Part shown: one piece after another, positions 1 to 64,000 of the stretch
How the letters are laid out: every line of letters begins with the position of its first letter
Numbering within the stretch: the stretch's first letter is position 1
IMG/VR virus record: IMGVR_UViG_3300042881_003883
Span: 83,930 to 147,929 of that record
Source of the DNA: a virus
Lineage: Duplodnaviria; Heunggongvirae; Uroviricota; Caudoviricetes
DNA: 64,000 nt
Strand: one strand, 5' to 3'
Program-made: the position numbers and the translations under genes
The notes under the pieces: generated by a model
What the model saw: the letters and a program-made list of their open reading frames with translations, nothing else
Told to the model about the DNA's origin: nothing
Database searches by the model: none

Positions 1-1
1 T

Positions 2-724
2 AACTATACAACTATTGCATCATCTATTGTATGTACTCAGCCACTTGGTTACAACTTCTTAGGGGGTAAGTTAACCGCAATGATGACTACGGTTCCGGAA
101 GTTAGGGAATTTTGGAAAAAGAAGTACGGACAAACTCTAATAGCAGTTGGTACAACTTCCCTTTATGGAATACATTCACAATACAATGGAATTCCTCACT
201 TTAAAACATTAGGTGAATCAGCTGGTAAAATTAGTTTAAAGCCGGATGATAAATTCTATGACCCTTGGCATCAATGGATTAAGGAAAATCGTGCAGAGTG
301 GTATCAAACTGCTATCACAAACGAACGAATCCGTAATGGGGCTAATATGGGTACTGGTGAAGGAGCTAGTGGACCTGTAAGTGGTATTAAACAAAAGATT
401 TTGGGACAGATATTCAAAGAATGTAACATTAAAGCAAATGAATATCATCATGGGTTTAAACGAGGTGTATATCTCGCTATGATTTATGAAAATGGACCTG
501 AGTTCCTACGTTCAGAAATTGAAGAATCTGAATTGGTAATGAAACCAAAGTTCGCTGAAGGATATGATTACATTAATAAGTGGTGGAAAAGACAGGCAAT
601 TAAGAGATATTCTAAGTTGCATGATGAAGGTAGATTAAAACCGGAACATTTATATTACATAGATGGTATTGGTGTAGAATGGGAAGATTTTAAGGCTCAG
701 AGATTGAGTGAAGTAGGTAGATAA
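2..724 (+). CDS. hypothetical protein, probably 5'-partial (the frame is open back to the window start; first in-window ATG is at 80)
   Basis: ORF 80..724; the same frame has no stop between positions 2 and 79, so the gene likely begins upstream of the window. No recognisable motifs. Confidence 0.45.
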   Translation, partial: NYTTIASSIVCTQPLGYNFLGGKLTAMMTTVPEVREFWKKKYGQTLIAVGTTSLYGIHSQYNGIPHFKTLGESAGKISLKPDDKFYDPWHQWIKENRAEWYQTAITNERIRNGANMGTGEGASGPVSGIKQKILGQIFKECNIKANEYHHGFKRGVYLAMIYENGPEFLRSEIEESELVMKPKFAEGYDYINKWWKRQAIKRYSKLHDEGRLKPEHLYYIDGIGVEWEDFKAQRLSEVGR

Positions 725-740
725 TAAATAAAAAAACAAA

Positions 741-1688
741 ATGGCATTTTTCGAACAAAGTATAGAAGAAAAAGTAGATAATTCATTGTGGGTTGAATCA
801 TATAGACCTACTCGATTAGATGATTATGTAGGTAACGAACACCTTAAAGCAAAGGTAGCGGGTTATTTAGAAACTGGTGATGTACCACATCTTTTATTGT
901 ATGGTAGAGCTGGTACGGGTAAAACTACATTAGCAAAATTGATTGTAAAATCAATTGAATGTGATTATATGATTATAAACGCATCATCTGAAAACAATGT
1001 GGAGACAGTTCGTAATAAAGTTACCAACTTTGCATCATCACAGGGTTTTAAGAAATGGAAGATTGTAATTTTGGATGAGTTTGATTATATGACTCAAAAT
1101 GCACAGGCAATTCTTCGTAACTTAATGGAAACGTTTAGTGGACATTGTAGATTCATTTTGACTTGTAATTATGTTGAGAAGGTAATTGACCCGATTCAAT
1201 CTCGTTGCCAAACTTTCCAAATTGTACCTCCAACTAAAAAAGATGTTGCAGTACAGGTTAGTAAAATCCTTAACAATGAAGGAGTAAAATTCGAAGTTAA
1301 AGATTTGGTACCAATTATTGATGCTGGGTATCCTGATATTCGTAAGATTATCAATACCTGTCAATTAAATTCAGTAAAAGGTGAGTTGAAAGTAGATACA
1401 AAAAATCTATTGGAAAACGATTACAAAATGAAAGTTTTGGATATTCTTAAATCAAAAGATGATAAGAGAAATAAGTATATGAATATGAGGCAAACAATTA
1501 TTGATAGTAGAGTTACTGACTTTACTGAATTGTTTACATTATTATATGATAAGGTAGATGAATACGCTCCATCTAACACAGCAAATGTTATTATTGCATT
1601 ATCACAAGGGCAAAGTAACCATTTCAATTCAATTGATAAGGAAATCCCAATGGCAGCGTGTTTAATTGAAATTTTAAATTTAGTATAA
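741..1688 (+). CDS. clamp-loader ATPase (RFC small subunit / T4 gp44-like AAA+)
   Basis: Walker A GRAGTGKTT, Walker B ILDEFD, sensor SRC motif (QSRCQTF); ~315 aa like RFC small subunits. Confidence 0.85.
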   Translation: MAFFEQSIEEKVDNSLWVESYRPTRLDDYVGNEHLKAKVAGYLETGDVPHLLLYGRAGTGKTTLAKLIVKSIECDYMIINASSENNVETVRNKVTNFASSQGFKKWKIVILDEFDYMTQNAQAILRNLMETFSGHCRFILTCNYVEKVIDPIQSRCQTFQIVPPTKKDVAVQVSKILNNEGVKFEVKDLVPIIDAGYPDIRKIINTCQLNSVKGELKVDTKNLLENDYKMKVLDILKSKDDKRNKYMNMRQTIIDSRVTDFTELFTLLYDKVDEYAPSNTANVIIALSQGQSNHFNSIDKEIPMAACLIEILNLV

Positions 1689-2002
1689 TGGCGAAAGTAT
1701 TAGGAATGAATAGTGGGAAACCACAAAAACCATCAGCTGAAGCGCAAGCTGGTGGACCAAAAATAGATATAGGTAAATCTAAACCAATCTTATGTGAAAA
1801 ATGTGGATACGATACATTTGTAACTGGTGGTAAGTTTAGAAAAATATCAAAGTTACTAACTGGAACACCACAAGATGTAGTTATCCCAATTGATATCTTT
1901 ATTTGTGGTAATTGTGGTGAAGTATGTGAGGAATTGATGCCACCTGAATTGAGAGTATTAGAACAATTAGATAAGCAAAATACAAACGAACAAACTAAGT
2001 AA
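1688..2002 (+). CDS. small zinc-ribbon protein (CxxC...CxxC)
   Basis: CEKCGYDTF...CGNCGEVC; start overlaps upstream stop by 1 nt (TAATG), suggesting co-translation with the clamp loader. Confidence 0.5.
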   Translation: MAKVLGMNSGKPQKPSAEAQAGGPKIDIGKSKPILCEKCGYDTFVTGGKFRKISKLLTGTPQDVVIPIDIFICGNCGEVCEELMPPELRVLEQLDKQNTNEQTK

Positions 2003-2451
2003 TGGCAGCTACCCTTTTTGACCATATTACACAAATAACCAATGTTCAAAACCCTAAGTATTGGGATACATTGGATGAGAGTGACCGTAAGACCTGGTCA
2101 AACTATATGGTACTCCGTTTTCTATCTATGAAATATGAGTGGGTAGAAACTATCGCTAGTGTTCAACCATATCTTCAGGAAGTACCACCTAAAGCAATGT
2201 ATTTGGCTTTAATTGATTTACTCCCAAAGGGTAGACATTTTATGAAATACATCAAACCAAAGGGTGCTGATAAGTATGAGGGATGGTTAATAGATTTGGT
2301 AGCTAAAAACTATGAAGTATCAAAGATAGAAGCAGAAGATTATCTAAAGATATTATATGCATCTCACACTGGTAAACAAAAAATTATTGAGTTGGCTGAA
2401 AACTATGGGACAGACCCAAAAGTGATAAAAAAACTAAAAATAAACGTATAA
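2002..2451 (+). CDS. hypothetical protein
   Basis: ORF with ATG start overlapping the upstream stop; no recognisable motifs. Confidence 0.5.
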   Translation: MAATLFDHITQITNVQNPKYWDTLDESDRKTWSNYMVLRFLSMKYEWVETIASVQPYLQEVPPKAMYLALIDLLPKGRHFMKYIKPKGADKYEGWLIDLVAKNYEVSKIEAEDYLKILYASHTGKQKIIELAENYGTDPKVIKKLKINV

Positions 2452-2463
2452 TAAATCAATTAA

Positions 2464-2497
2464 AGTTTGGAAAATCCAAACTTTTTTTGTATATTTG
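2464..2497 (+). promoter_or_regulatory. terminator hairpin (AGTTTGG-AAAAT-CCAAACT + T7) immediately followed by a TATATTTG -7 promoter box
   Basis: Perfect 7 bp stem, T-run, then TATATTTG at 2490-2497, 18 nt upstream of the ATG at 2516. Confidence 0.6.
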
Positions 2498-2515
2498 TAA
2501 TATAAAATTAAAGTT

Positions 2516-3382
2516 ATGGCAAAAGTAAGTTTTTCACAATTCTCAACATGGAGTTCATGTCCTCAACAATATAAGTTGAGATACATCGATAAGTTGGGTG
2601 AAAGTTCTGCCAATATTCATACACTCTTTGGAACCGCAATGCACGAAACAATCCAACATTTCCTTTCGGTTATGTATGGGGTTTCTAAAAAGCAAGCGGA
2701 ACTAATTGATACTGATAAGTTATTATTAGAATGGATGCGTAAAGAATATATCAAAGAAACTGAAAAACTTAGTTCGGGTGTAATATGTACCCAATTGGAG
2801 TTAGAAGAGTTCTATGGTGATGGTAGAAGAATCCTTGAGTGGTTCAAAAAGAAATTAGATAAGTTCTACACTAAAACTGGGTTTGAATTAGTTGGAATTG
2901 AAATTCCACTTAATGCACCTATTAAAGAAGGTGTATATCTTATTGGATTTATCGATATTGTAATGAGAGATTTATCAACTGGTGAAATTATCATCATTGA
3001 TTTAAAAACATCAACAATGGGATGGAATAAGTACCAAAAAGCTGATAAGTTAAAGAACGCTCAGATTATAATCTATAAAAAATATTATTCTGAATTATTT
3101 AATATTCCTTTGGATAAAATCAAAGTAGAGTATCAGATTATGAGAAGGAAAATGCCTGAAGAGGCTCCATTTCCAATTCCATATATGTCAAAACACATTC
3201 CTGCATCTGGAAAACCAACTGTAAATAAAGTATATGGTGAGTTTATGGAATTTGTGAATAGTGTATTTGATGATGAGGGTAAATTTAGAGATGTTCCATA
3301 TCCAAAAAACCCCGGAGAACGAAAAAAGAATTGTAAATTTTGTGAATTCGGCCAACGAGGTTTATGTGATGGGATTTCTTAA
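2516..3382 (+). CDS. PD-(D/E)XK nuclease, Cas4/RecB-like exonuclease with Fe-S cysteine cluster
   Basis: GFIDIVMRD...IIDLKTS (D-E-K core); one N-terminal Cys plus C-terminal CKFCEFGQRGLC triad, typical of Cas4/AddB-type nucleases. Confidence 0.75.
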   Translation: MAKVSFSQFSTWSSCPQQYKLRYIDKLGESSANIHTLFGTAMHETIQHFLSVMYGVSKKQAELIDTDKLLLEWMRKEYIKETEKLSSGVICTQLELEEFYGDGRRILEWFKKKLDKFYTKTGFELVGIEIPLNAPIKEGVYLIGFIDIVMRDLSTGEIIIIDLKTSTMGWNKYQKADKLKNAQIIIYKKYYSELFNIPLDKIKVEYQIMRRKMPEEAPFPIPYMSKHIPASGKPTVNKVYGEFMEFVNSVFDDEGKFRDVPYPKNPGERKKNCKFCEFGQRGLCDGIS

Positions 3383-3431
3383 CGAAAAATAAATATCCAT
3401 ATACTTATATATATAAATTAATATAAACAAT

Positions 3432-3629
3432 ATGGAAACCCAAACAAAATTAACAACTGTTAAGATTCTAAAGGGAGTATATTCGAATTTTAAAAGTGTA
3501 TCTTTTGAATCGGATGTTACCTTACAAAAATTAGTAAATAGAACTGTAGAGAGATATGTTACAGATGAAAAATTCAGAAACGAAATGAACGAATATCTGA
3601 AATTACAAATCTCTGGTTCTCAATTTTAA
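3432..3629 (+). CDS. hypothetical small protein
   Basis: 65 aa ORF in an otherwise non-coding gap. Confidence 0.4.
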   Translation: METQTKLTTVKILKGVYSNFKSVSFESDVTLQKLVNRTVERYVTDEKFRNEMNEYLKLQISGSQF

Positions 3630-3652
3630 AAAAAAAGTTATTTCAATAAGTT

Positions 3653-5044
3653 ATGAATAAAAAGAAAAAGATTTTATTGCTTTCTGATGATTTGCGAATG
3701 GCAAGTGGTATTGCCACTATGAGCAAAGCATTAGTAATGGGTACTGTTGACAAGTACGATTGGTTCCAAGTAGGAGCCGCAATTAATCACCCTGAGCAAG
3801 GTAAAGTATTGGATGTATCTGTTGATGTTGCCGCTCAAACTGGTGTAGCAGATGCTAGTGTTAAAATACTACCTTGGACTGGATATGGTGATGCTGGATT
3901 GGTTAGACAATTAATCAACGCTGAACAACCTGATGCTATATTACACTTTACCGACCCGAGATATTGGATTTGGTTATATGAGATGGAGCATGAGATTAGA
4001 CAAAATGTTCCAATTATGTTTTACGCTATTTGGGATGATTTACCAGACCCATTATATAATCGTAACTATTACGAAAGTTGTGATTGGATTGGATGCATTT
4101 CTCGTCAAACCTATGGTATCGTATCCCGTTTAACCGCATTAACGGACAAGCCAACTTGGAAACCTCATTCAGATTGGCAGGTATCCTATGTACCACATGG
4201 TATTAATTCAAAAGAATATTTCCCAACAGAAGTACCAGCCGAATTTCGTTCTGAGATATTAGGTGGTAAAGAATATGATTTTGTATTCTTTTGGTCAAAC
4301 CGAAATATTCGTAGAAAACAACCATCTGATGTTATTATGGCATTTAAACAATTTTGTGAGGAATTGGGTGAAGAAAAAGCATCTAAAGTTTGCTTAGTGA
4401 TGCACACACAACCTATCGATGAAAATGGTACCGATTTACCAACGGTTTATAGTACATTAGCACCAAATTGTAACGTTATATTTTCAGATAAACGTAGAAC
4501 TACAAATGAATTAAATTACCTATACAATATGGCTGATGTAACAATCAATATCGCTGGTAATGAGGGATTTGGATTAACAACCGCTGAATCTATAATGGCT
4601 GGTACCCCAATTATCGTAAACGTAACTGGTGGTTTGCAAGACCAATGTGGTTTTAGGTATAAAGATAGTGGAAAATTGGTTAATTCGGAAGATTATATCA
4701 AAATTGGTTCACTTCACAATTGGAGAGATTGGGAAGATAAATTAGAACCAGGACCTTGGGTTAGACCTGTATGGAGTAGAGCACAATCATTAACAGGTTC
4801 AGTTCCAACACCATATATTTGGGATGATAAAGTTGATATCTATGATGTTGCTAAAGCAATGATGGATATGTACAATACACCAAAAGAAACTCTTTTAGAG
4901 AATGGATTAAAGGGAAGAGAAGCTTTCATTGGTGAAATAGGATTAAGTTCAGAAAATATGTGTAAAACATTAGTTGATGGAATGGAAGGAACCTTTGAAA
5001 ATTGGAAACCTCGTAAATCATACGAACTATTTAAATTGAATTAA
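3653..5044 (+). CDS. glycosyltransferase, GT4-like (GT-B fold)
   Basis: C-terminal EX7E-type motif NEGFGLTTAESIMAGTPIIV. Confidence 0.7.
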   Translation: MNKKKKILLLSDDLRMASGIATMSKALVMGTVDKYDWFQVGAAINHPEQGKVLDVSVDVAAQTGVADASVKILPWTGYGDAGLVRQLINAEQPDAILHFTDPRYWIWLYEMEHEIRQNVPIMFYAIWDDLPDPLYNRNYYESCDWIGCISRQTYGIVSRLTALTDKPTWKPHSDWQVSYVPHGINSKEYFPTEVPAEFRSEILGGKEYDFVFFWSNRNIRRKQPSDVIMAFKQFCEELGEEKASKVCLVMHTQPIDENGTDLPTVYSTLAPNCNVIFSDKRRTTNELNYLYNMADVTINIAGNEGFGLTTAESIMAGTPIIVNVTGGLQDQCGFRYKDSGKLVNSEDYIKIGSLHNWRDWEDKLEPGPWVRPVWSRAQSLTGSVPTPYIWDDKVDIYDVAKAMMDMYNTPKETLLENGLKGREAFIGEIGLSSENMCKTLVDGMEGTFENWKPRKSYELFKLN

Positions 5045-5061
5045 GAAGAAAATAAAAAGTT

Positions 5062-6357
5062 ATGAATAAACCATTATTAGTATATCAAGCTCCAGTATTC
5101 ACTCGAAGTGGTTATGGTGACCATGCGAGAGATATCTTACGAAGCTTATTTGAAATGGATAAGTACGATGTTAAAGTTGTACCAACCAGATGGGGAAATA
5201 CTCCACAAAATCAAGTTGACCAAACAACTGAATTTGGTAAAAAGGTATTTGCAAATGTAATTACCGAATTGAACCGAAAGCCGGATATCTTTATGCAGAT
5301 GTCCGTTGCTAATGAATTTGAAGCAAAGGGTAATTTTAACATTGGTATTACTGCTGGTGTAGAAACTACTATTTTACCAAAGGAATTTATTGATGGTTCA
5401 AATAAAATGGATATGGTTATAGTACCATCTCAATTCACAAAGAATTTGATGTTAGGTACTGCATATCAAGAAAAAAATAATCAAACGGGGCAGATAGTAA
5501 ATGAGTTCAGAATTAGTAAACCAGTTGAAGTTTTGTTCGAAGGTGTAAATACTGAAATTTACTCAAACCCGGTCAACTCATTAACTGAGTTAGATAAATT
5601 AGAAACTGATTTTAATTTCTTATTTGTTGGGCATTGGTTAAAGGGAAATTTAGGGCAAGATAGGAAAGATGTAGGTATGGTTATTAAAACATTCGCTACA
5701 GTATTCAAATATCTACCTAAAGATAAAAGACCTGGTCTTATTATGAAAACCTCACATGCTGGATTTTCAGTAATGGATAGAGAAGCTACAAGAGATAAGA
5801 TTGATAATATATTAAAACCATTTGGTAAGGATGCACCTAAAGTATATCTTTTACATGGTGATTTAACTGATGATGAAATGGCATCATTATACCATCATCC
5901 AAAAGTTAAAGCAATGGTTTCATTTACTAAAGGTGAAGGATATGGTAGACCATTAGCTGAATTCACTATGACCGGTAAACCAATTGTTGTTTCTGGGTGG
6001 AGCGGACAAATGGATTTCTTACCAAAAGAACACACTATATTTTTAGAGGGTTCATTAACAAATATTGATGAATCCGCAGTTGATACATTTATATTAGCAA
6101 ATGCACAATGGTTTAGTGTAAACTACTCAGATGCGGCCAACAAATTATATAAGGTATTTAATGATTACGATGTACATTTAAAACAATCGGCTGGATTAAA
6201 ATCCAACACATTAAAGAATTTTACATTAGAAAAAATGCATGAAGTTTTTAAACAAATGATGGAAAGATATGAAAAGGGAATACCGCAGGTAAAACCATTC
6301 AACCTACCAAATTTAAACAAAAACAAAATGGAATTACCTAAACTAAATAAAGTATAA
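5062..6357 (+). CDS. glycosyltransferase, GT4-like (GT-B)
   Basis: TKGEGYGRPLAEFTMTGKPIVVS motif analogous to GT4 EX7E. Confidence 0.6.
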   Translation: MNKPLLVYQAPVFTRSGYGDHARDILRSLFEMDKYDVKVVPTRWGNTPQNQVDQTTEFGKKVFANVITELNRKPDIFMQMSVANEFEAKGNFNIGITAGVETTILPKEFIDGSNKMDMVIVPSQFTKNLMLGTAYQEKNNQTGQIVNEFRISKPVEVLFEGVNTEIYSNPVNSLTELDKLETDFNFLFVGHWLKGNLGQDRKDVGMVIKTFATVFKYLPKDKRPGLIMKTSHAGFSVMDREATRDKIDNILKPFGKDAPKVYLLHGDLTDDEMASLYHHPKVKAMVSFTKGEGYGRPLAEFTMTGKPIVVSGWSGQMDFLPKEHTIFLEGSLTNIDESAVDTFILANAQWFSVNYSDAANKLYKVFNDYDVHLKQSAGLKSNTLKNFTLEKMHEVFKQMMERYEKGIPQVKPFNLPNLNKNKMELPKLNKV

Positions 6358-6842
6358 TGGCAACTACTCCAAATCAGGCAATAAAGTATAAACCACTAAT
6401 ATTAGAAGAAAAACGTGTATCCCGTTCGGCTGTACAGCCGTATGGGGTATATCGTATATCTACTTACAAATATGCGGATGGTAATAAGGAATCCCTAAGT
6501 GGAGCCGATTCAACTATTATATTCGTAACGGGAATATATGAACAAAAGTTCTCAGCAATTAAATTATCATCAATTAAACCGGAAGATTTTTTCAAATGGT
6601 TTAAGAAATTGGAAGATAAAGCTAATAAAGTTTTAAATGAACAAAAAACTACAAATGTTGGATTATATGATATAGCAACTGTATATGATAGAGGTGGAGA
6701 ACGTATCTATAATAGTTACGTTAAAACTGGTATTGAATTAAAAAAGATTGAAAATCCATATCGTACATATAACAAAGATGGGATTCAATATATGAGTGAA
6801 GTATTTTTTAAGAAAAATGTATTAGAAGAATATTATGGTTAA
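6357..6842 (+). CDS. hypothetical protein (glycan locus)
   Basis: ORF tightly packed in operon; no recognisable motifs. Confidence 0.5.
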   Translation: MATTPNQAIKYKPLILEEKRVSRSAVQPYGVYRISTYKYADGNKESLSGADSTIIFVTGIYEQKFSAIKLSSIKPEDFFKWFKKLEDKANKVLNEQKTTNVGLYDIATVYDRGGERIYNSYVKTGIELKKIENPYRTYNKDGIQYMSEVFFKKNVLEEYYG

Positions 6843-7464
6843 TATAACATATGCAGTTACAGTTTGTAATGAAATTGAAGAGATTACAAAATTAATCAAT
6901 TTCATACATCCGAGAATTCAAAAAGAGGATGAGATTTTGATTCAATATGATTCAGATGGGGCTACTGAAGATGTGGTAAACTATCTAAGAATTATAGGTG
7001 AATTACATCAAAACATAAACATAATAAGTTTTCCACTTAATAAGGATTTTGCAAGTTTTAAAAACAACTTAAAGAATCATGCAAATGGTATCTTTATTTT
7101 CCAATTGGATGCAGATGAAATCCCATCGGAATTTTTGATTGAAAATATGCACGATTTAATCGAAGCTAACTTAGATATTGATTTATTCTTTGTACCAAGA
7201 GTTAATACCGTTGAAGGATTAACCGATGAACATATTAAAAAATGGGGATGGCAATTAAATCCAAATGGTTGGATTAACTGGCCTGATTTACAAACTAGAA
7301 TTTACCGAAGAACATCGGAGATTGAGTGGGATGGTAAAGTACATGAAAGAATCAAAGGTTATAATACATTAACTATCCTACCATTGCAAGAGGAATACGC
7401 TATCTATCACCCTAAAGGAATAGAAAGACAAGAAAAACAAAACGAATTGTACGATACTATATGA
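6835..7464 (+). CDS. glycosyltransferase family 2-like (GT-A)
   Basis: N-terminal YAVTVCNE (GT2 nucleotide-binding start) and DADE (DXD-like) motif. Confidence 0.6.
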   Translation: MVNITYAVTVCNEIEEITKLINFIHPRIQKEDEILIQYDSDGATEDVVNYLRIIGELHQNINIISFPLNKDFASFKNNLKNHANGIFIFQLDADEIPSEFLIENMHDLIEANLDIDLFFVPRVNTVEGLTDEHIKKWGWQLNPNGWINWPDLQTRIYRRTSEIEWDGKVHERIKGYNTLTILPLQEEYAIYHPKGIERQEKQNELYDTI

Positions 7465-8438
7465 GAATAGCATTTTTAACTGAAATGGGATTTAGTGGAA
7501 CTATCCCACCAACTCATAATAATATGAGAACTGAGTTTGCTTGGATGAACGCTCTTAATGCGGTTCACTATCCATTAGAAACTTATGATTCGGTTAAAAA
7601 CTATGATGTTGTATTTATCATATTTCCAAAAGGAAAAACCTATTTAAATTCTGAAGGTAGTACATTAGTAAATGGAGTAAATCCAGTATCTAAATATTTA
7701 CAACAACCAATAATACCAACTTTAAAAGAAAGTAATACTAAAGTATATTACATTCAAGAAGGACCACATTGGTGGTGGAATGATTATGAAGTTATAGACC
7801 AAATTCAGTTCTATAACTTTTTATCACTTACTGATGGTATATTTGCACACAATCTATCAGATTCTCAATATTATAGAGGATTATTCTGGAATAAAAAGGT
7901 AGAGATAATTCATTCACTTATGATAGAGGATTTCATCAAAGATATTCAACCTATTACTGAGGATAAAGTACTGATTGGTGGTAACTTCTCCCGATGGTAT
8001 GGTGGGTTTGAATCTTATATGGTAGCATCTGAATTTGGATTACCAATATGGGGACAAGAATCTCACTCAAAAAGAGTAAATGAAGGTGGTATTGGTAACC
8101 TATCCCACTTCCCAAGAATGAATTGGAACGATTGGATGGTAGAAGTATCTAAATTCAAATATGGTGTACATCTAATGCCAACGGTAGCAGCTGGTACATT
8201 CTCACTTAATTGTGCATATTTTGGGATACCTGTAATTGGTAATGAAAAGTTAGATACACAACGATTGCTACATCCAAACTTATCAGTAGATGTATCTGAT
8301 ATTGAATCAGCTATGTTAATGGTTGAGATGTTAAAAGACCCCATTTTCTACAAAAAGAAAAGTGAAGAAGCAAAAGATAATTACCAAACTTACTATACAA
8401 AAGAAGTTTGGTTAAAACAAATGATGAATAAAATATGA
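7461..8438 (+). CDS. hypothetical protein, possible glycosyltransferase
   Basis: Operonic (4 nt overlaps at both ends); weak GT-B C-terminal resemblance (GTFSLNCAYFGIPVIGNE). Confidence 0.5.
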   Translation: MRIAFLTEMGFSGTIPPTHNNMRTEFAWMNALNAVHYPLETYDSVKNYDVVFIIFPKGKTYLNSEGSTLVNGVNPVSKYLQQPIIPTLKESNTKVYYIQEGPHWWWNDYEVIDQIQFYNFLSLTDGIFAHNLSDSQYYRGLFWNKKVEIIHSLMIEDFIKDIQPITEDKVLIGGNFSRWYGGFESYMVASEFGLPIWGQESHSKRVNEGGIGNLSHFPRMNWNDWMVEVSKFKYGVHLMPTVAAGTFSLNCAYFGIPVIGNEKLDTQRLLHPNLSVDVSDIESAMLMVEMLKDPIFYKKKSEEAKDNYQTYYTKEVWLKQMMNKI

Positions 8439-9205
8439 TAACAGTTATATTAAATGGTTATAAGAGAGGCGAAAACCTCAACGAACAATTAGAAGCTCTA
8501 AGGAATCAAACGGTAAAGCCGGATGAGATTCTTTTATGGTATAATAATCCAGGTGATAACGATTTGTTGAATTATGATATTGGAACGGAAATTCCAGTTG
8601 CATATTGTAATTACAACTTTGGTGTATGGGCAAGATTCTACTTCGCAATGAACGCTAGAAATCCTTATGTTTGTGTATTTGATGATGATACAATCCCTGG
8701 CGAAAGATGGTTAGAAAATTGTATGGAAACTATGAAAACACATGAAGGTTTATTGGGTTCAGTTGGATTACTTTATCCAAACCCATTACCAGCGGAACAT
8801 TCATCTTATTACGAACACTACTTAAGATTCGGATGGCCGGAATTAGGTAACAATGAAAGAACTGTACAAGTTGATTTAGTTGGACATAGTTGGTTCTTTA
8901 AGAAAGAATGGTTATCTCATATGGTGAGAGAATTACCTGACCCAAAATACAATACCTGTGGTGAAGATATGCACTTTTCGTATATGTTACAAAAGTATGC
9001 AGGAATACCTACATTTGTACCGCCACATCCTAAAGATGATAAATCCCTATGGGGGAGTATCAAAGGAGCTGAATATGGTGGTGATGCTAACTCACTATGG
9101 GAATCAAACCAAGCTAGTGTAGAAGGTACACCATTTAAACAATTAATGAATCAATATTTTCACGAACAAAGAATTAAAGGTTGGAAATTAGTAAATGAAA
9201 AATAA
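8435..9205 (+). CDS. glycosyltransferase family 2-like
   Basis: ITVILNGYKRGENLNEQLEALRNQT...CVFDDDTIP (GT2 N-terminus plus DXD). Confidence 0.6.
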   Translation: MITVILNGYKRGENLNEQLEALRNQTVKPDEILLWYNNPGDNDLLNYDIGTEIPVAYCNYNFGVWARFYFAMNARNPYVCVFDDDTIPGERWLENCMETMKTHEGLLGSVGLLYPNPLPAEHSSYYEHYLRFGWPELGNNERTVQVDLVGHSWFFKKEWLSHMVRELPDPKYNTCGEDMHFSYMLQKYAGIPTFVPPHPKDDKSLWGSIKGAEYGGDANSLWESNQASVEGTPFKQLMNQYFHEQRIKGWKLVNEK

Positions 9206-10196
9206 TACAATATTACTCTGTTTTGGGACAAGACCCGAATGGTTAAAAATTAAACCATTGATTAAGATTATGGATAGAAGTGAATATAAACTTCTATTTA
9301 CAGGTCAACACCCTGATTTACTTCAAAATGTTAAAGTAGATTATAAAATTAATATAAACAATTCTGATAATAGATTGGATTCAATTATATCAGATTGTAT
9401 GTTACAATTCCCTAATGGGGAATTCAGTTCAGTATTAGTTCAAGGTGATACTGGTTCAGCATTTGGCTGTGCATTAGCAGCATTCAATAGACAGTTAAAG
9501 ATTTACTATTTGGAAGCTGGGTTAAGAAGTGGTGATTTACAACACCCATACCCTGAAGAGGGATATAGACAAATGATAGCAAGAATAGCAGATGTGAATC
9601 TTGCACCAACTCAATTATCGGCTAATAATCTAATAAAAGAAAAAGTACATGGTAAAATTCATGTAGTTGGAAACTCTGTATTGGATAATTTGGTAGATTT
9701 TGGTGACCCAACTTATGAAAACTTTGTACTGATTACTTTACATCGTAGAGAAAATCATTATTGGATGGATAAGTGGTTTACAGAACTTAATGATTTAGCA
9801 ATAGCTAATCCTGATTTGGAATTTATTTTACCAATTCATCCAAATCCAAATGTTCAAAAATGGAAACATCTATTAACCAGTGTTAATGTGGTTGAACCAA
9901 TGGAACATACTGATATGATTTTACATATTAAGAAATGTAGATTCATTATTTCGGATAGTGGTGGATTACAAGAAGAGGGCTCATTTTTTAATAAGCAAGT
10001 AATTGTATGTAGAACTACAACCGAAAGACCTGAAGGATTATATACAGGTCATTTACATTTATGTAAAAATCCAAATGATTTAAAAAAATTATTTGGAAAA
10101 GTTAATAATAATCCGTATATTAGTGAAAATTGTCCATATGGTGATGGTGATACTGCTATTAAAGTTTTAAATATATTAAGAGATGAAAAATTTTAG
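9195..10196 (+). CDS. wecB: UDP-N-acetylglucosamine 2-epimerase (non-hydrolysing, WecB/MnaA family)
   Basis: GDTGSAFGCALAAFNRQLKIYYLEAGLRS matches WecB GDTTT..ALAAF....HVEAGLRT; HPDLL... and HVVGN motifs. Confidence 0.8.
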   Translation: MKNNTILLCFGTRPEWLKIKPLIKIMDRSEYKLLFTGQHPDLLQNVKVDYKININNSDNRLDSIISDCMLQFPNGEFSSVLVQGDTGSAFGCALAAFNRQLKIYYLEAGLRSGDLQHPYPEEGYRQMIARIADVNLAPTQLSANNLIKEKVHGKIHVVGNSVLDNLVDFGDPTYENFVLITLHRRENHYWMDKWFTELNDLAIANPDLEFILPIHPNPNVQKWKHLLTSVNVVEPMEHTDMILHIKKCRFIISDSGGLQEEGSFFNKQVIVCRTTTERPEGLYTGHLHLCKNPNDLKKLFGKVNNNPYISENCPYGDGDTAIKVLNILRDEKF

Positions 10197-10959
10197 AGAA
10201 CACTTTTTTAAATTTAAATCCAAATTGGATAATAAAGAAAACTTCGCATTTTCACGTTATTCAGATGGTGAAATGTATATCTTACAAAATAAAGAATTAG
10301 TATTAGATAATGGGCTAATTCAGATTGGAAATGAAAAGCAAGGTGGTGTTTATCAGTCACCTGATTTCAAACACTTTGACCCAAAAGAACATTCATTTTA
10401 TCAACAGAAGTTAGTTGAATCACTTCAATACAAACAACACAATTATTACAAAGGAATTAGTTGTAGTTGTTGTGTAGGTAAGGAAGCATTTGATTGGCAG
10501 GTTGATTTAGCTGGTGGTGATGATGAATCACTAACTTGGGCTAATCTTTGGGTAAACGGAAACTATCCTATATTCATAACACATATTCTACCAATTTTTT
10601 ATAGTAGAGATTGTGTGTTTATTGGACATGAGGATGCTAACTTAAATAGATTACCATTTTTTGTGAAAGACTTTAGAGTGGGTTATAACGCAATGATTAA
10701 TGATTATGGAAAAATTGAAAATATTAAAGAGTGGATTAGAACAAATAATGTTAAAAACCACATATTCCTTTTTTCGGCTTCTACTTTTACCAATTTGGCA
10801 ATTGTGGAGTTGTTTAGAGATTACCCTGATAACACTTATGTTGATATTGGGACTTGTTTAACACCAATGATGGATATGCCAACTCATAGAGGGTATTTAC
10901 AATCATTTTGGAATTACCAAAACACACAAGATATTCAAAAGATTTGCATATGGAATTAG
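10183..10959 (+). CDS. hypothetical Cys-rich protein (glycan locus)
   Basis: ORF; CSCCVGKE cluster; no known family recognised. Confidence 0.5.
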   Translation: MKNFREHFFKFKSKLDNKENFAFSRYSDGEMYILQNKELVLDNGLIQIGNEKQGGVYQSPDFKHFDPKEHSFYQQKLVESLQYKQHNYYKGISCSCCVGKEAFDWQVDLAGGDDESLTWANLWVNGNYPIFITHILPIFYSRDCVFIGHEDANLNRLPFFVKDFRVGYNAMINDYGKIENIKEWIRTNNVKNHIFLFSASTFTNLAIVELFRDYPDNTYVDIGTCLTPMMDMPTHRGYLQSFWNYQNTQDIQKICIWN

Positions 10960-11333
10960 TAGAATGTACAAGCGGATATTGGGAATTTGTAAGAGTTCTT
11001 AGAAATGATAAAAGAGTATTGAGTGGATTTATCAAATCAACTCATATTACTGAAGAAATGCAGAATTCATATATGAAAACACATTCTCAGTTTTATCGTA
11101 TAGCATTGGTTAATGGTAAACCTGCTGGATACGTTGGTGTTATTGAAGATGATATCAGAGTATGTACACATCCTGATTTTCAAGGTTTGGGAGTTGGTAA
11201 GTTTATGATAAACCAATGTATGGTTACATGGCCTACCGCATTTGCAAAAGTAAAAATAGATAATGAAGCAAGTATGAAATTATTCGAAGCTTGTGGATTT
11301 ACAAAAAAATATTATATATTAACTAAAGATTAA
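10950..11333 (+). CDS. GNAT-family N-acetyltransferase
   Basis: QGLGVGKFMINQCM (motif A Q/RxxGxG/A). Track ORF starts at 10908, but the in-frame ATG at 10950 (MELVECTS) avoids a long overlap with the upstream gene. Confidence 0.6.
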   Translation: MELVECTSGYWEFVRVLRNDKRVLSGFIKSTHITEEMQNSYMKTHSQFYRIALVNGKPAGYVGVIEDDIRVCTHPDFQGLGVGKFMINQCMVTWPTAFAKVKIDNEASMKLFEACGFTKKYYILTKD

Positions 11334-11336
11334 ATT

Positions 11337-11963
11337 ATGTTACACAATCCATACAAAATTGTAAGAATGTTTGAAGAGGAAATCGCTAATTATACCGGCG
11401 CTCCTTACGCTATCTCAATTGATAGTTGTACAAACGCATTATTCCTTATTTGTAAATACAATGAGGTGAAGGAAGTTACAATCCCATCAAAAACGTATCT
11501 ATCAGTACCTCAATCGATTATACATGCTGGTGGTACAGTTATCTTCGATAAGAGAGCAGAAACAAACCATTGGAAGGGTTTATACCAATTCAAACCATAT
11601 CCTATCTACGATGCCGCAAAACGATTAACAAGCGGTATGTACATACCCGGAACTTATATGGGGTTATCATTCCACATTAAAAAGTTACTTCCAATTTGGA
11701 AAGGTGGTATGATTCTAACCGATAATGCTGATGCGGCTGATTGGTTTAAAAAAGCTCGTTATGAAGGTAGAAGTGAAAAATATTACAAAGAGGATGATAT
11801 TACATTCCATGGTTGGAATATGTATATGACTCCACAACAAGCAGCTCAAGGTTTGGCTATGTTTCAAAACTATCCAGAACATATGAGTGATTTAGGTGAA
11901 GATAATGGTTATAGAGATTTAACCGAATTTACTGTTTTCAAAAGCAATAAAGTTATAGAATAA
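11337..11963 (+). CDS. compact DegT/DnrJ/EryC1-like PLP-dependent sugar aminotransferase/dehydratase homolog
   Basis: Segment-by-segment match to DegT: FEEEIANYTGAPYAISIDSCTNALFLI; VTIPSKTYLSVPQSI; SFHIKK (PLP Lys); GGMILTDNADAADWFKKARYEGR. Only 208 aa (the family is normally ~370 aa). Confidence 0.6.
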   Translation: MLHNPYKIVRMFEEEIANYTGAPYAISIDSCTNALFLICKYNEVKEVTIPSKTYLSVPQSIIHAGGTVIFDKRAETNHWKGLYQFKPYPIYDAAKRLTSGMYIPGTYMGLSFHIKKLLPIWKGGMILTDNADAADWFKKARYEGRSEKYYKEDDITFHGWNMYMTPQQAAQGLAMFQNYPEHMSDLGEDNGYRDLTEFTVFKSNKVIE

Positions 11964-12628
11964 TGAAAGTAGAAAAATTAATTAGTAAAAATCAACCATC
12001 AAATTGGTTTAATCAAATAACAAAAGAATGTAGGGATGAATATCCAATTCATTTAGTTGACATAGATGCATCGGAAAAACTCGTTGATATGGGATGTAAT
12101 GTTGGTGGTTTTAGTGAAGCATGGAATTATCGCTTTCATAATATCTTAGCAATTGATGCAGCCTCATATAATGTTGAACAATATAAAAGTAGACATTCTC
12201 ATCAAATTTTACACAAAGCAGTATCATCTAAAGATGGTGAAATTGTAAAGTTAAAAAAATATATGGGTAACAATGATGATGATACTAATTCTGGAAACTT
12301 TTCAATAACAGGTTTTGTAAATGAACATAACAAACATGGATTTAGGGGTGATGAATATGAAGAGGTTGAAACTATTAGTTTAGAAACCATTTTAGAAATG
12401 GTTGGTACTATTGGTTTGTTGAAAATTGATATAGAAGGTGCTGAAGTGGATGTATTGTACCAAAAGGATTTATCAAAAGTAAATTACATAACTGGAGAAT
12501 TCCATAATTTTATTGGTAAAGAAAATCAATCAAAATTATTTGGATGGATTGGTAATACTCATACTGAAATATATTCTGTTGGTGATGGTGTTAGTTCTCA
12601 TTTTATAAAAATGTGGAAAAGAAAATAG
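11963..12628 (+). CDS. FkbM-family SAM-dependent methyltransferase
   Basis: MGCNVGGF (SAM motif I) and LLKIDIEGAEVDVL (FkbM signature). Confidence 0.7.
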   Translation: MKVEKLISKNQPSNWFNQITKECRDEYPIHLVDIDASEKLVDMGCNVGGFSEAWNYRFHNILAIDAASYNVEQYKSRHSHQILHKAVSSKDGEIVKLKKYMGNNDDDTNSGNFSITGFVNEHNKHGFRGDEYEEVETISLETILEMVGTIGLLKIDIEGAEVDVLYQKDLSKVNYITGEFHNFIGKENQSKLFGWIGNTHTEIYSVGDGVSSHFIKMWKRK

Positions 12629-12629
12629 T

Positions 12630-13355
12630 ATGAAAATAGCACTATGTTTACATGGTTTATTTGATTCAACAACTGATGGTAGTTCCAATGGTTATGATGG
12701 ATACAACCATATTAAAAAACACATTTTAGATATTACTGATACTGATGTGTTTATCCATAGTTGGGATATTGAAAAAGAGAGTGAAATCACTAAGTTATAT
12801 AATCCAACGTCAGCCATATTTGAAGCCCCAAAAGATTTTAATGAATTGGTAAATGGTAGAGGTTTAAATAATTTGAGTGGAACACCACGTTCACCTCAAA
12901 GTGTATTATCCCATCTTTATAGTGTAACTGAATCAATGAAGTTACCATATATAACTAATTCAGAATATGATATCATTATTAAAGCTCGTTTTGATTTGGG
13001 TAGAATAAATAGAGATACATCTGGACCAGGTAGAGGTAACCCATACCCAGTTCAATGTATTAATTTTCAAACTGAAATCGAATCTGATAAAATATATATG
13101 GCAGATTGGAATCATTTCAAAATGGGACCAGCGGATATGTGGTTTTATGGTACAATGGAAACTATGAAACCATTTACATCATTATATAATTCATTAGAGG
13201 AGCAAATGGAATTTAGAAGTCCATTTCACACATTTGCAGCTCAGATAGAAGGAAACCCTGGTGACCTTTCAAATTCCATAGCATTTTATAAATGGTGGAT
13301 GATACAAAATGGACTTTGGGAAAATAGAATAAATTTACAAACAATATGGGAATAG
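12630..13355 (+). CDS. hypothetical protein; paralog of the C-terminal domain of the 31724..33217 product
   Basis: KIALCLHG...DTDVFIHSWD...DIIIKARFD parallels KIALCFSG...DIDVYGSFWD...DIVIRARTD in the 31724 product. Confidence 0.5.
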   Translation: MKIALCLHGLFDSTTDGSSNGYDGYNHIKKHILDITDTDVFIHSWDIEKESEITKLYNPTSAIFEAPKDFNELVNGRGLNNLSGTPRSPQSVLSHLYSVTESMKLPYITNSEYDIIIKARFDLGRINRDTSGPGRGNPYPVQCINFQTEIESDKIYMADWNHFKMGPADMWFYGTMETMKPFTSLYNSLEEQMEFRSPFHTFAAQIEGNPGDLSNSIAFYKWWMIQNGLWENRINLQTIWE

Positions 13356-14044
13356 AATTACCAATAGTAGTGTACACTCACACCGATATGAAGGATGTAT
13401 GGCCAATGTTTTTTGGACAATTCAAAAAATATATCAATGGTTATAAAGTGTATGTGGCTGTTAATCAAATAGATACGCAAATACCATCGGATTATATCCA
13501 ATTGGTATATGATGATTCAAAATCATATACAGAGCGCTGGAGACAAATACTTCCACAAATTGAGGAAGATGTTATTATGTTTTTGCATGAGGATATGATA
13601 TTATTCGATACACCTAATTTTGAATTATTAGAAAAGTATTATGGTTATGTTAAAAGTGGAGTAGTTGAGAGTATTAAAATGATATTAGCAGGTGATTCAT
13701 TTCTTCCATCAACCATAGATAGTACATTAGTTACCAATCAATACGCAAAGTTTTCAATCCAACCAACACTAGTTAAAAAGGAAATATTTCAAAATTTAGT
13801 TAATACTATTGGTTCGTTAAATATTTGGCAATTTGAAGAAGCTATTATTTCATATGGTCGGGATTTTATGATACGAGTTGGTAGTGAGAAAAAAAGAGGT
13901 ATGTATCACTATGATAGTATTGTTTTCCCTTATATAGCAACTGCTATTAATAAAGGAAAATGGAATATGAGTGAATACCAAAAAGAATTGGATAAAATGT
14001 TTAATGAATATGGTGTAATGCCATTTGAAAGAGGAATAGTATGA
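13346..14044 (+). CDS. hypothetical protein (glycan locus)
   Basis: Operonic ORF. Confidence 0.5.
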   Translation: MGIELPIVVYTHTDMKDVWPMFFGQFKKYINGYKVYVAVNQIDTQIPSDYIQLVYDDSKSYTERWRQILPQIEEDVIMFLHEDMILFDTPNFELLEKYYGYVKSGVVESIKMILAGDSFLPSTIDSTLVTNQYAKFSIQPTLVKKEIFQNLVNTIGSLNIWQFEEAIISYGRDFMIRVGSEKKRGMYHYDSIVFPYIATAINKGKWNMSEYQKELDKMFNEYGVMPFERGIV

Positions 14045-15408
14045 TAAAATTAATAGTATTTGATTTAGATGGAGTTTTAGTAGAAGCTAAGAATATCCAC
14101 TTTGATGCACTAAATAATGCATTAGGACCTGAATATGAAATAAGTTGGGCTGAACACCTTTCAACTTATGATGGTTTGAAAACAAACCAAAAGTTGAATA
14201 TGTTGAGTGAACAAAAGGGATTACCAACTGAATTACATAAACAAGTATGGGATAAAAAACAAAAGTACACATTACAGATGTTAAAAGAGTTGAAACCAAA
14301 TCAAACTCTACAATCGGTAATGAATGCACTTTCTGAAGATGGATACAAATTAGCAGTTTGTTCTAATTCAATCAGAAAGACAGTTTTGACTGTACTTTCA
14401 AAATTGGGAATAATGGAGTTTATGGATTTAATTATCTCAAATGAAGATGTTAAGAATTCTAAACCACACCCTGAGATGTATTGGAAAGCAATTTCAATGA
14501 TGAGTTGTTTACCAGAAGAAACTCTAATTGTAGAGGATTCACCTTATGGGTTACTTGCGGCATCTCGTTCCAAATCTCATATTTTGAGAGTTAGAAATCC
14601 ACAAGAAGTAACCTATACGAACATATTTAAAAAATTAACTGAAATACAAATGGGTAAAATAGAAACAACACCTAAATGGGTAGATAAAAAGTTGAATGTA
14701 TTAATTCCAATGGCTGGTGCTGGAAGTAGATTCCAAACTGCTGGTTATACATTCCCAAAACCACTAATTGATGTAGAGGGTAAACCAATGATTCAAGTTG
14801 TGGTAGAAAATTTGAACATAGATGCAAATTACATATATGTAGTTCAGAAAGCACATAGAGAGCAATATAACTTAGATACCTTACTAAATTTAATTACACC
14901 TGGTTGTAAAGTAGTAGAAGTAGATACATTAACCGAAGGAGCTGCTTGTACGGCATTATTGGCTAAAGAATTTATTGATTCAGAGGCACCACTTTTCTTT
15001 GCAAATTCAGACCAATTTGTAGAATGGGATTCAAACGAATTCTTTTACAAAATGAATGAGAACGATTGTGATGGTGGAATACCAACATTTAAAGCAACTC
15101 ACCCAAAATGGAGTTTTGCTAAGTTAGATGATGATGGATTTGTAACCGAAGTACAAGAGAAAAACCCAATATCTGATTTGGCAACAATTGGTTTTTATTA
15201 TTGGAAACATGGTTCGGATTTTGTGAAATACGCTGAAGAGATGATTGAGCAAGATATTAGAGTGAATGGAGAATTCTATGTTTGTCCTGTTTATAACAAC
15301 GCAATTAAAGCTGGATTAAAGGTTAGAACATTCGATGTACCTAAAATGTGGGGATTGGGAACCCCTGAGGATTTAAAATATTATTTAGAAAATTATAAAA
15401 ATGATTAA
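14041..15408 (+). CDS. bifunctional HAD-superfamily phosphatase / sugar-phosphate nucleotidyltransferase fusion
   Basis: N-terminus VFDLDGVLVEA (HAD motif I DxDG), downstream SNS and K...EDS motifs; C-terminal half LIPMAGAGSRF...KPLIDVEGKPMI (nucleotidyltransferase G-x-G-x-R motif). Confidence 0.7.
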   Translation: MIKLIVFDLDGVLVEAKNIHFDALNNALGPEYEISWAEHLSTYDGLKTNQKLNMLSEQKGLPTELHKQVWDKKQKYTLQMLKELKPNQTLQSVMNALSEDGYKLAVCSNSIRKTVLTVLSKLGIMEFMDLIISNEDVKNSKPHPEMYWKAISMMSCLPEETLIVEDSPYGLLAASRSKSHILRVRNPQEVTYTNIFKKLTEIQMGKIETTPKWVDKKLNVLIPMAGAGSRFQTAGYTFPKPLIDVEGKPMIQVVVENLNIDANYIYVVQKAHREQYNLDTLLNLITPGCKVVEVDTLTEGAACTALLAKEFIDSEAPLFFANSDQFVEWDSNEFFYKMNENDCDGGIPTFKATHPKWSFAKLDDDGFVTEVQEKNPISDLATIGFYYWKHGSDFVKYAEEMIEQDIRVNGEFYVCPVYNNAIKAGLKVRTFDVPKMWGLGTPEDLKYYLENYKND

Positions 15409-16228
15409 AACAGCTACTATAATAACAACTCATAATCCTAAATTTCATCATGCATTTAATTTATTGGAATCCTATATAAAATATGTAGAGAAACCACATG
15501 ACTTATATTTTATTTTTACAAATGAAAATGAAATGTTTGATTTTAATTGGAAATCCGAATACAAATATATGGATAATTATAAACCATTAATATTGGATGA
15601 ATCATTGAGAGATAAAAAAAGTATTGTTAATGTTAAAAAAATGTTTGCATTACAATCTATAATTAACGATTATGATTATGTTGGTGTATATGATTGTGAA
15701 TCTGAATTTGTTAAAAATTGTAACTTAGATACCATATATGAAAATATTGCATCATATGATTATGTAAAGGCTAACGAATCTGAAATTGGAGGTAATATAA
15801 TAAAGTTAGCAGCAGGATATATGGGATTGGATACTAATGAAATATTAATAAATCAAACTAAAAATTATTCTCTATATTGGTGGTTTAGTGAAATACCTGT
15901 TTATAAAAAAGAATTGTTTATAGATTTCTATGATTGGTATAAATCATCTGAAAATTTAAATACATTACAATCAGAATATTATGCATTTGATTATTTGGTT
16001 TATATAATATGGTTAGTTTGTTTTAAAAATTTTAAAATCAAACATATTGAATTACCATTTAAATCCGAAATTTCAGCAGTTGAGGATTTTAGATTAACAC
16101 AAGAACAAAAGGATATTGTTAGTAATGAATTTCAATCGTATTGGTCTGTAAATGGTGTAAACCATAAAAAGTATGATAATATAAAATTAATAGTACATTC
16201 GGATAATGCTGGATATATAGATAAATAA
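15401..16228 (+). CDS. hypothetical protein (glycan locus)
   Basis: Operonic ORF, AT-rich. Confidence 0.5.
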   Translation: MIKTATIITTHNPKFHHAFNLLESYIKYVEKPHDLYFIFTNENEMFDFNWKSEYKYMDNYKPLILDESLRDKKSIVNVKKMFALQSIINDYDYVGVYDCESEFVKNCNLDTIYENIASYDYVKANESEIGGNIIKLAAGYMGLDTNEILINQTKNYSLYWWFSEIPVYKKELFIDFYDWYKSSENLNTLQSEYYAFDYLVYIIWLVCFKNFKIKHIELPFKSEISAVEDFRLTQEQKDIVSNEFQSYWSVNGVNHKKYDNIKLIVHSDNAGYIDK

Positions 16229-16238
16229 AAAAATAATA

Positions 16239-17477
16239 ATGACAAATTATCAAAGAGTTACCTTTATTATACCTTGTAGGAATAATTTAAGATTTTTACA
16301 ACAAGCCGTTTCATCAATTGAAGAACATTATGGTGATGGGCATGATATTGTGATAATGGATGATGCATCAACTGATGATAGTTGGGAATGGATTGAAAAA
16401 TATGGTTCGGATAAGAATCATATTTTAACTTATAGAAATGGTGGAAAAGATAGAGTTGGGCATACTGTTTTATACGATATAGGTATTCAATTAGCTAGAA
16501 CACCAATCGTAACAATATTACATTCAGATATGATTGTAACACCAAACTATGTTGGGAATATGTTGAAACACCTTAAACCAATGAGTGTAGTTTCAGCCAC
16601 TAGAATCGAACCACCATTGCATCCACCTGGTCCTGAAAAATATGTTAAGAATTTTGGAATGGATGTGGATGAGTTTACTGATGCCAAATCCAATTTCTTA
16701 AAATTTGTATATGAAGCTGAGTATCTAAATGAGGGTAAAGTTACTAATGGTATCTTTGCACCTTGGATGTTATATAAAGAAGATTTTGTATCTATTGGTG
16801 GGCATGATAAATTATTTGCACCTATGGAGTTGGAAGATTCTGATATATTTAATAGGTTCCATTTGAATGGGTACCAATTAATTCAGAGTAGAGATGCATT
16901 TGTATATCATATGACTTGTAGAGGTAGTAGATTTAAAGATGGTATCGAAATAGAAAAAGAGATACCACTACCAGATGGTACAATATGGTTCAAACCAAAA
17001 GACTCTGAAGAATATTTACAACTAAGAGCAACCAAATTTAGAGAGTGGTGGAGAAAGTGGCATACTGATGTTTTACATGATGATAATATGATGCCAATAG
17101 TTCCTAAAAGATATTCAACATCATTTATAATTGAAAATTGTAGACCACAACTACTTTCAATATTAGAACCCTGGTGTGATGATATCTATGTAGATTGTGA
17201 ATTTAACTCATATATTATGAATGAAGATTCTAAATCGGAATATATAATATCCGATAAAGTTCATTCAATTGGTAATGATGTTAAAAATAATGTACACATT
17301 AAATTTGATGCTAGTAAATTAACTAATCAACATTTTACTGAATTTATTAAAAAATTACCATTTATTATTGAACAAACTGGGCAATTGGGTACATTCAATT
17401 GGGATATATTTGAAATAAGTATTTTATCTTTAAATACAATTGACATGATTAAACCTCACTTTAAAAACGTATTTTAA
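16239..17477 (+). CDS. glycosyltransferase family 2 with extended C-terminal domain
   Basis: RVTFIIPCRNNLRFLQQAVSSI...IVIMDDASTDDS (classic GT2 N-terminus and DXD). Confidence 0.7.
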   Translation: MTNYQRVTFIIPCRNNLRFLQQAVSSIEEHYGDGHDIVIMDDASTDDSWEWIEKYGSDKNHILTYRNGGKDRVGHTVLYDIGIQLARTPIVTILHSDMIVTPNYVGNMLKHLKPMSVVSATRIEPPLHPPGPEKYVKNFGMDVDEFTDAKSNFLKFVYEAEYLNEGKVTNGIFAPWMLYKEDFVSIGGHDKLFAPMELEDSDIFNRFHLNGYQLIQSRDAFVYHMTCRGSRFKDGIEIEKEIPLPDGTIWFKPKDSEEYLQLRATKFREWWRKWHTDVLHDDNMMPIVPKRYSTSFIIENCRPQLLSILEPWCDDIYVDCEFNSYIMNEDSKSEYIISDKVHSIGNDVKNNVHIKFDASKLTNQHFTEFIKKLPFIIEQTGQLGTFNWDIFEISILSLNTIDMIKPHFKNVF

Positions 17478-18361
17478 TGAAAAAAAAGACATTAGTATGT
17501 ATCCATATAATGCCATCTGAAATAGAAATGTTTCAAAGGTTTATGGAACAATATAGAAAAGCATTATCGTATTGTAGAGAATATGATGTTACTATAAAAG
17601 CAACTTTGAATTTAAACCCAAAACTTACGGATTGGGAAAATAGTGAGTTAAAGCAAGATTACTTTATGAATATCTTCAATGCTCAGTTTCAATATAAAGA
17701 ATTGAAAAATATAAATCAAATTATATTAGATGAATCTATGTGGGGTACAACTCAACAAAAGAGAGAATCTATTAAAATTGATTACTTTGACCAATTTATA
17801 TTTTGTGATACGGATATTGTGATGCATGAACATCAGTTAATATACCAATTACAAGCAGCAGAAAGATTGGAGGGTATGTATATACTTTCACCATCAATTC
17901 CAAAGTGGTGGGATATGAGTTGGGATGGTTTAGTAAGTGATTCAATGAAAAATGCCGAAGCATTTAGTGAAGAAACTATGTTAGGTGCATTTACACAAAC
18001 TCCAACTAATATGCAACTTAAGAAGTTACCATATATTAAATTTGGATGTGGTATGCATACTCTATATTCTAAATCATTTTGGCAGTTTGTTGGAATACCT
18101 GAATCATTTGGTGGTTATGGACCCGAAGATACTTATGGTATGACAGCTGGTAGAATAGCATTAGAAGCTGGTTATGTAGTGAATCAATACGTTTTAGATG
18201 GATTATACATTACAGAAGATTATATAAATAGAGTTCCATCATTTGATGGTAAAATTAAAACTATTGACAAAAAATCTGAATTTTACAAAAACGCAGAAGC
18301 AATTGGTAGAGATGAATTGGTGGCATTTGTAGAAAGATTAAAACAAAAAAGTATCACTTAA
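17477..18361 (+). CDS. hypothetical protein, last gene of glycan operon
   Basis: ATG overlaps the upstream stop; CDTDIVMHE could be a DXD-like motif. Confidence 0.5.
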   Translation: MKKKTLVCIHIMPSEIEMFQRFMEQYRKALSYCREYDVTIKATLNLNPKLTDWENSELKQDYFMNIFNAQFQYKELKNINQIILDESMWGTTQQKRESIKIDYFDQFIFCDTDIVMHEHQLIYQLQAAERLEGMYILSPSIPKWWDMSWDGLVSDSMKNAEAFSEETMLGAFTQTPTNMQLKKLPYIKFGCGMHTLYSKSFWQFVGIPESFGGYGPEDTYGMTAGRIALEAGYVVNQYVLDGLYITEDYINRVPSFDGKIKTIDKKSEFYKNAEAIGRDELVAFVERLKQKSIT

Positions 18362-18432
18362 TCATTAATTTGATATTTATACCAAATACGTTTCAGAATT
18401 GGTTACATTAAATCTAATTAAGAAACAAAATT

Positions 18433-18666
18433 ATGGGATTTATCAAAGACATGTTTAAAGACAGTAACGAAATTAACGAAAAAAATGTAGTAGGATTTGC
18501 ATCATTCGCAGTAATGGTAATATTCGCATTAGCTGATATCGTAACTGGATTTTTAGGAAAAGACTTAATGGTTCAAGAATTCATTTATAATTCATTCGTA
18601 ATAATTACGTTGGGTTCATTTGGAATCGATGGATTACAAAAGTTTGCTGGAAAGAGAGAAGAGTAA
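18433..18666 (+). CDS. small two-TM membrane protein (holin-like topology)
   Basis: 77 aa, two hydrophobic helices (FASFAVMVIFALADIVTGFL; FVIITLGSFGIDGL), charged C-terminal tail KFAGKREE. Confidence 0.45.
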   Translation: MGFIKDMFKDSNEINEKNVVGFASFAVMVIFALADIVTGFLGKDLMVQEFIYNSFVIITLGSFGIDGLQKFAGKREE

Positions 18667-18673
18667 TAACATA

Positions 18674-18700
18674 AAGCCTCCCAATTGGGGGGCTTTTATT
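18674..18700 (+). terminator. rho-independent terminator
   Basis: AAGCCTCCC-AATT-GGGGGGCTT hairpin followed by TTTTATTG; closes the glycan operon. Confidence 0.7.
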
Positions 18701-18754
18701 GTTAAATAAAAATATCTTTATATTTATTGTAAATGATATAAAAAGGATTAAAGT

Positions 18755-19315
18755 ATGAAATCAGTTGAAAAATACATTGTAGAGAATTATGGGAAAAGAA
18801 CCGCATCAAAATTAATGAGTGAGGGTATTCCTAAATTATTTCTAAAAATTGAAGCAGTTAAGAAACAAATAGAAAAATTAACTGCAGAAAGAAAACAAAA
18901 ATTTGGTGGAGCATATGCTGCTAAAGTTAATAGTGAAACGGATGTAAATAAAAGAAATACATTGGTTAAACCAATTTTAGACATCACCAAAAAAATAAAT
19001 GCACTACACAAAAATCTTATCGATTTGTATGATATGGAGGAAAGATACATAAAGGATTTAGGTAAAGATGATGAATTGGTAGTTTCCGAAGATACGGATT
19101 TAGGTCATCAGGATGATGAACCGGGTATGTTAAGAGCTGATTTAAGTATTATCGAAAGATATGCTGAAGAATTAGGTGAGATGTTGGCTCAGTTTGATAG
19201 TACTGGTGAAGAAGTTGATTTTCCACATTGGTGGCAAGCTAAGATAGTTAATGCTAAAGAAGATATGATTGCGGCTAAACACTACTTAAGGTCAGAATTA
19301 GAAAAAAATAATTAA
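18755..19315 (+). CDS. hypothetical protein
   Basis: ORF, acidic C-terminus. Confidence 0.5.
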   Translation: MKSVEKYIVENYGKRTASKLMSEGIPKLFLKIEAVKKQIEKLTAERKQKFGGAYAAKVNSETDVNKRNTLVKPILDITKKINALHKNLIDLYDMEERYIKDLGKDDELVVSEDTDLGHQDDEPGMLRADLSIIERYAEELGEMLAQFDSTGEEVDFPHWWQAKIVNAKEDMIAAKHYLRSELEKNN

Positions 19316-19327
19316 AAATAACTAACA

Positions 19328-19645
19328 ATGCAATCAGAATCAATTTACGCAGTAATAATAACACTAATAACAGTATTAGGTTCAGCTGGAGCTTGGAGGT
19401 TTTATGAGAAAAAAGCCGAAAGACAGGAAAAGGAAGATGAATTTATTAAACATGATTGCTCTAAGAGAATTGATAGATTGGAACAATTGTTAGAAAGAAG
19501 TAGTCAAGAAAAAGATGAACTTAGGGATAAGATACTAAATCTTACTAGAGATTTGGCAGAATTAACTATTAAAGTTCAATATCTTGAAATGGAAAATAAA
19601 AAATTGTTAGAATTAAATACTCAATTTCTGAAACAAAGCTCCTAA
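19328..19645 (+). CDS. N-terminal TM anchor plus coiled-coil protein
   Basis: IYAVIITLITVLGSAGAW helix, then heptad-rich region (LEQLLERSSQEKDELRDKILNL...). Confidence 0.5.
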   Translation: MQSESIYAVIITLITVLGSAGAWRFYEKKAERQEKEDEFIKHDCSKRIDRLEQLLERSSQEKDELRDKILNLTRDLAELTIKVQYLEMENKKLLELNTQFLKQSS

Positions 19646-19706
19646 TTTATTAGGATATATCAGAAAAAAATTGTATATTTGTATGTTAACAATCAAACAA
19701 GAAAAT

Positions 19707-20237
19707 ATGATAGCAAGGAGTTTATTAGTGGAATCTAAGAAGTTAAGAATATTTGATTTTGATGATACATTAGTAAAAACAACATCATTTATATACATAA
19801 CGCATTCTAATGGAAAAAAATCAAAATTAACTCCAGGTCAATACGCTGTTTATAATGAAAAACCTGGTGATGAATTTGATTTTTCTGATTTTCAAAAAGT
19901 TCAGAATCCTCAAGAAATAAAAAAGATTACGAATGTACTTCGTAGAGTAATGGGTAGTAGTGGTGGAGATGGTGTTTACATCCTAACTGCAAGAGCAGCA
20001 TATCAACCTATTAAACAATATCTAAAGGATATTGGTATTAATTCTAATAAAATATTTGTAGTTGCATTAGCATCTAACAACCCGAAAGATAAAGCAGATT
20101 GGATAGAAGATAAAATCGATAACGAAGGTTATGATGATGTTTACTTTGCGGATGATTCTGAAAAGAATGTAGAGGCAACCAAAGCAATGTTAAGAGGTAA
20201 GGATGTTAGATGGAGAGTACAACATATAAAACATTAA
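19707..20237 (+). CDS. HAD-superfamily phosphatase (5'-nucleotidase-like)
   Basis: RIFDFDDTLVKT (DxDxT motif I). Track ORF begins with TTG at 19671 inside the TATATTTG box (19674-19681), so the ATG at 19707 is the more plausible start. Confidence 0.6.
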   Translation: MIARSLLVESKKLRIFDFDDTLVKTTSFIYITHSNGKKSKLTPGQYAVYNEKPGDEFDFSDFQKVQNPQEIKKITNVLRRVMGSSGGDGVYILTARAAYQPIKQYLKDIGINSNKIFVVALASNNPKDKADWIEDKIDNEGYDDVYFADDSEKNVEATKAMLRGKDVRWRVQHIKH

Positions 20238-20271
20238 AAAGATATATTTATAAGAATAACAAAGTACAACT

Positions 20272-20553
20272 ATGAAATTAAACTTTAAACTAAAAGGTAA
20301 TACATATTCAGCTGAATTTGGTGTACATCCCAACATTAAAGATGGTGGGATTGCTTGTATTGCAAAAACTTCAAAAGATTTGGATGTTTTACAAAATATA
20401 ATATCTGATTCAAATGAAGCATTAGTTATTCCAAAGGCATTACAAAGTTATTTGGAATCAAAATTAAAATTACCAATTGATATTGATTTTGATTATAAAG
20501 GTGCTGGATATGGGTTTAAAATAGATATGTACAGCTTATTAAAGAAATTATAG
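20272..20553 (+). CDS. hypothetical protein
   Basis: ORF. Confidence 0.45.
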   Translation: MKLNFKLKGNTYSAEFGVHPNIKDGGIACIAKTSKDLDVLQNIISDSNEALVIPKALQSYLESKLKLPIDIDFDYKGAGYGFKIDMYSLLKKL

Positions 20554-20559
20554 AAGATT

Positions 20560-21747
20560 ATGAAAAAATCAATAAAAGAGGGTTCGATGAGTGATGTAGA
20601 TTTGATGGCTAAAGAGGCATCATCATTTAAAGAATTCGTTAAGGAATTTTACAAAGAATTCAAAGACTTCCCTAAAAATAGAGATGCGATGAAATGGTTG
20701 GAAGATACCTATAAATCAGTTAGTGAAGGTACTGAATCTGATGAATTGGAAAGAGTGGCAGATGCACTTCCTCAAACTGTTGAAGAAATGATTAATGAAA
20801 TTTCTTTATCATCAGCTGGTGTTAGAGATTTTTTAAGAGCGTTGTATCGTAATAACAAAATACTAAAGAAATTAGGATTTTCTAATTTTAAAGGTGCAGT
20901 TGATTATATTAGAAGTAATGGTGGTCGTGATTGGGATGAGTTAAGAGATGAGGCTACTGGATTTGGATTGAAATTTGAATCAATAAACGAAGAAAAACCT
21001 GGTCTTTGGGCAAACATCCGAGCTAAAAGAGCGAGAGGTGAGAAACCTGCACATGGTAATTCTGATGCACATAAAGATGCAGTTAAAGCTGGTAAGAAAA
21101 TAAATAACGAAGACCATAGCGGAGACCCATCCGATAAATACGTTGTAAAACCTTGTAAAGACCCAATTGAAAAATGGGCTGTATGGGAAGGTGATATTAG
21201 AGTAAAGGGATTTGAAACACAACCTGAAGCTCAAGCATTCGCTGATATGAAAAACAAAGAGCAAGGGTTAACTGAAGTAGGTGATGTAATTGATACAATC
21301 ACTATGGATATACCATTGTTTATTAGAACATTGGAATTTGCAAGAGAAGATGCTAAAACTGATATGGATTTGCATGATTTTGCTGAAAGAGCTATTAAGC
21401 TTACAAAGGAAAAGGGTACAATCGATATGAGTTCATATAATGAATTGATTGGTGGTAGTTCTGTAAATGAAGGAGCCGGATGTGGTTGTGGTTGTGGGTG
21501 TGGTGGTTCTAAGTTAACAGAAAACACCGAACCAACTATTATAACCCAATTAAAGGATATAGTTAAGACTAGTTCAAATAAAGTTTTAGTAGACCCAAAG
21601 AGTGGTAAAAAAGTAAGAGTTGATTTGTACTCAGCATCAGCAATAACTAAAGTATATGATGCACTTAAGCAACAATCAAACAAAGATAAATTCGTAAGTA
21701 CTGGATTAATGGGTATGCAATCAATGGCATTTAAATTATTAAAGTAA
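20560..21747 (+). CDS. hypothetical protein with (Gly-Cys)n repeat
   Basis: GAGCGCGCGCGGS encoded by (GGTTGT)n-like microsatellite at 21478-21507. Confidence 0.55.
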   Translation: MKKSIKEGSMSDVDLMAKEASSFKEFVKEFYKEFKDFPKNRDAMKWLEDTYKSVSEGTESDELERVADALPQTVEEMINEISLSSAGVRDFLRALYRNNKILKKLGFSNFKGAVDYIRSNGGRDWDELRDEATGFGLKFESINEEKPGLWANIRAKRARGEKPAHGNSDAHKDAVKAGKKINNEDHSGDPSDKYVVKPCKDPIEKWAVWEGDIRVKGFETQPEAQAFADMKNKEQGLTEVGDVIDTITMDIPLFIRTLEFAREDAKTDMDLHDFAERAIKLTKEKGTIDMSSYNELIGGSSVNEGAGCGCGCGCGGSKLTENTEPTIITQLKDIVKTSSNKVLVDPKSGKKVRVDLYSASAITKVYDALKQQSNKDKFVSTGLMGMQSMAFKLLK

Positions 21748-22271
21748 TGAGCTCATCTAAATTAAAAACCATATTATCGGAAATAGAATGGAAGGGTATG
21801 AAAGTTGAGCTTGGAAAAGTTTATACATTTAAAGATATTCCACCATTCAAAACTCCACAACAAATCAGAGAAGAGGAAGAAGTAGTAACTCAACCTGATA
21901 ATGATAGAGAAATGGTAGTTGGTGTAGCTGAAATTGTTTCTATGGTAAGTGATACCGAAAATAGAAAAGAGATAGCTGCTAAAATGATGAAAAAGTTTGA
22001 TTATGAAAATGTAAAATATAATCCAACTGAATTTTTAAAACTAAGTGGAGTTACTGAAAGTATAGATGAGTTAGTTCAAATGTCAATACAAAATGTGGCA
22101 ACTGATTTAATTCCAAGAGATATAGTTAATGTAGTAACACCAGAATCTAAAGAAAGATATACATCATTTGTAAGAGATTTGGTGAGTACATTAAATATGT
22201 TTTATAAGAAACATGGGGTGGATAGAAGATTTACCGATAGTAATTTCAAATATACAAAATTTTCAAAATAA
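21747..22271 (+). CDS. hypothetical protein
   Basis: ORF; N-terminus MSSSKLKTILSE carries a weaker (I/L)xE motif. Confidence 0.5.
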   Translation: MSSSKLKTILSEIEWKGMKVELGKVYTFKDIPPFKTPQQIREEEEVVTQPDNDREMVVGVAEIVSMVSDTENRKEIAAKMMKKFDYENVKYNPTEFLKLSGVTESIDELVQMSIQNVATDLIPRDIVNVVTPESKERYTSFVRDLVSTLNMFYKKHGVDRRFTDSNFKYTKFSK

Positions 22272-22272
22272 T

Positions 22273-22548
22273 ATGATACGATTAAGTAAATTAATAAACG
22301 AAGCATCTGTTGTTGAATTAAGTGAATTAACTCCAATTCAACAAAAGCAAATTAAAGCATTCGAATCAATAATCGGTGGAAAGGCCGAAATGATTTGGGA
22401 TGGTATACATGGTTTTGTAGTTGCTATAAAATTACAAAATTATCATGGTGCATATCGATTTGATGTAGATACTATGAAAAAATTAATAGCAGCAAAAGTT
22501 CGTTGGGTTGAAGAAGATTTGGGTAAACGAGTTAGTATAGGATTTTAA
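22273..22548 (+). CDS. small protein with N-terminal MIRLSKLINE motif (CTS-like family)
   Basis: Track ORF 22213..22548 overlaps the upstream gene; ATG at 22273 sits 1 nt after the upstream stop and begins MIRLSKLINEAS, the family motif. Confidence 0.5.
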   Translation: MIRLSKLINEASVVELSELTPIQQKQIKAFESIIGGKAEMIWDGIHGFVVAIKLQNYHGAYRFDVDTMKKLIAAKVRWVEEDLGKRVSIGF

Positions 22549-22563
22549 TAACAAAATATAATT

Positions 22564-23544
22564 ATGATACAATTAAAACAATTGATAAATGAGGCTAGTG
22601 ATTTCACTGCTAAGAGTAAGGAAAGTGGAAAGTTAGTACACTTCAAATCAAAAGATTCTTATGATAAAGCTATTAAGGCTGGTTCACATGAGGACCCAAC
22701 TGCAAAAACATCAAAGGGTGGTGATGCTAAGTCTGGTGTGAATATCTTTAATACACCATCTAAAGATGAACCAAAATCGGATACACCCAAAGCAACTCCT
22801 GCTAGTTTAGCTGTTGATAAAGTTGTTTATAATACGAGAACTAAATCAGTTGGTATTGTAAGAATGGCAGATGAAAGAGGTGAAACAAAAACCGATGCAG
22901 ATGGTAATGTAAATACATCTGAATTAGAACCATACAACCCAACAAAGTATCCACATCAAAAAGATGCTAAAGTTGCACCATCTACTCAAAAAGAGGTAGA
23001 TAGTAGAGGTTTATGGAATCCATTTGCACCTGATAGTGATGAACCAAAAGCAGCTGAACCAAAAGCACCAAGAAAAGGTGACCCAACGGTAAATAAAGAA
23101 GTTAGAAAGATAGCTCAAAAGATGGGAATTTCATCTGATAAGATGGATAAAACTGAGTATCAAAAGAAAATGGCTCAAGCAGCAGTTGCGGCACTTACTG
23201 ATTCAAACTTCCATAGTGAAGCAAGAGAGTTAGTAGCAGCATTAGAAGGGAAACCTGAATTAGCAGAGAAGCCAGATTACCCCAACCCATCAGACCCTAA
23301 GTTCAGAGAAAAGATGGATGTAATCAGAGCTAAATATGATTCAGTATATAGTTCACCTGATGATGATGCACAAGATTTGGGGGTAGCCGCATCACAAGCA
23401 GCCGGATGGAGTGGAGATACCGCAATTGATGGAATTGCATTTGAATTAAGAATGAACGGATTTCATAAATTAGCAGATAAGATACAATCAGTAATTAAAG
23501 AAGGTAAAGTTAATAGAACTTCACTTAAGAACTTAATGAAATGA
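22564..23544 (+). CDS. Lys/Pro-rich protein with N-terminal MIQLKQLINE motif; paralog of the 44029..44886 product
   Basis: MIQLKQLINEASDFTAKSKESGKLVHFKSKDSYDKAIKAGSHEDP aligns with MIKLMDLLNEESFVAKSTKTGKVVNFGSRETRDAAIKSGDYEEP. Confidence 0.6.
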   Translation: MIQLKQLINEASDFTAKSKESGKLVHFKSKDSYDKAIKAGSHEDPTAKTSKGGDAKSGVNIFNTPSKDEPKSDTPKATPASLAVDKVVYNTRTKSVGIVRMADERGETKTDADGNVNTSELEPYNPTKYPHQKDAKVAPSTQKEVDSRGLWNPFAPDSDEPKAAEPKAPRKGDPTVNKEVRKIAQKMGISSDKMDKTEYQKKMAQAAVAALTDSNFHSEARELVAALEGKPELAEKPDYPNPSDPKFREKMDVIRAKYDSVYSSPDDDAQDLGVAASQAAGWSGDTAIDGIAFELRMNGFHKLADKIQSVIKEGKVNRTSLKNLMK

Positions 23545-24395
23545 TAAAATTAAATCAGTTAACTGAAAATAAAAACACCCAACCCAACTTAAATGAGGGG
23601 TTGGGTGATGCTATTTCTAAGATTAGGAATTTAGCAATAAGGATAGCTGATAAGAAAGCTGGAAATGCGGTAAAGCATCTTAACTTAGATAAAATTAGTA
23701 AAGATAAACCGGATACAAAGGCAGCAATGAATAAAGCTCAATCGGTTTTTTCAAAGCAAACTGGAATGAATGAGGATTTACGAAGTACAATTAATAAATT
23801 TTCAGTTAATGTAGGAAGTAAATCAGCATTGGGAGCAATTATATCAGCTGTATTAACTGCTGGTAGTTGGACTCAATACGCAACAGCATCATTTTCACAA
23901 TGGTATTATTCTGAAATCCAAAGATTAGCAGAACCTGAGGTAATGAAAATAATGGAAGATGTATATGGTGCACAAGCAGCTGAAGGTTCTTTATGGGCTA
24001 AGTTGGGAATGTACGCATTTTTTATATTTTTTATAATTGCAGTTGTAATGTTTGTATCTGCTAAAATAACACAAAATAGAAAAACCGAAAATACGATGAT
24101 AAAATTAACTGATTTGATGTCAGAATCAAACGAAACTTATTTCAAATCATTTACCGATGCGGCATCAGCTGCTAAAGCATACGCTATGAAAAAAGGGTAT
24201 GAAATTGATGAGAATGATTGGCAAACACAAATAGCAATGGGAGGTAAGTATTCTCGTTCAAGACCATCTATTGGTAAGACTAATTCATTTACTGTTGGAT
24301 TATTGAGAAATGGTAAACCCCAAAGAAAGGCACTACATATTTCAGTATATGGTATGGCTAGTGGAAACTTTGAATTAACTAATTATATTAATTGA
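23541..24395 (+). CDS. protein with N-terminal MIKLNQLTE motif, central TM segment and a second internal MIKLTDLMSE motif
   Basis: AFFIFFIIAVVMFVSA hydrophobic helix; internal ...ENTMIKLTDLMSESNE at about residue 178 (ATG at 24096). Confidence 0.6.
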   Translation: MIKLNQLTENKNTQPNLNEGLGDAISKIRNLAIRIADKKAGNAVKHLNLDKISKDKPDTKAAMNKAQSVFSKQTGMNEDLRSTINKFSVNVGSKSALGAIISAVLTAGSWTQYATASFSQWYYSEIQRLAEPEVMKIMEDVYGAQAAEGSLWAKLGMYAFFIFFIIAVVMFVSAKITQNRKTENTMIKLTDLMSESNETYFKSFTDAASAAKAYAMKKGYEIDENDWQTQIAMGGKYSRSRPSIGKTNSFTVGLLRNGKPQRKALHISVYGMASGNFELTNYIN

Positions 24396-24399
24396 TATA

Positions 24400-24666
24400 A
24401 TGAGTAAAGAAAAATCTTTGGTTACAGTTTATGTTAAAAATGGTGATATAAATAAAGCTCTTAAGATATTCAAAAACAAAACATTTGAATCAGGTCATCT
24501 TTTGGAGTTGAGAGATAGGAAGGAATTTACTAAACCAACTACTAAAAGGAGAAAGCAAATGAAAGATGCTATTCGTAGGCAAGAATTATTAACTATATTG
24601 GATAAAATATCCAATGGAGATACAACAATAAAGGTTCCGGAAAAGAAAGTTAAAAATAAAAAGTAA
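24400..24666 (+). CDS. rpsU: 30S ribosomal protein bS21 homolog (phage-encoded)
   Basis: 88 aa basic protein; RDRKEFTKPTTKRRKQMKDAIRRQ corresponds to the S21 R..E.YEKPSE.RKR...A signature. Confidence 0.75.
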   Translation: MSKEKSLVTVYVKNGDINKALKIFKNKTFESGHLLELRDRKEFTKPTTKRRKQMKDAIRRQELLTILDKISNGDTTIKVPEKKVKNKK

Positions 24667-24693
24667 TATCTCAAAAAGAGAATATTTATAGAT

Positions 24694-27204
24694 ATGGCAG
24701 CAAGTATAAAAATATCAGATTTAAGTCAGTTAGTATCAGGTTCCATAGTTGGTACAACTAAGATACCAGTTGTGGATGGTGGGACAACGTTATATGCACA
24801 GGCATCATCTATAAAAGCATACGTTAGTTCGGATTTAGCAACGGATGCTGAATTAGCATCGCAAATATCAGCGGTTAACTCCACCATTAGTGGATTAACA
24901 ACTGCTAATATCTCTGAGAACGCATCTTATAAATATTATACCGATGCTAGGGTAACTGATAGATTAAACGTACTTAATGTATTATCTGGTTCATCTACTT
25001 CATTGATTGTTTCTGATGGAAGTACAAACGTAACTGCTGTTGATAAAATTACATTTAATAATGCAACTGTTTTCAATGCTGGTAGTGGTGATGTGACTGT
25101 AACTGTACCATCTTCATTAACTGTTGGTAATGGTTCAGGAATACCTATTAGTAGTGTTGATACTATTACATTTCCAGGCGCAACAATTGCTGATAACACT
25201 AATGGTGATATAACTGTTACTATATCAGGTACAGCTACGAATATATCTGCATTAAATTCATTCACATCATCAGCAAATTCATCTATTAATTCAATTAATT
25301 CAACTACTGGTTCTATTAATTTAACTACTGGTTCTATTAATTCATTTACTGGTTCTATTAGAGGTGAGGTTAATAGTATTGAAGCATATACTTCATCATT
25401 AAAAGCAGCATCTATTGTATCATCATCACAACAAATAACTAATTTAGGTTTTTTAAGTAGTTCATTTGGTCTAATATCATCATCACAACAAATAAGTGAT
25501 TTTGGGTTTATAAGCGCATCTGGTGGTACAACAATTCCTCAGGGGACTGTTTCTGGTTCTCAACAAATAGTTGGTTTAGGATTTGTAACTACAAGTTCAT
25601 TAGCAACTGGGCCAAATTTCCATATAATATCACAATCTATAATAGCTACTGACCCTATTGATTCTAATTTATTATTATCATCGGTATATGTAGATAAAAC
25701 CAGAACAATAACATTTTCACAATTTTCAGCATCGTTAGATTCTAGGTTTGGAGCTGGTGGTGGTTCTGATTATATTTCAAATGTTACATTTGGTAATAAT
25801 AGATTAACATTTACTGGGGTTGGTTCAGCATTTAATGATTTTGTTCAATTTCCAAATGGATTGGTATCATCATCCGCACAATTAAATGGATTTGGATTCC
25901 TTACATCAACAGATGTTAATTCAACATACATAGTTAATAGATTACCAAGCGGAGTTATTAGTGGTTCAACTCAAATAACTAATTTAGGATTTGCAACAAC
26001 ATCATCTTTGATTGGTAATGGGTTTATATCATCATCCGCACAAATTACATTAACAAATTCTAACACTGGTGGATTTGATACATCCTATGTTGCTGAAAAT
26101 GTAAATTATAAATATTATACTGATGCTAGAGTTCAAAATGTACTAAATGGATTAACATTAGTATCTGGTTCATTCGGATTACCATCTGGTTCGGTTAGTT
26201 CATCATCTCAAATAGATTACCAACTAATATATAACAAACCAGTATTCTATACTGGTTCTAATAATGTTTTTATTACATCTGGCTCCTCTGGATATAGTAG
26301 TCCTTGGGTTATTATTGAGGTACTATCACCTACATTAACTCAATTTTCATCATTAGTATCATCGATTAGTAGTTCATTATTAACTAATGGTATAGTATCA
26401 TCATCAACACAAATATCCAATTTAGGATTTGTGAGTAACGGAAGTTTAGCAGGATTAAATAATTGGACGGGTTCAAGTGGTGGATTTGGGTTAACATCAT
26501 CATCATTAGCAAGTAGAATTGTTAATTTATCAAATGTAGTATTAACCGCATCTGCACAAATTGATTATGATTTTATTCAAAATACACCAACATTCGCACC
26601 TGGAGATGGTATTTTAATATCTCAAAGTTTAGAGAACGCAATTACTATAACAAATAACGCATCGGCACCTACGTGGAATAGTATAACATCAAAACCAAAT
26701 AATTTGGTATCATCATCATTACAAGTAGATGGATATAATTTATTTGCTAAGACTGGTTCTACAAATACATTCTATGGTAATCAAACTGTAAATGGTGAAG
26801 TTCAAACTACCGATTTAACTGTAACTGGTATTAGTGACTTTCAAGGAGCAGCTACCTTTGCTGGTACATCTACATTTAATAACCCTGTTATTAATGAAAT
26901 AACAGCCATATCAGTAAATGGATTTACGGCATCTTTAGATTTTAGTATAGGTAATTTATTTGAAATAAATTTAGACGGAAATGCTATAACACACATATCA
27001 GCTAGTAATATATCATTCGGTCAAACTGCAACGGTATTAATTACAACTGCTAATCAATCTACTGCATCATTTAGTTCAAACGTAAGACAACCATTTGGTT
27101 CATTCTACACCGCATCTTTGGTTGGTAGTATTGATATTATAACACTTACAAAATTCAATTCTACTGATGTTTATGTAACTTCGGTAAAAAATAATTTTGT
27201 ATAA
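24694..27204 (+). CDS. tail fiber / receptor-binding protein, Ser/Thr-rich with internal repeats
   Basis: 836 aa, ~30% Ser/Thr; repeated (S/G)S(S/T)QQI(T/S)xLGF peptide at least 7 times; duplicated ENxxYKYYTDARV module; 21-bp DNA tandem repeat around 25300-25365. Confidence 0.7.
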   Translation: MAASIKISDLSQLVSGSIVGTTKIPVVDGGTTLYAQASSIKAYVSSDLATDAELASQISAVNSTISGLTTANISENASYKYYTDARVTDRLNVLNVLSGSSTSLIVSDGSTNVTAVDKITFNNATVFNAGSGDVTVTVPSSLTVGNGSGIPISSVDTITFPGATIADNTNGDITVTISGTATNISALNSFTSSANSSINSINSTTGSINLTTGSINSFTGSIRGEVNSIEAYTSSLKAASIVSSSQQITNLGFLSSSFGLISSSQQISDFGFISASGGTTIPQGTVSGSQQIVGLGFVTTSSLATGPNFHIISQSIIATDPIDSNLLLSSVYVDKTRTITFSQFSASLDSRFGAGGGSDYISNVTFGNNRLTFTGVGSAFNDFVQFPNGLVSSSAQLNGFGFLTSTDVNSTYIVNRLPSGVISGSTQITNLGFATTSSLIGNGFISSSAQITLTNSNTGGFDTSYVAENVNYKYYTDARVQNVLNGLTLVSGSFGLPSGSVSSSSQIDYQLIYNKPVFYTGSNNVFITSGSSGYSSPWVIIEVLSPTLTQFSSLVSSISSSLLTNGIVSSSTQISNLGFVSNGSLAGLNNWTGSSGGFGLTSSSLASRIVNLSNVVLTASAQIDYDFIQNTPTFAPGDGILISQSLENAITITNNASAPTWNSITSKPNNLVSSSLQVDGYNLFAKTGSTNTFYGNQTVNGEVQTTDLTVTGISDFQGAATFAGTSTFNNPVINEITAISVNGFTASLDFSIGNLFEINLDGNAITHISASNISFGQTATVLITTANQSTASFSSNVRQPFGSFYTASLVGSIDIITLTKFNSTDVYVTSVKNNFV

Positions 27205-27219
27205 TCCAAATTAATTTCG

Positions 27220-27227
27220 TATATTTG
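27220..27227 (+). promoter_or_regulatory. Bacteroidetes-type -7 promoter box TATATTTG (AATTAATTTCGTATATTTG class)
   Basis: Same 19-mer context recurs at 48803-48821, 55252-55270 and 61736-61755. Confidence 0.55.
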
Positions 27228-27244
27228 TAAAATAAATAAAAGTT

Positions 27245-27715
27245 ATGTCAAAAGGTAGAATCTATTGGTTTACTGGTGAAGCTAGTAATAGTAGAGAATT
27301 GGGAAAAAGACTTCACACACTTCTCCAATCTGAAAAAAGAAATTGGAGAAGGGATGTATTTTACTTAGATAGTGAAGAGTTAAGAAAGATTACAAATAAT
27401 ACAGATTATACTGATTCTGGTACAATCAAACACATAAGACATTTACAAATGATTGCCCAATACCTACACACAACGGGTTGTGATGTAGTAGTATCTGATA
27501 TATCACCATATAAAGAGGTTAGAGAGGAGTTTAAACGTAGAATAGGTTTGACTAACTTTTCTGAATTTTATGTTCACAATTCAAAGCAACCATTGGATTA
27601 TTCCACATATGGTGCACCAACCGAAAACTTCATATCAGTTGATACATTCCGAAATAATTTTGAACTTTCATTTGGGAGTATAGTTAATTATCTAATAGAT
27701 AATCATAAATTATAA
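27245..27715 (+). CDS. APS-kinase (CysC)-like protein with degenerate P-loop
   Basis: IYWFTGEASNSRELG vs CysC VLWFTGLSGSGKST; FYLDSEELR vs YLLDGDNVR; DVVVSDISPYKEVREEFKRRIG vs [23 protein letters not shown]; Walker A Lys/Ser-Thr absent. Confidence 0.55.
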   Translation: MSKGRIYWFTGEASNSRELGKRLHTLLQSEKRNWRRDVFYLDSEELRKITNNTDYTDSGTIKHIRHLQMIAQYLHTTGCDVVVSDISPYKEVREEFKRRIGLTNFSEFYVHNSKQPLDYSTYGAPTENFISVDTFRNNFELSFGSIVNYLIDNHKL

Positions 27716-27767
27716 AAAATCAAATAACCTATATTTATATACATATAGTAGAAACTTAAAATAGTAT

Positions 27768-28340
27768 ATGAAAATGGAAGATGTTACAAATGAGGAACCA
27801 ATGTTCCCAAACTTTGACCCAACCAAAGATTTATCGAAAGCACCCAAACAACGAACTAAACGTGGGTTAGGTGCAAAACCTCTAATGGAATCTGAAATTA
27901 GAGATGTACAACAAAAAGCACGTTCCGCTATGGAAGCTGCTAGAATGTTGGGAGTATCATACAATACATATAAGAAATACGCAAGAGATTATGGTATCTT
28001 TGAAGATTTGAAGAATCCATTTGGACTTGGTATAACCAAAGGTTCATCTGATAAGGGTAGTACCCATGCATTGGATGATATCTTAGCTGGTATGTATCCC
28101 AATTACCCAATACATAAATTCAAAAAGAGATTATTGAATAATGGATATATGTTAGAAAAATGTAATAGTTGTGGATTTGAAGAAAAACGGGTAACCGATT
28201 TCAAGGTTCCATTAGTATTAGATTTTATTGATGGAGATAGATGCAACCACAAATATGAGAACCTTAGAATGCTATGTTTTAATTGCTCATTCCTTATAAA
28301 TGGGAACCTTACAGGTCCAAAAGCGGAGTACGAATATTAA
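27768..28340 (+). CDS. HNH endonuclease with N-terminal HTH-like region
   Basis: CNSCGF...CNHKYENLRMLCFNC (HNH Cys/His/Asn pattern). Confidence 0.7.
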   Translation: MKMEDVTNEEPMFPNFDPTKDLSKAPKQRTKRGLGAKPLMESEIRDVQQKARSAMEAARMLGVSYNTYKKYARDYGIFEDLKNPFGLGITKGSSDKGSTHALDDILAGMYPNYPIHKFKKRLLNNGYMLEKCNSCGFEEKRVTDFKVPLVLDFIDGDRCNHKYENLRMLCFNCSFLINGNLTGPKAEYEY

Positions 28341-28422
28341 TTTTAAAAAAAGTTTGGTAAATTCAGATTTTTTTCGTATCTTTACATAAATAAACAATAT
28401 ATATAAATATAAAACACAAATT

Positions 28423-28635
28423 ATGAACAAGTATTTTGAAGTTACAGTAGAAGTTGTAGTTGCCACTCTTAAGAATGGTAAAGACAAGAAGAACAAAGAA
28501 ATTTATTTAGTAGATGCACAATCGGTAACAGAAGCTGAAGCAAGAGTTGTAAAAGACTTTATGGATGCGGGTGTGGTTGTAGACTACAAAGTAAGTGGAG
28601 CAAGAGAAAGCAGAATTATCAGAGTTATTGAATAA
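28423..28635 (+). CDS. hypothetical small protein
   Basis: ORF. Confidence 0.45.
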   Translation: MNKYFEVTVEVVVATLKNGKDKKNKEIYLVDAQSVTEAEARVVKDFMDAGVVVDYKVSGARESRIIRVIE

Positions 28636-28898
28636 TGAAAGAACCTGAAGTTATTACCGAAGAGGTGAAAATAAAAGTTGCTAAGAGAGTAGCACCTGGA
28701 GACAGGTGGACTCCCTTAGACAACACTTCAGTCATACTTGAATCGTTGACCGATTTATTAGAGTATGTTTATCAGAAAAGAGGCAATACACAATTTTACA
28801 TGGATGCTAAGGATGGTTTCACTTACGTGATTGAAAAAGAACAAAAAGTAATAGAACCACAACCCGATAAAAAGTATTCATTGTATGGAGAGTATTAG
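28635..28898 (+). CDS. hypothetical small protein
   Basis: ORF, ATG overlaps upstream stop. Confidence 0.45.
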   Translation: MKEPEVITEEVKIKVAKRVAPGDRWTPLDNTSVILESLTDLLEYVYQKRGNTQFYMDAKDGFTYVIEKEQKVIEPQPDKKYSLYGEY

Positions 28899-29078
28899 AA
28901 CCTATTTTAAAAGATTATTATTAGGATTAGCAATAACATTTGTAACCATCTTATCAGATAAGAAACTACATGTAATAAACAAAGATATGGTTTCGGATTC
29001 AGTTGATGATGATTTTCATATGTTTATCTAATTTTGATAATATTTATATCAAAGTAAATTAATTTAAAAAAAAAAAGA

Positions 29079-29378
29079 ATGAACACAATTTTAATTATTA
29101 TTGGAGTATTAGCTGTAGCTATTGGTATCGTAATCTATTTACAAAAGACAGGTAAAATAGAAGATAAGGATGGAGATTTAATTCCAGACTCAATTGAAGA
29201 TACAGCAGCTAAAGTTAAAGAAGTAACTAAGCAAGTTAAGGTTAGAGCTAATAATATTGCTAAAGAATCTAAAGAAGTTGTTGCAGCGGTTAAGAAAGTT
29301 GCTAAAGAATCTAAAGATGTAATTGATGCAGTTAAAGGAACTTCTAAAGGAAAAAGAAAACCATCTACAAAAAAATAA
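29079..29378 (+). CDS. single-pass membrane protein with AKESKEV repeats
   Basis: N-terminal TM ILIIIGVLAVAIGIVIYL; repeated AKESK(E/D)V(V/I)(A/D)AVK. Confidence 0.5.
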   Translation: MNTILIIIGVLAVAIGIVIYLQKTGKIEDKDGDLIPDSIEDTAAKVKEVTKQVKVRANNIAKESKEVVAAVKKVAKESKDVIDAVKGTSKGKRKPSTKK

Positions 29379-29660
29379 ATGGATTATTTATTGATTTTTA
29401 GTATAATCGCAATTATATTCATATTAGGGATTTTTGTAATCATTAGAATGATGTATCAAACTAATGAATTGAAATATGAACTAAAATTGGCTAAAGTAAA
29501 TTGCCAAAAGGATTTGGATAGAATTGAAGATAAAATTAATCAATTGGTACATAAAGATAGTTCATACTATTTTAATGAAATCCAAAAATTAGAAAAGTTG
29601 CAAAACACTTTAGCTAAGTTGATTGATTCACAAGTCAATAAATTTGATTCACAAAAATAA
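29379..29660 (+). CDS. single-pass membrane protein with coiled coil
   Basis: N-terminal TM LLIFSIIAIIFILGIFVII; start codon directly abuts the upstream stop. Confidence 0.5.
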   Translation: MDYLLIFSIIAIIFILGIFVIIRMMYQTNELKYELKLAKVNCQKDLDRIEDKINQLVHKDSSYYFNEIQKLEKLQNTLAKLIDSQVNKFDSQK

Positions 29661-29841
29661 ATTTAAGTATTAGTTTATTATGAAGCAGAATAATTCACTT
29701 TCTTCAAACCATTGGGATAATGAGTTTGATGGAATGAAAAAGAAACTCGCAAATAAGAAAAAAACTGAATATAAAAGAAAAGAGAAGTATCGTAAGGATA
29801 GATTCTCAGATGATTACTAATCATTAGGTTATACTTGTTTA

Positions 29842-30591
29842 ATGGAAGATGTTACAATTTTAATTCAGGGTAAAATTACCCAAGAAACCTATAATTTCTA
29901 TGTTGAGGCCTATCCTCAATATCCAATTGTAATTTCAACTTGGTCTAATCATCAATTAGACCTTTCTTATTTTCCTAATAATTTAACAATAGTTCAATCT
30001 CATTTACCTGAAAAATCAGGTGACCAGAATATGAACTATCAATTCATATCTACGTTAAATGGACTTAGTAATGTTAAAACTAAATATGTAATAAAATTTA
30101 GAGGAGATGAGTATTTTTCAAATATAAATACCATTAGTGAATCTATAAAAAGTAACCCATCAAAGATATGGTCAGCACCTATATTTTTTAGACACCCATT
30201 ACATTTCAAATATCATATATCAGACCACATCATTGGTGGTACAATCGAATCTCTTAAATTTATGTATAGTGCAGCTAAGTATGCATTTGATAATGAATTG
30301 ATATTTCATGTAAAGGATGGGGTTAAACATAAATATTGGGAACCTGAAATCCATCTAACTCGTTCATTTTTAATGGCTAAGTATAAAACTGATTTGGTAA
30401 ATGAAACCCCAGCAGAAATAATGTTTGAAAATTTTGATATATTAAAATTGGATAAATTAAAACCATATAAAGTAATTGCAAATATATTTAAAACGCATTG
30501 GTATAGTGATTTTTCACCACATAATAATGAAAGTATAGAAAATATAAATGAATTATTTGATGAAATATTGCCTTATAACAAATGGAAATGA
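29842..30591 (+). CDS. hypothetical protein (satellite glycan-modification cluster)
   Basis: ORF. Confidence 0.5.
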   Translation: MEDVTILIQGKITQETYNFYVEAYPQYPIVISTWSNHQLDLSYFPNNLTIVQSHLPEKSGDQNMNYQFISTLNGLSNVKTKYVIKFRGDEYFSNINTISESIKSNPSKIWSAPIFFRHPLHFKYHISDHIIGGTIESLKFMYSAAKYAFDNELIFHVKDGVKHKYWEPEIHLTRSFLMAKYKTDLVNETPAEIMFENFDILKLDKLKPYKVIANIFKTHWYSDFSPHNNESIENINELFDEILPYNKWK

Positions 30592-31052
30592 TACTAATAT
30601 CACATAGGGGAAATTTAGAAGGTAAATTAACGGATGTTGAAAATAGACCTGATTATATAGATGAAGCACTTAATGCTGGATATGATGTTGAAATTGATGT
30701 GTGGATGATAGAAGGTGTTCTTTTATTAGGACATGATGAACCACAATATGGAATCTCACAACACTGGTTAAACGAAAGACATTCTAAGTTGTGGATACAT
30801 TGTAAAAATGTAGAAGCAATAGAGTGGTTTAATATGATTGGTGGATTCAATTACTTTTGGCATGAAGAAGATACAATGACATTAACATCACATGGTTATA
30901 TGTGGGTGTATCCAGGAAAACAACCTGTTAAAAATAGTATTGCAGTAATGCCTGAAATTCATAATGATGATATTTCAGAATGTAAAGGAGTTTGTTCGGA
31001 TTATATAAAAAATTACAAAGATGAAAAAAGTAGTAGCGGGGATTTGTATTAA
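30582..31052 (+). CDS. glycerophosphodiester phosphodiesterase (GDPD)-like
   Basis: ISHRGN...DVEIDVWMIEGVLLLGHDEP matches GDPD HRG...E.DV..T.DG..V..HD. Confidence 0.65.
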   Translation: MEMILISHRGNLEGKLTDVENRPDYIDEALNAGYDVEIDVWMIEGVLLLGHDEPQYGISQHWLNERHSKLWIHCKNVEAIEWFNMIGGFNYFWHEEDTMTLTSHGYMWVYPGKQPVKNSIAVMPEIHNDDISECKGVCSDYIKNYKDEKSSSGDLY

Positions 31053-31407
31053 GTATATTGATAACACACCATATGTGTTATTAGGATTGAAACCTGATGG
31101 GCATTGGGAATTTCCTGGTGGAAAGGTGGAAGTTGGTGAAATTGATAAACAAGCTCTTGAAAGGGAGTGGATAGAGGAATTAGATGCAATTGTTAAAGTT
31201 GGTGAATTTTATACCAGCGTACAAGAACATCCATATGATGTTTGGTTCTATAATGTAGAACTTACCAAAGATGATAATGATGGTAGTGGAGCAAAAGCAA
31301 AAGAACATATTGATGTAACTTGGTTTGATATTTCTAATTTGGATTCAATTCCAATGGCATCTACAAACTATATAGTTGCTAACTTATTAATGCAAGATTA
31401 TTTATAA
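31021..31407 (+). CDS. NUDIX hydrolase
   Basis: Nudix box GGKVEVGEIDKQALEREWIEELD (Gx5Ex7REUxEExGU). Confidence 0.7.
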   Translation: MKKVVAGICIKYIDNTPYVLLGLKPDGHWEFPGGKVEVGEIDKQALEREWIEELDAIVKVGEFYTSVQEHPYDVWFYNVELTKDDNDGSGAKAKEHIDVTWFDISNLDSIPMASTNYIVANLLMQDYL

Positions 31408-31727
31408 TGAAAGTAGATAAATTAAATGATTTTTTTAAAGGATGGGTAGTTGGAAACTTCAACCCATCTCTTTTCAAAACGAACGATTTTGAGGTAGCTG
31501 TTAAGGAATATAAAACAGGGGATTATGAAGTAGCCCATTATCACAAAGTTGCAACTGAAATAACAATTATAACACAAGGATTGGTTCGTATGAATGGTAC
31601 TGTTTATACAAAGGGTGATGTAATTACAATCGAACCCGGTGAATCTACTGATTTTAAAGTTTTAGATAATACAACAACAACAGTTATTAAATTCCCTTGT
31701 GTAGAGGGTGATAAATATTTACTATGA
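31407..31727 (+). CDS. cupin-domain protein
   Basis: Small beta-barrel-like protein with HYH metal motif region (VAHYHKVATEITII). Confidence 0.5.
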   Translation: MKVDKLNDFFKGWVVGNFNPSLFKTNDFEVAVKEYKTGDYEVAHYHKVATEITIITQGLVRMNGTVYTKGDVITIEPGESTDFKVLDNTTTTVIKFPCVEGDKYLL

Positions 31728-33217
31728 TAAATTACGTTTACATAAAAATACCAGCATCCGATTTTGGGTTATTTGAAAATTTATTTCATGGCAAAAGAGC
31801 CAATGAATACAAAATACATTCAGCAGGACATAGTTGGAACTATCCTACTAAAATAAAAGGTTGGCAAGATTGGGATTACCCACAACAAACACCTAATATA
31901 TTTAGAGATGTAGCTACATTTAAGTTAAGTCCAAATGATGTATTTATTACAACTATTAGAAATCCATTTAATATTTTGGTAGATTATTATAAAGAAAACT
32001 GGGCTAATCTAAAGACTCATTATAATCTAGCTGATATAAATTCAGTTGATGATTTCCAAAAATTTGTGGATATCTATCTAAATAAATCTATTGTATTTCA
32101 TGCACCCGCATTTCGTAACTCAATGTTTTCACAATTAAAGGATATCAATGGTAATTGGTTATTTGATGATAATAGTATTATAATAAGGAGTGAATATATT
32201 AATGAGGATTTAGCTAAATTCTCAGAAACAATAAATTTACCAATATCGCTTGAATTCACACAACCAAAGGTTGATAACGTTATAACATATAGAGATGACC
32301 AAATTGAGAGATTAACAAAATTATGGAAATCTGACTTGGATTATTTCGGATATTCATTTAATAAATCAGAAATGAACACAAAAAAACAAACTAACAGTTT
32401 ACATAAGCCAAAGATAGCATTGTGTTTCTCTGGTGAAATAAGAGATTTAGATAGAACTAAGGAGTATTGGGGTGAATTGATTAAGAAGTATGACATTGAT
32501 GTATATGGTTCATTCTGGGACACTTATAATACTGAATGTGGTGATACTATTGAAAACTTTCATAGGATATACAATGTTAAGAAGGTGGAGGTTGAAAATT
32601 ATAATTCATTTAATGAATCTACCTTATCTATTCTAAGAATTGGTATTGAACCACCAACTTCATTATTGTATTTTTTAAGAGATTCCTGTGTGAACTTTGG
32701 TACAATGAGTATGTGGTACAAAATTTGGAGAGCAAATTTATTAACAAAGGATTTGGGTATTGATTATGATATTGTAATAAGAGCTAGAACTGATACTTAT
32801 TTTGATGATAATTTAGATATATCCATTAATGATATGTTAAATTTACCACATGGTAGGGTTAGGTTAAATAATCACGATAAATCGGAGGGTATATCGGACC
32901 TATTTGCATATGGTTCACCAAAGATGATGGATTATTATTCAACGTGCTATTTTTTCATAATGAATTATTTAACTGAAGGGTATTATTTGGTTCCACATGA
33001 GCATATGTTGCATATTCATATGAACAAAATAAACGTTCCAATTAGATTTATGGTTAATAACATAACAATCACAAGAACATCCAGAGGAACTGAGGATGAA
33101 GTATATTGTAATGGTGTTGATATAAATGAAGAGATTTTACAATCGGATTTTATGGAACTGGAACCACAAAAAGATTTATTCTACAAAGCAAATATTAAAG
33201 AAAAATTCAAAATATGA
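31724..33217 (+). CDS. two-domain protein: sulfotransferase-like N-terminal region plus C-terminal domain paralogous to the 12630..13355 product
   Basis: ITTIRNPFNILVDYY resembles the sulfotransferase 3'-PB motif RNPxD..Y; C-terminal KIALCFSG...DIDVYGSFWD...DIVIRARTD paralogy. Confidence 0.5.
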   Translation: MINYVYIKIPASDFGLFENLFHGKRANEYKIHSAGHSWNYPTKIKGWQDWDYPQQTPNIFRDVATFKLSPNDVFITTIRNPFNILVDYYKENWANLKTHYNLADINSVDDFQKFVDIYLNKSIVFHAPAFRNSMFSQLKDINGNWLFDDNSIIIRSEYINEDLAKFSETINLPISLEFTQPKVDNVITYRDDQIERLTKLWKSDLDYFGYSFNKSEMNTKKQTNSLHKPKIALCFSGEIRDLDRTKEYWGELIKKYDIDVYGSFWDTYNTECGDTIENFHRIYNVKKVEVENYNSFNESTLSILRIGIEPPTSLLYFLRDSCVNFGTMSMWYKIWRANLLTKDLGIDYDIVIRARTDTYFDDNLDISINDMLNLPHGRVRLNNHDKSEGISDLFAYGSPKMMDYYSTCYFFIMNYLTEGYYLVPHEHMLHIHMNKINVPIRFMVNNITITRTSRGTEDEVYCNGVDINEEILQSDFMELEPQKDLFYKANIKEKFKI

Positions 33218-33900
33218 AAAAGTTTATTTTTATAACCATTTCCGTAGTATTACTACCAATATTTGGATATTCTCAAACCAAATTGGACTCACTTGATTTT
33301 GATAAGTACATACATTCAATTACAGGTAGGTTTTCAACTAAATACCATTCAACCATTGATACCACCAGAGGTGATGTATTAGTAAGGACTGTAGAGTATG
33401 ATACACATGATGAAGCGACTCTAATCTATACTCAGCAAGGTGAACTAATTGAGGGTAAGTACTATCCATATAGACAACGTATATACGCAATATACCAAAT
33501 TGATGATTATTACATTGGTTTAAACATATTCTCAATACCAAATGAAGTTGATTTTTGGAATGTACTAACTGATACCAAAGTTGCGTCTGGTAAGTTTAAT
33601 TTAGATGATATAACATTTAAAGTTGATACCAACAAACTAAAGGCACTTGCCATCTATGACCTACCATATAAAGTGGGGTGTGATATAAAGATATACAAAG
33701 ATAACTTAGGGGCATTTAGAGGTAGTACCAATGAATCGGATTGTAAAGGCTCATTTAAGGGAGCAACCTACACTACAACTGAGTTTGTAATATACCAACA
33801 CGAAGTTATTAGTTGGGAGAGGGGTTGGGATGATTCTGGAACTCAAATATGGGGGCCAAAAACAGGTCCATATATCTACTCAAAAGTTGCAAATCACTAA
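33214..33900 (+). CDS. secreted protein (signal peptide)
   Basis: N-terminus MKKFIFITISVVLLPIFGYSQ, a typical Bacteroidetes signal peptide. Confidence 0.55.
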   Translation: MKKFIFITISVVLLPIFGYSQTKLDSLDFDKYIHSITGRFSTKYHSTIDTTRGDVLVRTVEYDTHDEATLIYTQQGELIEGKYYPYRQRIYAIYQIDDYYIGLNIFSIPNEVDFWNVLTDTKVASGKFNLDDITFKVDTNKLKALAIYDLPYKVGCDIKIYKDNLGAFRGSTNESDCKGSFKGATYTTTEFVIYQHEVISWERGWDDSGTQIWGPKTGPYIYSKVANH

Positions 33901-33947
33901 TTTTTCAAATATCTTATATTTAAACCCATATAAATAAAAACATTATT

Positions 33948-34106
33948 ATGGATATAAGTGAAAGAATTCAAGATATTATTGATGGTTTAGAGGAGGCAAT
34001 ATCATATGAAGAGTGGAAACAGGTAGAGGATGCTAGAAAAGAGTTATTATTTCTATTAGCAGACTTAGATTCAGATTTTCCATCTACATTTGAGGAAGAT
34101 TTTTAA
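33948..34106 (+). CDS. small acidic hypothetical protein (52 aa)
   Basis: ATG-initiated ORF in the 530 bp gap; not in supplied track. Confidence 0.3.
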   Translation: MDISERIQDIIDGLEEAISYEEWKQVEDARKELLFLLADLDSDFPSTFEEDF

Positions 34107-34127
34107 GAAAATCGTAAGATTTTTAAG

Positions 34128-34204
34128 AAAACCCTTGTTTATATCAAATATTATTCGTATATTAGACAGGTAATTGAGAGAGTAATTAATCAAACCCCTA
34201 ATAT
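34128..34204 (+). promoter_or_regulatory. repeated promoter-leader cassette, copy B
   Basis: cTTGTTTATATCAaatATTATTCGTATATTAGACAGGTAATTGAGAGAGTAATTAATCAAACCCCTAAtat then ATG. Confidence 0.6.
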
Positions 34205-34345
34205 ATGAAACCAAAAAACACCCTTCCAACCCACAGACGATTGTTAATCGAGTCGATGGAACTACTTTTTAGTGGTAAAAAAACCAAAGCTAAAAAGACA
34301 CTAAAACAAGCCAAATTAGAGATTGATAAATTTTATCAAAAATAA
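34205..34345 (+). CDS. small basic hypothetical protein (46 aa)
   Basis: ORF immediately after cassette copy B; not in supplied track. Confidence 0.35.
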   Translation: MKPKNTLPTHRRLLIESMELLFSGKKTKAKKTLKQAKLEIDKFYQK

Positions 34346-34351
34346 CTTCAA

Positions 34352-34429
34352 TTTTATTTGGATATCTCAGGTATTTGTCGTATATTTGAGTATAAGATTA
34401 AGAGATAAATTAATTAAAACCCTAAAAAT
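34352..34429 (+). promoter_or_regulatory. repeated promoter-leader cassette, copy A
   Basis: ...TTCGTATATTTGAGTATAAGATTAAGAGATAAATTAATTAAAACCCTAAAAAT then ATG 34430. Confidence 0.6.
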
Positions 34430-36547
34430 ATGAGTAAATTTAAAAAGTACGGAAATTCTTCTTATTGGTTAAAGGACTGGGAAGATGATGACATCATTGT
34501 TAATCAAATGAATGATGTGGAACGTAAATCACATGACCTTTACAAATTAGCCGCTTCTAAACGAGCTATCTCCAACTTCGTTAATATCGTTACCAACGAT
34601 TCAATTCCTGTTAAATTTAGTACACGTGGTGATTCCTATACCGATGGTAAGACTGTGGTAATTGGTTCACAAATCGTAGACCCTAAGGATTTTGATGTGG
34701 CTGTTGGATTAGCATTGCACGAAGGTTCTCACATTAAACTTTCAGATTTTAAAACATTAGGTGATATTTACAATTTGGTTCCATCTCATATTAAAGATGG
34801 GGCAATCAAAAAAGGTATTACTAATCCAATTTCAACTATCAAAGATATTTGGAATGTGGTTGAGGACCGTAGAATTGATTACTACGTTTTTACCTCCGCT
34901 CCGGGTTATAGAGATTACTATCGTTCAATGTACGATAAATACTTTAATGACCCATTAATTGATAAGGGATTAACTTCAGATGAATATACTGAATCAACAA
35001 TTGATTCTTATATGTTCCGAATCATTAACATTCACAACAAAAATACAAACCTTAACGCTTTACCGGGTTTCACCGAAATCTATAAAACAATTGGTTTAGG
35101 TACTATTAACCGATTGAAATCTACCTTAGATACATTTAATGTGGCTATGGAAGTTTTTCAAATTATTCTAAATAACTTACCATCATTATCTGATGGTGAA
35201 GGTGAGGGTACTGGTGGACAGGGTGATTCTGAAGAAAATCAAAATCAAAATGGAAATGGTAATGGTAGTTCAAATGAATCACGTGAAATGAGTGATTCTG
35301 AATTTGATGATTTAATGGATTCATTGGATGGTTCATCTCCAATGACGGGTGATATGGATAGTAAACCAACTGGTGGTTCTTCTATGGAAATTGAAATGCC
35401 TGAAGGTGTTGAGCGTGGTGAAGCAACTGAATCAACTGAAGGTGGTAAGGAATCAAATAAATTAACTCTTAGTGATAACCAAAAAAACCTCCTTAAAAAG
35501 AAAATTCAAAAGCAGAAAGAGTTTATGAGAGGTGAAATTCGTAAAAAATCTATCACTCGAACTGAAGCAAATAATGTTAACGCAATTGAGGAAAGTGGTT
35601 CAGAAATTACTTCAGTTGGTGCTGGTGTTAATGATGGTTGGGGTAACTCTCGAAAGGGTACAACTTGTATAGTAGTTAAGAAACTTACCAAATCATTATT
35701 TGAAAATCAAATGTTCCCAATGACTGATAACAATTGGTACAAACCTGAAGAGACTGGATTGATTAAAATGCATTATGAGACTGAAGTTCAAAATGGAATT
35801 CGAATTGGAACTATATTAGGAAAGAAACTTCAGGTTAGAGGTGAGGACCGTTCTACGGTGTTCAATCGCCAAAAGAATGGTAGTATTGATAAACGAATGA
35901 TTTCATCATTAGGATTTGGTAATGAAAATGTGTTCCAATATATGGAAACCGATTCTTACAAAAAAGCTAACCTACATATCTCAATTGATGCTAGTGGTTC
36001 AATGGGTGGTTCTAAATGGGTTAATACCTTAACCAATGTGGTTGCACTTTGTAAAGCAGTTGATATGATTCAAAACCTATCAATTCAGGTTTCATTCAGA
36101 ACTACACATGGTAATTCACCATATGTGGTTATGGCTTACGATTCTCGTATTGATAAGTTCTCAAAGGTAAAACAAATGTTTCCGGCACTTAGAGCTGGTG
36201 GTACTACTCCTGAGGGATTATGTTTTGAGGCAATTATGAAGAATTTCTTAGGTTCTAATAACGATATGGATTCTTACTTCCTAAACATCTCAGATGGTGA
36301 ACCTTACTTTGAAGGTGGTTCTTTCCGATATAGTGGTGAACCGGCATTCGAACACACTCGTAAAATGGTTAAACAAATCGAAGGAATGGGAATTAAAACT
36401 CTTTCTTACTTTGTAGATGAGTGGTCAAATACAACCGAACCATCTCGAGGATTTAAGAAGATGTATGGTAAGGGAGCTAAGAAAATCGATGTAACAAATG
36501 TGGCTCAAATAACTAAAACAATAAATGAGTTGTTCTTAACAAAATAA
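34430..36547 (+). CDS. CobT-like von Willebrand factor A (VWA) domain protein
   Basis: C-terminal MIDAS DASGSMGG; acidic low-complexity linker GEGEGTGGQGDSEENQNQNGNGNGSS; paired with the CobS-like AAA downstream. Confidence 0.75.
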   Translation: MSKFKKYGNSSYWLKDWEDDDIIVNQMNDVERKSHDLYKLAASKRAISNFVNIVTNDSIPVKFSTRGDSYTDGKTVVIGSQIVDPKDFDVAVGLALHEGSHIKLSDFKTLGDIYNLVPSHIKDGAIKKGITNPISTIKDIWNVVEDRRIDYYVFTSAPGYRDYYRSMYDKYFNDPLIDKGLTSDEYTESTIDSYMFRIINIHNKNTNLNALPGFTEIYKTIGLGTINRLKSTLDTFNVAMEVFQIILNNLPSLSDGEGEGTGGQGDSEENQNQNGNGNGSSNESREMSDSEFDDLMDSLDGSSPMTGDMDSKPTGGSSMEIEMPEGVERGEATESTEGGKESNKLTLSDNQKNLLKKKIQKQKEFMRGEIRKKSITRTEANNVNAIEESGSEITSVGAGVNDGWGNSRKGTTCIVVKKLTKSLFENQMFPMTDNNWYKPEETGLIKMHYETEVQNGIRIGTILGKKLQVRGEDRSTVFNRQKNGSIDKRMISSLGFGNENVFQYMETDSYKKANLHISIDASGSMGGSKWVNTLTNVVALCKAVDMIQNLSIQVSFRTTHGNSPYVVMAYDSRIDKFSKVKQMFPALRAGGTTPEGLCFEAIMKNFLGSNNDMDSYFLNISDGEPYFEGGSFRYSGEPAFEHTRKMVKQIEGMGIKTLSYFVDEWSNTTEPSRGFKKMYGKGAKKIDVTNVAQITKTINELFLTK

Positions 36548-36574
36548 TTCAAATTGTTAATAACTTTATTGAAA

Positions 36575-36669
36575 ATAATTAGAAAAAGGCTTGTTTATCT
36601 CAAGTCTTTTTTGTATATTTGAGTATAAGATTGATAGATAGATTAAATCACTTAAAAAACCCCTAAATT
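36575..36669 (+). promoter_or_regulatory. repeated promoter-leader cassette, copy C (with hairpin AGGCTTGTTTATCTCAAGTCT + T6)
   Basis: GAAAATAATTAGAAAAAGGCTTGTTTATCTCAAG...TATATTTGAGTATAAGATT...AAAAAACCCCTAAATT then ATG 36670. Confidence 0.6.
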
Positions 36670-36894
36670 ATGGCTAAAAGTAAAAAAACGATTGAAGTTA
36701 GTACTATGTTGGATTGGGCTAATGAACAACTAAAACGAACCGATGAGTTCGCTACAGTGGCATTTAAGGCTGGCATTGCCACCACCATTGAAAGAATCCT
36801 ATTCAATACCAATAATTACAAAGGATTTGGGTTTATAGACAACGCAGATTCGGATACTGGTACATTAGGTTATTATAGTCGATTTTATTATTAA
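36670..36894 (+). CDS. small hypothetical protein between CobT- and CobS-like genes
   Basis: 74 aa ORF with its own cassette copy. Confidence 0.45.
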   Translation: MAKSKKTIEVSTMLDWANEQLKRTDEFATVAFKAGIATTIERILFNTNNYKGFGFIDNADSDTGTLGYYSRFYY

Positions 36895-36904
36895 AAAAAG
36901 CAAA

Positions 36905-36999
36905 AATAATTGGCAAAAAGCTTGTTTATATCAGAAATTGTTCGTATATTAGACAGGTAATTGAGAGAGTAATTAATTAAAACCCTAAAATAAATAAAA
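36905..36999 (+). promoter_or_regulatory. repeated promoter-leader cassette, copy D
   Basis: AAAATAATTGGCAAAAAGCTTGTTTATATCAGAAATTGTTCGTATATTAGACAGGTAATTGAGAGAGTAATTAATTAAAACCCTAAAAT. Confidence 0.6.
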
Positions 37000-38208
37000 A
37001 TGAAAGATTTAAAAATTGGATTCGTAGGAAATGAGGTTTACAAAGTAGAAGCTTTTGGTAACTCATTTAAGTTAATTGACACTAAAGGTCAAAAAGTTGG
37101 TACAATGGGTATCGGAACCGGTACTCGTAAAGATGCATTTGAGCAGGGATTGGCTCTTCAGGCATTCGTTCAAAAGAATGGTAAGAAGGTTTTCCGAAAA
37201 GTGGGAATGGAAGTTTATAATAACTTAGTTTCCCCAATGAATACCGATAATGGTGGTGTTCAATTTGAAGATAAAGGTGACCATAACGCAATCAAAGATT
37301 TCATTCACAATAGTTCAATTGATTTGAAACCAATTGAATTGGTGATGACACCTCTAAAGTGGAAATACTTAGTTCGTTCAGCTGTTAGAGCTAAAAACAT
37401 TATGATGACTGGACCTGCTGGTTGTGGTAAAACAATGGCAGCTAAAGCATTGGTTAAAGCACTTGACCGACCTGATTTCTACTTCAACTTAGGAGCAACG
37501 CAAGACCCTCGTGCTACTTTGATTGGTAATACTCACTTTGATAAAAACAAAGGAACTTTCTTCGCTGAATCGGCATTCGTTAAAGCAATTAAAACTCCAA
37601 ACGCTGTGATTCTATTAGATGAGTTGAGTAGAGCTCACCCTGATGCTTGGAACATTTTGATGACCGTTTTAGATGGTGGACAACGTTACTTACGTTTGGA
37701 TGAGGCTGAAGGTTCACCAATTGTTAAAGTGGCTGAAGGTGTTACCTTTATCGCTACCGCTAACATAGGTTCTGAATATACTTCGACTAGGGTAATCGAT
37801 AGGGCTATCTTAGACCGTTTCGTAACTATCGAAATGGATGTTCTAAATGATGAGCAGGAATTTGGATTGTTAAAGTTTATGTTCCCTGAGGTTAATGATT
37901 ATGATTTGAAAGCAATCGCTGAAATCGCTCACCACACTCGAACTCAATCGATGAGTGATTCTGGTAAAGTTACCGCTATGGTATCGACGAGAGCTAGTGT
38001 TGAAATGGCTGGATTAATTTATGATGGATTCGATTTATTCGAATCAGCTGAAATTTCAATCTTCCCATTCTTCTCTAATGATGGTGGTGTAGATTCTGAA
38101 AGAACTTATGTGAAACAACTGGTTCAAAAATATGTTAAAGATACATCAGCAGAAGCTCTTTTTACCGAACAAAAAGAAGAGTTAGTAGATGAAATCCCAA
38201 TGTTCTAA
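37000..38208 (+). CDS. CobS-like / MoxR-type AAA+ ATPase
   Basis: Walker A GPAGCGKT; Walker B ILLDELSRAHPDAWNILMTVLDGG; ~400 aa. Confidence 0.8.
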   Translation: MKDLKIGFVGNEVYKVEAFGNSFKLIDTKGQKVGTMGIGTGTRKDAFEQGLALQAFVQKNGKKVFRKVGMEVYNNLVSPMNTDNGGVQFEDKGDHNAIKDFIHNSSIDLKPIELVMTPLKWKYLVRSAVRAKNIMMTGPAGCGKTMAAKALVKALDRPDFYFNLGATQDPRATLIGNTHFDKNKGTFFAESAFVKAIKTPNAVILLDELSRAHPDAWNILMTVLDGGQRYLRLDEAEGSPIVKVAEGVTFIATANIGSEYTSTRVIDRAILDRFVTIEMDVLNDEQEFGLLKFMFPEVNDYDLKAIAEIAHHTRTQSMSDSGKVTAMVSTRASVEMAGLIYDGFDLFESAEISIFPFFSNDGGVDSERTYVKQLVQKYVKDTSAEALFTEQKEELVDEIPMF

Positions 38209-38230
38209 GGTTAATCAATTATAAATGAGA

Positions 38231-38247
38231 TGGGGGGTAATACCCCC
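38231..38247 (+). other. GC-rich hairpin (GGGGGGT-AAT-ACCCCCC) after the CobS-like stop
   Basis: Perfect 7 bp G/C stem; no T-run follows, so function as a terminator is uncertain. Confidence 0.4.
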
Positions 38248-38280
38248 CTGAATCTCTAAATTCAAAAAAAAAGATTAACT

Positions 38281-38616
38281 ATGAAAATACTCCAAACAAT
38301 AGATTGGAAAATGCGAAAGTTCAATTTAAATATAAAATTACTTAATATATACATCAACGGACCTTATGAACAATGGGGTGTTGAAATTCTGAAAATAACA
38401 AAGGGATTGCATTCTTATTATTTATTTAAATTTTTATGTTTCTTACCAAATTACACAAACCGATTTAGATTTAGATGGGAGGGTGATTTGTTCTTTTTAA
38501 GGAATACTTTAGCAAAGCAATTGGATGAGTTGCAAGACCACAAAGTATGGTCACCTCGAACATTCAATAAATTCCACAAAATAAAATACAATGTATTAAA
38601 ATTCATATTACGATGA
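38281..38616 (+). CDS. doubtful ORF (Phe/Trp/Leu-rich; may be non-coding leader)
   Basis: ATG ORF in a 400 bp gap; atypical composition; contains direct repeat GATTTAGATTTAGAT. Confidence 0.25.
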   Translation: MKILQTIDWKMRKFNLNIKLLNIYINGPYEQWGVEILKITKGLHSYYLFKFLCFLPNYTNRFRFRWEGDLFFLRNTLAKQLDELQDHKVWSPRTFNKFHKIKYNVLKFILR

Positions 38617-39707
38617 AATTAGAAACGATTTACAAAAAAACTAAGACAGGTGCAACTCAAGAGTGGACAATTGAAGTATCCGATAATAAATACAGAACTC
38701 ATAGTGGACAATGTGGTGGAGTAATTACCACAAACACATGGACAGTTGTGTATGGTAAAAATGAAGGTAAAGCAAATGGTACTACTGATAACGAACAAGC
38801 TCTTAAAGAAGCAATAGCTAAGAGAACTAAAAAGTTAGAGAGTGGTTATTTTGAAAGTATTAATAACATTGATACTAAACAATACTTTGAACCTATGTTG
38901 GCGGCCAAGTGGGAAGATTACAAAGATAAAATTGAATACCCAATATTCTCTCAACCAAAATTAGATGGTATCCGATGTATCCTTACCAAAGATGGTATGT
39001 TTAGTAGGAATGGTAAACCAATTGTATCAGCACCTCACATTTTTGAATCAATGAAATATTTGTTTGATGAGAATCCAAATCTAATATTTGATGGAGAATT
39101 GTACGCTGATAAGTTCGCTAATGATTTCAATAAGATTGTATCGTTGGTGAAAAAAACAAAGCCAACTCCATCTGATTTAGAGGAATGTAAAAAAGTAATC
39201 AAATACCATATCTATGATTTCCCATCACATGGTGGTGAATTTGTTGAAAGATTCAAAGCATTGTATGGTGTTAAGTTACCATCTACTTGTGAGTTTGTAA
39301 CAACCCACCCTGTTAGGGATGAGGCTGGTGTTATGGATTTGTATGGTAAATATGTTGAGCAGGGTTATGAGGGGCAAATGCTTCGTACTGGTGGACTTTA
39401 TGAGAATAAACGAAGTAAGTACCTTTTGAAGCATAAATCCTTTGTAGATGAGGAATATACGATTTTAGATATATGTGAAGGTGAGGGTAACCGAACCGGC
39501 ACTTGTGGATATATGGTATTTAATACCAAAGATGGAAAGCGATTCAAATCAAATGTAAAGGGGACATTTGCTGAAACAGCTGAGATTTTAGAAAACAAAG
39601 ATTCCTTGATAGGTAAAGAAGCAACTGTTAAGTACTTTAACCTAACACCGGATGGAATTCCCCGATTTCCTTATGTTATAAAAATAAATAGAAATGAGTA
39701 TGAGTAA
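38613..39707 (+). CDS. lig: ATP-dependent DNA ligase
   Basis: Motif I KLDGIR, motif III FDGELY, motif IV EGQMLR, motif V LLKHK. Confidence 0.85.
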   Translation: MKLETIYKKTKTGATQEWTIEVSDNKYRTHSGQCGGVITTNTWTVVYGKNEGKANGTTDNEQALKEAIAKRTKKLESGYFESINNIDTKQYFEPMLAAKWEDYKDKIEYPIFSQPKLDGIRCILTKDGMFSRNGKPIVSAPHIFESMKYLFDENPNLIFDGELYADKFANDFNKIVSLVKKTKPTPSDLEECKKVIKYHIYDFPSHGGEFVERFKALYGVKLPSTCEFVTTHPVRDEAGVMDLYGKYVEQGYEGQMLRTGGLYENKRSKYLLKHKSFVDEEYTILDICEGEGNRTGTCGYMVFNTKDGKRFKSNVKGTFAETAEILENKDSLIGKEATVKYFNLTPDGIPRFPYVIKINRNEYE

Positions 39708-39860
39708 AGACACCAAAGATTGGATGGAAAAGTTAGTAAAGAACTATCGAATTCCATTGGAAGAGGACAAATCCAAAAAACAAGAACCAAAGAAACTATT
39801 GAAAGAATCACAATTAAAAAAGATTTTGGAAAGAAATTAGGTTATTTGAATTATTTTTTG

Positions 39861-39868
39861 TATATTTG
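39861..39868 (+). promoter_or_regulatory. -7 promoter box TATATTTG
   Basis: TTATTTTTTGTATATTTG context shared with 2483-2497 and 19665-19681. Confidence 0.5.
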
Positions 39869-39914
39869 AAATATGAATTACTATAATATACAAGCATTCG
39901 TAAAAAAGATAAAG

Positions 39915-40178
39915 ATGAAAACATTCAAAGATTTAGAATTTAAACCACATACTGCCGGAATGGGAGGTGTGATGAGTCGTATCATATTTGAAAATGGATA
40001 TGGTGCTAGTGTAGTTAAGACCCCATATACCTATGGTGGTGATAGGGGAAAATATGAATTAGCAGTATTAGGTACTGATGGTGATTTGACATATGATACT
40101 CCAATTACAGATGATGTTATTGGGTATTTATCAGAAACAGAAGTTACTGATATATTAGAACAAATCCAAAAATTGTAA
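39915..40178 (+). CDS. hypothetical protein (track start 39873 lies only 4 nt after the promoter box, so the ATG at 39915 is more plausible)
   Basis: ORF; start position uncertain. Confidence 0.45.
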   Translation: MKTFKDLEFKPHTAGMGGVMSRIIFENGYGASVVKTPYTYGGDRGKYELAVLGTDGDLTYDTPITDDVIGYLSETEVTDILEQIQKL

Positions 40179-40179
40179 T

Positions 40180-40641
40180 ATGGCATATAATAAATTCCGT
40201 TGGTACACATCTAAACTTAGAAAGAAGCCACTACCAAAATCAGCTCCATTACTCCGAAGGATTCAAAATGGTGATTTTGAAGTTTCACCTTATTTTGATG
40301 AGGCAAAGTATAATAGAGAACTTGCGATTGAAGCTTATGAATTGACTAAAAAGAATGCACTTATTTCAGACCCAGCTCAATTAGAGATGGAGGCATTGTA
40401 TGCTGGTAGAATTAAAAGAGTAAAAGCTCTTAAGTTAGATGAAGTAGGTAATACTGATGAGAATAAACGATTGCGAGAATTACAAAGAGCATTAGCCGAA
40501 GAATTCGAAAAGGATTTATGGGAGAAGGCTATGGAAAGAAAGCGGGGTAAGGGTACTACTGAAGATTTATATTGGTGGTATAAAAAACAATGTAAGCTTG
40601 GTTACACTAAATCAGAATTACAAATTAGAGGAATCATATGA
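40180..40641 (+). CDS. hypothetical basic protein
   Basis: ORF. Confidence 0.5.
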   Translation: MAYNKFRWYTSKLRKKPLPKSAPLLRRIQNGDFEVSPYFDEAKYNRELAIEAYELTKKNALISDPAQLEMEALYAGRIKRVKALKLDEVGNTDENKRLRELQRALAEEFEKDLWEKAMERKRGKGTTEDLYWWYKKQCKLGYTKSELQIRGII

Positions 40642-40825
40642 AAGAAGCATACTTTAAAGTACTAAATACAATTAAAACTGCACAATACGCTGCAATGGCA
40701 AATGGAAGTGTGAAAAAATTAATAAATAATTTTAGTAATATGTATGATGACAAGGATTTAATTGAATCTTTGGATACTATTTATAATGAAAAACTAAAAG
40801 AATATCAACTATAATACTTATTGAT

Positions 40826-41101
40826 ATGGAAATGATTAAAAGCAGATACGGATTAGAGAGAGTTATCGAAAAATTAGATACCAATAGACTTAGGATTACT
40901 GGGGAATCTCAATTTCAAAGAACATCAACAAATGATTCCGGTGAAACGGTAATGTTTGACTTTGAAGGTGGACCGGTATTATCGGTAGGAGGAGTACTTA
41001 ATTTTCAAAAATCAAAATGGATTATAACATCAATCACACCAATTGATTCAAAGTACGAAGGATTGGTAGAATGCATTGTAGGGGTTAAATTATCTTATTA
41101 G
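40826..41101 (+). CDS. hypothetical small protein
   Basis: ORF. Confidence 0.4.
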   Translation: MEMIKSRYGLERVIEKLDTNRLRITGESQFQRTSTNDSGETVMFDFEGGPVLSVGGVLNFQKSKWIITSITPIDSKYEGLVECIVGVKLSY

Positions 41102-41112
41102 GAGAATAGATT

Positions 41113-41307
41113 ATGTTTGGTTTACTATCAGAGGCAGAAGTACAAGACCCACTTATCACTAAAAAGATATTGGAATCACTTACAGCGGCCCAAAACAAAA
41201 TGTTGAACGATGGTAGACTTCTAATCAACCCTATAACAGGGGATACAATAGTACCCATTCGGGTATCACAAAATCAAATAGCAAAAATTGTAATTAATAT
41301 ATTTTAA
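41113..41307 (+). CDS. hypothetical small protein
   Basis: ORF. Confidence 0.4.
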   Translation: MFGLLSEAEVQDPLITKKILESLTAAQNKMLNDGRLLINPITGDTIVPIRVSQNQIAKIVINIF

Positions 41308-41556
41308 GATGGAAATCAAATATCCAACTTTTAAGTATTTTAATGAAGAGTGGAATAACGAACCCCACACCGATGATGAGTATGGAGATACGCATGTAGA
41401 TGGTGTAGATGAAATTTAGTTATTGGGATTAAGGGGATACCTCCTTTTCATCGATTCGGTGGGGGGTGAGTCGCAACCTTAATTTTTTTGATAGTTTTGT
41501 TATATTTATACTTATATTTGAATATTACATTTAGCTATCCTTACACTTATTACTAT

Positions 41557-41775
41557 ATGAATAACTCCGCACATCCGAATCCACAACGTAGTAGATTAGA
41601 AAGATTTATATACGAAATACAAAGCCGCTTGGGAATACAACCAAAATGGGAAAGGGATTTACTTCAAACCGATGAGAAGTTAAAGACGTATAAGGAGTTT
41701 AAGGATAAGGGGATATGTAGTACATTGTATTACTTAAGAATAAATTTTTTAAAAGGATGGACAATAAAATTATAG
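41557..41775 (+). CDS. small ORF upstream of a possible -1 frameshift site
   Basis: Track ORF begins with TTG at 41488 inside the AT-rich promoter-like TTATATTTG; first ATG is at 41557. T_TTT_TTA heptamer near the 3' end. Confidence 0.3.
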   Translation: MNNSAHPNPQRSRLERFIYEIQSRLGIQPKWERDLLQTDEKLKTYKEFKDKGICSTLYYLRINFLKGWTIKL

Positions 41776-41966
41776 AGTTAATCAACAAATACCCAAACGA
41801 TGCTGAGTTGGGAAATGTTATCCGTAGAGCGTATTGGAGAGAATCCACAACTGGGGAGAAAATCTTTGAATCCCCGGATAAGGGAAAAACGATATACTCC
41901 CGTCAAAGTGGTGAAACCGAACGAACTTTAGTAGATAGGCAGATGGAGATACCATATGAGGGATAA
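41757..41966 (+). CDS. small ORF in the -1 frame relative to 41557..41775
   Basis: Overlaps the upstream ORF by 19 nt. Confidence 0.35.
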   Translation: MDNKIIELINKYPNDAELGNVIRRAYWRESTTGEKIFESPDKGKTIYSRQSGETERTLVDRQMEIPYEG

Positions 41967-42094
41967 ACTAAAAAGGTTTTGGAAGAGGTTAGTATCTCTT
42001 ACATTAGAAGCTGGGGAAGGGATATGGGAAGCAACCAAAAATGGAAATTATCCATATTTATAGGGGAGTTAAGTAACAACCCAATTTCGAGTCT

Positions 42095-42865
42095 ATGTAC
42101 AAAGTAAGAGGATATCAAAAACCGGAGGATTCGTTCCACACTATTGGAGAGTGGGAACGTATCTCTAAGCGTTTTTTAGACCTACAAAAGGGTGGTTCCG
42201 ATACTAGGGGTGGGGTTTTACCTACGGACCCGAAGATGATGGAACTTATAGATACTTATTTTGGATATCAACTATGGGTTGAAACCGATTTGTATGGGGA
42301 TTTGACCAAGAAAAACGTTTTAGACTTTATTGAAGATTTTGTAAACCATAGGATATGGGGAATCAGAGATGAGTTTGGGGATTATATAAAGAACATAAAC
42401 AATGATAGGATTGCGTTCTTTAATAGTAGAGGAGCAATTGAACCTTATATTCTATTGGATAAATCGTTTACTAAGGATACTTATGGTAACGTAGGTTCTG
42501 AGGTGGTAACGTACCATTGGACATCTGAGGAGGGATTCAGAAACCTTGCAGATAGTATCCGAAGTGGGTATAGTTTTTCTATATCAACGTTTACTACCCA
42601 AGCAAAGGAGTTCTTTAGACCGGAGAGTAATATATTGGTAAAGATAAGAGGAGAGTTAGTAGCCGCATTTAAATCAGATGTAAAATCATTTGCAACTGAT
42701 AGAGGAAATCGGGCAGCTAACTTATTCCGTTTTTCATACCCGGATAATGAGAATAATCTATGTACGGATTTAGTGAATTGTACTGAGAACAAAACCTCAC
42801 TTTGGAACGAAATAATTGTAAAACCAATATCTATATTAGATTATAAGCAAATTAAAAAGTATTAA
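42095..42865 (+). CDS. hypothetical protein in GC-elevated island
   Basis: Local GC ~45-52% vs ~31% genome; AGG/GGG/CCG codons enriched. Confidence 0.5.
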   Translation: MYKVRGYQKPEDSFHTIGEWERISKRFLDLQKGGSDTRGGVLPTDPKMMELIDTYFGYQLWVETDLYGDLTKKNVLDFIEDFVNHRIWGIRDEFGDYIKNINNDRIAFFNSRGAIEPYILLDKSFTKDTYGNVGSEVVTYHWTSEEGFRNLADSIRSGYSFSISTFTTQAKEFFRPESNILVKIRGELVAAFKSDVKSFATDRGNRAANLFRFSYPDNENNLCTDLVNCTENKTSLWNEIIVKPISILDYKQIKKY

Positions 42866-42866
42866 T

Positions 42867-43280
42867 ATGATAAGTTTAAAAGAAATTATCTATGAAGTAC
42901 TAAATGAGGTTGTGATAAGTGTATCGGATTTAGATGATACATTAGAACAATATAGAAAAGATACCAATTGGACAGATTGGTATATGAGTGGAGGATGTTA
43001 TACATTTGCTGATGGTCTGAATAAGTATTTAGGAAATAGAGGTAAGTATGTAGCTATAATAGAACCGGAAACGAAAGCGATGGTTCACGTTTGTGTTTTG
43101 TATGGTGGGAAGTATTGTGATTATAACGGATGTAGAAGTAAAAACGATATACTATCCGATATCACTATAAATGGAACTCCGATATGGAAAACCATAAACC
43201 GGTCACAAATATCATCGGAACATAATTTTGATAATAGTGAAGTAACCTCAATAGTAAAGAATTTAAATAAAATAAGATAA
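42867..43280 (+). CDS. Cys-rich protein with N-terminal MISLKEIIYE motif (CTS-like family)
   Basis: First ~20 nt nearly identical to the start of the 43280 gene. Confidence 0.55.
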   Translation: MISLKEIIYEVLNEVVISVSDLDDTLEQYRKDTNWTDWYMSGGCYTFADGLNKYLGNRGKYVAIIEPETKAMVHVCVLYGGKYCDYNGCRSKNDILSDITINGTPIWKTINRSQISSEHNFDNSEVTSIVKNLNKIR

Positions 43281-44032
43281 TGATAAGTTTAAAGGAAATA
43301 ATTAAAGGGATTCTAAGTGAGGGTGTTGATGACCCGGGAATCTTAAAATGTGTATTTATGGCAGGAGGACCTGGAAGTGGGAAATCATTTACTGCTAAAG
43401 AGATATTTGGAGTGGGTAAATCTGCATTTTCATCGGTATCTGCTGGTGGATTGAAATTAGTAAATTCTGATACTGCATTTGAGAAGGGTCTTAAAGATAA
43501 TGGTATTGATATGAAGGAGTTGGGTAACATTGAAAAGAATGACCCGGAACTTTGGGATTTAATCACTAAGGGAGATAATTCAATTAGAGGAAAAGCAAAA
43601 GCGATTACCGATAAACAAAGAGCTTTTTATGAAGCTGGTAGATTGGGTATGATTATCGATGGAACCGGAGATGAGGTATCTAAGATTAAAAAGAAAATGG
43701 AACATGCTGAATCATTAGGATATGATTGTTCAATGGTGTTTGTAAATACATCATTGGAAGTAGCATTGGAAAGAAATAAAAACCGAGATAGAGTTCTATC
43801 GGATGAGTTGGTAACCAAAATTTGGAAAGATTGTCAAAATAACTTAGGAGCATTCCAAGGTATGTTTAGTGGTAACTTTGTAATTGTAGATAATACCGTT
43901 TACAAACCGGTAAATAGACCAGTACAACAAGCAGTAGATGCGTTCTTAAGAAAACCACTTTATAATCCAATTGGAAAAAAATGGGTAGCAACTGCTAGAA
44001 TATTAAAAAAATCTAATCTGATTAAGAAATGA
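43280..44032 (+). CDS. P-loop kinase (PNK/zeta-toxin/AAA_33-like) with N-terminal MISLKEIIKGILSE motif
   Basis: Walker A GGPGSGKS; IIDGTGDE...VFVNTSLEVALERNKNR resembles the PNK/zeta-type kinase core. Confidence 0.6.
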   Translation: MISLKEIIKGILSEGVDDPGILKCVFMAGGPGSGKSFTAKEIFGVGKSAFSSVSAGGLKLVNSDTAFEKGLKDNGIDMKELGNIEKNDPELWDLITKGDNSIRGKAKAITDKQRAFYEAGRLGMIIDGTGDEVSKIKKKMEHAESLGYDCSMVFVNTSLEVALERNKNRDRVLSDELVTKIWKDCQNNLGAFQGMFSGNFVIVDNTVYKPVNRPVQQAVDAFLRKPLYNPIGKKWVATARILKKSNLIKK

Positions 44033-44886
44033 TAAAATTAATGGACTTGTTGAACGAAGAAAGCTTCGTAGCAAAATCAACAAAAACGGGTAAGGTAGTA
44101 AACTTTGGTTCAAGAGAAACCAGAGATGCTGCAATTAAATCCGGCGATTATGAAGAACCTGAAAAGGGAGATGCTGGTGCACCTCCTAAACCTAAAGTAA
44201 ATATATTTGATAAACCAGCTGATAAGAAAGCTGGAGGAGAAACTCCAAAAGCGGCCGAAGAACCTACAAAGGAACCGGCTGAGAAAACCGATTACGAAAA
44301 GGGATTGGCTGCTAAGGCTAAGGAAGCAGTTGGTAGAATTAGTGATAAAATCAAAGGATGGGCCAAAGAAGAAAAAGAATTCTTTAAATCTGATTCACAT
44401 AAAGGAGGTTCTAAGGAAAGAAGAAGTTGGGGACACGCAATTTCAGATAAAGCTAAAGGAGCTTGGGAAGCTGTTAAAAAGGGCGCTAAAGGTGAAGTAG
44501 AAGAATTCAAAACTGCAGGTGGTGCAGTTAAATCACTATTTAAAGGTGAAGAGATGAATGACCACCAAAAGAAGGCTTTAAAAGCAGTAGCTATTAAAGT
44601 TGTAACAACTGCTCTATTTGGAGCTGCAACCGGTGGATTAGCACACGGAGCTGCTGCATTCGGTCAACACGTTGCTATGGAGTTTATTCCTCACGTAGTA
44701 GGTGAAACGATTTTAAAAGGAGTAGGTAAAGCGGCAATATTTGCTGGAGATGAAGAAGAGAATGAAGATGTATATATGGAGAAATTCGCTCAGATGATTG
44801 CTGAGAAATTGGCTAACGAACCAATACCGGCTGAGTTGATGGAGAAATTCGTAGATTCATATAATGAAAAGAAACTAGCAAAATAA
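44029..44886 (+). CDS. Lys-rich protein with Gly/Ala-rich hydrophobic segment and N-terminal MIKLMDLLNE motif; paralog of the 22564 product
   Basis: N-terminal 45 aa align with the 22564 product; TTALFGAATGGLAHGAAAFG glycine-zipper-like helix. Confidence 0.6.
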   Translation: MIKLMDLLNEESFVAKSTKTGKVVNFGSRETRDAAIKSGDYEEPEKGDAGAPPKPKVNIFDKPADKKAGGETPKAAEEPTKEPAEKTDYEKGLAAKAKEAVGRISDKIKGWAKEEKEFFKSDSHKGGSKERRSWGHAISDKAKGAWEAVKKGAKGEVEEFKTAGGAVKSLFKGEEMNDHQKKALKAVAIKVVTTALFGAATGGLAHGAAAFGQHVAMEFIPHVVGETILKGVGKAAIFAGDEEENEDVYMEKFAQMIAEKLANEPIPAELMEKFVDSYNEKKLAK

Positions 44887-44889
44887 GAA

Positions 44890-45489
44890 ATGAAAAGATT
44901 AAGTTTATTTATCCCATTTATTTTAATATTATTTTCATTTACAGGTGATTCTCACCGACATGAAGTTAAGGTAAAAACCCCAATATTTGAAGTACTATAT
45001 TCAGAGGTATTCGAACAACCACTTTGGTTAACATATGAATCAACTAATAGAGCTACAAATGTGAATAGAGGTTCTATGGATTTTTATACTGAAAAGGATG
45101 TACATACATCAGATGCTAATGATTATCGTACAAATGTATATGATAAGGGTCACTTAGCACCAGCAGCTACATTTTCTGATAATATAGAAAATTTAAAACA
45201 AACGTTTTCATATTTGAATTGTGCACTACAAGACCAATATATGAATAGAGGTGAGTGGAGAATGTTAGAAGAGCAGGAAAGAAAATGGGATGATACCGAA
45301 AAACTAAAAGTTAAAGTTGAGTTGGTATTTGGAAAAGGACATAAAGTCCTACCAACCGGAGGACATGTTCCAACATCAATGGTTAAACATATCTATTTTT
45401 CAAAACAAAAGAAGTGGAAATGTTTTGATTTTCCTAATTCAAAACCAACTAAAGGTTGGGAAGGGCATGAAGTTAAACATATTCACTAA
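44890..45489 (+). CDS. secreted non-specific DNA/RNA endonuclease (Serratia-NUC / DRGH family)
   Basis: Signal peptide MKRLSLFIPFILILFSF; active-site-like DKGHLAPAA (DRGH motif variant), N..Q downstream. Confidence 0.7.
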   Translation: MKRLSLFIPFILILFSFTGDSHRHEVKVKTPIFEVLYSEVFEQPLWLTYESTNRATNVNRGSMDFYTEKDVHTSDANDYRTNVYDKGHLAPAATFSDNIENLKQTFSYLNCALQDQYMNRGEWRMLEEQERKWDDTEKLKVKVELVFGKGHKVLPTGGHVPTSMVKHIYFSKQKKWKCFDFPNSKPTKGWEGHEVKHIH

Positions 45490-45549
45490 AAAAATAGCGA
45501 AAACAAAAAAGATATATATTTATAATAAGAAAACAAAAAAAGATTTATT

Positions 45550-45999
45550 ATGGCATTAACATACGAATGGAAATTAACGGGTTTAAAAAAGCAAGATACT
45601 GCTGATTTAACTGATTTAGTAATTGGAACCCAATGGAAATTAATTGGTACTAATGAAAATGGTACTGAAGGTACATTTAGTGGAGCAACTCCATTGGATA
45701 TTCCTGATGCTGATGAGGCGGGATTTATTCCTTATGAGCAACTTACTGAAGAAGTTGTATTAGGTTGGATTCAAAATATAGTATCTGGTAGTGCACCAAC
45801 TAATTATATGGCTCACATCAATGAACAAATCTTAAAGCAAATCAACCAAAAAGAATACGCTATTAAAGAAGTTGGTGAAACTGATTTACCTTGGTCACCT
45901 ACATCTGGAAGTGTGACTCCGGCTGGTCCGATGGAACCTGCACCAACAGCAGCTCCAACAACTGAAACTACAACTGAAGTTGTGGTTGATGGTGAATAA
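45550..45999 (+). CDS. hypothetical protein with Pro/Thr/Ala-rich C-terminus
   Basis: ORF; acidic. Confidence 0.5.
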   Translation: MALTYEWKLTGLKKQDTADLTDLVIGTQWKLIGTNENGTEGTFSGATPLDIPDADEAGFIPYEQLTEEVVLGWIQNIVSGSAPTNYMAHINEQILKQINQKEYAIKEVGETDLPWSPTSGSVTPAGPMEPAPTAAPTTETTTEVVVDGE

Positions 46000-46026
46000 T
46001 ATCACCTAATAAAAAATAATTAAAGA

Positions 46027-46062
46027 AAAGCTTGGATATACCAAGCTTTTTTTGTATCTTTG
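46027..46062 (+). promoter_or_regulatory. terminator hairpin (AAGCTTGG-ATATA-CCAAGCTT + T6) followed by -7 box TATCTTTG
   Basis: Perfect 8 bp palindromic stem containing HindIII-like AAGCTT; box at 46055-46062. Confidence 0.6.
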
Positions 46063-46081
46063 TGTTTATAAAATATGTTAT

Positions 46082-47407
46082 ATGTTTACACCCTTTTCAG
46101 TATTAGATACTAGAACAAAGGAATGGAAGCAAAGAAAGGAATATTGGATTACTAATTATGGTATCCAATCTGAATTAGGTAGAGAGGATACTCAATCCAA
46201 AACTATCTTTTGGGATACACCCAATTCAGTTTCCGTATTTGACCCAGTACTTTGTGAATTGATGTACGATTGGTTCTCACCCAAAGGTGGAATGGTATTA
46301 GACCCATTCGCTGGTGGTAGTGTGAGAGGTATCGTATGTGAAGAGATGAACCGAAGATACGTTGGAATTGATTTATCCAAATCACAAGTAAAAGCCAACA
46401 AAGAGCAATCAAAAAAACCCTTATGGATTAATGGTGATTCGAATGAGGAATTGGACAAGGTAGCCGATGAATCATTTGATTTTGTATTTACATGCCCACC
46501 TTACTACGATTTGGAGATTTATACTGATGATGTGAATGATATTTCCAATATGGATGTGGATTCATTTGATAAAGTATATGAATCAATACTCCTAAAATCA
46601 GTTCAAAAACTAAAAGATAACCGATTCTTTGGGATTGTAGTATCTGAAGTTAGAGAACCATCCGTAACTGGTAAGTATTCTAAAGGTAGATATAGAGGTT
46701 TGGTTCGTAAAACCATAGATATGTTGGAATCAGCTGGAATGGAATTCTATAATGATATGATTCTATTCAATTCTCAACACCAAGCTTCACGAGTTGGTAA
46801 AACTTACTTTGATAGAAATCGTAAAATACCATCAGTTCATCAAAACATTCTAATTTTTGTAAAAGGAAACCCTGATATCGCAACTATTGAGATTGAAGGT
46901 GGTGAACCTATGTGTAAAGTAGATGGGAAGGAATACCTATCATTTAGACATGCGGCAATTGATGTGGATGCAGATAAGTTAGTTGCATCTGAAGTAGAGA
47001 GAAGATGTAGAAGTACTAAATCATCTTACAAAGAGTGGCAAATCATTGGTGAAGAAACCAACCCACATATAAAATACGAAGTAGATGGAGTTCCGTTTGA
47101 GAACCCAAAACAAATAGCAGATTTAATTGGTGGAGATTTCACCGAACAAATTGCTAGAAATTATATTGAATCAAACAATCCCAAATATAGACATTGGAAA
47201 CGGGTGGATAGTAATGATATTACCTATGGTGAAATGATGGATATGTGGGATAATAATATTAGATTAGAAATACCAGTTATAAGTTGTGATGGAATTGAAT
47301 TCTATTCAATGGAAGATGCTGGTAACCATTTTGGTATCTCATCTGAAAGAGTAAGACAGAAACTAAAATCGGATAAACATTCCGATTGGATTTATTTAGA
47401 CAATTAA
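46082..47407 (+). CDS. DNA methyltransferase (beta-class N6A/N4C) with ~190 aa C-terminal extension
   Basis: Motif I DPFAGGSVRG precedes motif IV TCPPYY (beta permutation). Track start 46052 lies inside the promoter box; ATG at 46082 preferred. Confidence 0.75.
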   Translation: MFTPFSVLDTRTKEWKQRKEYWITNYGIQSELGREDTQSKTIFWDTPNSVSVFDPVLCELMYDWFSPKGGMVLDPFAGGSVRGIVCEEMNRRYVGIDLSKSQVKANKEQSKKPLWINGDSNEELDKVADESFDFVFTCPPYYDLEIYTDDVNDISNMDVDSFDKVYESILLKSVQKLKDNRFFGIVVSEVREPSVTGKYSKGRYRGLVRKTIDMLESAGMEFYNDMILFNSQHQASRVGKTYFDRNRKIPSVHQNILIFVKGNPDIATIEIEGGEPMCKVDGKEYLSFRHAAIDVDADKLVASEVERRCRSTKSSYKEWQIIGEETNPHIKYEVDGVPFENPKQIADLIGGDFTEQIARNYIESNNPKYRHWKRVDSNDITYGEMMDMWDNNIRLEIPVISCDGIEFYSMEDAGNHFGISSERVRQKLKSDKHSDWIYLDN

Positions 47408-47411
47408 AATT

Positions 47412-48263
47412 ATGAAAGTATTAGTAACAGGCGGGAACGGCTTCATCGGTTCAAACTTAATTAAACGATTACTATCCGAAGGACATCATGTAGTTTCATT
47501 GGATGACCTTTCAACTGGATTGAAGGAGTATGAAATTGAAGGATGTAATTATGTGTATGGTGATATAGAACATTTGATGTATTGGAAAGGTGATAACTTT
47601 GATTTATGTTACCATCTTGCTGCACTAAGTAGAATCCAACCATCATTTGATGACCCAATGGAAACATTTAGGGTAAATGCGGGTGGTACACAAATGGTAG
47701 CTGAATGGGCTAAAGAAAATAATGTAAAGGTAGTTTACGCAGGTTCATCATCTCGTTGGTGTAACCCTCAAACTTCACCATACGCAACTGATAAGAAGAT
47801 TGGTGAGGATATCTTAAAGATGTACAAAACTGCTTATGGTTGTGATTTTGAAATTTGTAGATTCTATAATGTCTATGGTCCAAATGAATTAGTAGATGGT
47901 AAATGGGCAGCTGTAATTGGAATTTGGAGATATCAACTTCAAAATGGATTACCATTTACAATAGTTGGTGATGGTGACCAACGCAGAGATTTCACTCACG
48001 TTGAAGATATTGTTGATGGATTGTATAGAGTTGGTATGGGTTCAGAAAAGCATGATGATGCTTGGGAATTGGGAACTGGTGTTAACTATTCTATAAATGA
48101 AATTTATGATATGATGGTAGAAAGATTTGGTGAAATCCAAAAAGTACATATCCCAGACCAAGCTGGAAATTATCGTTCAACTTTAAGAGAAAACTATGAT
48201 ACTTTAAATCGATTAGGTTGGAGTCCATCTGATAAATTACATTCATACATACAATCCCTATGA
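47412..48263 (+). CDS. NAD-dependent epimerase/dehydratase (short-chain SDR, sugar-nucleotide type)
   Basis: VLVTGGNGFIGSNL Rossmann motif; YATDK (YxxxK). Confidence 0.7.
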   Translation: MKVLVTGGNGFIGSNLIKRLLSEGHHVVSLDDLSTGLKEYEIEGCNYVYGDIEHLMYWKGDNFDLCYHLAALSRIQPSFDDPMETFRVNAGGTQMVAEWAKENNVKVVYAGSSSRWCNPQTSPYATDKKIGEDILKMYKTAYGCDFEICRFYNVYGPNELVDGKWAAVIGIWRYQLQNGLPFTIVGDGDQRRDFTHVEDIVDGLYRVGMGSEKHDDAWELGTGVNYSINEIYDMMVERFGEIQKVHIPDQAGNYRSTLRENYDTLNRLGWSPSDKLHSYIQSL

Positions 48264-48808
48264 GTAAAATAGTAAATCTATTTGGAGGACCTGGTATTGG
48301 GAAATCATCCATTGCCAATGGTCTTACATATAAGTTAAAAAAGAAACACATAAGTTGTGATAATCCATATGAGTTTCCAAAAGTATTGGCATGGGATGAG
48401 AATCATTCTGCTATCAAAGACCAATTGTATGTACTTGCAAACCAACATAGGGGAATTGTTAAGAGTTATGGGAAGGTTGACTATATTATATTGGATTCAC
48501 CAATTGTATTATCATTGGTATATAAATCAGTATATAAAGGTACTGAGTACCCAGCAACGCTGTATGGTGATTCATTTGATAAAATGGTGTTAGACATTCA
48601 TAATCAATATGATACGCTTAATATCGTTCTAAAACGTTCTGAGGGTGGGTATAATGAAAAGGAAAGGTACCAATCATTGAATGAATCCAAAATGCTGGAT
48701 TTGGAGATAGAAAATACCCTAATTAAACACCATATTCCATTTATTTATGTAGATGTTAACGATGATACTTTAAAAAACATACTAAAATATTTGGATATTC
48801 CAAATTAA
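48260..48808 (+). CDS. P-loop NTPase / nucleotide kinase-like
   Basis: Walker A GGPGIGKSS; ~180 aa, dNK/dNMP-kinase-like size. Confidence 0.55.
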   Translation: MSKIVNLFGGPGIGKSSIANGLTYKLKKKHISCDNPYEFPKVLAWDENHSAIKDQLYVLANQHRGIVKSYGKVDYIILDSPIVLSLVYKSVYKGTEYPATLYGDSFDKMVLDIHNQYDTLNIVLKRSEGGYNEKERYQSLNESKMLDLEIENTLIKHHIPFIYVDVNDDTLKNILKYLDIPN

Positions 48809-48813
48809 TTTCG

Positions 48814-48821
48814 TATATTTG
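48814..48821 (+). promoter_or_regulatory. -7 promoter box TATATTTG (AATTAATTTCGTATATTTG class)
   Basis: 30 nt upstream of ATG 48851. Confidence 0.55.
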
Positions 48822-48850
48822 ATTATTAATAACTTAAAACTCTAAAATAT

Positions 48851-49195
48851 ATGGCAGCAAGGAAACAAAATCAGTTTAAGTATGGTATCGAAATCACCAA
48901 ACCTTGGTCAAAAGAAATGTATGACCATAATGATAAGGTAGCTGAAATTGTTAAACAAAACATTGAAAAAGCACTATTTGAAATCTTTAAAGATGGTGAT
49001 GAAAAATCACTTCGTGAAATATCAAAATCGGTATGTGCACATGGATTCGGTGATGGGTATTCATTTGAGGATATCTATAATGAAACTATGAATGATTTGG
49101 ATATGGCTCAAAACTATTGGTTGAATGATATCTATGATGATATTGTTTCAGATGGATTTGCACCTAAGTTGGATGTATTTTTTATTGGTTATTAA
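48851..49195 (+). CDS. hypothetical acidic protein
   Basis: ORF. Confidence 0.5.
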   Translation: MAARKQNQFKYGIEITKPWSKEMYDHNDKVAEIVKQNIEKALFEIFKDGDEKSLREISKSVCAHGFGDGYSFEDIYNETMNDLDMAQNYWLNDIYDDIVSDGFAPKLDVFFIGY

Positions 49196-49196
49196 T

Positions 49197-49403
49197 ATGG
49201 TAAGTAAATTAAAAGAAGAGTGGTCTGTTGACCCACAACTTAAACATTGGAATGGTAAAAGTTCAGTTCAAGATGATAAATGTGGATGTTCTACACCCAC
49301 ATTAGTTGAACTTTGGGAGCATGATAGTTGTGTAAGGGGTAGAATTGATACCATCGTATGTACAAATTGTAATAAGATTAACTCATTTAATATCGTAAGA
49401 TAA
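49197..49403 (+). CDS. small Cys-rich zinc-ribbon-like protein
   Basis: CGCS...C..G...CTNCNK; track ORF 49125 overlaps the upstream gene, ATG 49197 preferred. Confidence 0.45.
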   Translation: MVSKLKEEWSVDPQLKHWNGKSSVQDDKCGCSTPTLVELWEHDSCVRGRIDTIVCTNCNKINSFNIVR

Positions 49404-49414
49404 AAAATTAAATT

Positions 49415-49825
49415 ATGAAAAAAAGAATTTACTTAGATGATGTAAGAACTCCAGTAGATAAAGAATCTTGGGTAGTTGTTAGAAACTATGAACAATTTAT
49501 TGATACAGTTACTTACATTGGATTGGAAAATATTGACTTGATTTCATTGGACCACGATTTAGGAGATACTGCAATGGCAGAGTGGCATAAGAATGTATAT
49601 CACAATTATGAATTAAACTATGATAATATTAAGGAAAAGACTGGAATGGATTGCACTAAATGGTTGGTTAATCAATGGTTGGACGGACATGCTGTTGTTG
49701 ATGTTGTAATACATTCAGCAAACGCAATTGGTTCAGCAAATATGATGGGATACATTAACAATTATAGACACGTTAGTAGATTACCACAAAATTGTGTAAG
49801 AGTACAAATAGAACATACAGTATAA
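49415..49825 (+). CDS. hypothetical protein with YLDDVRTP...SLDHDLG motif
   Basis: ORF; conserved-looking acidic motif, family not recognised. Confidence 0.5.
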   Translation: MKKRIYLDDVRTPVDKESWVVVRNYEQFIDTVTYIGLENIDLISLDHDLGDTAMAEWHKNVYHNYELNYDNIKEKTGMDCTKWLVNQWLDGHAVVDVVIHSANAIGSANMMGYINNYRHVSRLPQNCVRVQIEHTV

Positions 49826-49828
49826 AAT

Positions 49829-50083
49829 ATGAAAACAATTTATAAATATCCGGTAACTTCACAAGACTGCACTTTAAAATTACCTAAAGGTGCTGAAATC
49901 CTAACAGTTAAATTGCATGGTGAATTTCCATGTCTTTGGGCCGTAGTAAATCCTAAAGAGAAAGTAGAAGAAAGACACATTTGCATTGTGGGTACTGGTT
50001 GGGATATTGATGAAGGTATGAAATATATTGAAACATACATTGATGGATACTTTGTATGGCACGTATTTGAATTAATAAAATAA
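49829..50083 (+). CDS. hypothetical small protein
   Basis: ORF. Confidence 0.45.
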   Translation: MKTIYKYPVTSQDCTLKLPKGAEILTVKLHGEFPCLWAVVNPKEKVEERHICIVGTGWDIDEGMKYIETYIDGYFVWHVFELIK

Positions 50084-50086
50084 ATT

Positions 50087-50746
50087 ATGAAAGTAGGATT
50101 TGCAGATAGTTTTGGAGATAGCTTAAAAACTCTGATTAGACATGAAAGTTGGTGGTATAAAACTTACGAAGTAGTTCGTTATAAGATACCGGTATTTTTT
50201 AAAAACATTTATAGATTCCGTAAAATGTTATGGAACCATAGATGGTATGATTACCGATTCACATTAGAGGCATTACAAACTTCATTAGAAATAATGGAAG
50301 CAAAGATGCATGATGGTATAGAGGTTAGAGAATCACGTGATAAGAAGATTGCCAAAATGCAAAGAGCAATCCAAATTCTTAAAAACATTAACGATGATAA
50401 ATACATCGATATGGCTGAAGGGGAATTGGGGGTTCTTTATATGAGAGATTGGCAATTTGAAGAAACTGGTGAAACTACTGATAATCCATTTGGAGAAAAT
50501 AATGAAAAACTTTATGTATTAGTAGATAATGAAACTCCATCAGAAAAGAAACACAATCGTAAAGTTTTTGATAGAGCTAGAAAGTTAGAAGCGCAAGAGT
50601 GGAAAGAACTTTGGAAAATCTTCGAAGGACAGGATATAAATGGATATAAAAAATTCAAAACTACAAAATCAGCTGAAGAAATGTTAAAAACTGATACATG
50701 GAACGAATGGTTTGATGGTTCGGATATGAGGGGCTGGTGGGATTAA
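50087..50746 (+). CDS. hypothetical protein (Trp-rich)
   Basis: ORF. Confidence 0.5.
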   Translation: MKVGFADSFGDSLKTLIRHESWWYKTYEVVRYKIPVFFKNIYRFRKMLWNHRWYDYRFTLEALQTSLEIMEAKMHDGIEVRESRDKKIAKMQRAIQILKNINDDKYIDMAEGELGVLYMRDWQFEETGETTDNPFGENNEKLYVLVDNETPSEKKHNRKVFDRARKLEAQEWKELWKIFEGQDINGYKKFKTTKSAEEMLKTDTWNEWFDGSDMRGWWD

Positions 50747-50756
50747 AAATTAGAAT

Positions 50757-51038
50757 ATGGCAATAAGTGCAACAAACCAACCTCGTAAATTTGAACGTAT
50801 CTATAAAGATGATGATGGTTGTATATCTATTTGGAAGTATGATTTAGATAGAACTACAAATGGACCTGTTTCTGTTGAGATTAAATATCCAGCTGGTTGG
50901 GATAAAGCATATAAAGATGCACAAAAGCAGGCAGCATTAGAGAAAAAAGGTAAGTTGGGTGAGTTACATGATGCGTTCGCTAAGTTGGATGAAAAACGTA
51001 AAAGAGAAAAAGCTAAACAAACACCAAATAAAAAATAA
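50757..51038 (+). CDS. hypothetical protein
   Basis: ORF. Confidence 0.45.
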   Translation: MAISATNQPRKFERIYKDDDGCISIWKYDLDRTTNGPVSVEIKYPAGWDKAYKDAQKQAALEKKGKLGELHDAFAKLDEKRKREKAKQTPNKK

Positions 51039-51041
51039 ACT

Positions 51042-51302
51042 ATGAGTTATAATAGAGAAAAAATTAATGAGGTAAACCCAGACGCATATATATGGGATGA
51101 TATGGATGAAGCTATTGTTGGAATTTCCGATAGTGGTAGAGTTATATATGATATCTATAAAATGGAATGCTTAGTTTATGATGAGAATAAAGAAAATATG
51201 ACATTTGAGGAAGCTGTTGAGTGGGTTGAGTTTAACGTACTATCAGCATACTTAGGTGATTTTACTCCAATTCATATTTGGACAATACCAACAAAAGAAT
51301 AG
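51042..51302 (+). CDS. hypothetical acidic protein
   Basis: ORF. Confidence 0.45.
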   Translation: MSYNREKINEVNPDAYIWDDMDEAIVGISDSGRVIYDIYKMECLVYDENKENMTFEEAVEWVEFNVLSAYLGDFTPIHIWTIPTKE

Positions 51303-51308
51303 AAAGAT

Positions 51309-52412
51309 ATGAATAAAATAGATAAACAATATCAGGATTTACTTCAAACCATTTTAGATTATGGTATTGATAAGAAAGATAGAACTGGTACTGGCACAAA
51401 GTCAATATTTGGTTATACTATCAGACACAATATGAAAGATGGATTTCCACTTCTAACAACTAAGAAGATGCCATTTAAAACTATTGTAACTGAATTACTA
51501 TGGTTTTTGAAGGGTGATACTAATATTAAGTATTTGGTTGATAATGGTTGTAACATTTGGAATGGTGATGCCTATAAAAACTACGTTGATACTGTTGATA
51601 AGATGTGGTTAAAATCTGACATTGGGGATTTAGATGATATGATTTATGACAGACTACTACTTGTTGTAGGGGATGAAATAAGACTTTTGACTCAAGAAGA
51701 ATTTATATATACAATTAAATTAGATGATGAGTTTGCTAGTAGATACGGTGAATTAGGACCAATTTATGGTAAGCAATGGAGGAAGTGGGCACATGAAGCG
51801 GGTGAGATTAACAAAGGTGGTGTAGACCAAATACAAAACCTAATCAATGACCTTAAAACAAATCCAGACTCAAGACGATTAATGGTTAATGCTTGGAATG
51901 TAGGTGAATTAGACCAAATGGTTCTTCCACCTTGTCATTATGGATTTCAAGTTTATACGAGAGAGTTGAGCCATGAAGAGAGAATAGGTGTATGTTTAGG
52001 TCAAAGACCAGAATCTAAGTTTGCAGCTCATGTTGATACAAATGAGATATTAATGAACGATTGGGGTATTCCAACTCGAGCAATCTCATTAATGTGGAAT
52101 CAACGCTCAGTAGATACATTCTTAGGTTTACCATTCAACATAGCATCTTATGGATTGTTATTAGAAATCATTGCTAAAGAAGTAAATATGATACCTGATG
52201 AATTGATTGGAAATTTAGGTGATACACATTTGTATTTAAATCACATTGAACAAGCAAAAGAACAAATTAGTAGAAAACCATTTGAGTTACCTACGCTAAA
52301 ATTCAATCCTTGTCCTATAACAGGAATAGATATAGAATACCAAAGTATTGCGCAATTTGAAATTGAAAATTATCAATCACATCCAGCAATCAAAGCACCA
52401 TTATCAAATTAA
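51309..52412 (+). CDS. thyA: thymidylate synthase (ThyA family) with ~50-60 aa insertions
   Basis: RTGTGTKSIFG, LLWFLKGDTN, GELGPIYGKQWRKW, DSRRLMVNAWN, LPPCHYGFQVY (catalytic Cys); 367 aa, longer than the usual ~265-316. Confidence 0.85.
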   Translation: MNKIDKQYQDLLQTILDYGIDKKDRTGTGTKSIFGYTIRHNMKDGFPLLTTKKMPFKTIVTELLWFLKGDTNIKYLVDNGCNIWNGDAYKNYVDTVDKMWLKSDIGDLDDMIYDRLLLVVGDEIRLLTQEEFIYTIKLDDEFASRYGELGPIYGKQWRKWAHEAGEINKGGVDQIQNLINDLKTNPDSRRLMVNAWNVGELDQMVLPPCHYGFQVYTRELSHEERIGVCLGQRPESKFAAHVDTNEILMNDWGIPTRAISLMWNQRSVDTFLGLPFNIASYGLLLEIIAKEVNMIPDELIGNLGDTHLYLNHIEQAKEQISRKPFELPTLKFNPCPITGIDIEYQSIAQFEIENYQSHPAIKAPLSN

Positions 52413-52417
52413 AAATT

Positions 52418-52978
52418 ATGAAATCAAATTTAACAGAAAAATTATTATCAATCTGCGGAGATGCAGATAAAACTTATGGATACTTCGATAGTGAATTTAT
52501 TATTAAATTAACTGAAGAACAACGTATTCAAGTAGAATCAGAATTAATCAAGTCTTTAGGATTTGATAAGATAGTATGGATGGACCTACCAGCTGGTTTG
52601 ACTGAAGATGGAGAAAAGGCAGTTGTTATGAAAACTCACAAAATGTCAGATGTTGAAGAACCACCTTATATGGGTAAAGTAGGGTATGTTTACACTATAA
52701 TGTTTACTCCAAAAATGTATGACCCGATGGAAATATATAAACCAGTAAAAGATGGTTGTGTTTTTGGTCCTATTGTATATAATCCAGAAACATTCGAACC
52801 TACACAAAGTATCACGTTAACTTGGTCACCTGAATTTGCACAAGATTTTCCAACTAACAACAATGAGGAGATGCTGAAACAAAGTTTAATAGAGCGTTTA
52901 GAAAAAGTATTAGATAATCCTGAAGAATATAGACCAAATGGATTTATAGGATGTTTACTAAGATACGCTGCAGTATAA
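52418..52978 (+). CDS. hypothetical protein
   Basis: ORF. Confidence 0.5.
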   Translation: MKSNLTEKLLSICGDADKTYGYFDSEFIIKLTEEQRIQVESELIKSLGFDKIVWMDLPAGLTEDGEKAVVMKTHKMSDVEEPPYMGKVGYVYTIMFTPKMYDPMEIYKPVKDGCVFGPIVYNPETFEPTQSITLTWSPEFAQDFPTNNNEEMLKQSLIERLEKVLDNPEEYRPNGFIGCLLRYAAV

Positions 52979-53005
52979 TTAAAACCAACAATTAAAGCAT
53001 AAATA

Positions 53006-53152
53006 ATGATTATATTTAAAATTATTGGAATTTGTACGATAGTTAATTTTTTATTTATCGCTTACCATATGTGGAAAGCACCTGAGATGGATGAACAAAC
53101 GGGTAGAATTATAAAAGAAGGTAAAAAACTATCCGATATTTTTAAAAAATAA
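53006..53152 (+). CDS. small single-TM protein (48 aa)
   Basis: IIFKIIGICTIVNFLFIAY helix; not in supplied track. Confidence 0.3.
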   Translation: MIIFKIIGICTIVNFLFIAYHMWKAPEMDEQTGRIIKEGKKLSDIFKK

Positions 53153-53158
53153 ATTAAA

Positions 53159-53401
53159 ATGACAATTCATATATCGGTATATGATTTAGAATCCAAAGTT
53201 CGTAAATTATATTTAGAAGATAAAATACAAAGCTTAGGAATAGATTATCAGCCAAACTCAATTACTGGTTGGTATGATGGTAACGAAATTGAAGTATTTA
53301 ACTTTAATAGGGTATGTAGAATGGATAACAGATGGAGTGGTTATGTATTACATAAAAACAAAACAGAAATAATAATTGAAATTACAAACTTATGGAAATA
53401 A
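53159..53401 (+). CDS. hypothetical small protein
   Basis: ORF. Confidence 0.45.
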   Translation: MTIHISVYDLESKVRKLYLEDKIQSLGIDYQPNSITGWYDGNEIEVFNFNRVCRMDNRWSGYVLHKNKTEIIIEITNLWK

Positions 53402-53607
53402 ACGATGGACACTATTTGGAATTAATGGATAGACTTCATGTAGTATGTTGTACAATTGATGAACATATATTAAATCATCCACTTACGGAAGTTAATCCGG
53501 ATATACAAACAAAAATTGAAAAAGCATTGGAATTATTATACGATGCATACCAAGACGCTGGGAATTTAGATTCCCAACTTGATGATGGTAAATTAAATAA
53601 CAAATAA
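53392..53607 (+). CDS. hypothetical small acidic protein
   Basis: ORF. Confidence 0.45.
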   Translation: MEINDGHYLELMDRLHVVCCTIDEHILNHPLTEVNPDIQTKIEKALELLYDAYQDAGNLDSQLDDGKLNNK

Positions 53608-53617
53608 AAACAAAATT

Positions 53618-53788
53618 ATGAGAAAATTTTATAGAAGTAGTAAGAACAAATTCCTAAGTGGTATTTGTGGTGGTTTGGGTTACCACACTAAAGTAGACCC
53701 AATTTTATGGAGAGCGTTATTAGTTGTCTTAGGACCGGCAGCAGTAATACCATATATAGTTTTAACATTTTTAACTGAAGATAAATAA
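53618..53788 (+). CDS. PspC-domain small membrane protein
   Basis: RSSKNKFLSGICGGLGYHTKVDPILWRALLVVL matches the PspC-domain R...DK.I.GVCGGIA.Y...DP..VR consensus; not in supplied track. Confidence 0.55.
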   Translation: MRKFYRSSKNKFLSGICGGLGYHTKVDPILWRALLVVLGPAAVIPYIVLTFLTEDK

Positions 53789-53789
53789 T

Positions 53790-54302
53790 ATGTTACCTTT
53801 AAAAGAAGCAACTGCTGAAAAGCACAAATTGGCTGAAAGAATGCCATTCAACGGATTGATGTTTAGTGGTAGATTAACCGCATCTCAATATGGTGAGTAT
53901 CTTAAATCACAATTAGCAATCTTTTCAACATTGGAAAACAACTTTGAATTTCCAAATGAGGGATTAAAGAGAGTATCAGCTGTAAGTGAGGATTTGGGAT
54001 ACTTAGGTGTATCAGATGTTTCACCTGATTCAGCAACCGAATCATATATTCAATATCTAAAAGGATTAACACAAGATGAGGCAAATGCTCATATCTATCT
54101 TAACTACTTAGCAATTATGTTTGGTGGACAGATGATGAAAGAGAAAACACCCGGTCAAGGTAAAATGTATGATTTTGAAAATATGATGGAATGTGCTGGT
54201 TCAATCAGAGCTATTCAAAAAGATGAATGGGCAGATGAGGTAAATGCAGGATTTGATTTTATGATTGAAATCTTTAAAGAATTAGAAAAATGTACGATTT
54301 AG
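53790..54302 (+). CDS. heme oxygenase (compact HO family)
   Basis: LKEATAEKHKLAE vs HO-1 LKEATKEVHTQAE (proximal His); HIYLNYLAIMFGGQMMKEK vs HAYTRYLGDLSGGQVLKKI; IEIFKELEK vs IQLFEELQ. Confidence 0.8.
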   Translation: MLPLKEATAEKHKLAERMPFNGLMFSGRLTASQYGEYLKSQLAIFSTLENNFEFPNEGLKRVSAVSEDLGYLGVSDVSPDSATESYIQYLKGLTQDEANAHIYLNYLAIMFGGQMMKEKTPGQGKMYDFENMMECAGSIRAIQKDEWADEVNAGFDFMIEIFKELEKCTI

Positions 54303-54931
54303 TAGAACGTATAACATATCATAGTGAGAAGTTTAAAAACCTCATCGAATCAATCGATGGGGTTAAAGAACTCCATACTGATGATTATGGTTGGGAGAAC
54401 TACCGATACGAATCACCAATTTTCAGATTAGCTCACGTAGAGAGATACTTTGTAGGTTCACTTGCAGTTTGTCACATCACTTGTTTCCCACATAAGAACT
54501 CAAAAGCACCAATCTTTGGATTTGATGTAGTTGGTGGTACTAATAGTGGAAAGATAAGTGGAGCATTTATAGATTGTTCCCCAGTCCTTTATGATGAAGA
54601 TTGGCATAATACTGAATGGAACACCGATAGAAAGTTACCTTATTGGGCATCGGTATTTTCGGAACAATTCATAGCAGTAAGACCTACTGAAGATGAATAT
54701 GAGAAAATATTTGAAACTGCTTGGGGGGTATTTCAACGATATATTGAACAATTAAGAAGTGAAGTAGATATTACATCCGATTCAAATGAGTTGAGAATTA
54801 TTATAGAAAACCAAAACATATATTGTAGACACCAAGCTGATAATCCTCGTACATTTGGTGCATTGAAAACGGAAATTGGAGAAGAGAGGGCTACCTACTT
54901 TATGCAAAAAGTACTATTTCCAGAAATATAA
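54290..54931 (+). CDS. ferredoxin-dependent bilin reductase (FDBR; PcyA/PebS/PcyX-like)
   Basis: FRLAHVERYFVGSLAVCHITCFPHKNSKAPIFGFDVVGG matches FDBR core RRAHVE...VLHCV.FP....P.FG.D.VGG; 12 nt overlap with the heme oxygenase gene. Confidence 0.7.
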   Translation: MYDLVERITYHSEKFKNLIESIDGVKELHTDDYGWENYRYESPIFRLAHVERYFVGSLAVCHITCFPHKNSKAPIFGFDVVGGTNSGKISGAFIDCSPVLYDEDWHNTEWNTDRKLPYWASVFSEQFIAVRPTEDEYEKIFETAWGVFQRYIEQLRSEVDITSDSNELRIIIENQNIYCRHQADNPRTFGALKTEIGEERATYFMQKVLFPEI

Positions 54932-54936
54932 AAATA

Positions 54937-55251
54937 TTGAAAACCAAAAAACTATATCTTAACAACGATTCCATATTAAAATGGGTAGAATTAAATAGGG
55001 ATACAATCAACCAATTATTGTATGAGAATGTATTTGATTTCGCAAAATCTGACAAAATGTCATTTTCAATCATGCGAATCTACTCATTTGATGACAAAGA
55101 TTCAAATGGTATGGATATTGTAACTAATCTATTGATTACAAAAGAAGAGTTGTATGATACAGTTGAAAAATTGTTAAAGGCATATGAGGGTGATGAATAT
55201 TACGAAAGATGTGCAGAATTACTAAAACTTAAAAATAGTTTGGTAGATTAA
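54937..55251 (+). CDS. hypothetical protein
   Basis: ORF. Confidence 0.45.
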   Translation: MKTKKLYLNNDSILKWVELNRDTINQLLYENVFDFAKSDKMSFSIMRIYSFDDKDSNGMDIVTNLLITKEELYDTVEKLLKAYEGDEYYERCAELLKLKNSLVD

Positions 55252-55262
55252 AATATTTTTCG

Positions 55263-55270
55263 TATATTTG
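55263..55270 (+). promoter_or_regulatory. -7 promoter box TATATTTG
   Basis: TTTTCGTATATTTG, 22 nt upstream of ATG 55293. Confidence 0.55.
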
Positions 55271-55292
55271 TAGAAATATAAAATTAACGCAT

Positions 55293-55553
55293 ATGAGAGC
55301 ATTGGAGGGAGGAAGATTTTCGGTAAATGAATTTTTTGAAGCATTTGGAAATATGCCTAAAGATAATGATTTACATCGAATAACTCAAACATTCATCAAA
55401 GCTTACCATAGGAATGGTACAGACCCATTCGAATTGGTTAAGGGGTTTGGTATTGATTGGGTGGAACTTCTTATGAAATATAATGAACAAGTTGAAGAGT
55501 ACGAATTATGTGCTATCTTCAGAGATTTAATAAATGATTATAAAAACAAATAA
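55293..55553 (+). CDS. hypothetical protein
   Basis: ORF. Confidence 0.45.
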   Translation: MRALEGGRFSVNEFFEAFGNMPKDNDLHRITQTFIKAYHRNGTDPFELVKGFGIDWVELLMKYNEQVEEYELCAIFRDLINDYKNK

Positions 55554-55558
55554 AGATT

Positions 55559-55855
55559 ATGGCAGAAAATGTAGGAAAACCATTAGGAGATAGAGTTCTC
55601 TTAAAATTAGAAGATACTTCAGATAAAAAATCATCTGGTGGTATCATCTTAAATCAATCAACTCAAACAGTTGTGGAAGCAGTTGTAATTGCAGTTAGTG
55701 ATGGATACCCATCACAAGGTGGTGAGTGGATTAAATTATCAGTAAATGAAGGTGATAAAGTATTAATATCAAATGGAACTCCTGGTGAGAAAATTAAGTT
55801 AGGTGGGGTTAGTTATAACCTTGTTAGAGATTCGGATTTATTAATGAAATTATAA
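55559..55855 (+). CDS. groES: co-chaperonin GroES
   Basis: 98 aa; KPLGDRVLLK...SSGGIIL mobile-loop region typical of Cpn10. Confidence 0.85.
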   Translation: MAENVGKPLGDRVLLKLEDTSDKKSSGGIILNQSTQTVVEAVVIAVSDGYPSQGGEWIKLSVNEGDKVLISNGTPGEKIKLGGVSYNLVRDSDLLMKL

Positions 55856-57463
<1,608 letters not shown>

Positions 57464-57514
57464 TACTTATATAGGAATCCTGTCGTAATTTAAAGTGACT
57501 GGACCTAACAAGAA

Positions 57515-57545
57515 CCCCAACCCCGTAAGGTTGGGGATTTTTTGT
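57515..57545 (+). terminator. rho-independent terminator after groEL
   Basis: CCCCAACC-CCGTAA-GGTTGGGG hairpin plus ATTTTTTGTG. Confidence 0.75.
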
Positions 57546-57577
57546 GCCATTGATTATCAACACGTTATAAAAAAGTT

Positions 57578-57673
57578 GAAAAATAATTGGCAAAAGGCTT
57601 GTTTATATCAGGAATTATTCGTAGGTTTACATAGTAATAAGAGATGATAATTAAACCCCTAAAATTAAAAATT
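57578..57673 (+). promoter_or_regulatory. repeated promoter-leader cassette, copy E
   Basis: GAAAAATAATTGGCAAAAGGCTTGTTTATATCAGGAATTATTCGTAGGTTTACATAGTAATAAGAGATGATAATTAAACCCCTAAAATTAAAAATT. Confidence 0.6.
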
Positions 57674-58015
57674 ATGAACAAAGAGAAATTTAACGAAGTA
57701 TTTGAGAAAAAAGTTGGCTATGATTCAGAGAACAAAAAGTTCTTAATTAGGGTATATCCATCCCTTATCAAAGTAATTAATAATAATCCAAAACCAAAGT
57801 GGGTGGATGTTATTGAGGATATGTTAGGATATAAGAGTAGCGGATATTATTCATCAATCCGTAGATGTTTAAAAGAGATTGATGTATGTACCTATGATAA
57901 AAGTGTAGGTCATTTTGTTAAAGGTTCAAATTGGGATAGGTTCGTATCTAATGAAAATTGGAATTGGTTTATTTGTAAAACAGGTAGTTGTGAACGTTCA
58001 TTTGTTAAAAAATAA
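57674..58015 (+). CDS. hypothetical Cys-containing protein
   Basis: Track start 57644 is an ATG created by a 2-nt insertion inside the conserved leader; ATG 57674 matches the leader-ATG spacing of other copies. Confidence 0.5.
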   Translation: MNKEKFNEVFEKKVGYDSENKKFLIRVYPSLIKVINNNPKPKWVDVIEDMLGYKSSGYYSSIRRCLKEIDVCTYDKSVGHFVKGSNWDRFVSNENWNWFICKTGSCERSFVKK

Positions 58016-58023
58016 TTACGAAA

Positions 58024-58098
58024 TGTCTTGTTTATATCAGGAATTATTCGTATGTTTACAGAGTAATAAGAGATAATTAAACCCCTAAAACTAATAAA
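58024..58098 (+). promoter_or_regulatory. repeated promoter-leader cassette, copy F
   Basis: GTCTTGTTTATATCAGGAATTATTCGTATGTTTACAGAGTAATAAGAGATAATTAAACCCCTAAAACTAATAAA. Confidence 0.6.
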
Positions 58099-58407
58099 AT
58101 GAAAACAAAATTCGAAATCTGGTTAGAAAATGTTAATACTGAGTTAGAAACTGAGTGGAACAATACCTTTACTCACAAAGCTTGGACTCCAATATTACCC
58201 AATAAAGGTAGTAAATTTATTAAAATGATGCATGGAACCACTGTTTGGGGGTTCGTATCAATGGTTGATGGTGAACACTTAGGAGCTCCAATCAAAAAAG
58301 GTGATTTAATGAAACCTGCTAGTTGGAGAGCCGCTGCTAAACATAGTAGAGGTAATATCTTTGATGGAACTGCTAAATATGGTATGTACGGACCTAAATA
58401 CCTATAA
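58099..58407 (+). CDS. hypothetical protein
   Basis: ORF after cassette F. Confidence 0.5.
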   Translation: MKTKFEIWLENVNTELETEWNNTFTHKAWTPILPNKGSKFIKMMHGTTVWGFVSMVDGEHLGAPIKKGDLMKPASWRAAAKHSRGNIFDGTAKYGMYGPKYL

Positions 58408-58408
58408 T

Positions 58409-58801
58409 ATGAACCAATTCCCTAACAATTTTCAAAAAGTTGTTAATTTTCTTAAAAACCAATCAATATCAGTTGAACTATCAAATAGTACCTGTTACAT
58501 TGGTAATTCTGATAATGCTAAAATTTACATTCATAGGAGATATAATCTAAATAAAAACGGATTGTATGCACTTTTACATGAAGCTGGTCACTTTTTACAA
58601 CCACATGGTAAGTATAGTGCTAACCACTATAAAAATGTTGATGATTGTGAACAACCTACCAAATTCAATATGTATCAGTTTATGAATGAAGTTGATGCAT
58701 GGGATAGGGGGTTAAATCTGGCTAATGAATTGGGTATTTTCATTAACAAAGAAGAATGGGGTAAGGAAAGGGAAATTGCATTGTTAACCTATTACGTTTA
58801 A
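58409..58801 (+). CDS. small HExxH zinc-metallopeptidase-like protein
   Basis: LLHEAGHFLQPHG (HExxH). Track start 58361 (TTG) overlaps the upstream gene; ATG 58409 is preferred. Confidence 0.5.
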   Translation: MNQFPNNFQKVVNFLKNQSISVELSNSTCYIGNSDNAKIYIHRRYNLNKNGLYALLHEAGHFLQPHGKYSANHYKNVDDCEQPTKFNMYQFMNEVDAWDRGLNLANELGIFINKEEWGKEREIALLTYYV

Positions 58802-58805
58802 ATCT

Positions 58806-59306
58806 ATGAGAGAGTATATTTTAAGTTATTTACCACAGGTTGTTGAGGAAGCTAATAACAGATTCAAAATTTTCAAATCTGTTGTGGATTATGGTTCCCT
58901 ATCTACTAAGTTGAAATCGGAACTGATATCCAATATGTTAGAAGCATCATTTTCTAAGGTGGTTCCTGAGGTAATATCCCCATTTTCCGATGGTGAACCT
59001 GACCTTTATGTGAAAGGTACCGCATTGGAGATTAAAACCGCTAAAACTACCCATATTTGGAGGGGTGGTGAGTTTTCTAAGAGGGAATCGGACTACCTAT
59101 TGGTATCCTACGATGATTCTGGGGCTGACCTTAAGTGGTTCTTTATACACACCTATCTAATGGAATCCGATTGGAAATCATCAGGAAGCGATTCCTATTA
59201 CGCTACAACGATAGATTTAAACTATGTGATGGAAACCAAAGAATATCAGATTCTTATGGGTAAAATTCAGAAAAAAAGGGTTAAAAATCACTTAATTTGT
59301 TGTTAA
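58806..59306 (+). CDS. hypothetical protein
   Basis: ORF. Confidence 0.5.
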   Translation: MREYILSYLPQVVEEANNRFKIFKSVVDYGSLSTKLKSELISNMLEASFSKVVPEVISPFSDGEPDLYVKGTALEIKTAKTTHIWRGGEFSKRESDYLLVSYDDSGADLKWFFIHTYLMESDWKSSGSDSYYATTIDLNYVMETKEYQILMGKIQKKRVKNHLICC

Positions 59307-59310
59307 AAAT

Positions 59311-59358
59311 TTGGAAATACCAAATATTATTCGTATATTAGACATATAATTAAGAGAT
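59311..59358 (+). promoter_or_regulatory. repeated promoter-leader cassette, truncated copy G
   Basis: CAAATATTATTCGTATATTAGACATATAATTAAGAGAT then ATG 59359. Confidence 0.5.
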
Positions 59359-59772
59359 ATGATATTAACTAAGGAGTTGGAAAAGTTTATTAATAGTAAG
59401 TTAAAAAAGGTTGCTAAACACTATGGATATAGTAATTTTCAATCAACTTTACCTTATTTGGAAATTATAAAATCGGATGAAATTTGGGCCGATGATGATT
59501 TGGAATTTTATGGTTCAACTACAAAGTCAAAATCTGAAGAGGATAAAGAATTGAAAGGTTGGTATGAGAGTATGGATAATACACTTACTATTGTAATTGA
59601 TAATGTAAAAAATAGGAGAGATTTGGTAAGGACAATCATTCACGAATATCAACATTATTTACAATCACCCTGTTGGATGAGTAGGTATTATAATATGGGT
59701 TATGAATATTCAAACCACCCATATGAAGTTGCAGCATACGCTGAGGAAAATAACTATAAAATGTTTATGTAA
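59359..59772 (+). CDS. small HExxH metallopeptidase-like protein (SprT/WLM-like)
   Basis: IIHEYQHYLQS (HExxH) and downstream conserved aromatic-rich segment. Confidence 0.5.
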   Translation: MILTKELEKFINSKLKKVAKHYGYSNFQSTLPYLEIIKSDEIWADDDLEFYGSTTKSKSEEDKELKGWYESMDNTLTIVIDNVKNRRDLVRTIIHEYQHYLQSPCWMSRYYNMGYEYSNHPYEVAAYAEENNYKMFM

Positions 59773-59773
59773 T

Positions 59774-59968
59774 ATGATACAAAAATTAATACAAAAGATT
59801 GAATCAAAGATTCTAACAAAGTTATTCATGCGTTGGGTGGATAAAGAATGGGATTTGGAATTATTGCAAATGACCGGAGGTATGATTTCAGCTAGAGAAA
59901 CTGAAATTAAATCATTAATTGACATGGCCACTCGTAAAGAGGTTTATGGATTTAAAAGATACGATTAA
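59774..59968 (+). CDS. hypothetical small protein
   Basis: ATG 2 nt after the upstream stop; track ORF 59702 overlaps the upstream gene. Confidence 0.45.
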   Translation: MIQKLIQKIESKILTKLFMRWVDKEWDLELLQMTGGMISARETEIKSLIDMATRKEVYGFKRYD

Positions 59969-60177
59969 TGTTTTACAATAGACAATTTATCCATATGGGT
60001 AATGAGATGTTTGTTGTAAAACGAACATTTAAAGGAGAAAAGTTTGAGAAGGTAATGCAGAAATTCACATCAAAAGAAATATGTGAAGCTTACCATTGTG
60101 AAAAAATACTAAAAGGTAAGGATGGGCTGTTTTATTTATGTGATAAAGTAGATGATGCCCAAGTTATTAACAAATAA
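59968..60177 (+). CDS. hypothetical small protein
   Basis: ORF. Confidence 0.45.
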   Translation: MFYNRQFIHMGNEMFVVKRTFKGEKFEKVMQKFTSKEICEAYHCEKILKGKDGLFYLCDKVDDAQVINK

Positions 60178-60195
60178 ATGTTGATAACTTTTTTG

Positions 60196-60288
60196 AAAAT
60201 AATTGAAAAAAGGCTTGTAGGTCTCAATTATTTTACTTATATTTGGTTATAAGATTAAGAGATAATTAAACCCCTAAAATTGAAAAAT
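60196..60288 (+). promoter_or_regulatory. repeated promoter-leader cassette, copy H
   Basis: GAAAATAATTGAAAAAAGGCTTGTAGGTCTCAATTATTTTACTTATATTTGGTTATAAGATTAAGAGATAATTAAACCCCTAAAATTGAAAAAT. Confidence 0.6.
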
Positions 60289-60576
60289 ATGAAAAGTAAA
60301 GTAATCACATTAAGTACGGAACCATTAGAATCAACTGTTCGTTATAAGAATTGTGTAATAGTTCCTGCTGGAAATGAGAAGTTTCCATCATTAGTTGAAA
60401 TTGAAAAAGCACCAGTTCGATTAGGTGTTAAAGGTAAAAAGTTCATTAACGCTATGAAGGCTCAATTAACCATTGATGCTATCGGAGCTGAGTTGATGAT
60501 TGGTGGTGGAGTTAAGAAAGTTAAAGAGGAGTTAGATAGTATTGGATTCATAATGGCGCAAGATGCAGCTTTTTAA
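60289..60576 (+). CDS. hypothetical protein
   Basis: Track start 60280 is a TTG inside the leader; ATG 60289 preferred. Confidence 0.5.
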   Translation: MKSKVITLSTEPLESTVRYKNCVIVPAGNEKFPSLVEIEKAPVRLGVKGKKFINAMKAQLTIDAIGAELMIGGGVKKVKEELDSIGFIMAQDAAF

Positions 60577-60907
60577 TCCCGAAAACGAACTAACCCAAAC
60601 CCAACTTGATGAGTTGGCTAAGGAAAACTTCGATTCCTTTTTACAATATTTGGATGAGAAGGCAGCCTATTTAAAACAATTCACTAAACCATTAGGTCAA
60701 TATCACACAAAGAACTTTGCCTCTTTATCCAAAGGTGGTGAATTAACTGATAAGGAATTGAAGAGAGCTAAAGAAATTGGAAAAGAAGGTGATGATGAGA
60801 TAGCTCGTAGGATAGCTGAAGCAGCTGAGAAATTAGGAGATGACCCTAAGTATAGGGATGAAGGTATTAAAAACTTAAAAACCAACCGCAGACAGTGGTT
60901 CGATTAA
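60563..60907 (+). CDS. hypothetical protein
   Basis: ORF. Confidence 0.5.
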   Translation: MQLFNPENELTQTQLDELAKENFDSFLQYLDEKAAYLKQFTKPLGQYHTKNFASLSKGGELTDKELKRAKEIGKEGDDEIARRIAEAAEKLGDDPKYRDEGIKNLKTNRRQWFD

Positions 60908-60908
60908 T

Positions 60909-61097
60909 ATGAGTATGACTTGGCAATATAGAGAAATGGGAAGTAGGAATAAAAAGACTGGAAAGTTATCCTACTATAATGTTACAGTAACCGATTGGAA
61001 AATTACCAATTGTGAATGTTCAGCTCGTTCATTCAATAGATACACACCATGTAAACATATGAAATCAATACATCAGAAATTAGGACACTCCTTATAA
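60909..61097 (+). CDS. SWIM-type zinc-finger small protein
   Basis: CECSARSFNRYTPCKHM (CxCxnCxH). Confidence 0.5.
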   Translation: MSMTWQYREMGSRNKKTGKLSYYNVTVTDWKITNCECSARSFNRYTPCKHMKSIHQKLGHSL

Positions 61098-61107
61098 TAA
61101 AATTTAA

Positions 61108-61335
61108 ATGAAAGCAAAATTACAATTCAATTTACCCGATGATGAACATGAATTCCAAATGGCAATTCAGGGGGCATCAATGCACTCAGTACTTTGGGAA
61201 ATGGACCAATGGTTACGAGCACAATACAAATATATGTCAGATGCTGAATATAGTGAGGATGCTTACAAAGCATATGAAACGGCTAGAAGTAAACTCAACG
61301 AATTTATGAACGATGAAAATATAAGTTTCGATTAA
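61108..61335 (+). CDS. hypothetical small protein
   Basis: ORF. Confidence 0.45.
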   Translation: MKAKLQFNLPDDEHEFQMAIQGASMHSVLWEMDQWLRAQYKYMSDAEYSEDAYKAYETARSKLNEFMNDENISFD

Positions 61336-61724
61336 TGGAAATGCAACTAATATCAACCCATCCAATTAAGAAAGCTGATTTGGGGTTTCATGCAAATCTA
61401 TTTGGTGGCAAACTTTTAGCATGGATTGATGCTGCTGGTGCCGCTATGGCAATGGAAGTATGTGATACACCCAGAATAGTGACTGTAAAAATTGATGAGT
61501 GTTTATTTAAAAGACCCGCTAAAGAAGGGCAACTTCTAAAAATATATGGAAGAGTAAAGGAGATAGGGAATACTTCTTTAACTCTAATGTTAGAAGCTAG
61601 AGCACATAATGTATATTCGGGTCAGCAAACCATAATCCTATCAACTAACATTAAATTTGTAAGGATTGATGAAAGCAACGAACCCATTCCTATTTCAGAT
61701 AGAGTTAAATTAAAATATAAATAA
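61335..61724 (+). CDS. acyl-CoA thioesterase (hotdog fold, YciA/4HBT-like)
   Basis: HANLFGGKLLAWIDAAGAAMAMEV, typical hotdog thioesterase N-terminal region. Confidence 0.7.
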   Translation: MEMQLISTHPIKKADLGFHANLFGGKLLAWIDAAGAAMAMEVCDTPRIVTVKIDECLFKRPAKEGQLLKIYGRVKEIGNTSLTLMLEARAHNVYSGQQTIILSTNIKFVRIDESNEPIPISDRVKLKYK

Positions 61725-61747
61725 TTAGGATATATCGAATTAATTTC

Positions 61748-61755
61748 GTATATTT
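61748..61755 (+). promoter_or_regulatory. -7 promoter box TATATTTG
   Basis: AATTAATTTCGTATATTTG; 20 nt upstream of ATG 61776. Confidence 0.55.
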
Positions 61756-61775
61756 GTATAAATAAAAATAAAATT

Positions 61776-62117
61776 ATGAATAAGTTAAAGCAATACCAAA
61801 AACAAATCGTTACCTTTATTACAATATTTTTATTGGTAACATATGGAATCTTTCCAGCACTAACAGCAGCTAATACCCTTTTAAACATCGTAGGATTTGT
61901 GGGTTTAGTATTATTATCATTCTGGGGTTTATTGGAATTAAAAGAGTTAATAACATCAAATGAAGGTGGACTGGTTGATAAAGAGGAATTAAAGGAAGCT
62001 GCTAAGATGGCCGCTAAACCTAAAACAAAACGTAAACCAAAGGTAACTAAATCGGAACATCCGTTACCACCACACAGTACAACTGTGAAAACATCTAAAC
62101 CAAAACCAACAAAATAA
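61776..62117 (+). CDS. two-TM membrane protein with Lys/Pro-rich C-terminal tail
   Basis: Hydrophobic helices IVTFITIFLLVTYGIFPAL and IVGFVGLVLLSFWGLL; precedes the SPFH gene. Confidence 0.55.
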   Translation: MNKLKQYQKQIVTFITIFLLVTYGIFPALTAANTLLNIVGFVGLVLLSFWGLLELKELITSNEGGLVDKEELKEAAKMAAKPKTKRKPKVTKSEHPLPPHSTTVKTSKPKPTK

Positions 62118-62118
62118 T

Positions 62119-63051
62119 ATGGCAAGTTATGACAGATGGGGTAATAGATTATCACCAGAACAAGAACAATTAATAGAACAAGAAAAATTAAATAAACAAT
62201 TAAAAATTAAACAAATGGTAAAGAGAATTTTAATCGGAGTAGGAGTATTTATTGGATTAGCAGTATTATCACAATCGTGTGAAAGAATTGATGCTGGGCA
62301 CGTTGGTGTAAAAGTTAATCAGTATGGTGATAACAAAGGAGTTGATGATGTAACGGCAGTTACTGGTATGGTATTTTACAATCCAATCACAACTAAGGTG
62401 TATGAGTTTCCAACATTCATTCAGCACAAAGAGTATAAGAAAACTGAAGATGTTGACAATTCATTTATTGTAAACTCAAAAGATGGTTCTGAATTTTCAG
62501 TATCACCAATTATGAACTATTCAGTACAAAGGGATAAAGTTCCGGCAATCTTCGCTAAGTATCGTAGACCATTGGAAGATATTGAAGAAGGTTTCTTAAA
62601 AACGGCAGTGTATGATGCATTCCGTTTGGCAACCAATAAATATACGGCTGATGAGTTGATTAGTAATAGAGCAATATTCGAAATTGAAGTTCGTAGATTG
62701 TTAGATGCTCAGTTATTAAAAGAGGGATTTGTTATCAATCAATTCACATCTAACTTAATATATCCTGAAACATTCAAACGTTCAATTGAAGCTAAGAACA
62801 ACGCAGTTCAATCAGCACTGAGAGCAGAGAATGAAGTTAAAACCGCAGAAGCACAGGCAAAAATCAAAGTAGCAACCGCAAATGGTAACGCTCAGGCAAT
62901 GTTAACCGCAGCAAAAGCTGAAGCTGAAGCAAATAGAATGAAGCAAGTTACATTAACACCATTGTTATTACAATTAGAGTGGATTAACAAATGGGATGGT
63001 AAGTTACCTGTTTATGGAACAGCACCTCAATTGTACAAAGGAATGAACTAA
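62119..63051 (+). CDS. SPFH/band-7 (prohibitin/HflC-like) membrane protein
   Basis: N-terminal TM, then SPFH core ...VGVKVNQYG...; coiled-coil Ala/Glu-rich C-terminus. Confidence 0.75.
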   Translation: MASYDRWGNRLSPEQEQLIEQEKLNKQLKIKQMVKRILIGVGVFIGLAVLSQSCERIDAGHVGVKVNQYGDNKGVDDVTAVTGMVFYNPITTKVYEFPTFIQHKEYKKTEDVDNSFIVNSKDGSEFSVSPIMNYSVQRDKVPAIFAKYRRPLEDIEEGFLKTAVYDAFRLATNKYTADELISNRAIFEIEVRRLLDAQLLKEGFVINQFTSNLIYPETFKRSIEAKNNAVQSALRAENEVKTAEAQAKIKVATANGNAQAMLTAAKAEAEANRMKQVTLTPLLLQLEWINKWDGKLPVYGTAPQLYKGMN

Positions 63052-63146
63052 CATCGTTATATTCATAAAACAAAGAAATCTCATATTTATACTAAACATA
63101 TAATATGGGATTTTTTGTTTTTAGTATAATCAATTTATAAGTAAAT

Positions 63147-63680
63147 ATGACAATACCAGCATCAGGACAAATAGCAATGTCTGCAATTAATACAGAATTA
63201 GGACGTTCAGCCACTGCTCAAATATCATTGGATGCAGCAGAGAATGGAACATATGCTACTATTAATGTAAACAGCACTTTTAGACCAAATGGAGCCAACC
63301 CAGCAGCAATGTCAGAGTGGCGTAAATATAACCATTCAGCTTTACCACTTGTTACATCACAAAATATATATTGGGAACACTTTAGAGGGGGGCCAACTGG
63401 AGGGGGCATGCGAATATACAAAAATGGTTCAATTGTAGTTAATAATCCAGCTGCTCTACCACAGGTAAAAATTGGAAATTTCACCGCTAATCCATCTGAT
63501 GTTATTCTGGTACAGGTTTTTGAAGCCTTAAAAACCCCCGATTATTGTGAAATTGTTGTAACTTCTGACAATTTTAATTATGTCGATTTCCAGTATGATT
63601 CCGACATGTCGCTTACTTTCACTGTACAAGTACCAGATGGTGATTATTTGATACAGACAAGACAAGACCCATTCATTTAA
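63147..63680 (+). CDS. hypothetical protein (possibly structural)
   Basis: ORF. Confidence 0.5.
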   Translation: MTIPASGQIAMSAINTELGRSATAQISLDAAENGTYATINVNSTFRPNGANPAAMSEWRKYNHSALPLVTSQNIYWEHFRGGPTGGGMRIYKNGSIVVNNPAALPQVKIGNFTANPSDVILVQVFEALKTPDYCEIVVTSDNFNYVDFQYDSDMSLTFTVQVPDGDYLIQTRQDPFI

Positions 63681-63692
63681 ACTAAGTAAAAA

Positions 63693-64000
63693 ATGATAAA
63701 TAAACAATTATTATTAGATAATCAAATTGAGGGTGTACTTGGTAAATCATTAACATCAGTTATAGAAAAAAATGGATACAAAATACAAATGAATAATGAT
63801 TTTAATTATTTAGAATTAATAAATCCAGATGGTAAACTATTATTAGATGATGTACCAAATTATATTACGGAATATTCACCTGAATTATTAGATAAGGAAT
63901 TTACTTCAATCTTAATTGGTGGATTAGGACTTGGTGTAATACCATTCGTGGTGCAGGATTTTTGCACCACTATTGATGTAATTGAAATTAATACTGATAT
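63693..64000 (+). CDS. 3'-partial ORF with Rossmann/SAM-methyltransferase-like motif
   Basis: ILIGGLGLGVIPFVVQDFCTTIDVIEI resembles MTase/spermidine-synthase motif I (GxGxG ... acidic residue at strand end); runs off the window end. Confidence 0.4.
   Translation, partial: MINKQLLLDNQIEGVLGKSLTSVIEKNGYKIQMNNDFNYLELINPDGKLLLDDVPNYITEYSPELLDKEFTSILIGGLGLGVIPFVVQDFCTTIDVIEINTD

What the first reader, a model, noticed from the sequence alone, without database searches (positions are those of the whole stretch)
34128..36999. Repeated ~65-95 bp promoter-plus-conserved-leader cassette upstream of consecutive genes (copies A-D)
Four copies carry the element (GAAAATAATTGGCAAAAAGG)cTTGTTTATATCAGgAATTATTCGTATATT(T/A)G...TAAGAGATAATTAAACCCCTAAAAt, ending 0-10 nt before the ATGs at 34205, 34430, 36670 and 37000. 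The 5' half has -33-like TTG and -7-like TAnnTT(T/A)G boxes at Bacteroidetes sigma-A spacing. The 3' half (AAGAGATAATTAAACCCCTAAAA) would be a shared 5'-UTR. Bacteroidetes lack strong Shine-Dalgarno usage, so a conserved leader may be a translation-initiation enhancer or the target of a phage-encoded RNA-binding or antitermination factor. Structurally the array resembles the PeSL promoter/stem-loop repeats that drive modular gene shuffling in T4-like hyperplastic regions.
Basis: seen in the sequence. Interest (0 to 1): 0.75.

Follow-up and report, generated by a model that had tools for sequence, protein, structure and literature searches.

The report
Repeated phage promoter-plus-leader expression cassette
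An uncultured giant phage of Bacteroidetes puts the same ~95-base "promoter plus untranslated leader" unit in front of many of its small accessory genes; this is a new, Bacteroidetes-style version of the regulatory cassettes known from T4-like phages.

Summary
Eight co-oriented copies of an 80-100 nt cassette fill whole intergenic gaps, from stop codon to ATG. Four lie at 34.1-37.0 kb and four at 57.6-60.3 kb.

All copies share one geometry:
- AAAATAA, then 12 nt, then TTG;
- a 20-nt spacer, then TAnnTT(T/A)(G/A);
- 3-4 nt, then a purine-rich block M1, (G)TAA(GA)TT(A/G)AGAGAT;
- usually a second block M2, TTAAA-C(3-4)-TAAAA, 3-12 nt before the ATG.

By the Flavobacterium spacing rule, M1 is the first ~15 nt of the mRNA. 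The leaders are predicted to be unstructured and match the host's A-rich start-site rules.

The architecture is conserved upstream of orthologous genes in related giant-phage contigs. It is rare in bacterial genomes. A sister clade has sigma-70-like and Shine-Dalgarno-like signals instead.

Cassettes flank variable small-ORF slots, and one clean cassette-to-cassette recombination indel was found in relatives.

Best reading: a lineage-specific portable expression cassette read by host RNA polymerase, functionally like a T4 PeSL. Most copies lack the PeSL stem-loop. A role as a phage-specific translation or antitermination signal is untested. The window also encodes an unusual ribosomal protein bS21.

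The parts
34116..34204 (+). Cassette A, upstream of a 46-aa ORF (34205-34345). TTG 34135-34137; -7 box TATATTAG 34158-34165; M1 GTAATTGAGAGAG 34170-34182; M2 ATTAATCAAACCCCTAA 34185-34201.
   Evidence: (E 8.6e-18). The ORF has homologs in L062 and L068 (67-72% aa).
34339..34429 (+). Cassette B, upstream of a CobT-like vWA protein (705 aa, 34430-36547). AAAATAA 34339-34345 contains the stop codon of ORF A. TTG 34358; box TATATTTG 34381-34388; M1 ATAAGATTAAGAGAT 34392-34406; M2 34413-34427.
   Evidence: (E 4e-15).
36571..36669 (+). Cassette C, upstream of a 74-aa ORF (36670-36894). AAAATAA 36572-36578; TTG 36591; box TATATTTG 36614-36621; M1 variant ATAAGATTGATAGAT 36625-36639; M2 36651-36667. 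It contains a terminator-like hairpin plus T-run at 36582-36612 that overlaps the -33 element.
   Evidence: (E 3e-14).
36903..36999 (+). Cassette D, upstream of an AAA_5 / CobS-like ATPase (402 aa, 37000-38208). AAAATAA 36903-36909; TTG 36922; box TATATTAG 36945-36952; M1 36957-36969; M2 36976-36990.
   Evidence: (E 8e-20). The cassette is conserved upstream of orthologs.
57580..57673 (+). Cassette E, upstream of a 113-aa ORF (57674-58015) and downstream of a terminator at 57515-57536. Box TAGGTTTA 57622-57629; M1 GTAATAAGAGAT 57634-57645; M2 57650-57664. An in-frame ATG at 57644 lies inside M1, so the true start codon is ambiguous.
   Evidence: (E 7e-19).
58009..58098 (+). Cassette F, upstream of a 102-aa ORF (58099-58407; PHROG 5014, weak DUF7717 match). 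Box TATGTTTA 58051-58058; M1 58063-58074; M2 58076-58090.
   Evidence: Homologs in 22 IMG/VR loci lie behind similar cassettes.
59294..59358 (+). Cassette G, the short form, upstream of a 137-aa HExxH-motif protein (59359-59772). TTG 59311; box TATATTAG 59334-59341; M1 ATAATTAAGAGAT 59346-59358 runs straight into the ATG. There is no M2.
   Evidence: (E 5e-9). The same M1-then-ATG layout precedes homologs in many IMG/VR contigs.
60195..60288 (+). Cassette H, upstream of a 95-aa ORF (60289-60576). AAAATAA 60196-60202; TTG 60215; box TATATTTG 60238-60245; M1 60249-60263; M2 60265-60279. It shares 81% identity with copy C over 89 nt, starting right after the upstream stop codon.
   Evidence: family D2; E 5e-16.

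Best explanation
Each copy is a portable expression cassette of this phage lineage.

**Proposed mechanism**
1. Host RNA polymerase with the Bacteroidetes primary sigma factor binds an extended promoter. The promoter has two A-tracts at about -54/-48 and -42/-38 (UP-element-like), TTG at -35/-33 and TAnnTT(T/A)(G/A) at -12/-5.
2. Transcription starts at the G of GTAA.
3. The purine-rich block M1, GUAA(GA)UUGAGAGAU, is therefore the first ~15 nt of the mRNA. It most likely acts as an initial transcribed sequence that favours efficient initiation and promoter escape. It may also compensate for the off-consensus -7 box.
4. The rest of the leader is an unstructured, A-rich Flavobacterium-type translation start region (TAAAA; A at -3, -6, -12, -13).
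5. The lineage-specific C-run in M2 has no shown role. A single-strand protein docking site, for example for ribosomal protein S1, is a guess.

**Why there are many copies**
- Many small accessory (probably early) genes each carry their own promoter.
- Copies stay alike through selection on the motifs together with duplication and recombination.
- As a by-product they offer ~100 nt of homology at gene borders, which occasionally mediates gain or loss of a gene, as PeSLs do in T4-like phages.

**Shown:** sequence architecture, orientation, position, conservation, lack of predicted structure, and one recombination product in relatives.
**Inferred:** promoter activity, start site, timing, and the roles of M1 and M2.
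For: **Promoter-like architecture**
- All 8 copies are on the gene strand and fill stop-to-ATG gaps with rigid spacing.
- The -33/-7 layout and the 4-5 nt box-to-start rule come from F. johnsoniae data (PMC6847099).
- GTA lies at offset 4 after the box in 21 of 39 TTAG boxes and 11 of 29 TTTA boxes. With TTTG boxes it overlaps the box G (28 of 49). GAGAG-like leaders follow 28 of 39 TTAG boxes but only 3 of 49 TTTG boxes.
- M1 is tied to the promoter, not to the ATG: the ATG can follow M1 after 1-2 nt or after 20-35 nt.

**Conservation and host adaptation**
- Among distinct upstream regions of AAA-ATPase orthologs at 75% aa identity or more, 13 of 13 have the promoter, 12 of 13 have M1 and 8 of 13 have M2.
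- In the 55-66% clade, 0 of 41 have M2 and 21 of 41 have an SD-like motif, with TTGAC-type -35 boxes. The signals therefore track the host type.
- The promoter half aligns with intergenic promoters of cultured Bacteroidetes phages: immuto, Chryseobacterium phage MA9V-1 and the crAss001 tRNA promoter. AAAATAA is invariant across these.
- crAss-like phages have host-RNAP 'extended tripartite' promoters.

**Leader properties**
- Leader MFE is 0 to -4 kcal/mol, with z > 0 in 8 of 8 copies.
- All window genes show A enrichment at -13 to -10 and -6 to -3, and no SD enrichment.
- TAAAA is the Flavobacterium start-site motif.
- Purine-rich initial transcribed sequences aid promoter escape at T5 N25 and T7 A1.

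**Modularity**
- Variable small-ORF slots lie around the conserved CobT-like/ATPase pair.
- L063 carries one chimeric cassette where L062 has cassette-gene A-cassette.
- Genes driven by this promoter class are mostly 45-200 aa ORFs without annotation.
Against: - There is no transcript data, so promoter activity, start site and timing are all inferred.
- Five of the 8 copies depart from positions that are nearly invariant in host promoters: A at -6, or A at -5. Copy E also has GG at -10/-9, which is 'virtually zero' in F. johnsoniae. The class may therefore need a phage factor.
- The rule about initial transcribed sequences comes from E. coli RNA polymerase.
- The C-run has no support as a positive translation signal.
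- Evidence for concerted evolution is weak: within-genome identity is 0.70 and between-genome orthologous identity 0.67, against 0.61 for shuffled controls.
- Only 1-2 of about 8 indels between L062 and L063 involve promoter cassettes.
- The host is unknown.
Confidence: 0.6

Rival explanations
1. The TTAG/TTTA-box cassettes are a separate temporal class, a 'middle'-type promoter that host polymerase reads poorly on its own. A phage-encoded activator, sigma-modifying factor or repressor would bind the conserved DNA at +1 to +17 (M1), much as T4 MotA/AsiA re-targets sigma-70.
For: - Two cleanly separated promoter classes coexist in one genome. Class I has a canonical TAnnTTTG box with a plain A/T leader. 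Class II has an off-consensus box plus M1 at a fixed register.
- The strict class II pattern is about 5 times more frequent in IMG/VR than in the whole 596-Gb genome set: 52 matches against 10.
Against: - No candidate factor was identified. Pfam scans of about 70% of the window proteins found no sigma, MotA-like or obvious DNA-binding regulator, and the window is only part of the genome.
- The genes driven are small ORFs and host-takeover-like genes, which are typical of early transcription by unmodified host polymerase.
- Copies B, C and H combine a canonical TTTG box with M1.
- A similar GATTAGAAGATAA follows the crAss001 tRNA promoter.
Confidence: 0.2
2. The shared leader is an RNA-level control site. 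It could be a translational operator for a phage repressor (T4 RegA-like), a cleavage site for a phage nuclease (RegB-like), or the signal by which ribosomes carrying the phage's own bS21 prefer phage mRNAs.
For: - M2 is strongly associated with first genes of transcription units. It occurs before 25 of 167 promoter-bearing genes and 9 of 762 others.
- Its variant is shared by copies within a genome and differs between genomes.
- The window encodes a bS21 (24400-24666; PF01165, E 4.8e-12). It has Arg where Bacteroidetes and previously described phage bS21 carry the aromatic Tyr54 that helps hide the anti-SD.
- The literature lists the mRNA determinant of phage-bS21 selectivity as an open question.
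Against: - The link is co-occurrence only.
- Published phage bS21 genes are expressed late, with structural genes, whereas these cassettes precede accessory genes.
- M1 and M2 are not complementary to the 16S 3' tail.
- M2's distance to the ATG is variable (0-20 nt), and M2 is absent from copy G and from many relatives.
- No RegA or RegB homolog was seen (the scan was not exhaustive).
Confidence: 0.12
3. The leader is an antitermination (nut/put-like) site that makes polymerase resistant to the many terminators between genes.
For: - In relatives, a 5-7 bp G/C hairpin sits between M1 and M2. Its sequence differs between phages but the fold is kept (MFE -8 to -9.6 kcal/mol, z -1.2 to -2.3). This gives a linear box plus hairpin, like boxA/boxB.
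- Terminator hairpins overlap some promoters.
Against: - All 8 window leaders lack any stable hairpin.
- Almost every gene here has its own promoter, so read-through is not needed.
- There is no Rfam match.
- No N- or Q-like protein was identified.
Confidence: 0.03
4. The repeats are only recombination scars or selfish duplicated spacers, with no regulatory function beyond chance resemblance to promoters in AT-rich DNA.
For: - The genome is 32% GC.
- Global identities of AT-rich 100-mers are high even after shuffling (0.61).
Against: - Zero matches are expected by chance.
- The strand bias is strict, 48 of 48.
- Spacing is rigid.
- Motif blocks are conserved upstream of orthologs whose proteins have diverged by 11-30%.
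Confidence: 0.03

Closest known systems
PeSL (promoter-early stem-loop) regulatory cassettes of T4-like phages (Arbiol et al. 2010, PMC2839356; Comeau et al. 2014, PMC4122927)
   Same: - A ~100-nt repeated intergenic unit runs from the upstream stop codon, embedded in an AT-rich stretch, through a host-type promoter to the ribosome-binding region and ATG.
- Copies cluster before small ORFs of unknown function in variable regions.
- Related phages differ by gene indels whose product is a single chimeric cassette (L062 versus L063).
   Different: - The promoter is the Bacteroidetes -33/-7 type, not sigma-70.
- There is no Shine-Dalgarno sequence.
- The defining stem-loop terminator is present in only 1 of 8 window copies.
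- A conserved initial transcribed block (M1) and a C-run leader block (M2) have no PeSL counterpart.
- Most indels in the one close pair examined are not at cassettes.
- Mini-circles are untested, and the phage is not shown to be T4-like.
Host-RNA-polymerase 'extended tripartite' middle/late promoters of crAss-like phages (Drobysheva et al., bioRxiv 10.1101/2020.03.07.982082)
   Same: - It is an extended multi-block promoter of phages infecting Bacteroidetes, repeated in intergenic regions in the sense direction.
- The crAss001 tRNA promoter aligns with cassette H (74% over 72 nt), including GAAAATAATT, TTG, TAnnTTTG and a GATTAGAAGATAA stretch.
   Different: - The similarity is weak (E 0.03).
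- No shared C-run leader is present.
- The phage family, gene classes and timing are different.
- The published logo could not be compared, because figures are not held in the library.
Strong early promoters of coliphages (T4 early, T5 N25, T7 A1)
   Same: - The consensus extends beyond the core hexamers.
- A-tracts lie near -42 and -52.
- The initial transcribed sequence is purine-rich and contains GAGAG (own knowledge for the exact T5/T7 sequences; the T7 A1 fragment reads atcgagaggg).
   Different: - The sigma type and host phylum differ.
- The resemblance in the initial transcribed sequence is by analogy only.
Flavobacterium translation initiation region (TAAAA motif; A at -3, -6, -12, -13; PMC6028130, PMC6847099)
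   Same: - The 3' end of the cassette carries TAAAA.
- In D, E and H the A residues fall at all four favoured positions, and in F at three of the four.
- The leaders are unstructured.
   Different: - This motif is used by all genes of the phage and is not specific to the cassette.
- The C-run next to it is not part of the host motif.

Membership tests
Bacteroidetes primary-sigma promoter | -7 element TAnnTTTG (TAHHTTTG), with T-6 and G-5 nearly invariant | tested here: inconclusive
   The box is canonical in B, C and H. It is TTAG in A, D and G, and TTTA in E and F. Copy E also has GG at -10/-9 (host rule).
Bacteroidetes primary-sigma promoter | -33 TTG about 19-21 nt upstream of the -7 element | tested here: met
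   The spacer is exactly 20 nt in 8 of 8 copies.
Bacteroidetes primary-sigma promoter | Transcription starts 4-5 nt after the box and depends on host holoenzyme | not testable with these tools
   This needs 5'-end mapping or in vitro transcription.
PeSL cassette | Repeated ~100-nt intergenic unit running stop codon / AT-rich stretch / host-type promoter / ribosome-binding region / ATG | tested here: met
   The stop codon of ORF A lies inside the AAAATAA of cassette B.
PeSL cassette | Stem-loop terminator/attenuator as part of the unit | tested here: not met
   Only copy C has one (36582-36612). The leaders of all 8 copies are unstructured. Hairpins do occur in the phage's other promoter class and in the leaders of relatives.
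PeSL cassette | Preferentially upstream of ORFans in variable regions | tested here: met
   Six of the 8 cassettes precede ORFs of 46-137 aa with no assigned function: four have no family hit at all, and F and G match only PHROG families of unknown function. The slots around CobT-like/ATPase vary between 15 relatives.
PeSL cassette | Indels between close relatives bounded by cassettes, leaving one chimeric cassette | tested here: inconclusive
   There is one clean case, gene A in L062 versus L063. Six other indels in the same pair lie at tight gene junctions without cassettes. No close relative of the window itself was available.
PeSL cassette | Excised mini-circles | not testable with these tools
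   This needs PCR or sequencing of phage DNA.
Shine-Dalgarno ribosome-binding site | GGAGG-like motif 5-10 nt before the ATG | tested here: not met
   No such motif is present in any copy. In the whole window, 6 of 102 genes have one, against a 10% background.
Flavobacterium-type translation start region | TAAAA(A) core, A at -3/-6/-12/-13, and low structure | tested here: met
   This was read directly from copies B-F and H. Structure prediction is, the genome-wide A profile, and the rules.
Lambda-type nut site / structured leader RNA | Conserved hairpin (boxB) in the leader | tested here: not met
   MFE 0 to -4 kcal/mol, with z +0.25 to +1.36. Rfam gave no match.
crAss-like extended tripartite host-RNAP promoter | Three conserved blocks upstream of middle/late and tRNA genes | tested here: inconclusive
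   The alignment to the crAss001 tRNA promoter is 74% over 72 nt, E 0.03. The published consensus was not available for scoring.

The most novel reading that the evidence does not exclude
The conserved 5' leader (M1 at the mRNA 5' end, with the C-run block M2) is the cis-signal of a phage-specific translation programme. Ribosomes would be remodelled by the phage's own bS21, a variant with Arg in place of the anti-SD-sequestering Tyr54 and with extended tails. These ribosomes, or another phage factor, would preferentially load mRNAs carrying this leader. That would give the first defined mRNA determinant for phage-bS21 selectivity in Bacteroidetes.
Probability: 0.08. Interest if true: 0.85.

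Novelty: new variant of a known kind. Interest (0 to 1): 0.45.

Why it matters
**What it adds**
- It gives a concrete, portable promoter-plus-leader consensus for a large group of uncultured giant phages of Flavobacteriia-like hosts, where no transcription signals have been described.
- It separates two promoter classes in one phage. These are likely temporal or regulatory classes and could be used to annotate early genes in metagenomic phage genomes.
- It extends the idea of 'regulatory cassettes as recombination handles' from T4-like phages of Proteobacteria to Bacteroidetes phages, with a different promoter grammar.

**Practical use**
- The ~95-nt unit is a candidate strong expression cassette for Flavobacterium genetics.

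**Open question it makes testable**
- The same window encodes an atypical bS21. The shared leader is therefore a ready substrate for testing whether phage ribosomal proteins bias mRNA choice, a question raised in PMC9976891.

Tried and rejected
- **Rfam.** The whole window at gathering thresholds, and 34.0-37.1 kb at relaxed E-values, gave nothing relevant. There are no tRNAs.
- **Sigma-70 consensus scan.** Matches were fewer than in shuffles: 16 against 23.3, and 30 against 37.5. This is not a sigma-70 system.
- **SD usage.** Not enriched.
- **Structured leader.** Rejected.
- **Exact leader 17-mer in IMG/VR.** Most of the 58 hits were chance single hits. Only L012, L021 and L038 were true cassettes.
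- **Host origin of the TTAG+GTAA+GAGAG architecture.** There were 10 hits in 596 Gb of genomes, including one clearly cassette-like Cytophagales MAG. The Bacilli and Clostridia hits are TTGACT sigma-70 promoters. I concluded it is not a common host signal, although the pattern was strict.
- **Concerted evolution by global identity.** The signal was too weak against the AT-rich background.
- **Third motif TATATTTATA.** Not enriched overall: 53 against 41.4 ± 6.6.
- **Cultured relatives.** None are close. The best match to the ATPase is Microcystis phage Mel-JY01 at 55.6% aa. The bS21 has no close match among deposited phages.
- **Does gene C travel with its cassette?** No. Its homologs in unrelated smaller phages sit behind a plain canonical promoter.
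- **Pfam search for regulators.** A search for sigma, RegA or antiterminator proteins in about 70% of the window proteins found none.


Full report
**1. Context**

The window is 32% GC, and essentially all genes are on the + strand. Annotated genes include:
- a CobT-like vWA protein and a CobS-like AAA_5 ATPase;
- a DNA ligase, GroES/GroEL, a glycosyltransferase cluster, a DNA methyltransferase and a clamp-loader ATPase;
- a ribosomal protein bS21.

No cultured phage is close. The ATPase has 186 relatives in IMG/VR, and 80 loci were fetched at 60-89% aa identity. Several come from contigs of 200-290 kb. The window is therefore part of an uncultured giant phage.

Three features point to a Bacteroidetes, Flavobacteriia-like host:
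- the promoter grammar (TTG, about 20 nt, TAnnTTTG);
- the lack of SD motifs;
- A enrichment at -13 to -10 and -6 to -3 before start codons (host rules).

**2. The observation**

The four reported copies and four more (E-H) are real.
- Chance expectation for the promoter core is 0.00.
- A profile built from the copies finds only these eight in the window (E 5e-9 to 8e-20). All 48 hits in the window plus relatives are on the coding strand.
- The TTG-to-box spacer is 20 nt in all eight copies. AAAATAA begins 19 nt before TTG in six.
- Each copy occupies the whole gap between a stop codon and the next ATG. In B, the AAAATAA contains the stop codon of ORF A.

**3. Anatomy**

I collected 128 distinct promoter-bearing upstream regions from the window and 27 related loci. 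They fall into two classes.
- **Class I** has the canonical TAnnTTTG box followed at once by TA and a short A/T-only leader. Often a hairpin plus T-run overlaps the -33 element (for example 2456-2482 and 46026-46053).
- **Class II**, the finding, usually has TTAG or TTTA as the last four bases of the box. After four bases comes GTAA(GA)TT(A/G)AGAGAT, which I call M1.

GTA sits at offset 4 in 21 of 39 TTAG boxes and 11 of 29 TTTA boxes. GAGAG-like leaders follow 28 of 39 TTAG boxes but only 3 of 49 TTTG boxes. Those three are likely window copies B, C and H, which are hybrids.

In F. johnsoniae the box spans -12 to -5, and transcripts start 4-5 nt later. M1 should therefore be the first ~15 nt of the mRNA.

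M1 is tied to the promoter and not to the ATG. In copy G and in many IMG/VR cassettes the ATG follows M1 after 1-2 nt. Elsewhere it follows after 20-35 nt.

The second block, M2, reads TTAAA-C(1-4)-TAAAA.
- It lies 0-20 nt from the ATG.
- It is strongly linked to promoter-bearing genes: 25 of 167, against 9 of 762 others.
- Its C-run length is typical of each genome.

**4. Structure**

The eight predicted window leaders are essentially unstructured. MFE is 0 to -4 kcal/mol, and all eight z-scores are positive.

In relatives, a 5-7 bp G/C hairpin of varying sequence is often inserted between M1 and M2, or encloses M1. There the rest of the leader stays unpaired.

**5. Conservation**

I counted distinct upstream regions of ATPase orthologs by identity band.

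| aa identity to window ATPase | promoter | M1 | M2 | SD-like motif |
|---|---|---|---|---|
| 75% or more | 13 of 13 | 12 of 13 | 8 of 13 | 0 of 13 |
| 55-66% (sister clade) | 27 of 41 | 13 of 41 | 0 of 41 | 21 of 41 |

The sister-clade promoters look like the TTGAC-N17/18-TAnnnT type. The cassette therefore behaves as a set of host-adapted expression signals, not as something tied to a particular gene.

Gene C supports this. Its homologs (64% aa) in unrelated smaller phages lie behind a plain canonical promoter.

The strict class II pattern occurs 52 times in IMG/VR but only 10 times in 596 Gb of bacterial and archaeal genomes.

The promoter half alone resembles promoters of cultured Bacteroidetes phages:
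- Flavobacterium phage immuto, 87% over 60 nt;
- Chryseobacterium phage MA9V-1, 77% over 77 nt;
- the crAss001 tRNA promoter, 74% over 72 nt.

AAAATAA is invariant across these. crAss-like phages are known to have extended tripartite promoters read by host polymerase.

**6. Modularity**

In 15 relatives the CobT-like/ATPase pair is constant. The slot between the two genes is empty or holds unrelated ORFs of 46-82 aa. The slot upstream holds unrelated ORFs of 45-89 aa. In the closest relatives these ORFs carry their own cassette.

L062 and L063 are 84-90% identical in DNA. L062 has cassette-gene A-cassette. L063 has one cassette whose left flank matches the first L062 cassette and whose body matches the second. 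A 59-nt stretch of L063 aligns to both. This is the product predicted by the PeSL model.

However, six other indels in the same pair lie at tight gene junctions without cassettes. Cassettes are therefore one recombination substrate among several.

**7. Mechanism**

The best-supported reading is a host-polymerase promoter with these parts:
- UP-like A-tracts;
- a purine-rich initial transcribed sequence, which in E. coli systems favours promoter escape;
- an unstructured A-rich start region matching the host's positive determinants.

In D, E and H the adenines fall at -13, -12, -6 and -3; in F at -12, -6 and -3. The C-run sits either at -10 to -7 or at -18 to -14, which avoids those positions (read; rules).

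The role of the C-run is unknown. C residues at -13 to -11 (a UCCC replacement of -14 to -11) were harmful in F. johnsoniae.

The off-consensus -7 boxes keep open the possibility that a phage factor is needed.

**8. Comparison and novelty**

Functionally the unit works like a PeSL. It fails the stem-loop criterion in 7 of 8 copies, and it uses a different promoter and ribosome-binding grammar. I therefore file it as a new variant of a known kind, not as a PeSL member.

**9. Side finding**

The phage bS21 (24400-24666) aligns with a Bacteroidetes-type bS21 (PDB 9i5v) such that Arg59 replaces Tyr54. Three IMG/VR relatives share the Arg and the long termini. Most other phage bS21 sequences I recovered have Tyr or His at that position; two have Leu or Gly.

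Tyr54 stacks on A1534 and helps hide the anti-SD. All 61 phage bS21 proteins analysed earlier kept an aromatic residue there.

Whether this variant changes mRNA choice, and whether the shared leader is involved, is open. SD motifs are not enriched in this window.

Noticed in passing
window 24400-24666 (+): There is a phage-encoded ribosomal protein bS21 (PF01165, E 4.8e-12). It has Arg59 at the position of the Bacteroidetes signature Tyr54, which helps sequester the anti-SD, and it has extra N- and C-terminal tails. Three IMG/VR relatives (L223-L225) share the Arg. Most other phage bS21 sequences recovered have Tyr or His there; two (L226, L231) have Gly or Leu.
   Followed up: partly
window 2456-2482, 46026-46053, 48788-48812, 36582-36612: Terminator-like hairpin plus T-run overlaps the -33 TTG of the next promoter (for example AAAGTTTGGAAAATCCAAACTTTTTTT). 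These are compact terminator/promoter composites, found mainly in the canonical (class I) promoters.
   Followed up: partly
window 38232-38248: A perfect GGGGGG-TAATA-CCCCCC hairpin lies just after the ATPase gene, flanked by GAGAT/ATCTC and with no T-run on the + strand. It resembles the G/C hairpins found in the leaders of relatives.
   Followed up: no
L086-L139 (upstream of the ATPase ortholog): In a sister clade at 55-66% aa identity, the same gene carries TTGAC-type sigma-70-like promoters and AAAGGA SD-like leaders instead of the cassette. This suggests a shift in host phylum within one phage gene family.
   Followed up: partly
window 59359-59772 (+): Gene G encodes a 137-aa protein with an HExxH motif (IIHEYQHYLQSP). 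Homologs in many IMG/VR contigs keep the unusual layout in which the ATG follows M1 after 1-2 nt.
   Followed up: partly
window 20243, 27730, 41501, 45515 (+); L142, L144 and L150 at about 5100-5220 and 6440-6540: There may be a third promoter-like motif, TATATTTATA, just upstream of some genes. In relatives it follows a strong terminator and precedes leaders with a true SD-like AAGGAGA. It is not statistically enriched in the window (53 against 41.4 ± 6.6).
   Followed up: partly
window 57644 versus 57674: In cassette E an in-frame ATG lies inside M1 (AGAGATGATAATTAAACCCC...), with no stop before the ATG at 57674. The start of ORF E is therefore ambiguous.
   Followed up: no
window 24694-27204 (+), repeats at 25276-26734: The 836-aa ORF after bS21 contains several internal repeat families (21-nt tandem units and ATCATCATC...ACAA modules). 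It matches no PHROG family.
   Followed up: no
window 33214-33900 (+): There is a CpeT/CpcT-family (DUF1001) protein, E 3.9e-20. This is a family of cyanobacterial bilin lyases, which is odd in a phage with Bacteroidetes-type signals.
   Followed up: no
L062 versus L063 (for example L062 11975/L063 11974-12181; L062 15391-16330): Many single-gene indels between these two relatives, about 87% identical, occur exactly at tight gene junctions of the form (A)TAATATGA. This suggests microhomology at overlapping stop/start signals as a second route of gene shuffling.
   Followed up: partly

What the first reader, a model, noticed from the sequence alone, without database searches (positions are those of the whole stretch)
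42867..44886. Second cluster of leader-motif proteins, including a P-loop kinase and a Gly/Ala-helix paralog; adjacent genes begin with nearly identical DNA
Genes at 42867 and 43280 start with the same ~20 nt (ATGATAAGTTTAAAAGAAAT / ATGATAAGTTTAAAGGAAAT) encoding MISLKEII. The gene at 44029 (MIKLMDLLNE) is a paralog of 22564 over its first ~45 aa. The 43280 product is a PNK/zeta-toxin-like P-loop kinase (GGPGSGKS ... IIDGTGDE). If the leader is a packaging signal, this kinase would be injected into the host. The repeated 5' ends look like portable start-plus-leader modules that let new payloads be recruited by recombination.
Basis: partly seen in the sequence, partly recalled or inferred. Interest (0 to 1): 0.7.

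Follow-up and report, generated by a model that had tools for sequence, protein, structure and literature searches.

The report
Capsid-targeting leaders on phage cargo proteins
Three neighbouring genes of an uncultured 270-kb marine T4-like phage, one of them a kinase, start with the same short peptide, which most likely works like phage T4's capsid-targeting sequence and loads them into the head for injection: a known mechanism carrying new cargo.

Summary
Six genes in two triplets (22273/22564/23541 and 42867/43280/44029) begin M-I-x-L-x-x-[LI]-[ILT]-x-E, against 0.04 expected. A seventh copy lies in frame inside ORF 23541. The window belongs to a ~271-kb uncultured marine phage with T4-type replication genes.

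The leader has the anatomy of the T4 capsid-targeting sequence (MKTYQEFIAE): hydrophobic residues at positions 4, 7 and 8 and Glu at 10, which is the L/I-x-E site of the gp21 prohead protease.

In 119 of 119 kinase homologues a leader of variable length (8-108 aa) ends in [LIVM]-x-E directly before the conserved mature start GVDDPGILK. In cultured relatives the leader follows the phage, not the payload.

Published virion proteomes contain the Atu_ph07 kinase-domain protein gp53 (apparently cut to ~20 kDa pieces) and RsoM2USA ORF257, a leader-bearing neighbour of that phage's kinase.

The 43280 product is an intact PNK/zeta-like P-loop kinase. 42867 is a YunG-like protein with a conserved Cys-His-Asp. 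44029 is an alpha-helical protein with no detectable fold relative.

Best reading: these are prohead-targeted, protease-trimmed internal or ejection proteins, a new member of a known kind. Two things are not shown: the phage's own gp21 protease, and packaging in this particular phage.

The parts
42867..43280 (+). Gene for a 137-aa YunG-like protein (Pfam PF24591 family). Codons 1-14 (42867-42908) are the leader MISLKEIIYEVLNE, with candidate cleavage after E10 or E14. The body carries a conserved GGC..FA...H...D motif.
   Evidence: Eleven of 13 family members match PF24591 (best E 2.7e-11). G42, C44, F47 and A48 are invariant; H74 and D85 are nearly so.
43280..44032 (+). Gene for a 250-aa P-loop kinase of the PNK/zeta-toxin type. 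Codons 1-14 (43280-43321) are the leader MISLKEIIKGILSE. The predicted mature protein starts at G15 (GVDDPGILKC), at 25.9 kDa and pI 9.3.
44029..44886 (+). Gene for a 285-aa protein. It has the leader MIKLMDLLNE (44029-44058), a small N-domain shared with 22564, a Pro/Lys-rich linker, and a conserved alpha-helical C-domain with Gly/Ala-rich hydrophobic helices (H222, E226 and G231 invariant).
22273..22548 (+). First-cluster gene, 91 aa, leader MIRLSKLINE. The true start lies inside the listed ORF 22213-22548.
22564..23544 (+). First-cluster gene, 326 aa, leader MIQLKQLINE. Its N-terminal 77 aa are paralogous to 44029.
23541..24395 (+). First-cluster ORF, 284 aa, leader MIKLNQLTE. A second in-frame leader, MIKLTDLMSE, starts at nt 24096. 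The 99-aa module it heads is a stand-alone gene in a related contig.
   Evidence: 47% identity, E 3e-32 to L010:6215-6514.
42095..42865 (+). Conserved 256-aa neighbour without a leader. A 69%-identical homologue sits two genes upstream of the 44029-like gene in 91- and 164-kb contigs that carry the same T4-type replication-gene order. In between, those contigs have a PG_binding/GH19 gene where this window has the YunG-like and kinase genes.
44890..45489 (+). Endonuclease_NS family nuclease with an N-terminal hydrophobic, signal-like segment. It recurs in the same neighbourhood in the related contigs.
45550..45999 (+). DUF7936 protein. In related contigs its homologue lies immediately upstream of the tail-sheath gene.
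46023..46053 (+). Terminator-like hairpin (13 pairs followed by a T-run). It probably closes the gene string that contains the cluster.

Best explanation
The three genes at 42867-44886, and the triplet at 22273-24395, encode internal (ejection) proteins of a T4-superfamily phage head.

Proposed mechanism: each protein is made with a short N-terminal propeptide of the T4 capsid-targeting type (M-I-x-L-x-x-L/I-I/L-x-E). The propeptide binds the scaffolding core while the prohead assembles. The gp21-family prohead protease then removes it by cutting after the L/I-x-E motif. The mature, mostly basic proteins stay in the head with the DNA and enter the host cell at infection.

The cargo consists of:
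- a PNK/zeta-like P-loop kinase;
- a YunG-like protein that may be a thiol enzyme;
- helical proteins of unknown fold.

Because the address label is separate from the payload, payloads are swapped, fused and relabelled between related phages.

Shown here: the motif and its clustering; the conserved [LIVM]-x-E junction in front of the mature kinase domain; the leader following the phage rather than the payload; an intact kinase active site; and virion presence of homologues in two other phages (from the literature).

Inferred: that this phage has a gp21-type protease; that cleavage occurs at the predicted sites; that these proteins are packaged and injected in this phage; and what the kinase phosphorylates.
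For: 1. Motif anatomy. The leaders are MIRLSKLINE, MIQLKQLINE, MIKLNQLTE, MISLKEIIYE(VLNE), MISLKEIIKGILSE and MIKLMDLLNE. Compare the T4 sequences MKTYQEFIAE (capsid-targeting sequence, quoted from my own knowledge), gp24 MAKINELLRE|S, gp22 MLKEQLIAE|A and gp21 MNEPQLLIE|T. In T4, residues 4 and 7 drive targeting and residues 8 and 10 drive processing, with cleavage after L/I-x-E (PMC9026906).

2. Statistics. Six of 100 gene starts carry the motif against 0.04 expected, in two runs of three adjacent genes.

3. Kinase family. There are more than 7,900 homologues. In 119 of 119 with an N-terminus, the tripeptide before the mature start G-[VLI]-x-D-x-G-[IV]-[LF]-K is [L51/I58/V8/M2]-x-E. Leader lengths run from 8 to 108 aa, with 74 distinct leaders. 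L/I-x-E density is 8.6 per 100 aa in leaders and 0.23 per 100 aa in mature parts; the window-wide background is 1.18.

4. The leader tracks the phage. The kinase starts are Melnitz MKTFAELQE|G, HTVC008M MIPFILKE|G and RsoM2USA MTTFKEYLLE|G. Five adjacent, otherwise unrelated RsoM2USA genes start with leaders ending in L/I-x-E (most of the form M..FK.(F/Y)L.E), and four adjacent Atu_ph07 genes start MRWEQL(T/N)E or MKWNDLNE. The pelagimyophage gp21 proteases themselves start MKLI(T/S)E.

5. Experimental evidence from relatives.
- Atu_ph07 gp53 (87.08 kDa, = AUZ94865) holds the kinase domain behind a V-T-E|G junction. It was found in virions with 31 unique peptides and 45.5% coverage.
- It was most abundant in gel band 9, where 18-24 kDa proteins run. 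The predicted fragment 253-458 is 23.0 kDa.
- The leader-bearing neighbours gp54-56 are also in the virion proteome (PMC6102473 Table S5; masses matched).
- RsoM2USA ORF257, a leader-bearing gene three genes from its kinase, is one of the 10 virion bands analysed. The paper gives its mass as 17.57 kDa. I calculate 17.97 kDa after cleavage at ITE and 19.65 kDa uncleaved (PMC8504454).

6. Models. The leader is a short helix followed by a low-confidence segment, detached from the fold (pLDDT below 50 for kinase residues 1-19 and 44029 residues 1-11).

7. Modularity.
- The 44029 family keeps the leader and the C-domain but swaps N-domains.
- There are in-frame fusions with internal leaders (P0135 and P0166; nt 24096).
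- The slot between the 256-aa gene and the 44029-like gene holds different genes in relatives.

8. The phage is T4-type. It has clamp loader gp44/gp62, DNA polymerase B and RNR, and shares gene order with contigs that carry gp32, UvsX, a DnaB-type (gp41-like) helicase, a gp53-like protein and a tail sheath.
Against: - The phage's own prohead protease and head genes were not seen. They lie outside the window and beyond the reach of the tools: two collection scans with gp21, plus a two-step walk from baseplate and sheath genes, did not reach a head module of this lineage.
- There are no virion data for this uncultured phage.
- No T4-type late promoter (TATAAATA) lies upstream of either cluster, and the motif is not enriched in this AT-rich window. 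Expression timing is therefore unknown.
- Within the window, the depletion of L/I-x-E in the mature parts is weak (0.77 against 1.18 per 100 aa, P 0.10).
- The kinase homologues are related sequences, so 119 of 119 does not represent 119 independent events.
- The E-G-V-D-D-P-G stretch could be conserved for kinase function rather than for cleavage.
- The RsoM2USA band assignments were made by the authors from a gel and are not quantitative.
Confidence: 0.72

Rival explanations
1. The proteins are ordinary cytoplasmic phage enzymes. The shared N-terminus would be a by-product of local duplication or gene conversion and of a favoured AT-rich start context (for example for translational coupling), with no targeting role.
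For: - The genes are translationally coupled, with overlapping stop and start codons.
- ATA at codon 2 is a general habit of this genome (10 of 11 genes with Ile at codon 2).
- 42867 and 43280 share 19 of 20 nt, as a recent conversion would produce.
- No late promoter was found.
Against: - The peptide pattern is kept despite synonymous and conservative changes among the six genes.
- The [LIVM]-x-E junction persists in contigs whose leader sequences are unrelated, and in phages of Pelagibacter, Methylophilales, Ralstonia and Agrobacterium.
- Homologues are found in virions.
- Internal in-frame leaders cannot be start-context effects.
Confidence: 0.15
2. The kinase acts on the phage's own nucleic acid or nucleotides during replication. 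It could be a 5-hydroxymethyluracil DNA kinase (5-HMUDK) of a thymidine hypermodification pathway, or a PNK-type end-healing enzyme paired with the HAD phosphatase at 19683. On this reading it is not an injected effector.
For: - The best fold matches are polynucleotide kinases (4gp7 E 7e-7; T4 Pnk 1ly1, target-normalised TM-score 0.72).
- The window has a 367-aa thymidylate-synthase-family gene at 51309 and a HAD protein matching a PNK phrog (phrog_415).
- 5-HMUDKs are P-loop kinases (PMC8989533).
- HAD-like genes sit near the kinase in Melnitz and HTVC008M (assigned from the DMDGV motif, my reading).
Against: - tblastn at E 1e-5 found no similarity to the ViI, M6, SP10 or PhiW-14 kinases.
- No aGPT-Pplase-type Pfam family is listed among the called genes in the roughly 74 kb of this genome, in and beside the window, that was retrieved with Pfam annotation.
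- This reading does not explain the leader or the virion presence of Atu_ph07 gp53.
- It is compatible with packaging, so it rivals the proposed function more than the mechanism.
Confidence: 0.1
3. The kinase is a zeta-type toxin of a toxin-antitoxin or exclusion module, and the upstream 137-aa gene is its antidote.
For: Pfam Zeta_toxin scores above its cut-off (30.4 bits against 22.3). Foldseek matches zeta and PezT. A small gene lies directly upstream and is translationally coupled.
Against: - The upstream gene belongs to the YunG-like family, not to epsilon or PezA.
- In most related contigs the kinase stands without it.
- The family is confined to lytic T4-type phages among cultured genomes.
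Confidence: 0.03

Closest known systems
T4 internal proteins IPI, IPII, IPIII and Alt, with their capsid-targeting sequence (CTS)
   Same: - A short N-terminal leader with hydrophobic residues at positions 4, 7 and 8 and Glu at 10, ending in the gp21 site L/I-x-E.
- Unrelated payloads that share the leader.
- Small, mostly basic mature proteins.
- Genes clustered in variable loci; T-even phages have more than 30 IP variants at two highly variable loci (PMC2839356, PMC3012670, PMC9026906).
   Different: - The leader sequence itself differs (MIxLxxLIxE against MKTYQEFIAE), and two leaders are 14 aa long.
- The payloads have no T4 counterpart: a P-loop kinase, a YunG-like protein and a helical Gly/Ala-rich protein.
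- The host phage is an uncultured ~271-kb marine phage only distantly related to T4 (clamp loader 37-45% identical to its best phage matches, none of them T4).
- Neither packaging nor cleavage was measured here.
Atu_ph07 gp53-gp56 and RsoM2USA ORF254-258 (jumbo phages with T4 core genes)
   Same: - A homologous kinase domain (E 8e-36 and 1e-24).
- Arrays of adjacent genes that share a phage-specific leader ending in L-x-E.
- Members detected in virions by mass spectrometry.
   Different: - In Atu_ph07 the kinase is the middle domain of a 778-aa multidomain protein.
- The neighbouring genes are not homologous to those in the window (BLASTP).
- I found no mention of a capsid-targeting sequence in those papers: neither appeared in the 'capsid targeting' search, and the passages I read do not mention one.
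Ejection proteins of phiKZ, 201phi2-1 and SPN3US, processed by a diverged gp21 homologue
   Same: Many head-internal proteins carry propeptides that are cut after Glu at a three-residue motif, and they are ejected into the host.
   Different: Their cleavage motif is S/A/G-x-E, not L/I-x-E. There is no sequence relationship, and the phage lineage is different.
Polynucleotide kinases (C. thermocellum Pnkp kinase domain, T4 Pnk) and zeta/PezT toxins
   Same: - The P-loop kinase fold.
- Walker A GGPGSGKS.
- An invariant Asp after strand 2 (N62-S63-D64).
- D127-G-T.
- An Arg-rich lid (R165, R169, R171).
   Different: - 13-21% identity over the Foldseek alignments.
- No fused phosphatase domain, unlike T4 Pnk.
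- No epsilon-type antitoxin.
- An N-terminal propeptide is present.
- The substrate is unknown.

Membership tests
T4-type CTS/propeptide-bearing internal head proteins | N-terminal leader of about 10 aa with hydrophobic residues at positions 4 and 7/8, ending in L/I-x-E | tested here: met
   All six gene starts and the internal copy at nt 24096 fit. They were compared with T4 gp21, gp22 and gp24 and with the rules in PMC9026906.
T4-type CTS/propeptide-bearing internal head proteins | The same phage encodes a gp21-family prohead protease | not testable with these tools
   The head module lies outside the window. Scans with gp21 and a walk from baseplate and sheath genes did not reach it. The inference rests on T4-type replication genes and on shared gene order with contigs that carry baseplate and sheath genes.
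T4-type CTS/propeptide-bearing internal head proteins | The protein is present in virions in an N-terminally processed form | not testable with these tools
   The phage is uncultured. There is indirect evidence only: Atu_ph07 gp53-56 and RsoM2USA ORF257 are in virion proteomes, and gp53 runs far below its full mass.
T4-type CTS/propeptide-bearing internal head proteins | The leader is independent of the payload and the locus is variable between relatives | tested here: met
   Seventy-four distinct leaders occur on one kinase domain. The same leader type occurs on unrelated bodies. The slot content differs in related contigs.
P-loop kinase, AAA_33 / Zeta_toxin (PNK-like) | Pfam score above the gathering cut-off | tested here: met
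   AAA_33 scores 40.6 bits against a cut-off of 27; Zeta_toxin scores 30.4 bits against 22.3.
P-loop kinase, AAA_33 / Zeta_toxin (PNK-like) | Walker A motif, catalytic Asp after strand 2, and lid arginines are conserved | tested here: met
   K35, S36, N62, S63, D64, D127, G128, T129, R165, N166, R169 and R171 are invariant in 23 sequences. Assigning roles to these residues by analogy with Pnk and zeta toxin is my inference.
P-loop kinase, AAA_33 / Zeta_toxin (PNK-like) | Fold similarity to solved kinases | tested here: met
   The model has pLDDT 79.9. Foldseek matches are 4gp7 (E 7e-7), zeta and PezT (about 1e-5), and T4 Pnk (target-normalised TM-score 0.72).
Zeta/epsilon toxin-antitoxin system | An adjacent epsilon- or PezA-type antitoxin gene | tested here: not met
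   The upstream gene is YunG-like, and it is absent next to the kinase in most related loci.
T4 Pnk (bifunctional kinase-phosphatase) | A fused C-terminal HAD phosphatase domain | tested here: not met
   The 250-aa protein is a single kinase domain. A separate HAD gene lies at 19683.
5-hmdU DNA kinase (5-HMUDK) | Similarity to the M6, ViI, SP10 or PhiW-14 kinases, and a co-occurring aGPT-Pplase gene | tested here: not met
   Those phages gave no tblastn hit at E 1e-5. No such Pfam family appears among the annotated neighbours. Only part of the genome was seen.
Pfam PF24591 Phage_YunG-like (42867 product) | Score above the gathering cut-off | tested here: inconclusive
   The window protein scores 22.5 bits against a cut-off of 27, but 11 of 13 aligned relatives match, with a best E of 2.7e-11.

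The most novel reading that the evidence does not exclude
A P-loop kinase of the PNK/zeta type is a widespread capsid-packaged, protease-matured effector that T4-superfamily phages inject with their DNA. The family spans abundant marine phages of SAR11 and OM43 through to soil jumbo phages, with more than 7,900 sequence clusters. It would be the first injected kinase effector described for tailed phages, acting on a host or phage substrate in the first seconds of infection. Candidate substrates are RNA or DNA 5'-OH ends, NAD, or a UDP-sugar.
Probability: 0.45. Interest if true: 0.6.

Novelty: new member of a known kind. Interest (0 to 1): 0.45.

Why it matters
The T4 capsid-targeting sequence is a textbook device, but it has been studied almost only in coliphages. 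Here the same logic appears in an abundant uncultured marine phage lineage: the kinase sequence is indexed in 234 blocks of the public assembly collection, on contigs of up to about 270 kb.

It gives a simple sequence rule for predicting which hypothetical proteins are injected into the host: a phage-specific N-terminal leader ending in L/I-x-E, followed by a body poor in that motif.

It also singles out one conserved cargo, a PNK/zeta-like kinase. That kinase already has unrecognised proteomic support in Atu_ph07 and has cultured carriers (Melnitz, HTVC008M) in which its role could be tested.

It does not reveal a new mechanism.

Tried and rejected
- **Finding this phage's own gp21 protease.** Scanning IMG/VR with HTVC008M gp21 returned only close pelagimyophage relatives. 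A profile scan of GTDB genomes gave 48 loci, none from this lineage. A two-step walk from the gp53-like/764-aa genes and from the tail sheath reached tail, fibre and baseplate genes but no head module. Look-ups at both ends of the window showed only replication, auxiliary metabolic and unannotated small genes.
- **Nucleotide search.** A megablast of 14 kb against 50,697 phage records found no match.
- **44029.** There was no phage tblastn hit. A weak Pfam RRM_fung match is below its cut-off. The AlphaFold2 model has pLDDT 68.7, and Foldseek against PDB found nothing at E below 1. I considered a pore-forming or colicin-like reading, but it has no support.
- **42095 and 42867 against PDB sequences, and the 42867 family profile.** Only chance-level hits.
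- **BLASTP of window cluster proteins against the Atu_ph07, RsoM2USA and HTVC008M neighbours.** No homology beyond the kinase.
- **T4 late promoter TATAAATA.** Not enriched (21 matches against 18 expected), and none lies upstream of the clusters.
- **Rfam and tRNA scans of the window.** Nothing.
- **ATA at codon 2 as a leader-specific DNA signal.** Rejected, because it is a genome-wide habit.
- **Depletion of L/I-x-E in the mature parts within the window.** Only a trend (P 0.10).
Full report
**What is there**

All are on the + strand and have abutting or overlapping stops and starts. All ORFs I took as genes in the window run on the + strand, and G+C is about 32%.

The window is part of a 270,754-bp metagenomic contig. 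The same genome turns up at about 271 kb in three assemblies that are linearised at different points, so it is probably complete.

The window and its flanks carry T4-type replication genes: clamp loader gp44/gp62, DNA polymerase B and RNR. They also carry cyanophage-like auxiliary genes: heme oxygenase, a bilin reductase, CpeT and GroES/EL. No phage record matches at the DNA level. The nearest relatives at the protein level share only 37-45% identity in the clamp loader.

Scanning every ATG in the window finds six real genes that start M-I-x-L-x-x-[LI]-[ILT], most followed by x-E. They form two runs of three neighbours: 22273, 22564, 23541 and 42867, 43280, 44029. About 0.04 such starts are expected among the 100 genes. 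The pattern was chosen after seeing the data, but the excess (P about 5e-12) and the clustering at gene-order positions 30-32 and 61-63 are far beyond chance.

The starts of 42867 and 43280 share 19 of 20 nt and, by my count, 32 of the first 42 nt. They share a 14-residue version of the leader.

44029 and 22564 are paralogous over 77 residues.

A seventh leader, MIKLTDLMSE, lies in frame at nt 24096 inside ORF 23541-24395. The module it heads is a stand-alone 99-aa gene in a related contig (47% identity, E 3e-32).

Part of the nucleotide identity is unremarkable. ATA at codon 2 and TTA for Leu are genome-wide habits.

**What the leader looks like**

The T4 literature describes a 10-residue capsid-targeting sequence on the internal proteins. 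Residues 4 and 7 direct targeting to the scaffolding core, and residues 8 and 10 direct removal by the gp21 prohead protease, which cuts after L/I-x-E. Alt, gp22, gp24 and probably gp21 itself carry similar N-terminal propeptides (PMC9026906, PMC3012670).

The window's leaders place hydrophobic residues at positions 4, 7 and 8 and Glu at position 10. They resemble T4 gp24 (MAKINELLRE|S) and gp22 (MLKEQLIAE|A).

**Test 1: the junction in the kinase family**

The kinase has more than 7,900 database relatives. In all 119 listed relatives that include an N-terminus, the conserved domain begins at G-V-D-D-P-G-I-L-K and is directly preceded by [L/I/V/M]-x-E. Upstream of that point the sequence is hypervariable, with lengths from 8 to 108 residues and 74 distinct leaders.

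L/I-x-E motifs are 37-fold denser in the leaders than in the mature parts: 8.6 against 0.23 per 100 aa, with a window background of 1.18. The window's mature kinase has none.

This is the pattern expected of a propeptide that a gp21-type protease removes, on a protein that must itself survive that protease. The relatives are not independent, and within the window the depletion is only a trend (P 0.10).

**Test 2: does the leader follow the phage or the protein?**

It follows the phage. In cultured carriers the kinase starts are:
- Melnitz: MKTFAELQE|G
- HTVC008M: MIPFILKE|G
- RsoM2USA: MTTFKEYLLE|G

In RsoM2USA five adjacent, otherwise unrelated genes start with leaders that end in L/I-x-E. 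In Atu_ph07 four adjacent genes start MRWEQL(T/N)E or MKWNDLNE.

The pelagimyophage proteases themselves begin MKLI(T/S)E.

The 44029 family keeps the leader and the C-terminal domain while its N-domains are exchanged. Some members are in-frame fusions in which a second leader sits between two modules.

**Test 3: published virion proteomes**

The Atu_ph07 paper lists 131 virion proteins. By exact mass I matched four of them:
- gp53 (87.08 kDa) = AUZ94865, the protein that contains the kinase domain behind a V-T-E|G junction
- gp54 = AUZ94866
- gp55 = AUZ94867
- gp56 = AUZ94868, with gp54-56 being the leader-bearing neighbours

gp53 was identified with 31 unique peptides and 45.5% coverage. It was most abundant in band 9, where 18-24 kDa proteins run. 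The fragment predicted between V-T-E252 and L-T-E458 is 23.0 kDa.

In RsoM2USA, ORF257 is a leader-bearing gene three genes from the kinase, and it is one of the ten virion bands analysed. That phage has a T4-type prohead protease (ORF379), and Atu_ph07 has a gp21 homologue (gp204).

Neither paper appeared in my 'capsid targeting' search, and the passages I read do not mention the shared leaders.

**The payloads**

*Kinase (43280).* It passes the Pfam cut-offs for AAA_33 and Zeta_toxin. The AlphaFold2 model has pLDDT 79.9, with the first 19 residues disordered. Its best matches are the C. thermocellum polynucleotide kinase, zeta/PezT toxins and T4 Pnk. Walker A, the N-S-D64 motif, D127-G-T and the arginine lid are invariant. 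The substrate cannot be read from sequence.

*42867.* It belongs to the Pfam YunG-like family and has an invariant Cys, with His and Asp conserved in at least 90% of the 13 aligned sequences. This suggests a thiol enzyme, which is my inference.

*44029.* It has a small N-domain, a Pro/Lys-rich linker and a helical domain with Gly/Ala-rich hydrophobic helices. No fold relative was found.

The predicted mature proteins are mostly basic, like the T4 internal proteins.

**Context**

In 91- and 164-kb contigs that share the window flank's gene order (RNR, thioredoxin, Mom), the 44029-like gene sits at the end of a block that follows gp53-like and large structural genes and precedes gp32. That block contains homologues of the window's 256-aa gene (69% identity) and of its secreted nuclease. 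Where the window has the YunG-like and kinase genes, those contigs have a PG_binding/GH19 gene.

In other related contigs the kinase sits alone at yet another position. The DUF7936 gene that closes the window's cluster lies next to the tail sheath gene in related contigs.

The locus is therefore plastic, much like the T-even IP loci (PMC2839356).

**What is not shown**

- I could not reach the head module of this phage or of its lineage. Its gp21 protease is inferred from its T4-type gene set, not seen.
- Expression timing is unknown.
- Packaging, cleavage sites and injection are inferred from sequence rules and from two other phages.

**Verdict**

The mechanism it points to is the known T4 capsid-targeting and propeptide system. 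The new elements are the lineage, the leader consensus and the cargo, above all a widespread kinase that appears to be packaged in the virion.

Noticed in passing
window + strand, core AACCCCTAAA at 34193, 34417, 36658, 36980, 57654, 58080, 60269: A conserved intergenic cassette of about 70 nt (consensus ...CTTGTTTATATCAGnAATTATTCGTATATTAGACAGGTAATTGAGAGAGTAATTAATTAAACCCCTAAA) ends a few to about 20 nt before the ATG of seven genes. It may be a promoter plus 5'-UTR cassette, reminiscent of the mobile regulatory cassettes of T4-type phages. It is not found in front of the leader clusters.
   Followed up: partly
window 24096-24395, inside ORF 23541-24395: A complete leader-plus-payload module (MIKLTDLMSE + 89 aa) is fused in frame to the upstream leader-bearing, membrane-spanning module. 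The same module is a separate 99-aa gene in IMG/VR contig L010.
   Followed up: yes
window 24400-24666: An 88-aa homologue of ribosomal protein S21, like the one annotated in Pelagibacter phage HTVC008M. It lies directly after the first leader cluster.
   Followed up: partly
window 42402-42494 (frame 3, inside gene 42095): A 30-codon out-of-frame ORF starts with a perfect leader-like peptide, MIGLRSLIVE. It may be chance or a relic; my rough estimate is about 0.01 such matches expected in the window.
   Followed up: no
window 21747-22271 and 19683-20237: Two more genes next to the first cluster have weaker leader-like starts. One is MSSSKLKTILSE|I, ending in the same ILSE as the kinase leader. 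The other is MLTIKQENMIARSLLVE|S, on a HAD phosphatase that matches a polynucleotide-kinase phrog. A packaged kinase plus phosphatase pair is conceivable.
   Followed up: no
window 33214-33900, 53790-54931, 55559-57463: Cyanophage-type auxiliary genes (CpeT, heme oxygenase, ferredoxin-dependent bilin reductase) and GroES/GroEL occur in a 32% G+C genome of about 271 kb. This hints at a picocyanobacterial host for a lineage with no cultured member.
   Followed up: no
window 41420-41530: A G-rich hairpin followed by a T-run, then a sigma-70-like TTGATA...TATACT stretch, lies just upstream of the gene string 41557-46000 that contains the cluster. It may be a terminator-promoter pair.
   Followed up: no
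L122 (Atu_ph07 36453-45112) and PMC6102473 Table S5: Atu_ph07 gp55-gp65 form an array of about 30-kDa virion proteins. The three whose sequences I read (gp54-gp56), and the N-terminal part of gp53, start MRWEQL(T/N)E or MKWNDLNE and carry a YRGM motif, which could mark Alt-like ADP-ribosyltransferases. RsoM2USA ORF255 has the same motif.
   Followed up: partly
P0184 (65 aa): A database protein shares 26 of the first 27 residues of the 42867 product, leader included, and then continues with an unrelated low-complexity tail. It is either a recombinant with a different body or a frameshifted assembly.
   Followed up: no

What the first reader, a model, noticed from the sequence alone, without database searches (positions are those of the whole stretch)
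53790..54931. Heme oxygenase plus ferredoxin-dependent bilin reductase pair in a non-cyanobacterial (Bacteroidetes-type) phage
ORF 53790 has the HO proximal-His region (LKEATAEKHK) and the YLxxxxGGQ distal-helix motif. Overlapping it by 12 nt, ORF 54290 carries the FDBR core (RLAHVE...CHITCFP...PIFGFDVVGG). Together they would convert heme to a phytobilin such as PEB or PCB. HO/FDBR pairs (pebS, pcyX) are known from cyanophages and marine metagenomic phages. This phage's promoters and rpsU suggest a heterotrophic Bacteroidetes host with no phycobilisomes, so the bilin would serve some other role (iron release, signalling, antioxidant). A PspC-domain mini-membrane protein (53618..53788) sits immediately upstream.
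Basis: partly seen in the sequence, partly recalled or inferred. Interest (0 to 1): 0.75.

Follow-up and report, generated by a model that had tools for sequence, protein, structure and literature searches.

The report
Heme-to-bilin gene pair, Flavobacteria-type phage
A large phage that most likely infects non-photosynthetic Flavobacteria carries two overlapping genes predicted to turn heme into the blue pigment phycocyanobilin; such gene pairs are already known in phages of other non-photosynthetic bacteria, so this extends a known and still unexplained phenomenon to a new host group.

Summary
Window 53790-54302 encodes a compact (170 aa) heme oxygenase. Window 54290-54931 overlaps it by 13 nt and encodes a ferredoxin-dependent bilin reductase (FDBR). 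A 56-aa PspC-domain protein lies just upstream.

Both enzymes pass Pfam's curated cut-offs and give confident models with the canonical folds. The FDBR has the PcyA-type catalytic triad (Glu51/His62/Asp79), invariant in 110 relatives. It falls in the 'AX' clade. Its closest tested relative is phage CB_2 PcyA (35% identity), which makes phycocyanobilin, so the predicted product is PCB, not PEB.

Five independent signatures point to a Bacteroidota (Flavobacteriia) host:
- homology to Flavobacterium phage immuto
- TTG-N19-TATATTTG promoters
- near absence of Shine-Dalgarno sites
- Q-rule signal peptides
- binning with a Cryomorphaceae MAG

HemO-PcyX/PcyA cassettes in phages of non-phototrophs (SAR11, methanotrophs) were already published and tested biochemically. 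This is therefore a new lineage and host phylum of a known kind.

The real oddity is the heme oxygenase's distal helix. The usual Gly-Asp is Ala-Ile, a variant confined to Shine-Dalgarno-less phages. Its activity is inferred, not shown. The physiological role remains unknown.

The parts
48791..48821 (+). Nearest upstream Bacteroidota-type promoter (TTG at 48791-48793, 20-nt spacer, TATATTTG at 48814-48821). It probably drives the unit that contains the HO and FDBR genes.
   Evidence: TATATTTG occurs 8 times in + strand intergenic DNA against 0.20 in composition-matched shuffles (0 of 2000 shuffles reach 8), and never on the - strand. No further site of this type and no + strand terminator lies before 55263. 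Function is inferred from the consensus, not shown.
53618..53788 (+). 56-aa PspC-domain small membrane protein, 1 nt upstream of the HO start. A neighbour, but not a conserved partner.
   Evidence: Pfam PF04024, E 2.2e-14. Present in relatives with 70% FDBR identity (L008-L010), replaced by SHMT at 61% (L011-L013), absent at 48% (L014).
53790..54302 (+). Compact heme oxygenase (170 aa). Proximal His12. The distal helix reads YLNYLAIMFGGQ, with Ala108-Ile109 in place of HO-1 Gly139-Asp140.
   Evidence: Pfam PF01126, 47.8 bits. AF2 pLDDT 94.8 and Foldseek TM 0.80-0.85 to solved HOs. Family alignment. 36.5% identical to the tested CB_2 vHemO. dN/dS 0.08-0.36 in close pairs.
54290..54302 (+). 13-nt overlap between the HO stop codon and the FDBR start codon (ATGTACGATTTAG), which suggests translational coupling.
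   Evidence: The same overlapping HO-then-FDBR arrangement occurs in Mosig, in relatives and in 73 of 79 IMG/VR loci.
54290..54931 (+). Ferredoxin-dependent bilin reductase of the PcyA type (213 aa). Catalytic triad Glu51/His62/Asp79. Predicted reaction: biliverdin IXalpha to phycocyanobilin.
   Evidence: Pfam PF05996, 82.5 bits. Best NCBIfam model is PcyA. Triad invariant in 110 of 110 relatives. AF2 pLDDT 94.5 and TM 0.84 to Nostoc PcyA. In the AX clade with CB_2 PcyA as nearest tested relative at 35% identity. dN/dS 0.07-0.13.
54937..55251 (+). 104-aa ORF of unknown function directly downstream. An ORF of the same length sits in this position in relatives at 70% FDBR identity.
   Evidence: no family match; 104-aa ORF after the FDBR in L008 and L009. 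Whether it belongs to the module is unknown.
55240..55270 (+). Next Bacteroidota-type promoter (TATATTTG at 55263-55270), which marks the downstream limit of the putative HO/FDBR transcription unit.
57515..57536 (+). Strong intrinsic-terminator-like hairpin after groEL. It is the first + strand terminator downstream of the pair.
33214..33900 (+). Exported CpeT/CpcT-family (DUF1001) protein, 228 aa, with a Q-rule signal peptide. A possible tetrapyrrole- or bilin-binding protein. Any link to the pair is unproven.
   Evidence: Pfam PF06206, E 9.4e-22. PDB sequence matches to CRL and CpcT. Signal peptide conserved in 21 of 21 full-length relatives. A relative (L100) has HO 10 kb downstream. However, it belongs to a broad class of exported proteins.

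Best explanation
This is a phage auxiliary-metabolic cassette of the known hemO-pcyA/pcyX kind. It is carried by a large (>200 kb) phage that is distantly related to Flavobacterium phage immuto and most likely infects Flavobacteriia (Bacteroidota).

The two genes sit in a tightly packed unit downstream of a host-sigmaA-type promoter, and their 13-nt overlap suggests translational coupling. The 170-aa heme oxygenase would open host heme to biliverdin IXalpha, releasing Fe2+ and CO. The FDBR carries the full PcyA triad (Glu51/His62/Asp79). Using host reduced ferredoxin, it would then perform the four-electron reduction of biliverdin to phycocyanobilin (PCB).

Shown here: family membership, folds, catalytic residues, cassette architecture, purifying selection, phage context and host-type signatures.

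Inferred: enzymatic activity, the PCB product and the electron donor. The product is inferred by analogy with CB_2 vPcyA and all other Glu-bearing PcyAs, in contrast to the Asp-bearing PcyX enzymes, which make PEB.

Physiological role (inferred, low certainty): the host has no phycobilisomes, so light harvesting is excluded. The Glu that matters only for the second reduction (the 18-vinyl group) is invariant in the lineage. I therefore think the finished bilin is itself selected for, as a ligand or effector, or as a non-inhibitory, harmless end product. Iron release from heme would be a concurrent benefit. I put about 0.75 on the biochemical statement and about 0.85 on the Bacteroidota host. 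No single physiological role gets more than about 0.4.
For: Families and folds.

Triad: E51/H62/D79 aligned to Synechocystis PcyA E76/H88/D105 and invariant in 110 of 110 full-length relatives. Every tested PcyA reference has Glu and every PcyX has Asp (PMC13446030 Table 2; PMC11480375).

Phylogeny: the window clade is monophyletic (196/200), lies inside the AX clade (185/200), is separate from the PcyX-like clade (198/200), and has CB_2 PcyA as nearest tested relative (35% identity, E 6e-48).

Cassette: HO lies upstream of the FDBR in 74 of 79 IMG/VR loci and overlaps or abuts it in 73. The same is true in Mosig and in relatives on contigs up to 265 kb.

Selection: dN/dS is 0.07-0.13 for the FDBR and 0.08-0.36 for the HO in close pairs.

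Phage context: all genes are on one strand. The window contains clamp loader, ligase, ThyA, GroES/EL and S21 genes. The same sequence assembles on a 270,754-bp contig, and contigs above 200 kb carry it in 44 blocks of the collection.

Host: 21 of 108 ORFs are homologous to Flavobacterium phage immuto. TTG-N19-TATATTTG promoters are enriched about 40-fold in intergenic DNA and only on the coding strand, while sigma70 sites are not enriched. Shine-Dalgarno usage is 3.0%, like immuto at 1.4% and unlike Mosig at 55.6%. The exported CpeT-like protein follows the Bacteroidetes Q-rule (PMC5837995). An HO cluster member is binned in a Cryomorphaceae MAG.
Against: No activity was measured.

The HO departs from canonical HOs at two mechanistically important distal-helix positions: HO-1 Gly139 is Ala and Asp140 is Ile. 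Mutating the conserved glycines or the Asp-centred hydrogen-bond network causes significant loss of activity in canonical enzymes (PMC5542595). The tested CB_2 vHemO also lacks the Asp (Gly-Tyr) and is active (PMC11480375), but it keeps the Gly.

The FDBR scores below NCBIfam's PcyA equivalog cut-off (95 against 206 bits) and is only 35% identical to any tested enzyme.

No ferredoxin or flavodoxin gene was found in the window, and whether Flavobacteriia ferredoxins serve an FDBR is unknown.

The host assignment rests on signatures, not on a CRISPR match or an isolate. The nearest isolated phage, immuto, lacks the cassette.

The tree is neighbour-joining with a modest reference set, and the sister relation to CB_2 has only 119/200 support.
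Confidence: 0.7

Rival explanations
1. Iron mobilisation is the whole point. The HO frees iron from host heme for phage iron enzymes such as ribonucleotide reductase and 2OG-Fe(II) oxygenases. The FDBR only removes biliverdin to relieve product inhibition, so the identity of the bilin does not matter.
For: A role in iron supply has been discussed in the literature for these cassettes (PMC11480375, section 14). 2OG-Fe(II) oxygenase genes lie near the cassette in the same contig (L001 20365 onward). In Mosig, four 2OG-Fe(II) oxygenases and a ferrochelatase lie directly upstream of the HO. The host has no known PCB-binding antenna.
Against: Bacteria that use HO for iron acquisition need no bilin reductase (established knowledge of HemO and HmuO). 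The Glu needed only for the second reduction (18-vinyl) is invariant in 110 of 110 relatives, and the FDBR is under stronger purifying selection than the HO. Both suggest the final product is constrained. Different phage lineages keep different, fixed product types, Glu or Asp.
Confidence: 0.3
2. The HO-like protein is not a true heme oxygenase. With Ala-Ile in place of Gly-Asp it could be a heme-binding or heme-sequestering protein, or a peroxidase-like protein. The FDBR would then act on biliverdin from a host HO, or on another substrate.
For: Both deviating positions are functionally important in canonical HOs (PMC5542595; PDB titles for the G139A and HmuO D136A/N/E mutants). Non-catalytic HO-like proteins exist (Plasmodium; PMC11634067 title and abstract). 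There is no NCBIfam HO match.
Against: The proximal His is conserved in 36 of 37 sequences, and the Gly-Gly-Gln of the distal helix is invariant. The fold is the complete canonical HO fold. The gene's stop overlaps the start of an intact FDBR in 73 of 79 phage loci, including all 23 Ala-Ile/Leu loci that have a full FDBR ORF. It is under purifying selection. The tested CB_2 vHemO also lacks the Asp and still makes biliverdin IXalpha (PMC11480375).
Confidence: 0.15
3. The host is not a Bacteroidota bacterium but another low-GC marine or freshwater organism, such as SAR11 or a picocyanobacterium. The cassette would then be an ordinary pelagiphage or cyanophage AMG.
For: The GC content of 32% is compatible with SAR11 and Prochlorococcus. 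The nearest deposited phage FDBR is from a Pelagibacter phage, and the nearest cellular FDBRs are cyanobacterial. No CRISPR or isolate evidence was obtainable here.
Against: Shine-Dalgarno usage is at background level (3.0%), against 55.6% in the Mosig locus. Promoters of the Bacteroidota sigmaA type are strongly enriched, and sigma70-type sites are not. The only DNA-level and most protein-level phage homology is to a Flavobacterium phage. Signal peptides follow the Q-rule. No psbA, hli or other cyanophage hallmark genes appeared in the 64-kb window annotations. The FDBR is only 23-28% identical to cyanophage and cyanobacterial PcyA.
Confidence: 0.08
4. The region is part of a bacterial genome or MAG (for example Cryomorphaceae) and not a phage, so the pair would be a cellular bilin pathway in Bacteroidota.
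For: One HO cluster member is deposited under a Cryomorphaceae MAG. No virion structural gene lies inside the 64-kb window.
Against: The scan of 185,579 species genomes found no Bacteroidota relative of the FDBR. The best hits were cyanobacterial at 30-37%. Relatives are abundant in IMG/VR viral contigs (at least 587). The window has strictly one-strand dense coding, phage replication genes and 21 homologues in a T4-like Flavobacterium phage. The MAG contig is only 5.5 kb, which is typical of mis-binned phage DNA.
Confidence: 0.03

Closest known systems
vHemO / vPcyA of the freshwater jumbo phage CB_2 (Crystal Bog; Chen et al. 2020; characterised in Nat Commun 2024, PMC11480375)
   Same: It is a large phage of a non-photosynthetic host. 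It has an HO plus an AX-clade FDBR with the PcyA-type Glu/His/Asp triad. The HO lacks the HO-1 Asp140 equivalent. The enzymes were shown to convert heme to biliverdin IXalpha and then to PCB. These are the nearest tested relatives of both window proteins: FDBR 35% identity (E 6e-48) and HO 36.5% (E 3e-30).
   Different: In CB_2 the two genes are one gene apart ('broken cassette'), and the phage also carries alaS. The predicted host is a methanotrophic alphaproteobacterium. The HO distal helix is Gly-Tyr, not Ala-Ile. Sequence identity is only about 35%. The window clade's signature motifs FRLAHVE and AIMFGGQ are absent from that paper's whole sequence set.
PhiHemO-PhiPcyX cassette of marine metagenomic phages and Pelagibacter phage Mosig (Ledermann et al. 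2016, 2018; PDB 5OWG)
   Same: The two-gene architecture is identical, with the HO stop overlapping the FDBR start (14 nt in Mosig). Both belong to the AX clade. PcyX is the best PDB sequence hit (2.7e-18). The hosts are not cyanobacteria.
   Different: PcyX has Asp where the window enzyme has Glu, and it makes PEB, not PCB (PMC13446030). Partner HOs keep the canonical Gly-Asp (20 of 20). These phages use Shine-Dalgarno sites (35.6% and 55.6% against 1.7-3%). Identity is 32-33%.
Cyanophage ho1 / pcyA / pebS / cpeT auxiliary metabolic genes
   Same: They use the same enzyme families (PF01126, PF05996, PF06206) and also occur in large myovirus-like phages. pcyA carries the Glu/His/Asp triad.
   Different: They belong to a different FDBR clade (split from the AX clade in 177-199 of 200 bootstraps) and are only 23-26% identical. 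In the cyanophages inspected (P-SSM4, P-RSM4, Sf-CH3), pcyA is not preceded by an HO. Their hosts have phycobiliproteins, which explains the function. The window's CpeT-like protein has no detectable tblastn match to any deposited phage CpeT and is exported.
Bradyrhizobium sp. ORS278 hemO-pcyA-alaS island with a PCB-binding bacteriophytochrome
   Same: It is an AX-clade PcyA with Glu in a non-cyanobacterium, where PCB serves a photoreceptor and not an antenna. This is a precedent for a signalling role.
   Different: It is cellular, not viral. Identity is 27-30%. It is linked to a phytochrome gene, and no phytochrome or GAF gene was seen in the window.
Canonical HO-1 / HmuO / cyanobacterial HO-1 heme oxygenases
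   Same: The fold is the same (TM 0.80-0.85). The proximal His and the distal Gly-Gly-Gln are shared.
   Different: The window HO is 30-60 residues shorter (170 aa). Gly139 is Ala and Asp140 is Ile. Identity is 20-24%.

Membership tests
Heme oxygenase, canonical HO-1/HmuO type (Pfam PF01126) | Sequence match above the curated family threshold | tested here: met
   47.8 bits against a cut-off of 23, E 2e-12. The match covers only profile positions 7-141 of 204.
Heme oxygenase, canonical HO-1/HmuO type (Pfam PF01126) | All-alpha HO fold over the whole protein | tested here: met
   AF2 pLDDT 94.8, pTM 0.91. Foldseek TM(query) 0.80-0.85 to 1we1, 1iw1, 1ivj and 1n3u.
Heme oxygenase, canonical HO-1/HmuO type (Pfam PF01126) | Proximal heme-ligating histidine (HO-1 His25) | tested here: met
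   His12 aligns with His25 and is present in 36 of 37 family members.
Heme oxygenase, canonical HO-1/HmuO type (Pfam PF01126) | Distal-helix Gly139/Asp140 ... Gly143 (kink plus hydrogen-bond network for O2 activation) | tested here: not met
   Gly143-Gly144-Gln145 are conserved, but Gly139 is Ala108 and Asp140 is Ile109, invariant in the clade. The tested CB_2 vHemO has Gly-Tyr. For this reason I file the protein as an HO-fold enzyme with an atypical distal pocket.
Heme oxygenase, canonical HO-1/HmuO type (Pfam PF01126) | Catalysis: heme to biliverdin IXalpha + Fe + CO | not testable with these tools
   Needs a biochemical assay.
PcyA (phycocyanobilin:ferredoxin oxidoreductase), FDBR family PF05996 | FDBR family match and alpha/beta/alpha FDBR fold | tested here: met
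   82.5 bits against 31. AF2 pLDDT 94.5. TM 0.84 to Nostoc PcyA 2g18, E 1.4e-14.
PcyA (phycocyanobilin:ferredoxin oxidoreductase), FDBR family PF05996 | Catalytic His88 and Asp105 (Synechocystis numbering) | tested here: met
   His62 and Asp79, invariant in 110 of 110 relatives.
PcyA (phycocyanobilin:ferredoxin oxidoreductase), FDBR family PF05996 | Glu76, the PcyA-specific residue required for 18-vinyl reduction | tested here: met
   Glu51, invariant in 110 of 110 relatives. Glu is present in all cyanobacterial, cyanophage, Bradyrhizobium and CB_2 PcyAs aligned. Its role is as stated in PMC10151467 and PMC13446030.
PcyA (phycocyanobilin:ferredoxin oxidoreductase), FDBR family PF05996 | NCBIfam PcyA equivalog score | tested here: not met
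   NF002760 gives 95.4 bits against a cut-off of 206. It is still by far the best FDBR model (PebB 25.4, PebA 23.5). The model is built around cyanobacterial PcyA, so this reflects divergence rather than a different family.
PcyA (phycocyanobilin:ferredoxin oxidoreductase), FDBR family PF05996 | Product is PCB (four-electron reduction of biliverdin) | not testable with these tools
   Predicted from the triad and from CB_2 vPcyA (PMC11480375). Needs HPLC or phytochrome assembly.
PcyX (phage PEB-forming FDBR) | Asp at the Glu76-equivalent position (PcyX Asp55) | tested here: not met
   The window has Glu51. PcyX 5OWG, Mosig and four other PcyX-like sequences have Asp (one has Cys). The window clade is separated from the PcyX-like clade (198/200).
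PebS / PebA / PebB | Closest sequence or structure match, and Asn at the His88-equivalent position | tested here: not met
   PebA gives E 0.25 by sequence. PebS gives TM 0.65-0.70 at 13-14% identity. The outgroups have Asn where the window has His.
Phage hemO-FDBR two-gene AMG cassette | HO directly upstream of the FDBR on the same strand with overlapping stop and start, on a viral genome | tested here: met
   13-nt overlap. The same arrangement is found in Mosig and in 73 of 79 IMG/VR loci. Phage context.
Phage of a Bacteroidota (Flavobacteriia) host | Host-type expression signals (TTG-N19-TAnnTTTG promoters, no Shine-Dalgarno, A-rich leaders), Q-rule signal peptides, and homology to a phage isolated on Flavobacterium | tested here: met
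   Q-rule specificity from PMC5837995.
Phage of a Bacteroidota (Flavobacteriia) host | Direct host link (CRISPR spacer, prophage, isolate) | not tested
The only link is a MAG-binning hint.
T-type phycobiliprotein lyase (CpcT/CpeT, PF06206), for the ORF at 33214-33900 | Family match above threshold | tested here: met
   78.2 bits against 21, covering profile positions 6-181 of 181.
T-type phycobiliprotein lyase (CpcT/CpeT, PF06206), for the ORF at 33214-33900 | Cytoplasmic protein acting on a phycobiliprotein substrate | tested here: not met
   A conserved Sec signal peptide is present. At least 98 of 149 nearest representatives are also exported or lipoproteins. No phycobiliprotein is expected in the host. 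It is therefore a family member by sequence but not a lyase in the cyanobacterial sense.

The most novel reading that the evidence does not exclude
In Flavobacteria-infecting phages, phycocyanobilin is made for a dedicated non-photosynthetic purpose. It could be a ligand for an as yet unidentified phage or host bilin sensor or regulator, or cargo for the exported CpeT-like (DUF1001) protein encoded 20 kb upstream. It would be produced by a mechanistically distinct heme oxygenase that activates oxygen without the canonical distal Gly-Asp pair. That would define a Bacteroidota-specific bilin system with no counterpart in cellular Bacteroidota genomes.
Probability: 0.15. Interest if true: 0.75.

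Novelty: new member of a known kind. Interest (0 to 1): 0.4.

Why it matters
Why phages of non-photosynthetic bacteria make light-harvesting-type bilins has been an open question since 2016. The authors of the latest study say they 'can only speculate' (PMC11480375). This finding shows that the cassette is not confined to phages of Proteobacteria.

A distinct, widespread lineage exists in phages with Bacteroidota-type expression signals. It accounts for 24 of the 80 best IMG/VR loci, lies on contigs up to about 270 kb, and occurs in Baltic, Tara Oceans and other samples. Both genes are under purifying selection, and no counterpart was found in any Bacteroidota genome.

Flavobacteria are culturable and genetically tractable, and a related phage (immuto) has been isolated. 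This lineage may therefore offer a route to an experimental host-phage system.

The heme oxygenase is also an enzymological puzzle. It lacks two distal-helix residues considered important for oxygen activation.

If the enzymes behave as predicted, this adds a host phylum and two enzyme sub-clades to a known phenomenon. It does not reveal a new kind of system.

Tried and rejected
1. Looking for the same phage among deposited genomes. Megablast found only short thyA/nrd-region matches to Flavobacterium phage immuto. A single-protein pattern scan of IMG/VR found nothing. The alignment-based scan then worked.

2. PspC as a functional partner. Rejected, because it is not conserved beyond the closest relatives.

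3. The CpeT-like protein as the cytoplasmic acceptor of the bilin. I considered this seriously after finding PF06206 at 33214-33900 and then downgraded it, for four reasons:
- It has a conserved signal peptide.
- It belongs to a broad class of exported DUF1001 proteins.
- It has only 22 close relatives against 194 or more for the FDBR.
- One relative (L102) has it without HO or FDBR within 10 kb.

4. The ORF overlapping the CpeT-like gene upstream (31724-33217) as a conserved partner. Only its C-terminal half is conserved in L100, and it has no family match. I took this no further.

5. A phage-encoded electron donor. No ferredoxin or flavodoxin was found in the window, either by tblastn with immuto's annotated 'ferredoxin' and the relatives' Flavodoxin_2 protein or by a Cys-motif scan.

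6. The sigma70 promoter scan showed no enrichment, and no tRNA genes were found.

7. A cellular origin in Bacteroidota. The species-genome scan returned only cyanobacterial PcyA at 30-37% identity. That scan uses motif patterns, so it may have missed alphaproteobacterial PcyA.

8. PebS or PcyX identity for the FDBR. Rejected on the triad and on phylogeny.

9. Literature searches linking heme oxygenase or pcyA with Flavobacterium, Bacteroidetes or jumbo phages returned nothing relevant.
Full report
OBSERVATION. The quoted peptide motifs are all present. The last two ORFs overlap by 13 nt counting the stop codon (ATG at 54290, TAG at 54300-54302), not 12. Pfam assigns them to PspC (PF04024, E 2.2e-14), heme oxygenase (PF01126, E 2e-12, 47.8 bits against a cut-off of 23) and ferredoxin-dependent bilin reductase (PF05996, E 4.5e-23, 82.5 bits against 31). 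PHROGs places the third in phrog_7278, 'ferredoxin oxidoreductase', an auxiliary-metabolic category.

THE BILIN REDUCTASE. The best solved-structure sequence matches are phage PcyX (5OWG, E 2.7e-18) and Nostoc and Synechocystis PcyA (1e-17 to 1e-14). PebA is at E 0.25. In the pairwise alignment to Synechocystis PcyA, the catalytic residues Glu76, His88 and Asp105 correspond to Glu51, His62 and Asp79 of the window protein. Those roles are described in PMC10151467 and PMC13446030.

In an alignment of 110 full-length relatives (44-100% identity), all three positions are invariant. PcyX and the Pelagibacter phage Mosig enzyme have Asp at the first position. The literature ties this position to the product. 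Glu76 is PcyA-specific and needed for 18-vinyl reduction. PcyX has Asp and makes phycoerythrobilin. The freshwater phage CB_2 enzyme lacks that Asp and was shown to be 'a real PcyA' that converts biliverdin to phycocyanobilin (PMC11480375; PMC13446030 Table 2).

An AlphaFold model built on 45 sequences is confident (pLDDT 94.5, pTM 0.91). It superposes best on Nostoc PcyA (TM 0.84, E 1.4e-14), ahead of PebA, PebB and PebS. NCBIfam ranks the PcyA equivalog model first (95.4 bits, against 25.4 or less for the PebA and PebB models), though below its cyanobacteria-tuned cut-off of 206.

I recovered the CB_2, Bradyrhizobium ORS278 and other reference sequences from the supplement of PMC11480375 and built a bootstrapped neighbour-joining tree rooted on PebS and PebA. 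It gave these supports out of 200:
- The window clade is monophyletic: 196.
- The window clade lies inside the 'AX' clade of Rockwell et al.: 185.
- The PcyX-like clade is separate: 198.
- CB_2 PcyA is sister to the window clade: 119.
CB_2 PcyA is the nearest experimentally tested enzyme (35% identity, blastp E 6e-48). Cyanobacterial and cyanophage PcyA are 23-28% identical. The FDBR is therefore a divergent AX-clade PcyA-type enzyme, and the predicted product is PCB.

THE HEME OXYGENASE. The protein is short, and Pfam matches only the first two-thirds of the profile. Even so, an AlphaFold model on 37 sequences is very confident (pLDDT 94.8, pTM 0.91). It is a complete canonical HO fold, with TM 0.80-0.85 to Synechocystis HO-1, HmuO and rat and human HO-1. 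That excludes an unrelated heme-binding fold.

His12 aligns with the proximal ligand His25 of HO-1 and is present in 36 of 37 family members. The distal-helix segment YLNYLAIMFGGQ is invariant and aligns without gaps to HO-1 YTRYLGDLSGGQ. This means Gly139 is Ala and Asp140 is Ile. In canonical HOs, mutating the conserved glycines or disrupting the Asp-centred water network causes significant loss of activity (PMC5542595). The PDB even holds the G139A and HmuO D136A/N/E mutant structures.

Two facts soften this concern. First, the experimentally active CB_2 vHemO has Gly-Tyr at these positions, so it too lacks the Asp (PMC11480375). It is the closest tested HO, at 36.5% identity. Second, the Ala-Ile/Leu form is not a one-off. 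It occurs in 24 of the 80 best IMG/VR loci. In the 23 of those with a full-length FDBR ORF, the HO stop overlaps or abuts the start of an FDBR with an intact triad. It is also under purifying selection (dN/dS 0.08-0.36 in close pairs). I conclude that it is very probably a working HO with an unusual distal pocket, but this is inference.

THE CASSETTE. HO-then-FDBR with overlapping stop and start is the published phage 'hemO-pcyX mini-cassette'. Mosig has it with a 14-nt overlap. Among the 80 best IMG/VR loci, 79 have an FDBR ORF. Of those, 74 have an HO upstream, and in 73 the two ORFs overlap or abut.

Triad types among these loci are 51 Glu, 22 Asp and 5 Gln. All 20 Asp-type loci that have an upstream HO keep the canonical Gly-Asp in that HO. 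Partners of the Glu-type enzymes vary: A-I, A-L, G-D, G-W, G-M and others.

In the window lineage the neighbourhood ThyA-(PspC)-HO-FDBR-(104-aa ORF)-...-GroES-GroEL is conserved down to 61% FDBR identity. It lies on contigs up to 265 kb from Tara Oceans and other samples. At 48% identity only the HO-FDBR pair remains. PspC is replaced by SHMT at 61% identity and is absent at 48%, so it is a neighbour and not a partner. FDBR dN/dS is 0.07-0.13 in close pairs.

GENOME AND HOST. The window has 32% GC, codes almost entirely on one strand and has no tRNA genes. It carries clamp-loader, PD-(D/E)XK nuclease, DNA ligase, ThyA, GroES/EL and ribosomal protein S21 genes and a large glycosyltransferase cluster. 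The identical FDBR occurs on 105 contigs, including one of 270,754 bp, and contigs above 200 kb carry it in 44 blocks of the collection. The genome is therefore a large, probably 'jumbo', phage.

Five independent lines point to a Bacteroidota (Flavobacteriia) host:
(i) The only DNA-level matches among 50,697 phage records are to Flavobacterium phage vB_FspM_immuto. 21 of 108 window ORFs have homologues there at 21-75% identity, partly syntenic.
(ii) TATATTTG occurs 8 times in + strand intergenic DNA, against 0.20 in composition-matched shuffles (0 of 2000 shuffles reach 8), and never on the - strand. Each site lies 17-48 nt upstream of an ORF start, and seven of the eight have a TTG about 20 nt further upstream (the eighth has TAGG). 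This is the Bacteroidota sigmaA architecture. Sigma70-type sites are not enriched.
(iii) Shine-Dalgarno cores precede 3.0% of ORFs (background 1.5%), as in immuto (1.4%) and unlike the Mosig locus (55.6%). Leader regions are 53% A.
(iv) The exported CpeT-like protein and all 21 full-length relatives have signal peptides ending in G/S/A followed by Gln. This is the Bacteroidetes-specific 'Q-rule' (PMC5837995).
(v) A member of the HO's 90% cluster is deposited in a Baltic 'Cryomorphaceae bacterium BACL29' MAG.

When the IMG/VR loci are grouped by cassette variant, the 24 Ala-Ile/Leu loci show 1.7% Shine-Dalgarno usage (background 0.9%). The other variants show 19-36%. This cassette variant as a whole therefore belongs to Bacteroidota-type phages.

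A scan of 185,579 species genomes found no Bacteroidota relative of the FDBR. The nearest cellular proteins are cyanobacterial PcyA at 30-37% identity. Immuto itself lacks HO and FDBR.

HOW IT MOST LIKELY WORKS. The pair lies in a gap-free run of genes between a Bacteroidota-type promoter at 48791-48821 and the next one at 55240-55270. No + strand terminator occurs until after groEL, at 57515. It is probably transcribed by host RNA polymerase, and its translation is probably coupled.

The HO would open heme to biliverdin IXalpha, releasing Fe2+ and CO. The PcyA-type FDBR would reduce biliverdin to PCB with electrons from reduced host ferredoxin. No ferredoxin or flavodoxin gene is in the window, although relatives carry a Flavodoxin_2-family gene 2-3 kb upstream.

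The purpose is not settled for any such phage. The literature offers iron supply, a phytochrome chromophore or a bilin-binding globin as possibilities. Here light harvesting can be excluded. The invariant Glu is needed only for the second reduction, and constraint on the FDBR is stronger than on the HO. Both suggest that the final bilin, and not merely heme destruction, is under selection. This is inference.

COMPARISON WITH WHAT IS KNOWN, AND NOVELTY. The kind of system is well known:
- cyanophage ho1, pcyA and pebS genes;
- the marine hemO-pcyX cassette (Ledermann 2016, 2018);
- Pelagibacter phage Mosig;
- large methanotroph phages (bioRxiv 10.1101/2020.02.13.942896);
- the biochemically proven CB_2 vHemO and vPcyA (PMC11480375).

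None of the papers read mentions Bacteroidetes or Flavobacteria. Targeted searches found nothing. The window clade's signature motifs are absent from the published sequence set.

Three things are new: the host phylum, a distinct FDBR sub-clade (35% identical to the nearest tested enzyme), and a compact HO sub-clade with an Ala-Ile/Leu distal helix. The architecture and the presumed chemistry are unchanged. I rate it a new member of a known kind. It is interesting to specialists but not surprising in principle.

SIDE FINDING. Window 33214-33900 encodes a CpeT/CpcT-family protein (PF06206, E 9.4e-22), which is the family of bilin-binding T-type lyases. It has no tblastn match in any deposited phage and only 22 close relatives. 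In one relative it lies 10 kb upstream of an HO gene.

It also carries a conserved signal peptide, and at least 98 of its 149 nearest representative relatives are likewise exported or lipoproteins. It therefore does not share a compartment with the cytoplasmic HO and FDBR. I record it as a possible tetrapyrrole-binding protein with an unproven link to the pair.

Noticed in passing
window 33214-33900 (+): A CpeT/CpcT-family (DUF1001, PF06206) protein with a conserved Sec signal peptide ending ...GYS|Q (Bacteroidetes Q-rule). It has no match in any deposited phage genome and only 22 close relatives. Most of the wider family's nearest representatives are also exported or lipoproteins. It could bind a tetrapyrrole or bilin outside the cytoplasm.
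   Followed up: partly
window 34430-36547 and 37000-38208 (+): A 705-aa protein with weak CobT_C/VWA matches (below cut-off), followed by a 402-aa AAA/AAA_5 (MoxR/GvpN/CobS-like) ATPase. The pair is conserved downstream of the CpeT-like gene in relative L100 (64% and 88% identity). It resembles the CobS/CobT-like chelatase pairs common in large phages.
   Followed up: partly
window 2490, 27220, 34381, 36614, 48814, 55263, 60238, 61749 (+): Eight copies of a near-identical promoter-like element (TTG, about 19-20 nt, TATATTTG), each 17-48 nt upstream of an ORF start. Several are followed by a conserved 'AGTATAAGATT' stretch. They look like host-sigmaA (early) promoters of a Bacteroidota phage.
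   Followed up: partly
   Followed up: partly
window 3653-17477 (+): A large cluster of glycosyltransferases, nucleotide-sugar epimerases, an aminotransferase, an acetyltransferase and a methyltransferase, partly syntenic with the glycosylation cluster of Flavobacterium phage immuto (36-46% identity). It may modify host surface glycans or virion proteins.
   Followed up: no
L102 13923-14927 (relative of the CpeT-like gene's phage): A related phage contig encodes a glutamyl-tRNA reductase (HemA; GlutR_N + Shikimate_DH). This is the first enzyme of the C5 tetrapyrrole pathway used by Bacteroidota, and a possible counterpart of the viral AlaS (Shemin pathway) reported for phages of Proteobacteria.
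   Followed up: no
L008 3558-4611 and L010 3374-4175 (relatives); window 51309-52412: The thymidylate synthase gene just upstream of the cassette is intact in the window (367 aa). In two relatives it is called as two separate ThyA fragments with a gap between them. This could be an intron or other insertion (as in T4 td), or an assembly or frameshift artefact.
   Followed up: no
L008-L013, 2-3 kb upstream of HO: Relatives carry a Flavodoxin_2-family (PF02525, NAD(P)H:quinone or FMN reductase type) gene close to ThyA-HO-FDBR. The window has no homologue. It could be relevant to electron supply.
   Followed up: partly
window 55559-57463 (+), terminator 57515-57536: Phage-encoded GroES and GroEL (49% identical to immuto GroEL), followed by the strongest intrinsic-terminator-like hairpin in the region. 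This pair is the conserved downstream landmark of the cassette.
   Followed up: partly
window 27245-27715; 49415-49825; 61335-61724; 62119-63051 (+): Other auxiliary-looking genes: an APS kinase, a cREC_REC receiver-like domain protein in the same putative transcription unit as the pair, a 4HBT thioesterase (75% identical to immuto gp221) and a Band_7/SPFH protein.
   Followed up: no
IMG/VR loci L144-L148: Five viral FDBRs have Gln at the Glu76-equivalent position (Gln/His/Asp). In four of them the partner HO has Gly-Trp or Gly-Tyr in the distal helix; the fifth (L144) has no upstream HO. The E76Q mutant of PcyA is known only as a laboratory variant (PDB 3i95), so the product of these natural Gln enzymes is unclear.
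   Followed up: no
JGI sample ids 3300042460 / 3300042319: The metagenome ids that carry the exact window sequence fall within the number range of Lake Mendota time-series samples named in unrelated MAG titles (3300042289, 3300042382). The 96%-identical HO occurs in a Baltic Sea MAG. The phage may therefore be a freshwater or brackish one. This is inferred from id proximity only.
   Followed up: no
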